Shown: piece by piece, positions 1 to 32,000 of the stretch
Numbering within the stretch: position 1 is the stretch's first letter
Layout: each line of letters starts with the position of its first letter
NCBI RefSeq assembly: GCF_000189295.2
Contig: NC_016803.1
Location: forward strand, 1,500,001-1,532,000
Reading direction: 5' to 3'
Source: Pseudodesulfovibrio mercurii
GTDB taxonomy: Bacteria; Desulfobacterota; Desulfovibrionia; Desulfovibrionales; Desulfovibrionaceae
DNA length: 32,000 bases
The notes under the pieces: generated by a model
The model's input: the letters and a program-made list of their open reading frames with translations, nothing else
Told to the model about the DNA's origin: nothing
The model's database searches: none
Made by a program: the position numbers and the translations under genes

Positions 1-399
1 GTGACCTTCCCGGCCATCCGGGCCCACACCGTGGCCGACAGTATTTCCGCGGGGCTGCCCCGCGACCGCAAGAAGGCCATGGAGAGCGTGACCGACACGG
101 GCGGCGCGTTCCTGCGCGTGTCCGACGAGGCCATCCTCCAGGCCATCCCCGAACTGGCCAGGGCCACCGGCGTGTTCGCCGAGCCCGCCGGGGCCTCGCC
201 CCTGGCAGGGCTGCACGCGGCCGTGGACCAGGGACTGGTCCGCAGCGACGCCGTCTGCGTGCTCCTGGTGACCGGCTCGGGGCTGAAGGACGTGGACGCG
301 ACCATCCGCGCCTGCGCCGCCGAGCCCAGGGTCATCGCCCCGACCCTCGACGCCCTGGACAAGGCCATGAACACCGCCACGCGAAACCAAGAATCATAA
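1..399 (+). CDS. C-terminal fragment of a threonine-synthase-like fold-type II PLP enzyme (5' end outside the window)
   Basis: The ORF is open at the window edge. The layout ...VSDEAILQAI..LA...GVFAEPAGASPLAGL....VLLVTGSGLKDVD is typical of threonine-synthase-family C-termini. The next gene starts 21 nt downstream after AAGGAAGG. Confidence 0.6.
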   Translation: MTFPAIRAHTVADSISAGLPRDRKKAMESVTDTGGAFLRVSDEAILQAIPELARATGVFAEPAGASPLAGLHAAVDQGLVRSDAVCVLLVTGSGLKDVDATIRACAAEPRVIAPTLDALDKAMNTATRNQES

Positions 400-419
400 C
401 CGATAAAGGAAGGACAACC

Positions 420-1886
420 ATGCTTGACCTGACCATCAACCCGCAGGGCCTGGAAAGCGCCGTGGCCTGCGCGCGCGAGAAGAATATCATCATCCCCACC
501 CTGGAACAGATGTGCCACCCGGAGACGATCCCGGCCGCCATCCGGGAGAAGCTCGGCTCCGTCGGGCTGTGGGACCTCAACCCCCTGAACCTGTTCCGCA
601 TCACCTGGAAGAACGAGCCCGCCGTCAGCGGCGGCAAGTACGCGGGCGTGAACCACATCGAGCTGCCCTCCTCCCTGACCGGGGTCCCGGCGCGCATCGT
701 CATGCTCGTCGGCAAGTGGTTCCCCACCGGGGCGCACAAGGTCGGCGCGGCCTTCGGCTGCCTGGCCCCGCGCCTGGTCACCGGCCAGTTCGACCCGCGC
801 AAACAGAAGGCGGTCTGGCCGTCCACCGGCAACTACTGCCGGGGCGGTGCCTACGACTCCAACCTGCTCGGCTGCGAGTCCATCGCCATCCTGCCCGAGG
901 GCATGAGCCAGGAGCGCTTCGACTGGCTGGCCGCCGTGGCGGGCGAGACCATCAAAACCCCCGGCTCCGAGTCCAACGTCAAGGAGATCTTCGACAAGTG
1001 CTGGGAGCTGCGCAAGTCCGGCGACGACATCATGATCTTCAACCAGTTCGACGACATGGGCAACTACCTCTGGCACTACACCGTGACCGGCCGGGCCATG
1101 GTCGAGCTGATCGAGCAGCTGACCGACGACGCGGACAAGCGGTTCAAGGGCGTGGTCCTGTCCACCGGCTCGGGCGGCACCCTGGCCAGCGGCGACTACC
1201 TCAAGCAGCAGTACGCCCACGTCAAGGTGGCCGCCTGCGAGGCCCTGCAGTGCCCCACCCTGCTGAACAACGGGTTCGGCGCGCACCGCATCGAGGGCAT
1301 CGGCGACAAGCACGTGCCCTGGGTGCACAACGTGCGCAACACCGACATGGTCATCGCCGTGGACGACGAGGTGCCCATGAACCTCATCCGGCTGTTCAAC
1401 GAGCCCGCGGGCGTCGCGGCCCTCAAGGAGCACGGCGTCCCGGCGGAGATCGCCGACAACCTGCACCTGCTGGGCATCTCCTCGGTGGCCAACATGATCT
1501 CGGCCGTCAAGTTCGCCAAGTACTACGAGTTGGGCGAGGACGACGTGGTCCTGAGCGTGGCCACGGACTCCATGGAGATGTACCAGAGCCGCCTGGCCGA
1601 ACTGACCGCCGAGAAGGGCGCGTACGACGAGCAGGACGCCGCCTACTCGCGCGGCATGCTCGCGGCCACGACCATCGACAACATGGAGGAGCTCGGCTAC
1701 TACGACCGCAAGCGCATCCACAACCTCAAGTACTACACCTGGATCGAGCAGCAGGGCATGGCCTTTGCCGACATCCAGGCCCAGTGGTACGACGAGCACT
1801 ACTGGGAAAACATCCAGCGGCTCGCCCCGGAGGTGGACAAGCTGATCGACGCCTTCAACGCCAAGACCGGCCTGCTCGAGGGCTAG
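420..1886 (+). CDS. PLP-dependent enzyme of the cysteine-synthase / tryptophan-synthase-beta-like (PALP) fold, long 488-aa form
   Basis: Candidate PLP-lysine context FPTGAHKVGAAF, a later Gly-rich loop LSTGSGGTLASG, and an RBS AAGGAAGG upstream of the ATG. Codon usage matches its neighbours. Confidence 0.65.
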   Translation: MLDLTINPQGLESAVACAREKNIIIPTLEQMCHPETIPAAIREKLGSVGLWDLNPLNLFRITWKNEPAVSGGKYAGVNHIELPSSLTGVPARIVMLVGKWFPTGAHKVGAAFGCLAPRLVTGQFDPRKQKAVWPSTGNYCRGGAYDSNLLGCESIAILPEGMSQERFDWLAAVAGETIKTPGSESNVKEIFDKCWELRKSGDDIMIFNQFDDMGNYLWHYTVTGRAMVELIEQLTDDADKRFKGVVLSTGSGGTLASGDYLKQQYAHVKVAACEALQCPTLLNNGFGAHRIEGIGDKHVPWVHNVRNTDMVIAVDDEVPMNLIRLFNEPAGVAALKEHGVPAEIADNLHLLGISSVANMISAVKFAKYYELGEDDVVLSVATDSMEMYQSRLAELTAEKGAYDEQDAAYSRGMLAATTIDNMEELGYYDRKRIHNLKYYTWIEQQGMAFADIQAQWYDEHYWENIQRLAPEVDKLIDAFNAKTGLLEG

Positions 1887-1896
1887 GGAGGCGACC

Positions 1897-3090
1897 ATGC
1901 CGAACAAGGAAAAGTACTGCAATCTGAGCGTGGCCCTGTGCCAGGAGCTGGTCTCCCTGCCGAGCCTGTCCGGCGAGGAGGGCGACGTGGCCAAGGCCCT
2001 GGCCGCGACCATGGAGGCCAACGGCTTCCACAAGGTCACGACCGACCGCTACGGCAACGTCCTGGGGCGCATCAAGGGCAACAAGCCCGGCCCGTGCGTC
2101 CTGTTCGACGGGCACATGGACGTGGTTCCGGTGCCCGATCCGTCCGCCTGGACCCAGGCCCCCTTCGGCGGCGACATCGTGGACGGCAAGATCTACGGCC
2201 GGGGCACCTCGGACATGAAGGGCGCCCTGTCCGCCATGGTCGGGGCCGCCGCCTGGTTCGCCAAGGAGACCAGGGGCAAGTTCGCGGGCGAGGTCTGCGT
2301 GGCGGGCGTGGTCCACGAGGAACTCTTCGAGGGCATCGCCGCGCGCGAAATCTCCCAGGCGGTCAAGCCGGACTTCGTCATCATCGGCGAGGCCTCGGAG
2401 CTGAACGTCAAGATCGGCCAGCGCGGCCGGGCCGAGATCGTGGTCGAGACCATGGGCGTGCCCGCCCACTCGGCCAACCCGGACAAGGGCGTCAACGCCG
2501 TGCACCTGATGACCGACCTGATCCGCGAGATCGATAAAATCGAGGCCCCGGAACAGCCGGTCCTGGGCAAGGGCATCTGCGTGCTCACGGACATCAAGTC
2601 CACGCCCTACCCCGGCTCGTCCGTGGTCCCCAGCGGCTGCCGGGCCACCTACGACCGCCGCCTGCTGGTGGGCGAGACCCCGGAATCCGTCCTGGCCCCC
2701 ATCAACGAGGCCATCGCGCGCCTGGCCCAGGCCAACCCCGACTTCAAGGCCAAGGCCTACTTCGCCAAGGGGTACGAGACCTGCTACACCGGCGTGCACA
2801 TCCAGGGCGAGCGCTTCTTCCCGGGCTGGCTGTTCGCCCCCGAGACCCCGTTCGTGGCCGCCGCACTGGCCGGACTCCGCGAGGCCGGGCTCGAACCCGG
2901 ACTGTCCCACTACTCCTTCTGCACCAACGGCTCCCACTACGCGGGCGAGGCGGGCATCCGCACCATCGGCTACGGCCCGTCGCGTGAAAACCTGGCCCAC
3001 ACCATCGACGAACACGTCGAGGTGGACCAGCTGCACAAGGTCACCACGGGCTACAAGGCGATCATCGAAGCCCTGCTCGCCTGCGAGTAG
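1897..3090 (+). CDS. ygeY: YgeY-type M20 family metallohydrolase (ArgE/DapE/ACY1 superfamily)
   Basis: The motifs HMDVVP, GRGTSDMKGA, GQRGRAEI, AHSANPDKGVNA, YDRRLLVGET and FCTNGSH...IGYGP....AHT.DE are collinear with E. coli YgeY as I recall it. GGAGG lies upstream. Confidence 0.75.
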   Translation: MPNKEKYCNLSVALCQELVSLPSLSGEEGDVAKALAATMEANGFHKVTTDRYGNVLGRIKGNKPGPCVLFDGHMDVVPVPDPSAWTQAPFGGDIVDGKIYGRGTSDMKGALSAMVGAAAWFAKETRGKFAGEVCVAGVVHEELFEGIAAREISQAVKPDFVIIGEASELNVKIGQRGRAEIVVETMGVPAHSANPDKGVNAVHLMTDLIREIDKIEAPEQPVLGKGICVLTDIKSTPYPGSSVVPSGCRATYDRRLLVGETPESVLAPINEAIARLAQANPDFKAKAYFAKGYETCYTGVHIQGERFFPGWLFAPETPFVAAALAGLREAGLEPGLSHYSFCTNGSHYAGEAGIRTIGYGPSRENLAHTIDEHVEVDQLHKVTTGYKAIIEALLACE

Positions 3091-3103
3091 CCAGGGGGAA
3101 ATC

Positions 3104-4693
3104 ATGAGCATCCGCATCGAAAACGCCCGCATCATCGACGGCACCGGCTCCCCGGCCATGCCGGGCGGCGTGCGCGTCGAGGACGGGGTCATCACCCACG
3201 TGGGCCCGAACCCGCCCGAGGCGGACCAAACCATCGACGCCCAGGGGCGCGTGGTCTGCCCCGGCTTCATCGACACCCACTCCCACTCCGACCTGGTGGT
3301 CATGGAAAACCCGTTCATCTGGCCCAAGATCCGCCAGGGCGTGACCACGGAAATCCTCGGCCAGGACGGCATCTCCATGGCCCCCCTGCCCATCCGGCAC
3401 ATCCCGGCCTGGCGCAAGAACCTGAGCGGCCTGGAGGGCGAGTCCGACACCCTGGACTGGACCTGGGAGACCACCGACGGCTACCTCGCGCGCCTGGAAG
3501 GAACCGGCGTGGGCGCCAACGTCGGCTACCTGGCCCCCCACGGCAACGTGCGCATGGAGGCCATGGGCCTGGACGGCCGCCCGGCCGGGCTCGGCGACCT
3601 GACCGTGCTCAAGGCCGTGCTCCGCCGCGAACTCGAGGCCGGGGCCTTCGGCCTGTCCACCGGGCTCATCTACCCGCCCTGCACCTACGCGGACCAGGCC
3701 GAAATGGAGGCCCTCTGCTCGGTGGCCGCCGAGTTCGACCGCCCCCTGGTCATCCACCAGCGCTCCGAGGCGGATACCATCCTCGAATCCATGGCCGAGG
3801 TGCTCGACATCGCCCGGCACACCGGGGTGCACGTGCACTTCTCCCACTTCAAGATCTGCGGCAAGTACAACGCCGACAAGCTCGACCGCGTCCTCGGCCT
3901 GCTCGACCAGGCCGCCGACGAGGGCCTCAAGGTGACCATCGACCAGTACCCCTACGTGGCGGGCTCGACCATGCTCGGGGCCATCCTACCCCCCTGGGCC
4001 CACGCGGGCGGCACGGACAAGCTCCTGGAACGGCTGGCCGACGAGAAATCCCGCACCCGCATGCTCCGCGACATCCGCGACGGCATCCTCGGCTGGGACA
4101 ACTTCGTGGCCTTCGCGGGCGTGGACGGCATCTTCGTCACCAGCGTGCGCACCCCGGCCAACGAAGACGCCATCGGCAAGACCCTGGTCCAGCTCGGCGA
4201 AATGCGCGGCAAGCCGCCCCTCGTGGCCGCCCTCGACCTCCTGCTCCAGGAGGAGAACGCCGTCGGCATGGTCGACTTCTACGGCCTCGAGGAACACGTC
4301 AAGACGTTCATGGCCAGACCGGAAATGAACGTCTGCACCGACGGCCTGCTCGGCGGCACGCCCCACCCGCGCACCTACGGGGCCTTCCCCCGCGTGCTCG
4401 GCAAATACGTGCGCGAGGAACAGGTCATGCCGCTGGAAACCGCGGTCCGCAAGATGACCGGCAAGCCCGCCGAGACCTTCCACATCGACAAGCGCGGCCT
4501 GCTCAAACCCGGCTACCACGCCGACATCGTCCTGTTCGACCCGGACACCGTGCGCGACAAGGGCACCTACACCGAACCGCGCCAACACCCCACCGGCATC
4601 GACCTGGTCATGATCAACGGCACCGTAGTCCACGGACCCGACACCCCGGCCACCTCCACTCCCTCCGGCCGCGTGCTCAGGTTGGGCAGATAA
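3104..4693 (+). CDS. D-aminoacylase / N-acyl-D-amino-acid deacylase (amidohydrolase superfamily)
   Basis: N-terminus MSIRIENARIIDGTG...VEDGVI..VG....IDAQGRVVCPGFIDTHSHSD, the classic D-aminoacylase start. The start was moved from 2984 to the ATG at 3104, which is preceded by AGGGGGAA and sits just after the YgeY stop. Confidence 0.8.
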   Translation: MSIRIENARIIDGTGSPAMPGGVRVEDGVITHVGPNPPEADQTIDAQGRVVCPGFIDTHSHSDLVVMENPFIWPKIRQGVTTEILGQDGISMAPLPIRHIPAWRKNLSGLEGESDTLDWTWETTDGYLARLEGTGVGANVGYLAPHGNVRMEAMGLDGRPAGLGDLTVLKAVLRRELEAGAFGLSTGLIYPPCTYADQAEMEALCSVAAEFDRPLVIHQRSEADTILESMAEVLDIARHTGVHVHFSHFKICGKYNADKLDRVLGLLDQAADEGLKVTIDQYPYVAGSTMLGAILPPWAHAGGTDKLLERLADEKSRTRMLRDIRDGILGWDNFVAFAGVDGIFVTSVRTPANEDAIGKTLVQLGEMRGKPPLVAALDLLLQEENAVGMVDFYGLEEHVKTFMARPEMNVCTDGLLGGTPHPRTYGAFPRVLGKYVREEQVMPLETAVRKMTGKPAETFHIDKRGLLKPGYHADIVLFDPDTVRDKGTYTEPRQHPTGIDLVMINGTVVHGPDTPATSTPSGRVLRLGR

Positions 4694-4699
4694 GAATGC

Positions 4700-4998
4700 C
4701 TCCGGCGGCCGGGGGAAGGGGGAGAAAAACCCTTTGAAAAGGGTTGTTTCTCCCCCTTCCCCAGGACCCCCATCCCCCTCTTTTCCCAAACTTTTTTGTG
4801 CGCTTCGCGGGTGCGAAGGGCGCGCTTTGCCGTGCGTTTTTGCCGGACAAATTCAGGGCTGAAAACTCGGCCTTGGATATGGCACGAATAACAGTACATG
4901 GCCTCCGCGAAGCGGCGCCAAAAAGTTTTGGAGAGTCCGGAGAACCTTTTCCAAAAGGTTCTCTGGCGGGGTCCGGGGCAGCGCCCCGGCCGTCGGAG
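4700..4998. repeat. Palindrome-rich intergenic element of about 300 bp with imperfect terminal inverted repeats (REP/MITE-like); its hairpins probably also act as terminators for the two convergent flanking genes
   Basis: The ends CTCCGGCGGCCGGGG (4700-4714) and the reverse complement of 4984-4998 (CTCCGACGGCCGGGG) match at 14/15. Internal hairpins are 4712-4762 (21 bp, one bulge), roughly 4800-4826, 4937-4966 (GAGAACCTTTT/AAAAGGTTCTC) and 4973-4989 (CCGGGGC-AGC-GCCCCGG). Confidence 0.45.
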
Positions 4999-5018
4999 AC
5001 GCCCGCCCGGCGAGGGCC

Positions 5019-7007
5019 CTACGCCACGCAGTCGGCGGTGACCCCGGCCTCGGTGCGGGAGAGTCGGCAGAAGCGGGAGCGATCCTCGTCGCTGCCGATG
5101 AAGGCCACGAGGTCGCCGGATTCAAGGACGTAGGCGGCGTCGGGGTTAGTCTTGAGCAGGCCGTTGCGGACCACGCCGACCACGGACGCGCCGGTGGCCT
5201 TGCGGATGTTGCTTTCGCCGATGGATTTCCCGGCCAGGGGGCTGGTGGGCGGGACCTTGATCCATTGCAGGTCGAACTGTTGTTCCGCGCCCCGGAACTG
5301 GACGAGTTCGCGGTATTCGTCGGAGGAGTCGGCCAGCACGGAGTAGAATTCCTGGCGGATGCGGTCGGTGTGCCGCTGGATTTCCACGGGCGACTTGTGC
5401 AGGCGCAGCAGGGACTGGCGGGACATTTCCAGGCTGGCCTCGAGTTCCGGGAGCACGGCCTCGTCGGCCCCGAGTTCCTTCATGTCGTGGAGGTGCTCGC
5501 GGGTGGTGGACCGGGCGATGATGTCGAGGTTCGGATTGTCGCGCTTGGCGTTCTGGATGATGGCCCGGGTGGTCACCAGGTCGGGCACGGTGACGATGAG
5601 CTGGGCCGCGTCGCGCAGTCCGGCGGCCTCGAGGACGATCTCCTGGCTGGCGTCGCCGTAGACGGCGGGGATGCCCGCCTTCTTGGCCTGTTCGAAACGG
5701 CGGTGGTCCAGTTCCACGACCACGTGGGTCATGTCGAAGCGCTTGAGGATCTGGGCTATCTCCAGGCCCACGCGGCCCGCGCCGAGGATGATGACATGGC
5801 CGCTCAGGCCGTTTCGGGGCATGTTCGAGGATTCGAGCTGTTCATGGCGGAACCAGCGCTTGCGCAGGTTGTAGAGCCGGGCGGTCTGGCCCGAGACGAT
5901 GGGGGTCAGGACCATGGAGATGATGGTCACGGTCAGGATCAGGGCGTAGAGGTCCTGGTCGATGGACCCGGTGGACAGGCCGAGGCGGGCCAGGACGAAG
6001 GAAAACTCGCCGATCTGGAACAGCCCGAGTCCCACGGCCAGAGGGACCACGTTGCGGTAGCCGAAGAGCCGGGAGAGCACGGCGAAGATGATCCCCTTGC
6101 CCACGCAGAGGACGGCCAGGAGCCAGCAGACCTCGCGGAAGTGGTGGACCAGGAACATGGGGTCGAAGAGCATGCCCACGGAGGAGAAGAAGAGCAGCCC
6201 GAAGATGTCGCGCAGGGGGATGATGTCGGACAGGGCCTGGTGGCCGAAGTCCGATTCGGACAGGACCATGCCCGCCACGAAGGCCCCGAAGGCGAAGGAC
6301 AGCCCGGCCAGGTAGGTCAGGTAGCCCACGCCCAGGCCGATGGCGGCGATGGCCAGGAGGAAGAGCTCGCGCGAGCCGAGGCGGGCGATGCGGGCCATGA
6401 GCCAGGGCAGCAGCCGGGTGCCGAGGAGGATCATGGAGGCCAGGAACACGGCGGCCTTGACCAGGGCGAAGCCGAGCTTGGGCAGGCCGACCACCGGGTC
6501 GTTCAGTTCGGGCAGGACGATCATCATGGGCACCACGGCCAGGTCCTGGACGATGAGCATGCCGATCATGACCTTGGAGGACAGGGTGCCGAGCCAGCCC
6601 TGGTTCATCAGGGTCTTGAGGAGGACCATGGTGCTCGAAAAGGAGGCCAGGGCCCCGAGCCACAGGGAGGACTTCCAGTCCAGGCCCATGATCTGGCCCA
6701 CGGCGTACCCCAGGGCCATGGTCAGGAGCATCTGGATCGGGGTGCCGATGAGGGCCACGAACTTGACCGGCTTGAGGTCCTTGAAGGAGAACTCCAGTCC
6801 CAGGGCGAAGAGCAGGAGCGCGATGCCGATCTCGGCCAGCAGCTCGATCTCGTGGGTCCCGGACACGGTCAGCCCGCCGGTGTACGGCCCGAGGAGCACC
6901 CCGGCCAGTATGTAGCCGAGGATGATCGGCTGCTTCAAGCGCTGGGCCGCCAGGCCGCAGAAGAAGGCGAAGACGATGATCAGGATGATGTCCGTGGCCA
7001 GGCCCAT
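5019..7007 (-). CDS. CPA2 monovalent cation:proton antiporter with C-terminal RCK (TrkA-N/TrkA-C) domains, KefB/YbaL-like
   Basis: About 12 predicted TM helices are followed by a Rossmann motif [10 protein letters not shown] and a TrkA-C-like tail ([19 protein letters not shown]). The RBS AAGGTGGA precedes the ATG at 7007. Confidence 0.85.
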
Positions 7008-7231
7008 GTCAGGTCCACCTTGCGTGTTGTCGGGGTTGCGCGCGGGCCGTCCGACCGGCCCCGGCGCGCGGAGTCTTTACCATAATGGGGATCATGCCGG
7101 TAATCCAGACGAAAAGAAGGCCTGCGCGCAAAGCGTGCAAGCCTCCATTTTCATTGTTCTTCATCCCGGAAACAGCCGAGGCCCGAGACCCGGTCCTCGG
7201 ACGGACGGGTCACGGTCCCGGTGCGCTGCTT

Positions 7232-7258
7232 CCGGGGGACGGCCCGAAGGCCCCCCGG
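7232..7258 (-). terminator. GC-rich hairpin at the 3' end of the 13-gene cluster
   Basis: CCGGGGG(acGGCCcgaaGGCC)CCCCCGG lies immediately after the TAG at 7260-7262. There is no clear U-tract. Confidence 0.4.
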
Positions 7259-7259
7259 T

Positions 7260-7589
7260 CTAGCACTTGGACGGCGCCAGGGCGGGCTCGGCGTCCGGGT
7301 CGTAGATCACGTCGCCGTCGTCGGTCACCTGCGGGTTGAGCTCCTCCATGAAGTCCTGGGTCATGCCCGGGACCTTGAGCATGTCCTCGGCGGACTTGAA
7401 GGGACCGTTGGCCTTGCGGTAGTCCACGATGGCCTTGGCCAGCTCCTCGGGGATGTCGATGTCCTCGATGGCCATGAGTTCCTGGACCGAGGCCTTGTTG
7501 AAGCTGACGACGCCGTCCTGGGCAAAGGCGGCGGCCGCGAAGAACAGGCAGGCGGCGGCCAGGGTGATGGAGAGGATGATCTTCTGCAT
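7260..7589 (-). CDS. Small exported ComEA-like helix-hairpin-helix protein (paralog 1), C-terminus ...APSKC
   Basis: Signal peptide MQKIILSITLAAACLFFAAAAFA, then the SFNKASVQELMAI..I..ELAKAIVDYR..NGPF....DMLKVPGM pattern of ComEA-type HhH domains. The start was reset to the ATG at 7589, preceded by AAGGA. Confidence 0.7.
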   Translation of the reverse strand: MQKIILSITLAAACLFFAAAAFAQDGVVSFNKASVQELMAIEDIDIPEELAKAIVDYRKANGPFKSAEDMLKVPGMTQDFMEELNPQVTDDGDVIYDPDAEPALAPSKC

Positions 7590-7670
7590 GTCGTTGTCCT
7601 TGTATGCGTTTTGGGAGCGGGCGAGGCGGTCCGGAGGTTGGGCCGCCCCGCCCATGGGGTTTGGTATCGG

Positions 7671-9110
7671 TTAGCCCGCCTTGATCCGGAAGGTGGTGTT
7701 GTCCGGAGGCGTGACCTTGATTTCCGTGGGCTTCTTGAGCTGCGGCACGTAGTCGTAGGGCACGCGGTAGGCGCGGTAGACCAGGTTGTACTTGCCGTTC
7801 TGGGTGTAGTACGGGCTGATGTATTCCCAGACGATCTCGTGGTCCGGGGTGACTTCCTGGAACTGTCCGACGGCGCCGTTGGTGATCAGCGTGTTGCCGT
7901 TGGGCAGCCGCTGGGCCGAGGACACGTAGTCGGAGTAGAACTGGTACTTGTTGCGCATGCCCATCTGCTTGGCCGAGTGCTCCCAGACCATCTTCAGGGT
8001 GCGCGGGTCGAACTCGATGACGCGGGAGTAGTCGCGGCGGGCGTCGGACCAGCCCACGGGCGCGCCGGGGTTGCGCTTGCCGTAGCCAGCGTAGCCGCCG
8101 TTGTCATAGATCAGGATGTTGCCCTCGCCCGGCAGACCCTTGGGGATCATGTGGGTGTGGTGCTGGCCGATGATCTGTTCGAGCTTGGACAGGGCGCGCT
8201 TGTACTCCTTGCCGCCGAAGGTCCACATGGAATCGCCGTAGAACTCGGGGCCCACCTGCCAGACGACCTTCTTCGTCGCCTTGTCGATGATGAAGCTGGT
8301 GTTGGTCTGGCGGCAGGAGATGATGATGTTGTCCGGGTTGAAGACCGCGTACTTCTCCTTGTCCTCGTCCCACCACTTGTTGGGGCCGAGATAGGAGGCG
8401 GCGTTGACGTGAATCCAGTCGCCGCCCTTGCGGCCCGGAGTGCGGGTCATGGAGAAGGTCGGATACTTGTACATGGTCTTCTTGAAGTCCAGGGGGAAGT
8501 CCATCTCGTCGAAGTGCTCGGAGGCGAGCCAGTCCCAGATGATCTTGCCGTCGGCGTCCACCTCGGCGATGTAGTCGTCGTAGAGTTCCTTGTCGGAGAT
8601 GAACTGGTTGTGGACGAACTTGTGGGACAGGATGAGCATCTTGCCCTTGTAGTTGGCCACCGGCATGCCCGGGACGTGGTAGCCCACGGGGTTGCCCTCG
8701 AACTGGTAGTCGTGGTGCATGCCCGCGCGGGGAATGCTGCGGACCACCTTGTCGTTCCAGTCCACGACCACCAGGTCGGTGGAGTCCGGGTCGTCCCAGA
8801 CGCGGCCCTTCTTGTCCGGGGCCGGGCGCTTGGAGCCCGCCAGGTAGCCGCCCTTGAGCATTTTGGGCGGATGTTCGGCCTGGCAGATGTCCTTCCACTG
8901 CCTGACCACGTTGCCGTTCATATCGATGAGCACGGTGCCCTCGGATTCCACTTCGGTGCCGAAGACCGTGTAGCCGCCCCAGCACTTCTCGGGCTTGTAG
9001 ATGGTCGTACCGTGGGGGAAGACCGTGGGGAAGGACAAGGCCTTCAGGGGATTGACCAGCGTTGCCGCGGTTGCCACGGCTGCACCGGTAAGGAATTCAC
9101 GTCTCTTCAT
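7671..9110 (-). CDS. Arylsulfotransferase (ASST)-family beta-propeller protein, Tat-exported (paralog 2)
   Basis: Twin-arginine signal MKRREFLTGAAVATAA. Recurrent propeller motifs (LPNGNTLITNG, IDMNGNVV, GNILIYDNG) are typical of ASST-family proteins. RBS AAGGAGA. Confidence 0.7.
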   Translation of the reverse strand: MKRREFLTGAAVATAATLVNPLKALSFPTVFPHGTTIYKPEKCWGGYTVFGTEVESEGTVLIDMNGNVVRQWKDICQAEHPPKMLKGGYLAGSKRPAPDKKGRVWDDPDSTDLVVVDWNDKVVRSIPRAGMHHDYQFEGNPVGYHVPGMPVANYKGKMLILSHKFVHNQFISDKELYDDYIAEVDADGKIIWDWLASEHFDEMDFPLDFKKTMYKYPTFSMTRTPGRKGGDWIHVNAASYLGPNKWWDEDKEKYAVFNPDNIIISCRQTNTSFIIDKATKKVVWQVGPEFYGDSMWTFGGKEYKRALSKLEQIIGQHHTHMIPKGLPGEGNILIYDNGGYAGYGKRNPGAPVGWSDARRDYSRVIEFDPRTLKMVWEHSAKQMGMRNKYQFYSDYVSSAQRLPNGNTLITNGAVGQFQEVTPDHEIVWEYISPYYTQNGKYNLVYRAYRVPYDYVPQLKKPTEIKVTPPDNTTFRIKAG

Positions 9111-9166
9111 TATGTACTTTCTCCTTTGTCGCTCGCTTCGTGCGACGCGGATTGAAGTCTGTTGAT

Positions 9167-9190
9167 CCGGGACCGGCCCTCCGGTCCCGG
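9167..9190 (-). promoter_or_regulatory. Perfect 10-bp intercistronic hairpin between the two ASST genes (possible attenuator or mRNA stabiliser)
   Basis: CCGGGACCGG-CCCT-CCGGTCCCGG lies 14 nt downstream of the ASST-1 stop and 57 nt upstream of the ASST-2 start. Confidence 0.35.
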
Positions 9191-9204
9191 GCTGGATGCA
9201 CTCT

Positions 9205-10701
9205 CTAGTAGGCGTTCATGGTCGGACCGTCGCTGCCGTCGTCCTCCGCCGGGGCCTTGGCCGGAGCCTTGGCCGCAGCGGCCGGAGCCGCCGCCGGAGC
9301 ACCGAAACCGGCGCCCTCGTGGTAGTCGCGGAAGAAACGCGGCGCGTCGTCGCCCGCGATGTAGCCCTGCGGGGTCAGGGTCTTGCCGTAGAAGGCCGGG
9401 TAGTCCTCGCCGTAGCGGTAGGCCCGGTGCACCATGTTGGCCATGCCGTCGATGTGGGCCTCGAAGGGCAGACCGTCGATGTTGTGGAACACGGCCTTGG
9501 CCTTGCCAGCGGAGATCGGGTTGACGAATTCCCAGACCAGCCGACCCTCGGGGTTGACCTCGAAGATGTGGCCGCCGTGGGTGGAGGTGATCAGGGTGTT
9601 GCCGTTCTTCAGCCGCTGCACCGCGCCCTGGCGGTGGGAGTTGAAGCTGTTGGTGTGCCGGGTCTTGAACTCCCAGACGATCTTGCCGGTCTTGGGATCG
9701 ACCTCGATGGCGCGGGACCGGCGGTCCTGGGGACGCTCGGAGCCGTTGTCGAAGACGAGCACATGGCCGTTCTTCAGCGGGGTGGCGCAGTGGTTGCCGA
9801 ACATCTGCTGGGAACCGTCATTCCAGTAGCTCGGCTTCTTGGCGGTGGGGTCCCAGGCCGAGGGGTTGCCCCAGCGGTACTCCATCTCGCCGGTCTTGTG
9901 GTTGATGAAGTAGAACTCGGACAGGTTGCGCGAGTTCAGGACCACGGTGTCGGTCTCGGGGATGTAGTTGACGGTGTTGAAGTGGGACCAGTCGTAGGTG
10001 GCGTACATCTCGCCCATGGGCATGGGCAGGGCGTAGTTGATGTCGAACTGCTTGGGCCCCGTGCCGATGTGATCCTTGATGTGCCATTCCCAGACGGTCT
10101 TGCCTTCGGGATTGACCTCGCGGACGAAATCCACCCAGAAACGGTCGTGGGGGATGCCCTTGGACATGACCGGCTTGGTCGGGATGGTCAGGGGATTGCG
10201 GCCCAGCTTGCGGGCCTCGTCATTGGTCAGGGTTTCCCAGCCCAGGATCATGGTGTTGCCGTTGGGCATGCGGCAGAAGGTGTGATGCTGGATTTCCTTG
10301 TTGGGGATGAACATCTTGTATTCCCATACCTTCTTGCCGTCCCAGTCGAACTCTTCCAGGATGCCGGCCGCGCCGCCGATGCCGCAGTAGCCGATTTCCT
10401 TCTTGTACGGCAGAACGCCGCCGCGCAGCAGGTGGCCGTTGGGCAGCAGCACGGAGTGCAGACCGGCGGTGTATTCACTCTGCCACGTGTGCACGATGTT
10501 GCCGCGCATGTCGATGAGATAGGTGGTCTTGCAGGCCACCGTGGGGTCGAACAGGGTGTATCCCTGATAGGCCATGGCCTGATTGTAGTACAGCACACCG
10601 GTGGGCCCGGTGATGGCCTCGTAGGCAAACGCCACCGAACTCAGGACCATCACGGAGATCCCGAACAGAAGCGCCATATGCCAGCGTTGCAGTTTGAGCA
10701 C
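9205..10701 (-). CDS. Arylsulfotransferase (ASST)-family beta-propeller protein with a Sec-type signal peptide and an Ala/Pro-rich C-terminal tail (paralog 1)
   Basis: Motifs LPNGHLLRGG, MPNGNTMILGW, LKNGHVLVFDNG and LKNGNTLITS. The likely start is the GTG at 10701, 5 nt after AAGGAGGA, giving VLKLQRWHMALLFGISVMVLSSVAFA. The tail is GAPAAAPAAAAKAPAKAPAEDDG. Confidence 0.7.
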   Translation of the reverse strand: MLKLQRWHMALLFGISVMVLSSVAFAYEAITGPTGVLYYNQAMAYQGYTLFDPTVACKTTYLIDMRGNIVHTWQSEYTAGLHSVLLPNGHLLRGGVLPYKKEIGYCGIGGAAGILEEFDWDGKKVWEYKMFIPNKEIQHHTFCRMPNGNTMILGWETLTNDEARKLGRNPLTIPTKPVMSKGIPHDRFWVDFVREVNPEGKTVWEWHIKDHIGTGPKQFDINYALPMPMGEMYATYDWSHFNTVNYIPETDTVVLNSRNLSEFYFINHKTGEMEYRWGNPSAWDPTAKKPSYWNDGSQQMFGNHCATPLKNGHVLVFDNGSERPQDRRSRAIEVDPKTGKIVWEFKTRHTNSFNSHRQGAVQRLKNGNTLITSTHGGHIFEVNPEGRLVWEFVNPISAGKAKAVFHNIDGLPFEAHIDGMANMVHRAYRYGEDYPAFYGKTLTPQGYIAGDDAPRFFRDYHEGAGFGAPAAAPAAAAKAPAKAPAEDDGSDGPTMNAY

Positions 10702-10845
10702 TCTTTCCTCCTTACCTGTTACAAATACTGTTGTTGCCACACGAGCCTCCCGCCCGACCCTGCACCGGCCGCGCTCCCTTCCCGGTCACTCTGGCGGGGG
10801 AGGCGGCCGCCCGGCACGGGCCGCGCGGTTGGCAGCATGGACCAA

Positions 10846-10860
10846 CCAAGTTTCATGCCA
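10846..10860 (-). promoter_or_regulatory. Candidate sigma-54 promoter for the ASST operon (weak -12 element)
   Basis: The minus strand reads TGGCAT-GAAAC-TTGG. The -24 element and spacing are correct, but -12 is GG instead of GC. It lies 145 nt upstream of the GTG start and downstream of a sigma-54 activator gene. Confidence 0.3.
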
Positions 10861-10915
10861 CTGTGATAGGCGGAAAAAACATATTGTAATTCAATTGGTT
10901 GTCATCCAGTTGACC

Positions 10916-10973
10916 GTGCGCATGCGCCTCTGTGCATGCGCTCTCACGCACACACTGTGCCGCCCTCCGCACA
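10916..10973. promoter_or_regulatory. Cluster of TGTGC/GCACA inverted repeats, a putative enhancer (UAS) for the adjacent sigma-54 response regulator
   Basis: GCGCATGCGC palindrome (10918-10927), TGTGC-N12-GCACA (10931-10952) and TGTGC-N8-GCACA (10956-10973). The cluster sits 56-127 bp upstream of the candidate -24/-12 element. Confidence 0.35.
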
Positions 10974-11049
10974 GACGGCCCCTCCCCCGGCCGGAGCCGG
11001 AACGGATGGCGGGCGCGGTCCGGGTGAGCTGCGGGACGCCCGGAAACGG

Positions 11050-11079
11050 CAAGGGCCGGTCCGCGAGGACCGGCCCTTG
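11050..11079 (-). terminator. 13-bp perfect hairpin terminating the kinase/regulator pair
   Basis: CAAGGGCCGGTCC-GCGA-GGACCGGCCCTTG lies 23 nt after the regulator stop codon. The flanking T-run is short. Confidence 0.5.
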
Positions 11080-11101
11080 TTTCGCACCCGCGCCACGGGG
11101 C

Positions 11102-12454
<1,353 letters not shown>

Positions 12455-12457
12455 GGC

Positions 12458-14401
12458 TCAGGCCTCCTCGTCGTGGACCGACGGAAATTCCAGGAACATG
12501 CAGGTGCCCCTTCCCGGCTCGGATTCGGCGAAAATCAGACCGTCGTGCCGCTCCACCATGCGGCGGGTGATGAACAACCCCAGGCCGAAGCCGCCCTTGC
12601 GCGACGAGAAGAACGGCTCGAAGATCTGCGTCAGGTTGTGCCGCTCGATGCCCGTGCCGTTGTCGCTGACCTCCAGGCGCACGGTCTCGTCCTCGCCCTC
12701 CCCGGCCCGGCAGGCGCGGATGAGGATGCGCTCGTCCTCGCCCGTCACGGCCAGGGAATTGAAGACCAGGTTCATGAGCACCTGTTGCAGGGCGCGGTCG
12801 TCGCCCCGGATGTACAGGGGCTCGTCGGGCAGGTCCACCTCCACCCGCTCCTGCTTGCGGCGGCTGCCGAGCAGGGACAGGGCGTCGCGGACCAGGGCGC
12901 CGATCTCCACGGTCTCCATGCTCATGGGCTTGGGCGTGGCCGCCTCGAGCAGCCCCTTGGTGATCTCGCCCGCGCGGATGGCGTTGCGCTGGATGGCCAA
13001 CAGGCCGTCCTTGACGTCCGGAACCAGCCCCTCCTCGAACATGAGGTCCTCGGCGTTGGCCTGGATGACGCCCAGGGGGTTGTTGATCTCGTGGGCCAGG
13101 GAGGCGGCCATCTTGCCGATGATGCCGAGGCGCTCGGACTGGATCAGCTCCTCCTCCATGCGGTTGCGCTCGGTCACGTTGCGGGCGAACAGACAGGCCA
13201 GGAGCTGGGTCCGGACCGGACCCTGAATGATCCGCCCGGCCACCTCCACCTCCATGGGGTGGCCCGCGCTCTCGACCATCTGGAACTCGAACTTGTCGCA
13301 GCCGTCGTTGAAGACCTTCTTCAGAAAGGCGTCGATCTCGTCGGCGTATTCGCGGGTGACCAACTGGCGCAGGTTGACCTCGTTCACGGGTCCGGGGAAG
13401 CGCAGGGAGTCGCGGGCGCGCTCGTTGGCGTGGAGCACGCTGCCCTCCTCGTTGACCAGAAAAATCATGTCCGGCGAAGATTCGATGAGGTCTCGGTAAC
13501 GCTGCTCGGTGCGGCGCAGGTCCTGGGTCACCCGGTCCACGCGCCGCTTGAGGGAGACGTTCCAGACCACGATGGCGACGAAGATGACCCCGGCCACGCC
13601 CGAGCCCACGGCCACGTACTTGGCGTAGTGGCGGAGGTCGTCGGTGATGGTCGGCTTGCCGAACCACTTGTCGCGCAGCTGGGCGGCCATGCCGCTCTCC
13701 CGCAGGTGGCGGAAGGCCTCCCGGATATCCTCGGCCAGCGCGGGCCGGCTCCGGGGCACGATGATGCCCAGGGGGCTCTCGCCGAGAACCACGCCCTTCT
13801 TGAGGATGTTCGGGATCTGGTAGCGGTCGATGAGGTCGTCGGCCACGCGCTCGGACGGGGCCACGAACACGTCCATGACCCCCTGGCTGACCATGTTCAG
13901 GGCCTCCATGGGCGAACTCAGCCAGACCACGTCCTCGGGCAGGTTGATCTCGGCGCTGTAGGGCGCGGAGGTGATGGCCACGACCTTCTTGCTGGCGAGG
14001 TCGCGCAGGCAGGTCACCGAGCGGCAGCTCTCGTTGACGTAGAGGTGGTGGCGCAGGCTGATGCCCACGGGAATCCAGATGGCGTCCAGTTCGTCGGCGG
14101 TCTCCTGCGAGTCGTGGGCCAGGATGTCCACCGAGCCGTTCAGGAAAAGCTCCCGCCGCTTGCCCAGGTCGTGGATGGGCCGGAACTCCATGTCCGCGCC
14201 CATGATCCTGCCCAGCATGACCATCTCGTCCACGGAGTAGCCGCGCACGCCCTGCTTGCCCTCCTTGACGGCCAGGAAGGAGAACGGCGGGGACAGGGCC
14301 CGCGTGCCCACGTGGTAAACCGGCCGCGCCAGGGCCCGCCCATGCGCCAGGACCGGGAGGAACCCGAGGCAGAGGATGAGGATAAGGACGGCGCGGCGCA
14401 T
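12458..14401 (-). CDS. Sensor histidine kinase with a periplasmic solute-binding (SBP family 3-like) domain, TM, PAS, HisKA and HATPase
   Basis: Signal/TM MRRAVLILILCLGFLPVLA, then an amino-acid-binding-protein-like domain of about 230 aa, a TM helix, PAS (YRDLIESSPDMIFLVNEEG), H-box SLAHEINNPL and N/G boxes (NLVFNS, DNGTGI, GFGLGL). The stop TGA is 3 nt before the regulator ATG, with GAGGAGG present. The start was reset to the ATG at 14401. Confidence 0.85.
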   Translation of the reverse strand: MRRAVLILILCLGFLPVLAHGRALARPVYHVGTRALSPPFSFLAVKEGKQGVRGYSVDEMVMLGRIMGADMEFRPIHDLGKRRELFLNGSVDILAHDSQETADELDAIWIPVGISLRHHLYVNESCRSVTCLRDLASKKVVAITSAPYSAEINLPEDVVWLSSPMEALNMVSQGVMDVFVAPSERVADDLIDRYQIPNILKKGVVLGESPLGIIVPRSRPALAEDIREAFRHLRESGMAAQLRDKWFGKPTITDDLRHYAKYVAVGSGVAGVIFVAIVVWNVSLKRRVDRVTQDLRRTEQRYRDLIESSPDMIFLVNEEGSVLHANERARDSLRFPGPVNEVNLRQLVTREYADEIDAFLKKVFNDGCDKFEFQMVESAGHPMEVEVAGRIIQGPVRTQLLACLFARNVTERNRMEEELIQSERLGIIGKMAASLAHEINNPLGVIQANAEDLMFEEGLVPDVKDGLLAIQRNAIRAGEITKGLLEAATPKPMSMETVEIGALVRDALSLLGSRRKQERVEVDLPDEPLYIRGDDRALQQVLMNLVFNSLAVTGEDERILIRACRAGEGEDETVRLEVSDNGTGIERHNLTQIFEPFFSSRKGGFGLGLFITRRMVERHDGLIFAESEPGRGTCMFLEFPSVHDEEA

Positions 14402-14554
14402 GATCGCCAGCCTAGCGCAAAGCGGGCCGTCGCGCCACCGCCGAAGCGGCGGGGCCGAAAAACGCCGACGTCCCCCGGCAGGAGGGATGCCGGGGGAGTA
14501 CGGTGAGAGGAGGTGGACAATGCGTCGGTTCAACGCTTTTCTCCGGGAACGTCG

Positions 14555-15250
14555 TTATGGCACGGCGCCGATGAGGACCGCCTTGTAGCCCTTGCCGATA
14601 TCGTTGCGGGCGTCCGAGTGGACCAGGATCATGTCCAGGAACCGGCCCGGTTCGAGCCCGTCCAGGGTCAGGGCGATGGCCGCCGACTGCCCGGCGGGCA
14701 CGGTCAGTTCGCCCTGCCAGTACGTCTTCCTGAACTTCTGCGACTCGACCTTCGTGACCAGCATGGGGGCGTCGCCCGCGTTGCGCACGGTCAGTGTCAC
14801 GGCATTGGCCTTGCCCGCCGCCAGGGTCCCCAGGTCCACCTTGCGCGGGTTGACCTCCATGACCCCCATGGGCACGGGTTCGACGTAGCCCACGATGTGG
14901 ATGACCTGGGCGTCCTCCTTGCCCTTGCCGGTGAACACGGTGACGGTTTTGTCGAACTTGCCTGGATATTTGAACGTGTTGTAGTTGATGATCATTTCCG
15001 TGGCTTCGCCGGGTTCGAGGCTGCTCTTCCCGAGAGCAGTGCTGGTGCAGCTTCAGGACGTGGTCACGTTCTCGATGGTCAGCGCCCGGTCGCCCGTATT
15101 GGTCAGGGTGATCGTCTGGCGGGCCACCGGCCCCTCGGTCATGGCCCCGAAGTCCACGGTGGTCTGGCTGACGGACAGGGGTCCGGCCCAGGCTCCGGCC
15201 GCCAGGCAGGCGACCAGGGCGCAGGCCAGGGCAATGGATCTGAAACGCAT
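14555..15250 (-). CDS. Exported DUF1573-family protein with in-frame UGA (15053-15055) read as selenocysteine; 231 aa, motif TS-U-S-C-T
   Basis: ORFs 15053..15250 and 14555..14995 share a frame. Only the TGA and 19 sense codons lie between them. Read-through restores a complete DUF1573 domain with the TGA at the first Cys of the conserved SCGCT motif. A SECIS-like hairpin follows. RBS AAGGAG precedes the ATG at 15250, and the signal peptide is MRFRSIALACALVACLAAGAWA. Confidence 0.7.
15021..15039 (-). other. Putative bacterial SECIS hairpin
   Basis: On the mRNA: UGA, 13 nt, then CUGCUCU-CGGGA-AGAGCAG (7-bp stem, 5-nt loop containing G). The loop starts 20 nt after the UGA, inside the 16-37 nt range I recall for bacterial SECIS elements. 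Confidence 0.5.
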
Positions 15251-15260
15251 TGTCGGCTCC

Positions 15261-15722
15261 TTATTGTTCCCCGTGCACGAAACGGGATTTGACCTTGTAG
15301 TCGAAGTTCTTGTCCTGGCCCTCGGTGTGGCAAGTGCGGCACAGGGCCTCGTCGGGCCTGGCGACGATGTCGGCCGGGTCCTGCGACGCCACGTGCTTCC
15401 GGCCGGGGCCGTGGCAGTTCTCGCACTGCACGTCCTTGAGTTCCGGGGTCAGGTCCATGTCGATGAACCCGCCGTCCGCGTCCATGGCCACCACGTGGCA
15501 GCGCACGCAGCCGGGCACCGACTGCTTCTCCTCGCCCTGCTGCTTCAAATCCTCGAAGGCGTTGGCGTGGGGGGTGGTCTTCCATCCCTTGACCACGTCG
15601 GCGTGGCACTCCTCGCAGGCGGTGTAGCCCACGTAGTCGCCGAACAGTTCGGCATGGGCCGCGGCCGCCGCCAGGGAGAGGAGGAAGCAGGCGACGGCCA
15701 CGATCAGCAGAAGGCGGTTCAT
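15261..15722 (-). CDS. Periplasmic tetrahaem c-type cytochrome
   Basis: Signal peptide plus four CxxCH motifs (CEECH, CVRCH, CENCH, CRTCH) in 153 aa. The stop lies 10 nt before the DUF1573 start. Confidence 0.88.
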   Translation of the reverse strand: MNRLLLIVAVACFLLSLAAAAAHAELFGDYVGYTACEECHADVVKGWKTTPHANAFEDLKQQGEEKQSVPGCVRCHVVAMDADGGFIDMDLTPELKDVQCENCHGPGRKHVASQDPADIVARPDEALCRTCHTEGQDKNFDYKVKSRFVHGEQ

Positions 15723-15735
15723 GGCGTTCTCCCGG

Positions 15736-16032
15736 CTAGCAGTTGCAGTCCGATGCGGGCTCTATGTAGATGACCTTCTCGAGCTTCCTGAGCAGGGCGT
15801 TGTCCACGCCGTCGATGTCGAGCAGCTCGGACATGTCCACGAACTCCCCGTTCTCCGTGCGGGCCTTGACGATCTCCTCGGCCAGTTCGTGGCTGATGCC
15901 GTCGATGGCCTCCAGCTGTTCCACGGTGGCCACGTTGAGGTTGAGCTTGCCGCTGTTGTCCGCGGCGAAGGATGCCTGCGCGGACAGGGCCAGGGCCAGG
16001 ACGAACGCCAGGATGAGGCAGATCTTTTTCAT
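15736..16032 (-). CDS. Small exported ComEA-like helix-hairpin-helix protein (paralog 2), C-terminus ...SDCNC
   Basis: Signal peptide MKKICLILAFVLALALSAQA, then LNLNVATVEQLEAIDGISHELAEEIVKAR..NGEF....ELLDIDGV. RBS AAGGAG. Confidence 0.7.
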   Translation of the reverse strand: MKKICLILAFVLALALSAQASFAADNSGKLNLNVATVEQLEAIDGISHELAEEIVKARTENGEFVDMSELLDIDGVDNALLRKLEKVIYIEPASDCNC

Positions 16033-16051
16033 GTTCGATACTCCTTTGAAT

Positions 16052-16255
16052 TTACCAGCCGAGATAGTGATGGCTGTACATGAAGAACCAGGCCACGCAG
16101 GAGAGGACTCCGCTGGCGATGCCGGAAACGGTTTTGCGGAAGGTCGAGGCCGTGTCGCGGCCCGCCTTGAACACGCCCAGGTACAAGGCCGCCGTGGTCA
16201 GCAGGACCAGCAGGACCGCGAACAGGGGCAGGATGACGTAGTAGATGCCGTGCAT
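16052..16255 (-). CDS. 67-aa two-TM membrane protein of unknown function
   Basis: Two hydrophobic helices (YYVILPLFAVLLVLLTTAALYLGV; IASGVLSCVAWFFMY). AGGAGGAG lies 3 nt upstream and the gene is tightly packed in the operon. Confidence 0.5.
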   Translation of the reverse strand: MHGIYYVILPLFAVLLVLLTTAALYLGVFKAGRDTASTFRKTVSGIASGVLSCVAWFFMYSHHYLGW

Positions 16256-16264
16256 GATCTCCTC

Positions 16265-16417
16265 CTAGAGCAGGCCCAGGTACTGGCTGACGGTGACGAC
16301 GGCCATGACTGCCAGGGCGAAGACGATGCCCAGGGTGTCCCTGTCCTGTTCCTCCACGCCCTGGTTGGCCATGAAGTCGAAGCCGGTTTCGTCGGTGGTG
16401 TGCGGATGTCTGTTCAT
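16265..16417 (-). CDS. 50-aa single-TM protein, absent from the supplied ORF track
   Basis: Hand translation gives MNRHPHTTDETGFDFMANQGVEEQDRDTLGIVFALAVMAVVTVSQYLGLL. TAGGAGGA lies 3-4 nt upstream of the ATG at 16417. The ORF fills an otherwise empty gap in the operon. Confidence 0.45.
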   Translation of the reverse strand: MNRHPHTTDETGFDFMANQGVEEQDRDTLGIVFALAVMAVVTVSQYLGLL

Positions 16418-16427
16418 GTCAATCCTC

Positions 16428-17588
16428 CTAGGCCGCGAACAGGCCGGTCTTGACGCAGATGACGAGGGCCGCGAGGAGCAGGGCGATGCGCAGGAGCCCG
16501 GCGGCCAGGGTGACCAGGACCCCCTTGAGGCCGTGCTGCGTGATCTCGCGGAAGGACACGGACAGGCCGAGCGCGGCCGCGGCCAGGGAGAAGTCCCACT
16601 TGACCATGGCGAAGATGGCGTGGTGGGCGGGCTCCTTGAACAGGTGCAGGCAGGCCAGGGCCCACAGGAAGACGAACACGCCGAGCCACAGCGGGAAGGT
16701 CTTGATGCCGCGCGTGGCCATGACCGTCTCGTCGTCGCGGCGGCGCAGCTTGCGCACGAACATGACGATGAAGACGTACAGGAAGCCCGCGGGCATGATG
16801 ACGTGGCGGCCCACGTCGAACCAGGTGGCCCAGCGGCCCGCCTCGTAGCTCGACCCGAAGGCCGCGAACAGGGCCTGGGCCCCGTTGCCCACGCCGACCA
16901 CCGAGGCCAGGCCCAGGGCCTGCGGGGTCAGTCCGACCCACTCCCCGAGCACGGGCAGCAGGTACATGGAGACCAGCCCGAAGCCGATGACGCAGGCCGT
17001 TGCGTGGACCACCTGGCCGCCCTTGGCCTTGATCAGCGGCATGAGGATGGCGCAGGCGTGGGGGTCGCCCGTGGCCAGGCCGCCCGCGATGATGGACCCG
17101 TGGCGGTCGTCGAGCCTGAACAGCTTCGCAATCCACAGGGTCAGGGTCGCGGTCAGGAACAGGGAGGCCGTGCAGATCAGGATCGGGGCAGCGCCGAGCT
17201 TTAAGGCGTGGCCGAGCATAAAGTGCGGGGCGAGCATGATGATGCCCAGCGGCATGAGCATGTGGATGTAGGACAGGCCGCGTTTCCAGGAGTCCGGCAC
17301 GCCGAAGACGTTGCCGATGATCAGGCCGACGAGCAGCGGGTTCCAGACGAAGTTGGAGTTCAGGACCTGGAAGAGGGACTGGTGGTGCACCGGACCGATG
17401 ACCCCGTCCAGCCAGGCGAACAGGTTTTGCAGGGTGAACGGGTTGGGCACCCCGGCCAGGTTGTTGCTGAAGATGGCGATGAAGAACATCGCCAGCAGTC
17501 CGGGCAGGACCGCCTTCAGGTCATACAGTGCGCTGAACCAGGATTTGCGGCCCAGCTCGTAGTGTATTGCCATGCTTTGGGTATTCAT
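16428..17588 (-). CDS. Polytopic inner-membrane transporter (about 10-11 TM), possibly a distant YeiH/UPF0324 (putative sulfate exporter) family member
   Basis: 386 aa and hydrophobic throughout. The LLVGLIIGNVFG...LMPLGIIMLA layout resembles YeiH, but the GxxSICG region is not conserved (GGLATGDPHACAIL). RBS GAGGAAAA. Confidence 0.5.
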   Translation of the reverse strand: MNTQSMAIHYELGRKSWFSALYDLKAVLPGLLAMFFIAIFSNNLAGVPNPFTLQNLFAWLDGVIGPVHHQSLFQVLNSNFVWNPLLVGLIIGNVFGVPDSWKRGLSYIHMLMPLGIIMLAPHFMLGHALKLGAAPILICTASLFLTATLTLWIAKLFRLDDRHGSIIAGGLATGDPHACAILMPLIKAKGGQVVHATACVIGFGLVSMYLLPVLGEWVGLTPQALGLASVVGVGNGAQALFAAFGSSYEAGRWATWFDVGRHVIMPAGFLYVFIVMFVRKLRRRDDETVMATRGIKTFPLWLGVFVFLWALACLHLFKEPAHHAIFAMVKWDFSLAAAALGLSVSFREITQHGLKGVLVTLAAGLLRIALLLAALVICVKTGLFAA

Positions 17589-17615
17589 TGCTTTTCCTCG
17601 TGATGTCTTGGGCCG

Positions 17616-20522
17616 CTAGCGGCGGATGTGGGCGGAACCGCCGGTGTTGACCGAGCCGCTGACCTTTTCGCTCGGGGCCTTGGAGCCCACGCGCCAGTGG
17701 TCCATGAAGCCCAGGCGCGGGAGCATGGACAGCCTCAGGAAGCCCTCGATGGTCCCGTTGACCCCGACCAGCACGTCCACGTTGTTGCGCGGGCGGAAGG
17801 CCAGGTTGTCGGTCTTCTCGACCTCGTCCCCGGACCCGGTCTCGATGTGCCAGGCCATGACCATCTCGCCGTCGAAGCTGTCCAGGACCAGACGGAACAG
17901 AGGCTCGCCCTTCTCATTCTTCGGCCCCTCGTACACGGGGTGCTCACGGTCCAGGACAATGGCCTCGGGGTTGTCGAGCAGGACCTCGTTGAGCTGGTAG
18001 CAGTGGCCGCACACGTCCGGGCGGACCATGAAGCGCGGGTCGAACTCGAACGGCGTGTCGCGCTCCAGCTCCTGGATGCCGGTATACAGCCAGAGGTTGG
18101 CCCTGCCGTCCTTGAACGGGGTCTCCAGGTCCATCTCGGCCAGGACCGAGCCGACCTTGAACTGCATCATCCGGGCGGTGTCCTGGTGCTGGGGCAGGAG
18201 CTTGCGGGTCTCGGCGTTGAGCGGGCCCACGGTCTTTTCGGCGACCACCTTGCCCGCCTTGTCCAGCAGGGACAGACCGATGGTCCCGGCCTGTTCGTCC
18301 AGGCCGTCGCAGCGCAGCACGTATCCGCCGAGCTTGGCCGTGTCGCCCGCGCCCAGGGCCTTTTCGCCGGGCTTCCTGTAGGTGTAGCTGATGCTCTGCA
18401 GGGAAGGGGTGCCGAACTCCCTGATCTTGACGTAGTTGGAGCCGATGTACTCGGGCTGGATGTAGGTCGCGCCCTCGGAGAAGAGGTCGGGCATGAAGTA
18501 GCGGTCATGGGCCGACTTGTCCTCGCTGAACCCCTGGGCCAGGTAGAAGTGCGCGCCCCAGCGGTTGCCGGAGTACTTCATCAGCGAGAGCGAGGCCACG
18601 GGCCGGTCGTCCAGGTAGGACATGCCGGTGTAGCGCAGCGCCTTGTTGCGCACGCCGAGCAGCTCGTCCTGCCAGTACATCAGGTTGCCGTCGCCCATGG
18701 GCTGGTTCTTCCAGAAGTCCAGGTCAAAGTCCTTGCGCACGTAGGTCCCGGAGGAGAACGTGGTCAGGTAGGCCCGCCTGCCGAGCAGGAAGAAGCTTTC
18801 GCCCGCCAGGGTGCGGATGTTGCGCGCGTTGCGCGAGGTGTAGCACAGCCCGGCCGGGGGAATGACCACGCGGTTGTTGCGGTAGTCCACGTAGGACCCG
18901 CGGACCACGATGGCCTCGGCGGACAGGAGCCGCTCGCCCTTGCGGTTGCGCGAGACCTTGCGCATGAGCCCCTTGAGCCGGGGCACGAAGGGCGCGGTGT
19001 GGTCGGGCTCGTAGAACGAGGCGTCGGGGATGACCTTGGGATAGGAGGTGAACCTGGACTCCTCGACCACGGTGCCGTAGGACGAATCCGCCAGCCGGGT
19101 CAGGAAGGAGCGTTCGATGATCGGTTCGAGCACGGGCGAGGAGCCGAGGAAGAAGTCGAGGTTGTTCTTCCCTTCCCCGGGCCACATGACCATGTTGTCC
19201 GTGCGCATGAAGTAGTAGTCGCGGACGTAGAGGTCGCGGACCACGCCCCCGTCCAGGCCGCCCGCGACCACCTTGAAGGCCGGGCGGTTCCAGACGTCCG
19301 AGTACTTGACCGGGCCGTCGAAGGCGTCGTGGTCCTTGTCGAAGACCACGGGCTGGTTGTTTTCGAGCAGCAGACGGTGGAGCATGCCGGTCTTGAGGTT
19401 GGGCTCCAGGACCACGTTGTAGCGCTTGTCCAGGGGCCAGGGCTGACCGTTCTTGACCGTGACCAGGTCGCGGTAGACGACGAAGGAGAAGTTGCCCGAG
19501 GAGTAGCCGTGGGCCTTGCCCGTGGACCAGGGCACGAAGTCCGAGTCCTTGAGGAAGGCCGGGTCGATGACGATCTCCACGCGCATGTCCAGCTCCGGCA
19601 CGGTCAGCTGGTACTTGTCCAGTTCGGCCGGGCGGGTCTTGTACTCCTGGGCCGTGGTCGGCTTGACCAGCTTCTCGGCCAGGACCTCGCTGCCGGTGAA
19701 GTTGGTGATCCGGACCAGGAAGCCGTCGGGCCGCCGGAAGGCGTAGATGCGCTTGTTGAAATAGTAGCGATAGTCCTCCTGGCGCACCTCGAGGATGACC
19801 GGGCGCTGCATGGAGAAGGTCGCCTCGGTGATCTCCGGGAACTCGATGGACGCGAACTCGGCGGTGTCGAAGTCCACGTCGCGGGCCACGTACTTGCTGG
19901 CCCCGAAGTAGTAGGTGTTGTCCAGGTAGAACTTTTCGAGCTGCGGGTTGAGCCCTTCCTGCAGATGGATGTCCCGGACCTCCTCGCGCCTGGGGAAGCG
20001 CGTGGCGATGGGAAATTCCAGGGGGAAGCCGCCGGACGGCGAGATGACCGCGAACTCGGCGTAGGGCACGTCGTAGTGGTCCGTGGAATAGTCGAACCAC
20101 AGCCGGTAGCCGGAGTCGCCCAGGGGCGTGCGGTCGCCCTTGTTCAGGGCCACGTCGCGGTAGGTCCGCGTGGCGGTCTTGAGGTCCACCAGGTAGGTGT
20201 GCTCGCCCAGGACCAGGAACGGGTCGCGCAGGAGCGGCCGGGCGTCGTGGGAGGTCTCGGACAGGTAGAACAGCCCGCCGGCCGGGACCGTGGCCGCGCC
20301 GTCGGCGATCTCGCTGCCGCGCAGGACGATGGCCTCGGTCAGGCTCTTTTTCTGTCCGAGCTGGTTCTTGTAGACCTTGTTGCGCAACCCCGCCAGGTGC
20401 GGCAGGAAGGTCATGTCCGCCGACGGCGACAGGCCGTGCGGATCGGTTGCGGCCGCCCCCGCGCCCGGCAGGGCGAGGAGCAGGACCAGGGCAAGGGCCA
20501 GTAGTCTGAATGTGTGTTGCAT
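17616..20522 (-). CDS. 968-aa exported protein made of two homologous modules of about 470 aa each; no family recognised
   Basis: Signal peptide MQHTFRLLALALVLLLALPGAGAAA. Residues 39-112 align with 512-586 (F.P.L.GL..KV..N..G....AIV.RGS....PAGL.Y.S....F.LG...YL). The module ends also align (MVMW..NLDFFLG against MVMAW..NVDVLVG). A single CGHC motif lies at 18000-18011. Confidence 0.85.
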   Translation of the reverse strand: MQHTFRLLALALVLLLALPGAGAAATDPHGLSPSADMTFLPHLAGLRNKVYKNQLGQKKSLTEAIVLRGSEIADGAATVPAGGLFYLSETSHDARPLLRDPFLVLGEHTYLVDLKTATRTYRDVALNKGDRTPLGDSGYRLWFDYSTDHYDVPYAEFAVISPSGGFPLEFPIATRFPRREEVRDIHLQEGLNPQLEKFYLDNTYYFGASKYVARDVDFDTAEFASIEFPEITEATFSMQRPVILEVRQEDYRYYFNKRIYAFRRPDGFLVRITNFTGSEVLAEKLVKPTTAQEYKTRPAELDKYQLTVPELDMRVEIVIDPAFLKDSDFVPWSTGKAHGYSSGNFSFVVYRDLVTVKNGQPWPLDKRYNVVLEPNLKTGMLHRLLLENNQPVVFDKDHDAFDGPVKYSDVWNRPAFKVVAGGLDGGVVRDLYVRDYYFMRTDNMVMWPGEGKNNLDFFLGSSPVLEPIIERSFLTRLADSSYGTVVEESRFTSYPKVIPDASFYEPDHTAPFVPRLKGLMRKVSRNRKGERLLSAEAIVVRGSYVDYRNNRVVIPPAGLCYTSRNARNIRTLAGESFFLLGRRAYLTTFSSGTYVRKDFDLDFWKNQPMGDGNLMYWQDELLGVRNKALRYTGMSYLDDRPVASLSLMKYSGNRWGAHFYLAQGFSEDKSAHDRYFMPDLFSEGATYIQPEYIGSNYVKIREFGTPSLQSISYTYRKPGEKALGAGDTAKLGGYVLRCDGLDEQAGTIGLSLLDKAGKVVAEKTVGPLNAETRKLLPQHQDTARMMQFKVGSVLAEMDLETPFKDGRANLWLYTGIQELERDTPFEFDPRFMVRPDVCGHCYQLNEVLLDNPEAIVLDREHPVYEGPKNEKGEPLFRLVLDSFDGEMVMAWHIETGSGDEVEKTDNLAFRPRNNVDVLVGVNGTIEGFLRLSMLPRLGFMDHWRVGSKAPSEKVSGSVNTGGSAHIRR

Positions 20523-20581
20523 ATCCCTGTTTCCTGAAAAGCTGATTACAACGTCCTATGGACAACCTGCCTCTCCGGGAA

Positions 20582-20596
20582 ACAAGAAGCGTACCA
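20582..20596 (-). promoter_or_regulatory. Weak sigma-54-like element upstream of the 968-aa gene
   Basis: The minus strand reads TGGTAC-GCTTC-TTGT. Spacing is correct but -12 is GT instead of GC. It lies 60-75 nt upstream of the ATG at 20522 and 76-93 bp downstream of the 18-bp palindrome. Confidence 0.2.
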
Positions 20597-20671
20597 AGCC
20601 CCCTTTTTGCTATTTTATCGTTTTATTGCAATATATTATAAAATTCAGCCCCGACGGATTCCGGCGAAATT

Positions 20672-20689
20672 TGTGCGGCATGCCGCACA
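20672..20689. promoter_or_regulatory. Perfect 18-bp palindrome TGTGCGGCA|TGCCGCACA, a putative regulator binding site
   Basis: The sequence is exactly self-complementary. It has the same TGTGC-N8-GCACA architecture as 10956-10973. It lies in an AT-rich divergent control region. Confidence 0.4.
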
Positions 20690-20890
20690 GTAAAATCACG
20701 AGTGTGCGTGCGCGCGAACACTCGGAAAGCGCCCTCCTCCACCGGACAGGACCGGCGCCGATGCGAACCCCCCTGTCGCACACCACGGACTGACAATTCT
20801 GTAGTTAATTAATTTCAAATTTGTACGTAAATGCACAAAATGTCGTCGGCGCAGTTTTGACAACATATTGAAATTATGGGAGTTAGCCGT

Positions 20891-20906
20891 TGGCATATTG
20901 TATGCT
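20891..20906 (+). promoter_or_regulatory. Candidate sigma-54 promoter upstream of the TrmO-like gene
   Basis: TGGCAT-ATTGT-ATGCT has correct GG-N10-GC spacing, 36 nt upstream of the ATG at 20942. A TGT-N10-ACA site (20822-20837) lies about 60 bp further upstream. Confidence 0.45.
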
Positions 20907-20941
20907 TTACGGGACACAACACACCAAACAAGGTATAATCC

Positions 20942-21448
20942 ATGCAAATTCACTACAGACCCATCGGCTACTTCCACACCCCGCACAAGAACACCACGGG
21001 CATGCCCATCCAGCCCTCCGGGGCCCAGGGCGTCAAGGGGACCATCCAGGTGCTGCCCGAGTTCCGCGAGGGATTGCGGGACATCGAGGGGTTCTCGCAC
21101 CTGATCATCCTCTACCACCTGCACGAGATCGAGGGGCAGGACCTGACCGTGATCCCCTTCCTGGACAACAGCCCGCACGGCATCTTCGCCACACGCTCGC
21201 CCAAGCGGCCCAACCCGCTGGGGCTGTCGGTCATGTCCCTGTGCGGGGTCTCGGAGGAGGGCATCATCCTGAACAACGTGGACGTGCTCGACGGCACCCC
21301 GGTCATCGACATCAAGCCCTATGTCCCGGACTTCGACGTCTGGCCCGCCGACCGCGTAGGCTGGTTCGAGGGCAAGTCGTGCAACGCGACCACCCGGCGC
21401 AGCGACGACCGCTTTGCGGCCTGCGCCCTGGAGGAGACCGGAAGCTAG
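20942..21448 (+). CDS. trmO: TrmO/YaeB (TsaA-like) family SAM-dependent methyltransferase
   Basis: The motifs IGYFHTP, GFSHLIILYHLH, FATRSPKRPNPLGLSV and LDGTPVIDIKPYVP are hallmarks of the YaeB/UPF0066 family. Confidence 0.75.
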   Translation: MQIHYRPIGYFHTPHKNTTGMPIQPSGAQGVKGTIQVLPEFREGLRDIEGFSHLIILYHLHEIEGQDLTVIPFLDNSPHGIFATRSPKRPNPLGLSVMSLCGVSEEGIILNNVDVLDGTPVIDIKPYVPDFDVWPADRVGWFEGKSCNATTRRSDDRFAACALEETGS

Positions 21449-21537
21449 GAATTTTTATCGCGAAAACGGCATCCCGAAGCGCCCGTGGCCCTGAGCCGCG
21501 CCCGTCCGACCGATGCACAACCCGGATGAGGTGAGAC

Positions 21538-22353
21538 ATGGCACTCTTCGTACTCCTGCACGACGCGTTTCAAGGCGGCTGGGTCTGGCGCCAGACGGCC
21601 CGCGAGCTGCGCGACCTCGGCCACGAGGTCCACACCCCGAGCTTCGCCGGGCGCACCCTGCCCTTCGGACCGGACAACGCGGACAGCCCGTCGAAGGCGG
21701 CCCTGGATAACCTGGTCCGCTATTTCGAGGCAGAGAACCTGCGCGACGTGGCCCTGGTCTGCTCGGGCTGGTCAGGCCTGCTCGGCCCGGCCCTGGCCGA
21801 GGCCCTGCCCACGGCCGTGCGTACCCTGATCTTCTGGGACGCCGTGCTGCCCGAACCGGGCAGGAGTTTCATGGAGGTCTGTCCCGAGGACCTGGCCGCG
21901 GCCATCGACGGCAACAGCGAATCCACCGAGGTCGCCCCGTTCGTGTCCGGGCCGCTGAACTGGCTGGAGTGCGGCGAGGACACAGCCTCGCTCCTGGCCC
22001 CCTTCCCCCGGCGGGCCTTCACCGAGCCCTACGCGGGTCCGGCGCGCGGCCGCTGGCCCAGGGCTCTGTTCATCCACTCCCCGGAGACGGACGCCCCCGG
22101 CTCGCCCTTCACCCGCGACATGGTCGAAGCCTCGGGCATGCCCTGGCTCGAACTGGACATGTACGAATATCCGCTCCTCGGCCGGGCCCAGGAGCTGGCC
22201 CGCCTGCTGGTGAGCCAGGCCGCGCCCGGCGCATCGCGCAACTTCAACGGCTGTTCGCGCAACACCATGCCGCACGAAATGCGCATGCAATATTGTTCGC
22301 ATTACCGCAGGCGCCACGAGTTGGCCGTGGCCGGCGAAAGAATCGACGCCTGA
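21538..22353 (+). CDS. Alpha/beta-hydrolase-fold protein (SABP2/methylesterase-like) with an atypical nucleophile elbow
   Basis: FVLLHDAFQGGWVW......L...GHEV......G is a typical N-terminus for this family. The elbow region reads ALVCSGWSGLLG instead of GHSxGG. RBS GAGGTGAGA. Confidence 0.6.
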   Translation: MALFVLLHDAFQGGWVWRQTARELRDLGHEVHTPSFAGRTLPFGPDNADSPSKAALDNLVRYFEAENLRDVALVCSGWSGLLGPALAEALPTAVRTLIFWDAVLPEPGRSFMEVCPEDLAAAIDGNSESTEVAPFVSGPLNWLECGEDTASLLAPFPRRAFTEPYAGPARGRWPRALFIHSPETDAPGSPFTRDMVEASGMPWLELDMYEYPLLGRAQELARLLVSQAAPGASRNFNGCSRNTMPHEMRMQYCSHYRRRHELAVAGERIDA

Positions 22354-22419
22354 CGGCGGGCTACCTCCTCCCGTCCGTCAATCTGACGGCCCTCGCCACC
22401 CGGGCCGCCACCCTCGTCA

Positions 22420-22460
22420 CCGTCCGCGCCGGGAACCGCACCATCCACCGGCGCGGACGG
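22420..22460. terminator. 13-bp inverted repeat between convergent genes
   Basis: CCGTCCGCGCCGG-N15-CCGGCGCGGACGG lies between the hydrolase stop (22353) and the DUF169 stop (22478). Confidence 0.4.
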
Positions 22461-22477
22461 GTCGCAGGGAATCCCGC

Positions 22478-23254
22478 CTACTGCTCCTTCTTGAAGACGA
22501 TCAGCGGGCAGTTCTTGCACACGTCCGCGCCGGGGAAGCCGTCGCCGGGCCGGGTGATGGAGCTGCTGCCCGCCTTGATGCGCGTCATGAGCCGGTCGAA
22601 GACCGCACCGAACTGGACGCCGGGGATGATCACGTTGATCTCGCCGCGCTCGGTCTTACCCGCGTTGTAGCTGCCCGAGCAGGCCGGGAGCATGTTGAAC
22701 TCGCGGGCCAGGTAGGAGTGCACGTTGCCGCCGCAGGCCGAGGAGTTCATGGTGATGGTCGAGTGCAGGGGGTGGGTGTCCGTGGCCGCCATGTAGTCCA
22801 CGGCCAGGTGGTAGGCCTGCATGTTGTCGCAGTAGAAGTGCACGGTGTCGGGCTCGTACAGGCCGTCCACCGCGCCCAGCGGGGCCACGGCGATGCCGAG
22901 CAGCCCCTGGGGCAGCCGGGCCTTGGAGCGCACGAACCGCTCGGCCTGGTCCAGGTCCCTGGTGTACTTGGCGTGGCCCTTGATCTCGCCCTCGTCCAGC
23001 TCCTTCCAGCCGAAGCCGTAGCGCGCGTTGCCGCAGCCCAGCCCGGCCTCGCCCGAATAGACGATCTGGCCCTTCATGCGCGCCCCGATCTCCCACTGAC
23101 AGAAGGTCATGGCCTTGACCGGGGTGTAGATCTCCGGCGCGGCCGCGTGGAAGGCGTCCAGCTCGGCCTGGTCGAAGAAGAATTTGACCGCCACGGGGTA
23201 GTGATAGAGCCGTAGCTCGCGCATGAGGATTTCCTGCATTTCCCTGTACGACAT
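22478..23254 (-). CDS. DUF169 (COG2043) domain protein
   Basis: YHYPVAVKFFFD.....MTFCQWEIGARMKG...... and overall size fit DUF169. The start was reset to the ATG at 23254, preceded by AAGGAG. Confidence 0.75.
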   Translation of the reverse strand: MSYREMQEILMRELRLYHYPVAVKFFFDQAELDAFHAAAPEIYTPVKAMTFCQWEIGARMKGQIVYSGEAGLGCGNARYGFGWKELDEGEIKGHAKYTRDLDQAERFVRSKARLPQGLLGIAVAPLGAVDGLYEPDTVHFYCDNMQAYHLAVDYMAATDTHPLHSTITMNSSACGGNVHSYLAREFNMLPACSGSYNAGKTERGEINVIIPGVQFGAVFDRLMTRIKAGSSSITRPGDGFPGADVCKNCPLIVFKKEQ

Positions 23255-23532
23255 GATGGTACTCCTTTCGGATTGATGGTTGTGCACGATGCCGGAACGA
23301 ACGGAATCCGGACCGGCGTCCTCCCGCTATGCCCCGGCAGGACCGGGGGTCAAGGGGAGGGCCCGTCGTGAAATTCCGCGCGCTGCATTATGCTGAATCA
23401 AGCACGATGTCGGCTTCGAAGGGACAAGTGTTGCGCCGTTTTTTCACAAGCGGCAAGGAGGTCACGGAAACGGGGCGGTTGCGGTCCTTCCCGGCCGGGC
23501 CGGATCGCGGGGGATGCGGAGAGGGGTTGGCG

Positions 23533-23567
23533 ATGGAGCCGCCCGGCAGGGTCGCGGGCGGCTCCAT
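23533..23567 (-). terminator. 13-bp perfect hairpin after the last USP gene
   Basis: ATGGAGCCGCCCG-N9-CGGGCGGCTCCAT lies 20 nt downstream of the stop at 23587. There is no U-tract. Confidence 0.45.
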
Positions 23568-23586
23568 CTCCGGTTCGGTTCGCGGG

Positions 23587-24453
23587 TCAGCGCAGGATAA
23601 GCATGGATGAGGAGGCGTGATTAACCAACGCATTGACCCTTTTGGAGTGAAAGATTCGTTCCAGGGGCGACTTGTGCTTGAGCCACAGGGCCATGAGGTC
23701 GTCCTTGCGCCCGGACTCGATGAAGGTCTCGAGCGAGTCCTCGTCCACCACCCGGATCAGGGCGTGGACGTCCCGCTTCAGGTAGTAGTCCAGGACCTCG
23801 CCCATACTGACCTCCACGGGCTCGCGCAGCTCGCCCTTCCTGAGCACGCCGACCACCTCCAGCCCGGCGGCGTAGATGGTCACCCACTGGTTGATGAGTT
23901 CCAGGGACTCCTGAGAGATGTCCGCGTGGTCCAGGCAGCAGACCACCCGCGAGGTGGCCGGCTCCTCGCGGATGACGAAAACCGAACAGTCGGCCGCGTC
24001 GGCCACCCGGCCGGGCACGTCCGACCCCCGGCCCCAGCCGCCCTCGTGGTGGCCGCAGCCGAGGATGATCAGGTCGCACCCCTCGGCCCGGGCCTCGGTG
24101 GTGATGGCCTTGACCGGGTCCCCGCCGCGCAGGTGGAGCTTGAAGGCCTTGCGCCCGGAGAGGTCCTGTTCCAGGACCTTGTCCCCCCGGCGCATCCACG
24201 GGGCGTCCGCGCGCCGGTCGTACAGGTCCGCGCCGGGGCCCAGGGCCTCGAGGAAGTCCTCCCGGTAGCGGCCCAGCAGCCGCAGGCGGGGATGGGCGTG
24301 GCTCGGGTCCAGCTCCTCCTCGGCGATGTAGGAACGGCTCTTTTCGATGGCCAGCATGACCACGTCGGCCCAGGTGTTGGCCGCCAGGCGGGCGGCCTGG
24401 CGCACGGCGTACCGGCTGTAGGCGTTTTCATCCACGGCGACGAGAATCTTCAT
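23587..24453 (-). CDS. Tandem-domain universal stress protein (UspA family)
   Basis: MKILVAVDENAYSRYAVRQAARLA..., GCDLIILGCGHHEGG and a second USP-like half (RVVCCLDHADISQESL...). Confidence 0.8.
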   Translation of the reverse strand: MKILVAVDENAYSRYAVRQAARLAANTWADVVMLAIEKSRSYIAEEELDPSHAHPRLRLLGRYREDFLEALGPGADLYDRRADAPWMRRGDKVLEQDLSGRKAFKLHLRGGDPVKAITTEARAEGCDLIILGCGHHEGGWGRGSDVPGRVADAADCSVFVIREEPATSRVVCCLDHADISQESLELINQWVTIYAAGLEVVGVLRKGELREPVEVSMGEVLDYYLKRDVHALIRVVDEDSLETFIESGRKDDLMALWLKHKSPLERIFHSKRVNALVNHASSSMLILR

Positions 24454-24474
24454 GTCAACTCTCCCTTGGTACGG

Positions 24475-25272
24475 TTACCAGCAAATGAGGATGGGGCTGG
24501 AGACCAGGCCCAGGACCTCGGTCAGGGGCGACTTGCGGTTGGACCTGCGGTCCATGTGGGCCACGATCATGCCGTAGTCGCCCAGGCTGCGGGCCGCGGT
24601 CTCGGGCGCGCCCAGCAGGGTGAAGGCGCGGGCCGGGGCGTGGCCGAGCTTGCCGAGGAGCTCCCGGCCCTCGGCCAGGAGCTCGTCCGGGTGCGGGTCC
24701 CGGTGCAGGTCGTCCATGGCGTAGGCGCACAGGTCGAAATCCACGGCCCGGGAGCCGAACAGGTGATGGAAGCGGCCCGCCAGGGAGTCCACGTCGGTCT
24801 TCTCGTCCAGGAGCAGGACCAGCCGGTCGGACTGGATCATGTTGCGCACCAGCAGGACCGGGCAGGGCATCTGGCGGTAGAGCTTGGAGCGCAGCCGCTT
24901 GCGGAAGGCCCCGGTGTTGAAGTTGGCCACCTCCCCTTCCACGAAGAAGTCGTAGCCGCCCAGGCGCAGCTCCTCGAGCAGGGTGTCCTCGCGGTCGCCC
25001 ACGCGGACGATGGGGTTGGGCAGGATGAAGCAGTCGAGCTTCTCGCTGTTCAGGATGCGCTGCACCTCCTCAAGCCCGGCCTGACGCAGGCCCGACTCCC
25101 AGGAGCGGCGTATCCAGCCGGTCTCCGACGAGTGCGGCTTGTGGTCCGGCTCCTCCACGTGGACGGGCTGCACGGCGATGCCGAGCAGTTCCGCCTTCCG
25201 GCACAGGTATCGCAGGGCCACATTGGACGCCAACGTCATTTCCACGGGGACAAGGGCTTTCAGCATGTCCAT
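24475..25272 (-). CDS. Divergent tandem USP-like (adenine-nucleotide alpha-hydrolase fold) protein
   Basis: MDMLKALVPVEMTLASNVALRYLCRKA..., CPVLLVRN and a second half with LVLLLDEKTD...SSPILICW. The start was reset to the ATG at 25272 (GAGGTG upstream). The upstream part of the listed ORF overlaps the REC gene out of frame. Confidence 0.6.
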   Translation of the reverse strand: MDMLKALVPVEMTLASNVALRYLCRKAELLGIAVQPVHVEEPDHKPHSSETGWIRRSWESGLRQAGLEEVQRILNSEKLDCFILPNPIVRVGDREDTLLEELRLGGYDFFVEGEVANFNTGAFRKRLRSKLYRQMPCPVLLVRNMIQSDRLVLLLDEKTDVDSLAGRFHHLFGSRAVDFDLCAYAMDDLHRDPHPDELLAEGRELLGKLGHAPARAFTLLGAPETAARSLGDYGMIVAHMDRRSNRKSPLTEVLGLVSSPILICW

Positions 25273-25313
25273 GGGCGCACCTCGCTTGTTGTCTGGTTCA
25301 TGGATTCCCTCCC

Positions 25314-25703
25314 TCACCGGCCGAGACGGATGTGTTCCTCGGCCTTCCTGATGACTTCCTGGATCTCGCCGAGCTTGAACGGCTTGGCCAGGAAGTCGAA
25401 CACGCCCTTGCGCATGGACTCCTTGGCCGTGTCCATGGTGGCGAACCCGGTGATGACGATGACCTCGGTGCGCGGCGAGAGCGTCTTGACCTCGGCCAGG
25501 AACTGCATGCCGTCCACGCCCTCCATCTTGAGGTCGGTGACGACGATGTCGAAGGTCCGCTCGCGGATGCGGGCCATGGCTTTGGCGCTTTCGTAGAAGC
25601 TCTCCACCTCGTAGCCCCTCTTTTCCAGGGCGGGCTGCAACCGCTTGCTGACGATGGGTTCGTCGTCGAGAATGAGAATACTGGTCTTCGATGTGGCGGT
25701 CAT
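25314..25703 (-). CDS. Stand-alone CheY-like receiver (REC) protein
   Basis: ILILDDEP...FDIVVTDLKMEGVDG...VIVITGFAT......GVFDFLAKPF. The ATG at 25703 lies 8 nt after GGAGG. There is no output domain. Confidence 0.88.
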   Translation of the reverse strand: MTATSKTSILILDDEPIVSKRLQPALEKRGYEVESFYESAKAMARIRERTFDIVVTDLKMEGVDGMQFLAEVKTLSPRTEVIVITGFATMDTAKESMRKGVFDFLAKPFKLGEIQEVIRKAEEHIRLGR

Positions 25704-25720
25704 GGTGCCAACCTCCAATG

Positions 25721-28312
25721 CTAATTGCCCACCGCCTCTTCGGCGATGTGTTCAAACTCCTGACAATGCTCGTAAATCACGGCGTCGCTGACCATGGAGA
25801 CGTCCAACTGGCGGGTGTAGGCCACCAGCAGCCCGAGGATGCGCATGAGCCGTCCCAGGTCGCGGGCCATCCATCCCTTGGCCCGGGCCACCACCAGGTC
25901 GTCCTTGACGGTCACGGAGAAGTCAAAGCCGTTCAGGACCTCGGCCAGGAAGCGCGCCCTGCGCGACCGCCGGACCGCCCCGGTCACCCCGCCCGCAAAG
26001 CGGAACTGCACGCTGTTGCGCGAGTCGTCCTCGCTCCGGTAGCAGTCGATGAGCGTGAAGTGGTAACCGAGCTTCAGGCTCAGGTGCAGGTAACGGTCCG
26101 AGACCACGGCCAGGTTCTGGCCCATGCGCTTGACCCCGGCCGAGTCCGCCGAAAAGGTCCGGGTCATGCTCGACATGAAGCTCGAGAAGTCCACGGGCAC
26201 GGGGCTGGACTGCCAGACCCCCTCGGAGGTCACGCCGTCGATGAAGGCGCGCAGGGTCTCGGAGCGGACCTGGTCCGGGCGGACGGTCCGCCTGCGGCTG
26301 GGCGTGTCCACGTCCCCGGCGCAGGACGCGTCCAGGCCGCCGCCGATGTCCAGGACCACCAGGTCCAGGGGCACCGGGAGCTCCAGCCGCCCGCCGGGAC
26401 AGGCCTCCCCGGCCCCGGACGAAGTCGGCAGCTCGGTCAGGATCTCCACGGCCTTCTCGTGAATGAACCGGGCGATGTCGTGCATGGTCCGGCATCCCTG
26501 GGGCGTGAAGCCGCCGTCCTCGGGGTCCACCAGGTAGAGGGGCTCGATGAGCTTGAGCATGCGCCGCAACAGCCGGTACTCGTAGGTCTCCTCCATGCGG
26601 TCGCTCATGAAGTCGTGCAGGCGCAGCTCGCGGACCAGCCCCTGGTAGACGGTCTTCTGCTCGGCATCCAGGGTGATCACGTCGCCCTCCTTGAGGACCA
26701 GGGTGGCCCGGCTGACGTTGAGCAGGGCGGGCACCCGGTACTCGCGGGCGATGGTGGCCATGTGCCCGAGGGGCGAGCCGATGTCGGTGATGACACCCGA
26801 GGCCTTGGGCAGGACCGCGGCGTACTGGGGCGACGACAGGTGGGCCAGCAGGATGGCGCCCACGGGAAATTCCTCCAGGTCGCGCCCCTCCCAGGCCACG
26901 AAGACCGGGCCCGAGCCCACGCCCTGCTGGGCCACGTCGCCCTCGCCGCTGAGGAGCACCGGATACCCCTTGAGGACGTCGCTCAGGTCCGGGGAGTGCG
27001 GATCGTCGTACACCTCCATGCGCAGGGGCCGGGACTGGAGCACGATGAGCGCGCCGTCGCGGTCAAAGGCGAACTCCATGTCCTGGGGCTTCTTGAAATA
27101 CTGTTCCAGGCGGATGGCCGTGTCCGCCAGCAGCCGGATCTCGGCGGGCGACAGGCTGGGCCGGTCGCGCAGGGAGGCTTCCACCTCCCCGGTGAACACG
27201 GACCCCTCGGGGCCGGGCAGCAGGGCCGTCTTCTTGTGGGCCACGCTCTCCCGGAGCAGGGCGTGGGCGGGCTCGCGCGAGACCAGGAAACGGTCCGCCT
27301 CGACCTCGCCCGCGACCACCGGGGAGCCGAGCCCCCAGGCGGCGGCGATCTCGATGCCGCTCTCGCCGGACCGGACCGGGGACAGGGAATAGACCACCCC
27401 GCTGGTCCGGGCCTCGACCATGGCCTGCACGGACACGGCCATGAAGACCTCGTCCGGCTTGAAGTCGTACTCGCGCCGGTACTCCATGGCCGCCGGGGAA
27501 TAGGTGGAGGCCAGGACCTTGCGGTAGGCGTCGTGCAGGTCCTCGGGCCGGACGTTCAGGAAGCTGTCGTACTGCCCGGCGAAGGACAGGTCCCCGTCCT
27601 CGCCCCAGGCCGAACTGCGCACGGCCAGGCGCAGGGCGCCCTCCCCGGCTCCCCGGCGCAGGTTGTCGAGTTCGCGGCCCATGGCCCGGCGCACGCGCGG
27701 CGGGATGGACCCGGCCAGGATGCGCGAGCGGATCTTGCCCGAGGCCTCCTGCACGGTCATGGTCCCGTCGCGCCAGGCCCCCTCCAGCCCGACGATCTCC
27801 TCCTCGATGTCATTGAGTTCCATGAACAGCCGGTAGGCCGAGGTGGTCACCGCGAAACCGGGCGGCACGGCCCCGGCCGAGGCCTCGGCGATCATGGCCA
27901 GGCGGGTGGACTTGGCCCCTGCCGCGTCCATGTCCTTCAGGCGGATGTCCGCAAAGGCCATGGCCATGACGTCGGGCAGCACGGGCCTGCGCTCCATCTC
28001 GCTCTCCAGCTTGTGGCGGATGTCGCGGAAGATGGCGTACAGGCCGGGATACCGGCCCGGGGCCATGGCGTCGAAGGCGTCGATGAGCTCCCGGACCGTA
28101 TCCACGATGAACTGCTTCGAGGTGCGCAGGTACTGCACGTCGAAGATGTAGTCCCCGCCCAGCTTGTCGTGCATGGAGGCGATGGCCGTGAGGATGCGGT
28201 TGTTCAACTCGAGCACCTGCTGGAACTGCCGGAACAGGGCGGCCAGGGACACGCGTTCCCTGCGCCGCCTGCGCAGCAGCCTGGTGCGGATGTGATCGAG
28301 CAAGCCGAACAT
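25721..28312 (-). CDS. PEP/pyruvate-binding (PPDK_N) plus PEP-utilising swivelling-His domain protein with extra N- and C-terminal regions (PpsA-like, 863 aa)
   Basis: GAKSTRLAMIAE....PPGFAVTTSAY (PPDK_N start), AVRSSA.GED....FAGQYDS and the mobile His domain GVITDIGSPLGHMATIAREYRVPAL. The C-terminal 280 aa or so were not recognised as a canonical TIM barrel. Confidence 0.8.
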   Translation of the reverse strand: MFGLLDHIRTRLLRRRRRERVSLAALFRQFQQVLELNNRILTAIASMHDKLGGDYIFDVQYLRTSKQFIVDTVRELIDAFDAMAPGRYPGLYAIFRDIRHKLESEMERRPVLPDVMAMAFADIRLKDMDAAGAKSTRLAMIAEASAGAVPPGFAVTTSAYRLFMELNDIEEEIVGLEGAWRDGTMTVQEASGKIRSRILAGSIPPRVRRAMGRELDNLRRGAGEGALRLAVRSSAWGEDGDLSFAGQYDSFLNVRPEDLHDAYRKVLASTYSPAAMEYRREYDFKPDEVFMAVSVQAMVEARTSGVVYSLSPVRSGESGIEIAAAWGLGSPVVAGEVEADRFLVSREPAHALLRESVAHKKTALLPGPEGSVFTGEVEASLRDRPSLSPAEIRLLADTAIRLEQYFKKPQDMEFAFDRDGALIVLQSRPLRMEVYDDPHSPDLSDVLKGYPVLLSGEGDVAQQGVGSGPVFVAWEGRDLEEFPVGAILLAHLSSPQYAAVLPKASGVITDIGSPLGHMATIAREYRVPALLNVSRATLVLKEGDVITLDAEQKTVYQGLVRELRLHDFMSDRMEETYEYRLLRRMLKLIEPLYLVDPEDGGFTPQGCRTMHDIARFIHEKAVEILTELPTSSGAGEACPGGRLELPVPLDLVVLDIGGGLDASCAGDVDTPSRRRTVRPDQVRSETLRAFIDGVTSEGVWQSSPVPVDFSSFMSSMTRTFSADSAGVKRMGQNLAVVSDRYLHLSLKLGYHFTLIDCYRSEDDSRNSVQFRFAGGVTGAVRRSRRARFLAEVLNGFDFSVTVKDDLVVARAKGWMARDLGRLMRILGLLVAYTRQLDVSMVSDAVIYEHCQEFEHIAEEAVGN

Positions 28313-28328
28313 GGCCGGTCCCCCCGCC

Positions 28329-29063
28329 CTAGTGGGCGCTCCCGCGTTCCTGGAAGACCACGCTCATGAACAGCCCGGCCAGGATGGCGATGATCACGGC
28401 GGCCACGCCGTAGAGCAGCGAATGATCGAAGGCCAGTTTGGCCAGGAAGGCGGGCAGGCCCACGAGCTTGGTGTGCAGCTCCTCGGCTGCCATGTCCACG
28501 ATTTTGCCGTCCTTCACGGCCAGGACCTCGACCCGGTACACGCCCTGGTGCATGGCCGAGGGGATGGACAGCTCGGCCCGGAAGGAGCGCACGCCGCCCT
28601 CCTCGCCGGTGTACTGGACCACGCCGTTCTCCACCTCGTAGAAGCCGTCCTGCTCCATGAGCTTGATGAACTCGTCATAGATCCAGTCTTCGGTATCGCC
28701 CTTGACCGAGGCGAAGGCGAGGTCCGAGTGTTCCCAGTCGGCCTCGGACGCGCCGTCGGTGCCCATGAGGAAGACGTCGGGCACGCCCCGGATCTCCACG
28801 GCCCCGAGGTTCATCCACAGCAGGCCGAGCGCCTTGCCCTTCTTCTTGAAGGTCTTGTCGTGCGGCTCGCCGAGCAGGCGGATGACCGCGCTGGAGCCCT
28901 GGGGGACCGTGCCGGTGATGGTCACCCTGGTCCCGTTGAAGCCGGTGCCGATGGTCACCAGGTTGGGCCGCAGGGTCATCTTGACCGGGGTCTCGGCATG
29001 GACCGGAAGGGCCAGGAACAGGACGGCGGCAAGGGCCGCGCAAAGGGATGCGAACTTGGGCAT
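28329..29063 (-). CDS. Signal-peptide plus C-terminal-TM protein resembling the TIGR02186 / Alph_Pro_TM family that commonly partners TauE
   Basis: MPKFASLCAALAAVLFLALPVHA, a soluble domain of about 190 aa, and a C-terminal TM YGVAAVIIAILAGLFMSVVF. The ATG lies 2 nt after the TauE stop (translational coupling). The start was reset to 29063. Confidence 0.55.
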   Translation of the reverse strand: MPKFASLCAALAAVLFLALPVHAETPVKMTLRPNLVTIGTGFNGTRVTITGTVPQGSSAVIRLLGEPHDKTFKKKGKALGLLWMNLGAVEIRGVPDVFLMGTDGASEADWEHSDLAFASVKGDTEDWIYDEFIKLMEQDGFYEVENGVVQYTGEEGGVRSFRAELSIPSAMHQGVYRVEVLAVKDGKIVDMAAEELHTKLVGLPAFLAKLAFDHSLLYGVAAVIIAILAGLFMSVVFQERGSAH

Positions 29064-29065
29064 GA

Positions 29066-29995
29066 CTAGTGACCTCCGGCGATGGCCAGCAGCACGTCGG
29101 GCGTGACCAGCAGGTTGAGCAGCATCTTGACCATGACGGCCAGGACCAGGGTGGCCAGCAGGATCTTGAGCTGTTCGCCCTTGAGCTTGCGGCTGATGCG
29201 GGTGCCGAACTGCGCGCCCAGGGTGGAGCCGAGCAGGAGCAGGACCGCCAGGACGAAGTCCACGGTGTGGTTGGTGTAGGATTGCAGGATGGTCACGTTG
29301 ATGCAGGTGAACAGGATCTGGAACAGGCTGGTGCCGACGACCACGTGCATGGGCATGCGCAGCAGGTAGACCATGATCGGGACCATGATGAAGCCGCCGC
29401 CCACGCCCATGATGGCCGCGAGCACGCCCACCAGGACGCCGAGGACCAGGGGCATGAGCATGGACAGGCGCACCCCGGACTTGACGAAGTCTGTCTGGAA
29501 CGGGAGCTTCTCCATCATGACCGCGTAGCGCGATTTCCTGACCGGCCTGGCCGCGGCGCCCGGTTCGGGCTCCTTCTTGCGCAGGCTCTGCACGGACTCG
29601 ATGAACATGTACGAGCCCACGCCACCGAGCATGAGCACGTAGGTGACGTTGATCAGGAAGTCGGCGTTGCCCATGGCCTTCAGGACCTTGATGACCTGGA
29701 CGCCGCCGAAGCCGCCGAGCACGCCGCCGACGAGGAGCAGGATGCCCATCTTGAAGTCCACGTTGCCCAGCCGGTAGTGGGCCAGGCAGCCCGAGGTGGA
29801 CGCGCCCACGATCTGGTTGGAATCCGAGGCCGCGGCCACGGTCGGCGGGATGCCGAACATGATCAGCAGCGGCGTCATCAGGAACCCGCCGCCGACACCG
29901 AAGATGCCGGACAGCAGGCCGACGAACCCTCCCAGGGCGAACACCAGGAACACGTTGACGCTGTTCCCGGCGATGGGAAGATACATATGAAACAT
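29066..29995 (-). CDS. TauE/SafE (TSUP, DUF81) family anion exporter
   Basis: GGFVGLLSGIFGVGGGFLMTPLL is repeated in the second half as LAAIMGVGGGFIMVPIM, with about 8 TM helices. RBS GGAGGAG. Confidence 0.85.
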   Translation of the reverse strand: MFHMYLPIAGNSVNVFLVFALGGFVGLLSGIFGVGGGFLMTPLLIMFGIPPTVAAASDSNQIVGASTSGCLAHYRLGNVDFKMGILLLVGGVLGGFGGVQVIKVLKAMGNADFLINVTYVLMLGGVGSYMFIESVQSLRKKEPEPGAAARPVRKSRYAVMMEKLPFQTDFVKSGVRLSMLMPLVLGVLVGVLAAIMGVGGGFIMVPIMVYLLRMPMHVVVGTSLFQILFTCINVTILQSYTNHTVDFVLAVLLLLGSTLGAQFGTRISRKLKGEQLKILLATLVLAVMVKMLLNLLVTPDVLLAIAGGH

Positions 29996-30088
29996 CGATA
30001 CTCCTCCACAGGTTGAAATCCTTCTGCCGGACCGGACCCGCCGGGTCCGTGCCGTAGGCGGTCCGCCTCGCCCCCTTCGGGAGGCGGA

Positions 30089-30517
30089 TCACTTGCGCTT
30101 GCCGTGCGCGGACACCTTCTGCACCACCTCCACCTCGCAGCGGGTGGTGGTGTTCACCGCGTCAATCACCTTCATCAGCTTGGAATAGAGGGACTGGCGG
30201 CCAGACGGAGGGGCTCCGATGAAGAGCTTGGTCACGTTGTTCTCGCGAATGAACTTGGGGATCTCCTCCTCCATCCGCCCGCGGACCACGTAGTAATCGA
30301 GGCGGGCGCCCTCGGAGCGGCCTTCGGCCAGGATCGATTCCAGCCGCTTCTCGGGCGATCCGATCCACTCCCCGTCGTCCTCGATGCCGTCGAACTCCTC
30401 GTCCACCACCATGAGGATGGAGACGTTGACGGCCATGCGCCGGGTCAGTCCCATGGCGTAATAGGCGAGCCACAGGCTGGATTCCGATTTGTCCACTACG
30501 ATCAGTACGTTCTTCAT
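30089..30517 (-). CDS. Single-domain USP-like protein, first gene of the sigma-54-driven operon
   Basis: MKNVLIVVDKSESSLWLAYYAMGL... and KLFIGAPP. The start was reset to the ATG at 30517 (GGAAGG upstream). A hairpin at 30062-30088 abuts the stop. Confidence 0.6.
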   Translation of the reverse strand: MKNVLIVVDKSESSLWLAYYAMGLTRRMAVNVSILMVVDEEFDGIEDDGEWIGSPEKRLESILAEGRSEGARLDYYVVRGRMEEEIPKFIRENNVTKLFIGAPPSGRQSLYSKLMKVIDAVNTTTRCEVEVVQKVSAHGKRK

Positions 30518-30543
30518 TGTTTCCTTCCGTCGGCACCCCCTTG

Positions 30544-30560
30544 AGCAAGGGCGGTGCCAG
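30544..30560 (-). promoter_or_regulatory. Sigma-54 promoter (-24/-12)
   Basis: The minus strand reads cTGGCAC-CGCCC-TTGCt, a match to TGGCAC-N5-TTGCW. It lies 27 nt upstream of the ATG at 30517 and next to a sigma-54 activator gene. Confidence 0.75.
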
Positions 30561-30583
30561 GACGGCGGCGGGCAGCAACATCT

Positions 30584-30596
30584 CAATATGTTGATA
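30584..30596 (-). promoter_or_regulatory. IHF consensus site between the enhancer repeats and the sigma-54 promoter
   Basis: The minus strand reads TATCAACATATTG, matching WATCAA-N4-TTR at every specified position. It is embedded in an AT-rich tract. Confidence 0.5.
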
Positions 30597-30651
30597 TATA
30601 TGTAATTTATTTTCCGTTGTGCGGCTTTGGACAGACTTTCGGCCCGATTCA

Positions 30652-30667
30652 TGTTTCAAAATGAACA
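30652..30667. promoter_or_regulatory. Enhancer repeat 1, TGT-N10-ACA type
   Basis: TGTTTCAAAATGAACA is identical to 30862-30877, and the flanks are also similar (cgattcA... against cgaatcG...). Confidence 0.5.
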
Positions 30668-30798
30668 GCTGACCGGAAGACGGACGTCACCCGGCACGAA
30701 CCGGAAGCTGTCCGGAAGCTTGCCTGATAACCTGCTTGAATATCATGCGATAATAGAATCATGCCCGCCCGGAGCGGGCGTGCGGAGGGCGAAAAACA

Positions 30799-30814
30799 TG
30801 TTTCATTCTGAAAT
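30799..30814. promoter_or_regulatory. Degenerate enhancer repeat (left half conserved)
   Basis: TGTTTCATTCTGAAAT shares the ATGTTTCA half-site, but its right half is AAT rather than ACA. Confidence 0.3.
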
Positions 30815-30861
30815 ACCCATGGAGGACGACGGGTGCCCGAGACCGCTTTTCACGCGAATCG

Positions 30862-30877
30862 TGTTTCAAAATGAACA
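30862..30877. promoter_or_regulatory. Enhancer repeat 2, TGT-N10-ACA type
   Basis: TGTTTCAAAATGAACA lies exactly 210 bp (about 20 helical turns) from repeat 1. Confidence 0.5.
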
Positions 30878-31075
30878 GGCGGTCCGGAGCGAGTCCGGAG
30901 GGTGGTCTGGGCTTGTGCGGATTTTCCCGAAAAAAATGGCCGGAGAGTCGTCTTTTCGAAGAAAGTCAGGGGCGCGCACACCGGACAGGGGCCGAGGCCC
31001 GGCATGGGGAAAGGTCAGGAAAACAGTGGGTTGCCGACGAAGCGGCGCATCTTCCGCCCGCGCACCGCGGACGGA

Positions 31076-32000
<925 letters not shown>

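Follow-up and report, generated by a model that had tools for sequence, protein, structure and literature searches.

Closest described systems

Among the closest described systems, the assT-dsbL-dsbI operon of E. coli CFT073 resembles the cluster reported here in its periplasmic six-bladed propellers of the ASST superfamily, with their His / HxN / Arg / His residues, and in a neighbourhood rich in thiol proteins. However, the cluster contains neither DsbA- nor DsbB-like genes and its propellers have no conserved disulfide; at 479-511 aa, compared to 598 aa for EcAST, they are of Cpz4-like size and lack the N-terminal beta-sandwich. In addition, two ASST paralogue types are present, one of them Tyr-tailed, and the cluster adds putative carriers, cytochrome/Mo reductases, a 968-aa exported protein, a permease and sigma-54 control.

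In the Sox system (SoxYZ, SoxAX, SoxB), the cytochrome c SoxAX oxidatively loads a sulfur oxyanion onto a Cys on the C-terminal arm of SoxY. A periplasmic carrier with a sulfur oxyanion on such a Cys (putative in the cluster), a c-type cytochrome partner and Cys-S-sulfonate as the proposed intermediate are common to both. The carrier fold in the cluster is HhH (ComEA-like) rather than SoxY, though, with PSKC or C-x-C ends instead of GGCGG, loading would proceed by ASST-type sulfuryl transfer, and homologues of SoxA, SoxX, SoxB and SoxCD are absent from the window (i.e. the whole 32,000-nt stretch of DNA that was analysed). PsrABC/Sud and PhsABC are resembled by the subgroup-2 loci, which encode a Tat-exported Mo-bisPGD subunit, a 4Fe-4S subunit and an NrfD or cytochrome b anchor, with a small periplasmic Cys protein, and sometimes a rhodanese, within the operon. 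The window, in contrast, has no Mo enzyme but a tetrahaem cytochrome and a Sec/Cys-x-Cys DUF1573 protein in its place, the Mo subunit stays under curated family cut-offs, and no association with ASST or the 968-aa protein is known for Psr or Phs.

Structurally, the 968-aa protein comes closest to MA0829 (tandem DUF1608, 3U2G), an S-layer protein of Methanosarcina acetivorans that is likewise an exported tandem duplication of an all-beta module. Sequence similarity is nevertheless undetectable (PF07752 does not match the 968-aa protein), the modules measure about 470 aa versus about 270 aa in MA0829, the host is a diderm bacterium, and, for an S-layer protein, 65% identity across orders would be an extreme degree of conservation; the 968-aa protein is further set apart by its invariant CGHC motif and by the permease, an obligatory partner. 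Finally, if the relay proposed below is true, it would share with the APS reductase / Sat route the reduction of activated sulfuryl to sulfite for DsrAB, but whereas that route is cytoplasmic and costs ATP, the one in the cluster would be periplasmic and use the energy of aryl-sulfate esters, so that sulfite would reach dissimilatory reduction with no ATP spent on activating sulfate.

Gene content of the locus

In the sulfate reducer Pseudodesulfovibrio mercurii ND132, positions 7260-20522 of the window carry twelve genes on the minus strand (DND132_1355-1366), with domains assigned by Pfam and NCBIfam profile matches:

17616..20522, minus strand: exported 968-aa protein (DND132_1366, hereafter G968), with homologues in 75 genomes
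16428..17588, minus strand: polytopic permease of the PF03601 family (YeiH / UPF0324), PF03601 102.6 bits
16265..16417, minus strand: 50-aa protein, acidic at the N-terminus, with a single TM helix at the C-terminus
16052..16255, minus strand: 67-aa membrane protein with two TM segments, present in 38 loci
15736..16032, minus strand: class B HhH protein, exported, HHH_3 (ComEA-like), PF12836 E = 4e-16, ending ...SDCNC-COOH
15261..15722, minus strand: exported tetrahaem cytochrome c with four CxxCH, Cytochrome_C554 E = 1e-18
14555..15250, minus strand: exported two-domain DUF1573 protein, predicted selenoprotein with a U-S-C motif, PF07610 E = 6e-30
12458..14533, minus strand: sensor histidine kinase with SBP_bac_3 (periplasmic), PAS and HisKA/HATPase domains, start probably ATG at 14401
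11102..12454, minus strand: sigma-54 enhancer-binding response regulator (REC-AAA+-HTH_8), Sigma54_activat E = 1e-69
9205..10740, minus strand: ASST-1, Sec-exported propeller, PF05935 93.9 bits, start probably GTG at 10701
7671..9110, minus strand: ASST-2, propeller with a Tat signal (RREFL), PF05935 90.2 bits
7260..7655, minus strand: class A HhH protein, exported, HHH_3, PF12836 E = 1e-15, start probably ATG at 7589

An earlier, sequence-only reading had counted thirteen genes, but its own list holds twelve items, in agreement with the locus tags; the genes, products, strand and coordinates it gave were all found, as were its Cys/Sec motifs (U-S-C, DCNC, SKC and CGHC), while several of the listed ORF starts are probably internal to the true gene. 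Its intergenic gaps of mostly 3-30 nt are correct in general, but not between the regulator and ASST-1 (about 360-400 nt) or between ASST-1 and ASST-2 (94 nt). It had also not recognised the combination as a described system, and no description of the twelve-gene system was found in the literature searched. The cluster may show the natural role of ASST-like enzymes.

Conservation and regulation

The cluster recurs in at least 75 species, i.e. species-level genomes carrying a homologue of G968 (44-93% identical), with hosts that are almost all Desulfobacterota or other anaerobes. An ASST-like gene is present in all 40 loci that have full 10-kb flanks around the homologue, while HhH and YeiH-like genes lie beside it in about 70 of the 75 loci. 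G968 and the YeiH-like gene occur together in 73 sources (the window counted), with the permease gene directly downstream in nearly all 75 loci. HhH genes were found in 70 loci (125 copies), ASST genes in 58, the response regulator gene in 40 and the kinase gene in 30. Gene order and orientation differ between loci, and synteny persists across orders and phyla through this rearrangement. Reciprocal look-ups from ASST-2 homologues reach the same cluster type, and the arrangement is far beyond chance. Smithella, Methylomirabilota and Tectomicrobia are also among the hosts.

Between the regulator and ASST-1 a terminator and an enhancer had been suspected, and candidates for both were found, together with a promoter element and a matching set before the 968-aa gene:

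11051..11078, minus strand: GC-rich hairpin directly after the regulator, probable terminator, seen in the sequence
10935..10973, no strand: two copies of TGTGCG-N6-CGCACA (1 and 2 mismatches), putative enhancer before ASST-1
10847..10860, minus strand: sigma-54-type -24/-12 element TGGCATGAAACTTG before ASST-1
20672..20720, no strand: two copies of TGTGCG-N6-CGCACA (one perfect), putative enhancer before the 968-aa gene
20583..20596, minus strand: sigma-54-type -24/-12 element TGGTACGCTTCTTG before the 968-aa gene

The hairpin was missed by a consensus scan because its T-tract is weak. Each sigma-54-type promoter lies downstream of two palindrome copies; those before the 968-aa gene are conserved in loci L001-L004, and 13 related loci have the same -24/-12 element at a distance of 25-130 nt before G968. 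Across the 1.36 Mb of related loci, the palindrome occurs upstream of ASST genes in 14 places and of G968 in 23, with 45 of 55 copies located at most 400 nt upstream of G968, ASST, HK/RR or p165 genes. The twelve genes are best explained as one sigma-54 regulon consisting of two co-regulated operons.

The terminator-like hairpin and the separate promoter do split the region into two transcription units, as would be expected if two or three unrelated operons lay side by side by chance (transporter plus unknown protein, redox trio, two-component system and ASST operon). Yet the association survives rearrangement in 75 genomes of several phyla and a single enhancer motif is found before both units, in the window as in many relatives; recurrent synteny and common motif in practice rule out chance, to which we give a negligible probability, and they uphold the claim that the genes form one functional unit.

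ASST-like propellers and terminal residues

Both propellers belong to the ASST superfamily, judged by their profile scores (90-94 bits, PF05935 cut-off 24 bits) and their conserved His / His-x-Asn / Arg / His constellation. The AF2 model of ASST-2 (pLDDT 90) finds Cpz4 (9KF4/9KF6) and E. coli ASST (3ELQ/3ETS) as top PDB folds in Foldseek. The conserved residues of ASST-1 are HH152/153, H253-x-N255, R271 (+18, as in EcAST) and H317, and the invariant ones of ASST-2 are H132, H133, H234, N236, R267 and H317, where the equivalence to E. coli ASST (active-site list from PMC13426309) was drawn from motif spacing, not from superposition. No protein of the cluster is more conserved than ASST-2, with 76-82% identity across orders, and the full catalytic constellation is kept at 96-100% in the 104 cluster ASST-like proteins, which argues for real sulfuryl-histidine chemistry.

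The C-terminal region of ASST-1 consists of an Ala/Pro linker and an acidic run with the end ...DGPTMNAY-COOH. A Tyr end is found in 31 of the 104 cluster ASSTs and in 46 of 120 ASST-1 homologue clusters, 43 of these 46 having an acidic [TA]-M-x-[AS]-Y tail; phenolic Tyr, also within peptides, is a known ASST acceptor (PMC13426309). Similarly, the acidic tail of the class A HhH protein ends ...DPDAEPALAPSKC-COOH, PSKC is strictly conserved at the C-terminus of class A and C-[NT]-C at that of class B, and the last residue of the HhH proteins is Cys in 92 of 98 cases and Tyr in the other 6. ASST-1 itself, many ASST relatives and the HhH proteins have in common a conserved nucleophile, Cys or Tyr, as their last residue, carried in class A HhH and in the ASST tails by an acidic and probably flexible stretch. 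The two HhH classes differ in their neighbours: PSKC HhH genes are genetically paired with ASST genes (the upstream neighbour in 31 of 40 cases), and C-x-C HhH genes with redox genes, namely cytochrome c (16), FeS (9), Mo (9) and NrfD (10), with a tetrahaem cytochrome gene following in 16 loci and the order Mo > HhH > FeS in 9.

The precedent of assT-dsbL-dsbI in uropathogenic E. coli (an operon mentioned in PMC10932419 and PMC13426309) and the recurrent thiol/selenol motifs had led to the idea that Sec-DUF1573, cytochrome c and HhH-CxC form a DsbL/DsbI-like set for oxidative folding or redox maintenance of the ASSTs. The lack of conserved cysteines in the ASSTs defeats this analogy: no Cys column is conserved at 60% or more in the ASST-2-type proteins, and ASST-1 of the window has Ala at both Cys columns that are semi-conserved in its subfamily. 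Moreover, about half of the ASST-2-type proteins are exported by Tat and half by Sec, a profile search of the window gave no thioredoxin-fold or DsbB-like gene, HhH-CxC sits inside Mo-reductase operons in other lineages, and the 968-aa/permease pair is left unexplained. A folding role is thus very improbable; the thiol proteins go with the redox and ASST modules in the manner of partners or substrates rather than of folding factors.

Redox module, 968-aa protein and permease

The cytochrome c matches the C-terminal haem domain of NF041198 (UshA-like selenoprotein, 2e-35). In the DUF1573 gene, the in-frame UGA at 15053-15055 is followed after 13 nt by a 7-bp hairpin (15021-15039) with a G in its loop, and the aligned codon in 28 orthologues is TGA in 13 and TGT/TGC in 15; judged by this Sec/Cys interchange at one column, the UGA is a genuine Sec codon, as had been claimed. 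Since 13 TGA stand against 15 Cys codons, selenium looks catalytic and facultative rather than a substrate. Of the earlier alternative to the folding set, the processing of aryl-sulfate-type sulfur substrates is the better fit. Next to HhH-CxC, instead of cytochrome c plus DUF1573, other lineages encode a Tat-exported molybdopterin/FeS subunit pair with an NrfD or cytochrome b anchor, an architecture resembling Psr and Phs, although the Mo subunit falls under every NCBIfam cut-off (closest to Fdh/Nas/Phs types, with a partial PhsA match). In locus L077 a rhodanese gene adjoins the Mo gene. The cytochrome/DUF1573 pair is absent from the Mailhella loci, most of which have no Mo enzyme either.

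G968 matches no Pfam or NCBIfam model. The duplication noted earlier was confirmed by the alignment of its halves with each other (22% identity over 467 aa, E = 8e-28), and from its AF2 model (pLDDT 88; best PDB fold match 3U2G, a Methanosarcina S-layer DUF1608 domain) it is predicted to consist of two tandem copies of an all-beta, DUF1608-like module. Its surface conservation is very high, the PDVCGHCY motif in the second half is invariant (C838, H840 and C841 of CGHC in 79 homologues), and the C-terminus ...GGSAHIRR is conserved. The permease reaches only 47.8 bits against TIGR00698 (cut-off 232), and databases annotate the PF03601/YeiH family as 'putative sulfate exporter family'. In subgroup 2 a small protein analogous to the 50-aa one comes after the permease.

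These features would also suit the respiration of sulfane sulfur, thiosulfate or polysulfide, or a selenium analogue, with HhH-Cys proteins as Sud-like carriers of Cys-bound sulfur, the Mo enzyme or the cytochrome/DUF1573 pair as reductase, ASST-like propellers recruited for other transfer or binding, and acidic C-terminal tails as docking peptides that assemble all components on a 968-aa scaffold. The Psr/Phs-like modules with HhH-CxC encoded inside their operon, the rhodanese neighbour, the partial PhsA match, and the S-layer-type fold and conserved surface of G968 point that way. On the other hand, the ASST constellation is kept in all 104 ASST-like proteins, ASST genes are universal in the cluster while the Mo module is not, and, since sulfane sulfur cannot be carried by Tyr, the interchange of Cys and Tyr at the extreme C-terminus is more in keeping with a nucleophilic acceptor than with a persulfide carrier. 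We consider this explanation unlikely.

A proposed sulfuryl relay

Our preferred, still tentative reading, to which we assign a probability of roughly 45%, is a periplasmic sulfuryl relay coupled to a two-electron redox module that releases sulfite; the sulfation of Tyr and Cys ends in it is drawn solely from genetics and ASST chemistry. ASST-1-type enzymes would load sulfuryl from small aryl sulfates onto the catalytic His and from there onto a Tyr arm at the C-terminus of a protein (Tyr-O-sulfate), after which transfer by ASST-2 would give S-sulfocysteine at the terminal Cys of the HhH-PSKC carrier. HhH-CxC and the Sec/Cys-x-Cys DUF1573 protein, both re-reduced by the tetrahaem cytochrome, would then cleave S-SO3 reductively to free sulfite, a step that a thiosulfate-reductase-like Mo enzyme may perform in other lineages. 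The 968-aa protein and the YeiH-like permease would carry the sulfur oxyanion over the inner membrane, and substrate sensing by the solute-binding domain of the kinase would switch on both operons.

Several points speak against the relay. The YeiH family is annotated as exporter, not importer, the Mo subunit meets no NCBIfam cut-off, redox genes are missing from Mailhella as described above, Smithella, Methylomirabilota and Tectomicrobia are not known sulfite reducers, and the acidic tails, instead of being acceptors, might act as peptides that dock onto the 968-aa protein. Furthermore, S-sulfonate reduction by menaquinol via an NrfD complex would be endergonic, like thiosulfate reductase, and the reverse flow (from sulfite and disulfide via S-sulfonate to aryl sulfate) is thermodynamically easier.

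With the same parts reversed, the cluster could serve the PAPS-independent sulfation, and thereby detoxification, of phenols: the permease would export sulfite, sulfitolysis of an oxidised C-x-C or Cys carrier would give S-sulfocysteine, the ASSTs would move the sulfuryl via Tyr arms onto phenolic toxins, and the cytochrome or Mo/NrfD would re-oxidise the carrier thiols, with electrons going to the cytochrome or quinone pool. Sulfite oxidation towards quinone is exergonic, SoxAX/SoxY sets a precedent for oxidative loading onto a carrier Cys, and relatives in PF03601 carry annotations as putative exporters of sulfate or sulfite. Many hosts also degrade or meet phenolics (Desulfatiglans, Syntrophorhabdales, NaphS2, gut Mailhella), and ASSTs are usually supposed to act in detoxification (PMC13426309). 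Sulfite export is an assumption here, however, and Sec in a C-x-C motif with a neighbouring rhodanese is more typical of reductive S-S chemistry. In addition, where Tat Mo/FeS/NrfD complexes that face the periplasm have been characterised, they are, to our knowledge, terminal reductases, while SoeABC, a known sulfite oxidiser, faces the cytoplasm. We consider the reversed direction unlikely.

As a minor observation, some loci have accessory genes for metallophosphoesterases, a superfamily to which SoxB belongs.

Composition and conservation of the gene cluster

The cluster spans positions 7260-20522 on the minus strand and, by exact look-ups, consists of DND132_1355 to DND132_1366; the source strain is ND132, the second ASST-like protein (ASST-2) being 100% identical to DND132_1356. 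The sequence-only reading had counted thirteen genes here, and although all those it listed are present on the minus strand, their number is twelve.

Genes of the cluster and the source of each assignment
17616-20522, minus: 968-aa exported protein (G968); no family model matched (Pfam, NCBIfam)
minus: permease; PF03601 (YeiH-like)
minus: membrane proteins of 50 aa and 67 aa; ORF listing and translation
minus: HHH_3 protein (HhH) with C-terminus DCNC; Pfam/NCBIfam
minus: cytochrome c with four CxxCH motifs; ORF translation and family scans
minus: DUF1573 protein with one in-frame TGA (U-S-C); ORF translation and family scans
minus: histidine kinase with SBP_bac_3 domain; Pfam/NCBIfam
minus: sigma-54 activator; Pfam/NCBIfam
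minus: two ASST-like proteins (ASST-1 and ASST-2), PF05935/PF14269, the second with a Tat motif; Pfam/NCBIfam
minus: HHH_3 protein with C-terminus SKC; Pfam/NCBIfam

On its upstream side the cluster ends at a TrmO gene of divergent orientation. On the downstream side, beyond hairpins at about 7100-7257, comes a YbaL/KefB-like gene whose presence is not conserved along with the cluster.

The homologue scan (one genome per species, with tblastn and clustering of all ORFs) gave 75 loci with G968, in nearly all of which the permease directly follows; the two families co-cluster in 73 sources, the window included. The hosts are Desulfovibrionales (including gut Mailhella, which has four or five ASST paralogues), Desulfobacterales, Desulfarculales, Syntrophales, Desulfatiglandales and Syntrophorhabdales, as well as Acidobacteriota, Methylomirabilota and Tectomicrobia. 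HhH genes are found in 70 loci (125 copies) and ASST-like genes in 58, including all 40 loci with full 10-kb flanks, while the regulator is present in 40 loci and the kinase in 30. Reverse look-ups from distant ASST-2 homologues lead to the same type of cluster. The possibility that these genes are not syntenic in related genomes, by which the sequence-only reading would have fallen, can thus be set aside. The block of ASST and regulator genes is placed variably (i.e. downstream, upstream-divergent or upstream-tandem), and such variation in position and orientation is a signature of selection for linkage.

The sole Firmicutes-labelled locus (L031, with an Anaerovoracaceae MAG label) matches a Desulfatiglandales locus (L035) in gene order and in its identities to the window proteins, so that its contig is probably mis-binned and Firmicutes may lack the cluster. 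In a long-read metagenome contig (L076, 3721-5877), several short ORFs take the place of the G968 homologue and of a single ASST gene, which probably reflects assembly frameshift errors rather than pseudogenes.

Two promoters with a shared palindrome

Elements of the -24/-12 type are located before ASST-1 (10847-10860) and before G968 (20583-20596), each with two copies of the palindrome TGTGCG-N6-CGCACA upstream. The -12 part of these elements reads TTG-G or TTG-T, not TTGC; they were detected with a relaxed -24/-12 pattern and not found with the exact pattern TGGC-N7-TTGC. A scan for the palindrome returned 8 matches versus 2.3 expected, half of which (4/8) lie at the ASST-1 and G968 promoters. 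The G968 promoter and its palindrome are kept in four related genomes, and 13 loci have a comparable -24/-12 element ahead of G968. When one mismatch is allowed, 55 copies of the palindrome occur in 1.36 Mb of related loci, where by our rough estimate about three would be expected by chance, and for 45 of them a cluster gene begins no more than 400 nt downstream (G968 in 23 cases, ASST in 14, kinase or regulator in 7, an accessory gene in 1).

The regulator is an enhancer-binding protein (EBP) with a Sigma54_activat domain, which together with the promoters and palindromes completes the elements of a sigma-54 regulon. Judged from these sequence elements, the cluster is predicted to be two operons under one enhancer motif, the shared palindrome presumably being read by the EBP that the cluster itself encodes. 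A GC-rich hairpin lies 3' of the regulator gene; a simple terminator scan gave no more matches than shuffled sequences and missed this hairpin. Publications on Desulfovibrio sigma-54 regulons, on sulfate transporters of sulfate reducers and on ND132 RNA-seq do not mention the cluster genes.

The propellers belong to the ASST superfamily

Both propellers score about four times the Pfam cut-offs or about twice, depending on the model: 93.9 bits (ASST-1) and 90.2 bits (ASST-2) for PF05935 (cut-off 24.2), and 56.6 and 58 bits, respectively, for PF14269 (cut-off 27). The AF2 model of ASST-2 (pLDDT 90) has as its eight best Foldseek PDB matches only Cpz4 (9KF4/9KF6, E about 2e-14, TM 0.54-0.57) or E. 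coli ASST (3ELQ, 3ETS, 3ETT, 4P04 and 4P07), other propellers being at least 100-fold weaker. PDB sequence searches with ASST-1 and ASST-2 returned only Cpz4, as a weak match, or designed propellers. With Pfam scores of up to about 4x the cut-off and these best folds, the proviso that the proteins might turn out to belong to a different propeller family falls away.

In E. coli ASST the active site comprises His436 (which is transiently sulfurylated), His252, His356, Asn358, Arg374 and Thr501 (PMC13426309). Among the 104 ASSTs of the related clusters, the motifs HH, D-W-x-H-x-N, R and G-x-H are each 96-100% conserved, and the H-to-R spacing of 18 in ASST-1 equals that of EcAST. By spacing and motifs, the active-site residues of the cluster proteins would therefore correspond to those of the E. 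coli enzyme. The GQHH of ASST-2 aligns with WQHD of Cpz4, whose two PDB entries differ by surface mutations only and so do not identify the catalytic residue.

A Tat motif is present in 23 of 52 members of the ASST-2 family, the rest having Sec-type signals; with about half of the proteins exported by each route no cytoplasmic cofactor is implied, and a Tat-dependent cofactor in ASST-2 was rejected. The mature N-terminus of ASST-2-type proteins (window 7671-9110 (-) and homologues), FP[TS]V[FY]PHGTTIYKPEKC, is almost invariant, directly follows the signal-peptide cleavage site, and occurs with both Tat and Sec signals.

The lead idea of the sequence-only reading was that the thiol proteins form a dedicated oxidative-folding set for the ASSTs, by analogy with DsbL/DsbI. 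This analogy finds no support, since ASST-2-type proteins have no conserved Cys, the two Cys columns of ASST-1-type proteins (conserved at about 75%) are both Ala in the ASST-1 of the window, and neither DsbA-like thioredoxin-fold nor DsbB-like genes were found among the cluster proteins with Pfam and NCBIfam. The assT-dsbL-dsbI operon, in contrast, has adjacent DsbA-like and DsbB-like genes and an essential disulfide in its ASST.

Conserved nucleophiles at the C-termini

The HhH proteins can be classed by their final residues: class A has an acidic tail followed by an [AS]PSKC end, and class B ends in C-[NT]-C. In 31 of 40 cases the gene directly before a class A gene encodes an ASST, and class B genes neighbour those for cytochrome c (16), FeS (9), Mo (9) and NrfD (10) proteins. 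The C-terminal residue is Cys in 92 of 98 HhH proteins and Tyr in the other six (PGMKSY, APVY, LPRY), which are mostly from Mailhella and are clear class A paralogues encoded in tandem with class A.

The same ending is shared by the Tyr tails of the ASSTs themselves. ASST-1 terminates with an Ala/Pro linker, an acidic run and ...DGPTMNAY, and a C-terminal Tyr is present in 31 of the 104 cluster ASSTs and in 46 of 120 ASST-1 homologue clusters, 43 of these 46 having an acidic run followed by G-P-x-M-x-[AS]-Y. Phenolic Tyr, including peptide Tyr, is a classical ASST acceptor (PMC13426309), and a thiolate in the terminal position of the Tyr would give S-sulfocysteine. The interchange of Cys and Tyr at the extreme C-terminus favours a nucleophilic acceptor or donor arm over a persulfide carrier or a metal site. 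It makes metal binding, considered as a candidate function of the terminal Cys or C-x-C, less likely. The same observation bears on the second rival explanation, namely that the cluster serves sulfane-sulfur respiration with the C-terminal tails acting as docking peptides: the thiols would then carry persulfide, a role against which the interchange speaks. As carriers of a sulfuryl group, the HhH proteins would resemble SoxY in logic only, because SoxY has its own fold and a GGCGG arm, whereas the cluster carriers are HHH_3/ComEA-like and end in PSKC or C-x-C.

Redox module and selenoprotein

In 28 orthologues of the DUF1573 gene, the column of the in-frame UGA holds TGA in 13 and TGT or TGC in 15, and the read-through product matches PF07610 with E = 6e-30. 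Starting 13 nt past the UGA, at a suitable distance for a candidate SECIS, is a hairpin of 7 bp whose 5-nt loop contains G; its fold is no stabler than that of shuffled sequences (z = -0.15), and Rfam (SECIS families included) gave no match in the whole window or in the Sec region. ND132 is reported to encode the Sec-insertion machinery (10.1101/2022.07.06.499078), which lies outside the window. With a UGA aligned to Cys and the reported machinery, the motif is read as Sec/Cys-x-Cys and the protein as a genuine selenoprotein with facultative Sec/Cys; the motif is of the same kind as the C-x-C end of class B. The protein is related to, but not a member of, the OS_HP2 (seleno)protein family NF041425 (57.1 bits, cut-off 100). 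ARAGORN calls a tRNA-Gly(ccc) at 14998-15065 (+), antisense within the conserved coding region where the UGA and the candidate SECIS lie. Rfam sees no tRNA there, and the call was rejected as almost certainly spurious, caused by the many hairpins of this region.

A Tat-exported molybdopterin oxidoreductase is found in 24 related loci in which G968 is 44-50% identical. These loci also carry a 4Fe-4S subunit and an anchor (NrfD in 15 loci, cytochrome b561 in 8), frequently in the order Mo > HhH(CTC) > FeS. Such features are typical of a periplasmic terminal-reductase-type module, here linked to HhH-CxC. No NCBIfam cut-off is reached by the Mo subunit, for which Fdh-alpha, NasC and PhsA are the best partial matches, and no Psr/Phs/Ttr-type Mo reductase is present in the window. 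In composition the redox module is interchangeable among relatives, and some carry the Mo module together with the cytochrome/DUF1573 trio. Relatives with a 44-50% identical G968 further carry a USP-like protein (30 loci) and a 165-aa exported protein (19 loci).

Accessory genes of this branch of clusters (subgroup 2) lie about 6-8 kb upstream of G968 (L032, L039, L043, L044, L050, L060, L062 and L067) and include a Tat-exported alkaline-phosphatase-superfamily protein (PF01663, about 695 aa) and a metallophosphoesterase/PhoD-like protein (about 460 aa, 6 loci). In L077, where 11734-13116 and 19312-19863 were noted for accessory genes, a rhodanese directly precedes the Mo subunit. The phosphatase, phosphoesterase and rhodanese are compatible with ester or thiosulfonate chemistry.

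G968 and its permease

About 200 homologue clusters of G968 are found in 5.8 billion proteins, all near 970 aa and with 65% identity across orders, and an exhaustive profile search gave only 166 clusters in 1.8 billion representatives. Single-module relatives (380-560 aa, e.g. P0264-P0301) mostly cover profile positions 500-920, and no Pfam domains were found in the distant ones. The structure prediction that had been proposed for this protein yielded a confident AlphaFold model (pLDDT 88, pTM 0.86), all-beta and with two alike halves (which align with E = 8e-28), pointing to a tandem DUF1608-like fold. Its best Foldseek match is 3U2G, the DUF1608 of a Methanosarcina S-layer protein (probability 1.0, E = 5e-6), the TM-score being low because only one module aligns. 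The Methanosarcina protein is likewise a tandem repeat, but no Pfam model, DUF1608 (PF07752) included, matches G968, and only one homologue has a precomputed PF07752 match; a PDB sequence search with the G968 profile gave no match. C838-G-H840-C841 is invariant and present in the second half only. The UniRef name 'LPS-assembly protein LptD' for G968 has no Pfam, NCBIfam or fold support and was rejected.

The permease scores 102.6 bits for PF03601 (cut-off 24.5) and 47.8 bits for TIGR00698 (cut-off 232.6), and being so far under the latter it represents a divergent YeiH/PF03601 branch. That it is an obligatory neighbour of G968 suggests that G968 serves the transporter from the periplasm, as a partner or a platform.

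A possible protein-borne sulfuryl relay

The reading best supported by the genetics, the family assignments and the conserved motifs is a protein-borne sulfuryl relay, each chemical step of which we infer. The catalytic His of an ASST would take the sulfuryl group from an aryl sulfate and pass it to the C-terminal Tyr arm (as Tyr-O-sulfate), from where ASST-2 would hand it to the C-terminal Cys of an HhH carrier (as Cys-S-sulfonate). Coupled to the relay would be a two-electron S-S chemistry, for which the C-x-C and Sec-x-C proteins would be the site and either the cytochrome or the Mo enzyme the redox partner, and the G968/permease pair would transport the resulting oxyanion. Cleavage of R-S-SO3 is the same type of reaction as thiosulfate reduction.

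In its most specific form, the relay would be a periplasmic aryl-sulfate respiration of sulfate- and sulfite-reducing anaerobes that spends no ATP on activating sulfate, in which sulfite is released from the HhH Cys-S-sulfonate (by Sec/Cys-x-Cys plus cytochrome, or by a thiosulfate-reductase-like Mo enzyme) and taken up through G968/permease, to which we give roughly one chance in four. The main rival explanation is that the flow is reversed, i.e. that phenols are sulfated in a sulfite-dependent manner, which would be equally smooth chemically and thermodynamically easier with quinone. Should reductive sulfite release be the true direction, sulfite reducers would be able to use aryl sulfates without ATP-dependent activation. 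If the relay reading holds, sulfidogens, gut Mailhella included, could use host- and plant-derived aryl sulfates, with implications for H2S production and for what becomes of sulfated drugs and toxins. The periplasmic aryl-sulfate respiration, if true, would be the first defined physiological pathway for bacterial ASSTs, and would introduce both a novel type of carrier protein and two protein modifications new to bacteria.

Relation to described systems

Bacterial PAPS-independent aryl sulfotransferases are in wide use as biocatalysts. Their natural acceptors and physiological role were described as poorly understood in a 2026 review (PMC13426309), and a gene-neighbourhood study found Sutterella ASSTs to be mostly isolated rather than in operons (PMC10932419). 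In the present cluster, two ASST types are partnered with candidate Cys/Tyr acceptor arms, a redox module, a transporter and a sensor/regulator pair, by which the question of their role becomes testable in the genetically tractable P. mercurii ND132. Public annotation names the products hypothetical, ComEA family, aryl-sulfate sulfotransferase and putative sulfate exporter, and none of the papers that could be searched deals with the cluster, with the C-terminal classes of HhH proteins, with the Tyr tails of ASSTs or with the 968-aa family. We rate it as an undescribed kind of system, partly assembled from known enzyme families. Whatever the mechanism, it contains a 968-aa family with an archaeal S-layer-type fold and no Pfam coverage, a new use of the HhH domain, and a DUF1573 protein with facultative Sec/Cys.

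Observations on the upstream flank

The upstream flank encodes a tandem-USP protein (23587-24453 (-)), a DUF169 protein (22478-23287 (-)) and a PEP-utilising (PPDK_N) enzyme (25721-28312 (-)), none of which other genomes keep beside the cluster. At 30546-30559, where a USP-family gene (30089-30652) starts, there is a third element of sigma-54 type, TGGCACCGCCCTTG; as no TGTGCG-N6-CGCACA lies near it, a different activator is likely. The USP-family gene is followed by a TauE/SafE sulfite-exporter-family gene (29066-29995 (-)), and this pairing of USP with a TauE/SafE sulfur-oxyanion transporter recalls the pairing of YeiH and USP in subgroup-2 clusters.

Follow-up and report, generated by a model that had tools for sequence, protein, structure and literature searches.

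Introduction

Selenoproteins with a DUF1573 domain have a described representative, OS_HP2, which carries a U-G-C motif and has been catalogued since 2007 (Zhang & Gladyshev 2007, NAR 35:4952, PMC1976440; PMC9312934, PMC13188914); in NCBIfam it corresponds to family NF041425. Deltaproteobacteria are the bacteria richest in selenoproteins (PMC1794560), and the alternation of selenocysteine (Sec) and cysteine at one position is an accepted guide to catalytic redox cysteines, the approach being cited in PMC9312934. As for the decoding signal, a bacterial SECIS element (bSECIS) is described by an apical loop of 3–9 nt, a stem of 4–16 bp, a G within the first two loop positions, a UGA-to-loop distance of 16–37 nt and a minimum free energy of −7.5 kcal/mol or lower (PMC13188914).

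We have analysed a 32-kb stretch of DNA (the window) in which a DUF1573 gene contains an internal, in-frame TGA, and compared its product with OS_HP2. Against NF041425 the protein scores 57.1 bits, the cut-off of 100 bits not being reached, while five diverse TGA-form relatives score 50.5–64.9, the Cys form P0001 scores 42.8 and outgroups with an SCGCT motif score 83–94. On the basis of this score and of the motif, which is U-S-C and not U-G-C, membership of OS_HP2 was rejected. It is because their scores fall below the NCBI cut-off for OS_HP2 that the members of this subfamily are still split in GenBank. The novelty is modest, since Sec-containing DUF1573 proteins are already known and what is described here is a sub-branch that is still mis-annotated.

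Results and Discussion

A single reading frame encoding two Ig-like domains

Translation of the minus strand from 15250 to 14555 yields a single frame of 231 codons, closed by a TAA (14557..14555) and having as its sole internal stop a TGA at 15055..15053. The two open reading frames that had been listed separately, 15250..15053 (65 aa) and 14995..14555 (146 aa), lie in this common frame on the minus strand, and only the TGA and 19 sense codons (15052..14996) separate the first from the ATG of the second, precisely as the original prediction had it. That prediction had also remarked on the poor translation start of the 146-aa frame, and indeed no Shine-Dalgarno sequence is read ahead of the ATG at 14995; a strong AAGGAG (15257..15262, minus strand), which overlaps the stop codon of the upstream cytochrome gene, is found instead 6 nt 5' of the ATG at 15250. 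Using the Cys homolog P0001 as tblastn query, residues 1–230 align collinearly through the TGA with 67% identity. The contig is present in identical form in an independent assembly (L029); a sequencing error as the source of the TGA is excluded. The anticipated failure of standard gene callers is evident among the orthologs: those of NCBI, JGI, ENA and Logan return exactly this split, and in GenBank, JGI and ENA the gene stands as 65/66-aa and 146-aa pieces, or as a plain truncation, in a dozen genomes or more and in numerous metagenomes. The stretch 15250..14555 is a single intact gene that encodes an exported protein with two Ig-like DUF1573 domains, and Sec, as codon 66 (15053..15055), is by a wide margin of confidence the best-supported reading of its internal TGA, given the alternation of TGA with TGT/TGC among homologs. 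The partner Cys of the U-x-C motif is the TGC at codon 68 (15047..15049), a residue invariant in an alignment of 43 sequences (A3).

The N-terminus carries a predicted Sec-pathway signal peptide (residues 1–22, 15185..15250, minus strand) with cleavage after A-W-A, recognised by eye from a hydrophobic segment and an AxA↓G site that is kept in homologs, and removal of which would leave about 209 residues in the mature protein. When Cys stands at residue 66, the protein matches the Pfam family PF07610 (DUF1573) with E=5.9e-30 and 103.6 bits against a cut-off of 26.1, and the match, from residue 26 to 121 (14888..15175, minus strand) and covering positions 2–96 of the 98 of the model, crosses the TGA. 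Collinearity with DUF1573, with the TGA falling on the first Cys of the CxC, had been proposed from the letters alone and holds in this alignment, homologs having Cys at that position. A second Ig-like domain of the ASH/DUF1573-like type comprises residues 136–214 (14609..14845, minus strand; PF15780 ASH, E=9.5e-11). The NCBIfam model NF012200 (choice-of-anchor D) is matched over two stretches with 62.9 bits against a cut-off of 45, a domain-level label that carries no functional meaning.

Structural information comes from an AF2 model of P0020, a Cys-form member of the clade standing in for the window protein (pLDDT 92.3), which is all-beta with tandem Ig-like domains, the first bearing the position of the U-S-C; only the N-terminal helix is of low confidence. 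In this model the C-S-C sits in the turn joining strands 58–65 and 70–74. Foldseek searches with it return ASH, PapD-like and HYDIN-type domains only, that is, a generic Ig-like fold, and reveal no fold similarity to known oxidoreductases; a sequence search of the PDB with the DUF1573 protein gave no match.

TGA and cysteine codons alternate at one column

If the TGA encodes Sec, orthologs should have either Cys or TGA at this column, and this expectation was borne out. Among 68 homologous gene copies from genomes and metagenomes, TGA occurs in 39 and a Cys codon in the other 29 (TGT 16, TGC 13), with neither TAA nor TAG in any of the 68. The 39 TGA copies represent 29 distinct sequences from several orders and no fewer than two phyla, including Pseudodesulfovibrio (P. 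nedwellii, sp. JC047), Desulfovibrio sp. Fe33, Desulfoplanes and Desulfosarcina variabilis, as well as metagenome-assembled genomes labelled Desulfarculaceae, Syntrophaceae and Acidobacteriota. The reading frame is open on both sides of the column in all 68 copies, and no frameshift or extra stop is found in the 166–174 downstream codons of the copies whose contig covers them. Full-length homologs read T-S-C-[A/S/G]-C-T, all with Cys at the TGA column, while the motif of the TGA-form relatives is U-S-C, as in the window, or U-A-C, and never U-G-C. Over 165 codons 3' of the TGA, dN/dS lies between 0.07 and 0.33, with dS mostly above 1 and saturated. The alternation of TGA and Cys at a single column is conserved, and the substitution pattern shows purifying selection 3' of the TGA; the family thereby offers a clean natural case of repeated Sec-to-Cys replacement. 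Close relatives can carry a Cys paralog (L001), in L030 and L034 in tandem. Two further observations concern the Cys genes: the one at L004 retains a 'fossil' SECIS, and where Sec and Cys paralogs stand in tandem, sister strains have lost them differentially.

A conserved hairpin downstream of the TGA

The hairpin proposed in the original prediction lies at 15021..15039 on the minus strand and begins 13 nt past the UGA. Its 7-bp stem pairs 15039..15033 with 15027..15021 around the loop 15032..15028 (CUGCUCU/CGGGA/AGAGCAG), and with a 5-nt loop, a spacing of 20 nt and a free energy of −8.7 kcal/mol it has the geometry described for bSECIS elements (PMC13188914). Taken alone, the 66-nt fold following the TGA has a z-score of 0.33, 119 of 200 shuffled sequences folding as well; a single-sequence fold is thus not beyond chance, and the significance of the hairpin derives wholly from comparative data. 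These are extensive. All 29 distinct TGA forms have a hairpin of 7–8 bp that starts 13 nt after the UGA, with a loop of 3–5 nt and a UGA-to-loop distance of 20–21 nt, the relatives having an 8-bp helix closed by a GGN loop. Pairing in the helix amounts to 87.5% in these forms, against 26–47% in slid controls and 42.9% in Cys forms, and the GG of the loop is invariant in the Sec forms (29/29) but present in only 5 of 23 Cys forms. Compensatory changes occur at six of the eight pairs: a pair-count test gives 36 double-change cells where 13.9 are expected, and covariation is scored at 0.418, with 0.188 in shuffles, neither observed value being reached in any of 500 shuffles. The hairpin is therefore kept where the TGA is and mostly missing from Cys forms.

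We have in addition searched with a covariance model (R1) built solely from 19 TGA forms from outside the Desulfovibrionales, distant relatives among which the window was held out. Its top match is the window site (43.1 bits, E∼2e-12), covering the full Sec-decoding unit of UGA, 13-nt spacer and hairpin (15016..15055, minus strand), and nothing else in the window was matched; other held-out Sec forms score 33–43 bits and Cys forms 7–28 bits. The covariance-model check that had been suggested thus supports the original prediction, and a SECIS-type hairpin, as judged by the comparison of homologs, is both conserved and covarying. Searches of Rfam gave no match for the region at the gathering threshold or at E≤10, a result of little weight as no bacterial SECIS family gave a score there. 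ARAGORN called a 'tRNA-Gly' on the opposite strand, which we discounted as a false positive.

By analogy with established bacterial Sec biology, the hairpin would serve as a bacterial SECIS, bringing SelB, loaded with Sec-tRNA(Sec), to ribosomes that pause at the UGA. None of selA, selB, selC and selD lies within the window, and tRNA-Sec was not found in 21 related loci; from the host clade and the conservation of the site, it is nevertheless very probable that Sec is actually inserted in the source organism. The literature on Pseudodesulfovibrio reports one species without a [NiFeSe] hydrogenase gene, which has no bearing on selABCD. No further TGA-split reading frames were detected in the window by a GC3-filtered scan with a threshold of 0.85, a weak test as it missed the DUF1573 gene itself (GC3 of 0.78 just 3' of the TGA).

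The gene closes a conserved seven-gene cassette

The selenoprotein gene is the last of a seven-gene cassette on the minus strand that is conserved in the loci compared, which range from Desulfovibrionales to Acidobacteriota. The predicted neighbour, a tetrahaem cytochrome c, is indeed found immediately upstream (15261..15722; 153 aa with four CxxCH; PF13435, E=9.8e-19), its gene ending 10 nt before the selenoprotein start codon, and in all loci except two short, cut contigs the motif has a cytochrome homolog 450–710 nt upstream, beside Sec and Cys forms alike. It is preceded by an exported HHH_3 (ComEA-like) protein of 98 aa (15736..16032; PF12836, E=4e-16), which ends in C-N-C, this CNC-stop being invariant in 31 distinct orthologs. 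Two small hydrophobic proteins of 67 and 50 aa follow in the upstream direction (16052..16417), for which no family match was obtained and whose order and strand are conserved across loci, and then a membrane protein of the YeiH family (16428..17588; PF03601, E=2.5e-29), assigned to the cassette by synteny. The first gene encodes a secreted protein of 968 aa (17616..20522) without a Pfam, NCBIfam or PDB sequence match and with more than 200 homologs, all annotated as 'hypothetical'; alignment of homologs reveals an invariant C-G-H-C (C838, H840 and C841), and by fold the protein comes closest to the S-layer DUF1608 domain 3u2g (E=2.4e-6), the TM-scores being low.

Upstream of this first gene, 74 nt from its ATG, there is a sigma-54-type −24/−12 element, TGGTACGCTTCTTGT (20582..20596, minus strand). 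The same element is found at −73/−74 in L001, L005, L031, L032, L067 and L068. L006 has it at −67, and L030 carries it as well, its ATG having been placed further downstream by the script; variants lie further upstream in L015, L025 and L028. The window holds no more sigma-54 consensus matches than chance would give, and it is the conservation of position by itself that argues for a promoter. On the other side, the selenoprotein gene is followed after 21 nt, on the same strand, by an SBP_bac_3-PAS histidine kinase (12458..14533) and then by a sigma-54-dependent response regulator (11102..12454), both identified by Pfam; this pair adjoins the cassette in Desulfovibrionales loci. The whole set would act within a sigma-54-regulated seven-gene cassette of the cell envelope.

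Possible function of the U-x-C motif

Sec66-Ser-Cys68, in the turn of domain 1, may form a redox-active selenol/thiol pair that would cycle via a selenylsulfide in the periplasm. Such a pair is the most likely function because of the repeated Sec/Cys exchange at one position together with the unchanging Cys68, and we place its probability close to the midpoint. In the original claim, a Sec/Cys pair would mark the CxC motif as redox-active, which is reasonable as an inference and is not itself a result; the alternation does flag the CxC of DUF1573 as chemically active. Electrons would be exchanged with the translationally coupled tetrahaem cytochrome encoded just upstream, which we propose only tentatively as the direct partner.

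A different role deserves consideration, in which the protein contains Sec and its U-x-C is a ligand site for metals or metalloids, for example in Cu, Hg, As, Se or Te handling, instead of a redox-cycling selenylsulfide. Fold similarity gives the redox role no backing. The sequence data are equally compatible with metal or metalloid binding at the motif, and the other Cys pairs of the cassette, the C-terminal CNC of the HHH_3 protein and the CGHC of the 968-aa protein, would suit ligand hand-off; a YeiH-family transporter is part of the operon, and published selenoprotein lists hold MerT-like, cation ATPase, YHS domain and mercuric-reductase-like families. However, no metal-binding domain was detected with Pfam, a PCuAC match in domain 2 being insignificant and below the cut-off (E=0.008), and the tight coupling to the tetrahaem cytochrome points to electron transfer, so that we consider the ligand site somewhat unlikely.

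For the selenol/thiol pair, the co-transcribed tetrahaem cytochrome is here named as a testable partner. That the sigma-54-controlled cassette, with the DUF1573 protein as its cytochrome-reduced catalytic selenol/thiol component, constitutes an undescribed envelope module for electron transfer or chalcogen handling is a bolder proposal, and an unlikely one at present. This reading, if true, would define a new class of periplasmic redox protein without a thioredoxin fold, and would give a first functional assignment to the conserved CxC of DUF1573, which is found in thousands of uncharacterised proteins. On the practical side, a recurring annotation error is corrected, and the 29-sequence SECIS alignment with its covariance model would permit automatic rescue of such genes.

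Other readings of the internal TGA

Full-length protein could also arise without selenium, were the hairpin to help a near-cognate tRNA (Cys or Trp) suppress the UGA. Sec-UGA codons can in fact be misread when selenium is limiting. Here, the hairpin fits the specific bSECIS consensus, its small apical loop bearing GG and lying 20–21 nt from the UGA, the sole sense codons at the column are those of Cys, the chemical analogue of Sec, and the host clade is rich in Sec users, all of which makes a selenium-free product highly improbable.

The original prediction had named pseudogenisation as its main alternative: a nonsense change from TGC to TGA would have truncated a Cys-type DUF1573 gene and left its 3' part unexpressed. 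Such a change requires a single base, and the Cys paralogs of close relatives would be in keeping with it. Clearly, however, decay is refuted by the TGA standing at the identical column in so many copies and lineages with intact frames, by the low dN/dS downstream, even at saturated dS, and by the covarying hairpin that accompanies the TGA and is absent from most Cys forms; this reading is scarcely credible. No more credible are two genuine products, a secreted 65-aa peptide and a cytoplasmic 146-aa protein started at the ATG present at 14995, exactly as the gene callers have it: the split would cut one DUF1573 domain and a confidently modelled beta-sandwich, the 19 codons between TGA and ATG are conserved and in frame, the Met is a conserved internal residue also found in Cys forms, and the 146-aa piece has no signal peptide and, contrary to the ATG at 15250, no Shine-Dalgarno sequence. 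An alternative genetic code was likewise rejected, TGA being the ordinary stop in 6 of the 25 genes of the window.

Comparison with known systems

In respect to the consensus bacterial SECIS, the hairpin described here is likewise a stem-loop in coding sequence shortly after the UGA, with a small loop and GG in its first positions, and it differs in being minimal, a single short helix in which no lower stem or bulge was detected; binding by SelB is putative. The exported thiol:disulfide oxidoreductase selenoproteins (DsbG-like, thiol:disulfide interchange and Trx-like proteins; PMC1976440) resemble the DUF1573 protein in being exported, in having Sec with a nearby Cys and in having Cys homologs. 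A thioredoxin fold with CxxC/UxxC is nevertheless not what the model of P0020 and the CxC spacing reveal, but an Ig-like beta-sandwich with U-x-C in place of U-x-x-C, and any likeness would then be functional only, with no catalytic homology.

The closest relation is that to OS_HP2. Both have a PF07610 domain, both have Sec in place of the first Cys of the CxC, as mapped via the SCGCT outgroups (alignment A1) and the published UGC motif, and in both cases the hosts are Deltaproteobacteria/Thermodesulfobacteriota. Distinct features are the U-S-C or U-A-C motif, the fixed two-domain architecture of 231 aa and the location in a conserved seven-gene cassette by a tetrahaem cytochrome, of which the sources consulted give no description. 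Taken together, the motifs, scores and domain content indicate that the DUF1573 protein of the window belongs to a sister subfamily of OS_HP2, with U-S/A-C and two Ig-like domains.

One reading frame across the TGA

On the minus strand of the window, translation of 15250..14555 gives a single frame of 231 codons, the sole internal stop being the TGA at 15055..15053 (codon 66). The ORF listing divides this frame into ORFs of 65 aa (15053..15250) and 146 aa (14555..14995), with the TGA and 19 sense codons between them; listing and translation thus agree with the original prediction that both belong to one frame. As read from the sequence, the 65-aa part has a hydrophobic, signal-like N-terminus and a start preceded by AAGGAG, and no comparable ribosome-binding site is found at the ATG at 14995. 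When residue 66 is written as Cys, the full product matches Pfam DUF1573 with E=5.9e-30, residues 26–121 covering model positions 2–96 of 98, which indicates that a single DUF1573 domain spans the TGA and bears out the collinearity claimed for the read-through product. The domain search places a second Ig-like domain at residues 136–214. Four CxxCH motifs are present in the upstream gene (15722..15261, minus strand), which ends 10 nt before the DUF1573-gene ATG, where a tetrahaem cytochrome c gene had been reported; indeed, all factual statements of the original prediction proved correct. A non-standard genetic code is ruled out: of the 25 genes in the window, 6 have TGA as their stop codon, and the standard code therefore applies.

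Two other observations concern gene calling in the window. The longest-ORF calls of an M20 peptidase (1897–3090) and an amidohydrolase (2984–4693) overlap by 107 nt (2984–3090, plus strand), the true start of the latter being probably further downstream than 2984. Also, about 860 nt (24454–25313), with a Usp gene on one side and a response-regulator gene on the other, contain no ORF with the high GC3 typical of genes in this genome.

TGA and cysteine codons alternate among relatives

The protein search yielded two populations, about 45 full-length proteins (~231 aa) and about 20 truncated ones (127–165 aa), the latter beginning just after the TGA column. Two of the truncated proteins are SYK_13910 from Pseudodesulfovibrio nedwellii, annotated as hypothetical, and a protein of 159 aa from Pseudodesulfovibrio sp. 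JC047, annotated 'DUF1573 domain-containing protein'. In all full-length proteins the TGA column is occupied by Cys, within T-S-C-[A/S/G]-C-T. We have compared the DNA of 28 genome loci, 33 metagenome loci and contigs encoding several truncated calls, resulting in 68 gene copies when the window itself is included together with L029, an independent Logan contig identical to it. The codon-66 column holds TGA in 39 copies and a Cys codon in 29 (TGT in 16, TGC in 13); neither TAA nor TAG occurs there in any of the 68, and in all of them the frame runs uninterrupted before and after the column. According to record titles, TGA forms are found in Pseudodesulfovibrio, Desulfovibrio sp. Fe33, Desulfoplanes and Desulfosarcina variabilis, as well as in MAGs labelled Desulfobacteraceae, Desulfarculaceae, Syntrophaceae and Acidobacteriota.

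Pseudogenisation, which a single-base change from TGC to TGA could produce, had been named as the main alternative. For the 165 codons 3' of the TGA, a comparison of ten TGA-form orthologs gives dN/dS of 0.07–0.33 with dS mostly >1, which indicates that the 3' two-thirds of the gene has been under purifying selection over a long divergence and excludes a pseudogene.

A SECIS-type hairpin

The 7-bp hairpin reported downstream of the UGA, CUGCUCU-CGGGA-AGAGCAG, is confirmed on the minus strand at 15039..15021, starting 13 nt after the UGA. By itself it is statistically unremarkable in this 66% G+C sequence (z=0.33). Bacterial SECIS elements (bSECIS) are described as having an apical loop of 3–9 nt, a stem of 4–16 bp, a G in the first two loop positions, a UGA-to-loop distance of 16–37 nt and an MFE <= -7.5 kcal/mol (PMC13188914), and the window hairpin lies within all these limits, with a 5-nt loop, a 7-bp stem, a 20 nt spacing and a dG of -8.7 kcal/mol.

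The gapless alignment of 29 distinct TGA-form sequences (A2) evidences pairing of columns 20–27 with columns 31–38 around a GGN loop. Paired cells amount to 87.5% in these sequences, versus 26–47% when the 3' arm is slid by 1–3 columns, and to 42.9% at the hairpin columns of the Cys forms. Changes on both sides are observed at 6 of the 8 pairs, with core-pair switches of the types U-A/C-G/G-C, G-C/A-U, C-G/U-A and G-C/U-A; double-change cells number 36 against 13.9 expected and the covariation score is 0.418 versus 0.188 shuffled, neither value being reached in any of 500 shuffles. All Sec forms (29/29) have GG in the loop, versus 5/23 Cys forms, so that the hairpin is kept where the TGA is. 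As the element sits in codons 72–78, which read [A/V/T]-L-G-[K/Q/E]-x-x in Sec forms and x-[L/M]-[D/S/E]-[K/R]-x-x in most Cys forms, the SECIS also shapes the protein.

The covariance-model check that had been proposed gave a concordant result. A held-out model trained only on 19 non-Desulfovibrionales TGA forms found its best match in 477 kb at window positions 15016–15055 (minus strand), with 43.1 bits and E about 2e-12 (a rough value, owing to calibration), and no second match within the window. Other held-out Sec forms score 33–43 bits, and Cys forms, which share coding homology, 7–28 bits.

On the opposite strand, ARAGORN calls a 'tRNA-Gly (ccc)' at 14998–15065 (plus), antisense to the UGA/SECIS region. 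The call is spurious, with the hairpin as its probable cause: at E<=10 the Rfam tRNA model still fails to match this site, and ARAGORN makes no call at the equivalent site of any ortholog.

We argue that a TGA-plus-SECIS unit is not maintainable under purifying selection without Sec machinery; among Deltaproteobacteria, 10 of 11 examined were selenoprotein-rich (PMC1794560). Judged from sequence comparison, the UGA of the window gene is very probably read as Sec.

Evolution of the Sec/Cys position

A midpoint-rooted neighbour-joining tree of 54 distinct proteins, which carries no support values and is indicative only, distributes the Sec forms over several deep clades, with Cys clades lying between them. 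The hairpin is kept in two Cys genes that branch within Sec clades: locus L004 (TGC; 10198–10238) retains 8/8 pairs and the GG, scoring 27.6 bits with the held-out model, and locus L025 (TGT; 10123–10163) retains 5/8 pairs and the GG. These hairpins are fossils of recent Sec-to-Cys replacement, and their nesting fits an ancestral Sec with repeated replacement by Cys. Desulfovibrio sp. Fe33 (L030, 9689–11217) and two contigs from metagenomes (L034 and L035, about 3001–4530) have a Sec gene followed in tandem by a Cys paralog. The window has the Sec copy only, and P. karagichevae (L001) only the Cys paralog (10001–10690), 64% identical to the window gene, among neighbouring genes 84–97% identical to those of the window; thus each lineage lost a different member of the pair. 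These neighbouring genes, together with the 92% match to Desulfovibrio sp. Huiquan2017 of a 968-aa protein encoded nearby, assign the window to an organism of the Pseudodesulfovibrio group.

A conserved seven-gene cassette

The DUF1573 gene is the last of seven. Their order and strand are kept in nearly all loci that have sufficient flanking sequence, both where the DUF1573 gene is of the Sec form and where it is of the Cys form. On the minus strand of the window, with gaps of 9–27 nt, the seven genes encode a 968-aa secreted protein (17616–20522), a YeiH-family membrane protein, proteins of 50 and 67 aa, an HHH_3 (ComEA-like) exported protein of 98 aa (15736–16032), the tetrahaem cytochrome (15261–15722) and the DUF1573 protein (15250..14555). 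In the literature searched, no paper describes this cassette. In Desulfovibrionales, the DUF1573 gene is followed by genes for a histidine kinase (SBP_bac_3-PAS) and a sigma-54-dependent regulator and, beyond these, by genes for beta-propeller proteins resembling arylsulfotransferases and for another HHH_3 protein. In the window this last group corresponds to two PF05935 genes and an HHH_3 gene at 7260–10740 (minus). Pseudodesulfovibrio relatives share their synteny, and in several distant genomes they are found close to the cassette; from this gene context, they might possibly act in the same system.

A sigma-54-type -24/-12 element, TGGTACGCTTCTTGT, at 20596..20582 (minus) precedes the first ATG of the cassette by 74 nt. 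Loci of Pseudodesulfovibrio and Desulfoplanes keep it at this position and more distant loci have variants of it, which fits control by the sigma-54 regulator at 11102–12454; when the entire window is considered, the consensus is not enriched.

The 968-aa protein has no sequence match in Pfam, NCBIfam or PDB and more than 200 homologs, every one annotated 'hypothetical', with a 92% match to Desulfovibrio sp. Huiquan2017 and 63–69% identity between Pseudodesulfovibrio and Acidobacteriota. A segment of about 75 residues appears by eye to be repeated (around residues 35–115 and 510–590), and a C-G-H-C near the C-terminus is invariant. The fold closest to its AF2 model (pLDDT 83) is the DUF1608 domain of a Methanosarcina S-layer protein (3u2g, E=2.4e-6), with low TM-scores, so that this gives only a hint of cell-envelope association.

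Structure and proposed chemistry

P0020, a Cys-form member of the clade whose genomic counterpart (L004) retains the hairpin, was modelled as a stand-in for the window protein. The model (pLDDT 92.3) has two Ig-like beta-sandwiches, with C-S-C predicted in the turn between strands 58–65 and 70–74. Foldseek matches are solely Ig domains of the ASH/PapD-like/HYDIN type and 2qsv, an uncharacterised protein of P. gingivalis, and the fold thus offers no catalytic precedent. To our knowledge, Sec does not occur in purely structural bonds; together with Sec/Cys exchange at one position and the invariance of Cys68, Ser65 and Thr69 in the alignment, this points to U-x-C being a chemically active pair. 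A serious alternative is that U-x-C would serve to bind a metal or metalloid. The most economical reading is a redox one, in which Sec66 and Cys68 would form a reversible selenylsulfide that the adjacent tetrahaem cytochrome would feed with electrons. The HHH_3 protein, encoded two genes upstream, ends in C-N-C-stop in all 31 distinct orthologs, from several phyla, and this CxC may be the thiol partner of the U-x-C protein.

Relation to known selenoproteins

The cytochrome matches the C-terminal haem domain of NCBIfam NF041198, 'UshA-like (seleno)protein' (positions 403–519 of 519, E=2.4e-35, with a score far below the family cut-off), which indicates that the same haem domain is fused elsewhere to a different selenoprotein. 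As for DUF1573, no paper in the literature searched describes its function, and a selenoprotein of this domain with a U-G-C motif is listed in two reviews of prokaryotic selenoproteomes, from 2022 (PMC9312934) and 2026 (PMC13188914); both cite the 2007 study of Olavius symbionts by Zhang and Gladyshev, in which it belongs to the newly described 'OS_HP' families (PMC1976440). Our finding therefore adds a new member, mis-annotated throughout, to a selenoprotein domain family that had been catalogued before; it would not surprise a specialist but is useful for annotation and provides a lead into DUF1573 and the cytochrome-linked cassette. The corresponding NCBIfam model, NF041425 ('OS_HP2 family (seleno)protein'), matches the window protein over its whole length with 57.1 bits against a cut-off of 100 bits; five diverse TGA-form relatives score 50–65 bits, one Cys form 43 and SCGCT-type outgroups 83–94. 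As the model does not capture these proteins, the gene is still split in public records. The window protein shares with OS_HP2 the DUF1573 domain and Sec at the same column, but its relatives have U-S/A-C where OS_HP2 has U-G-C, and it belongs to a sister subfamily of OS_HP2.
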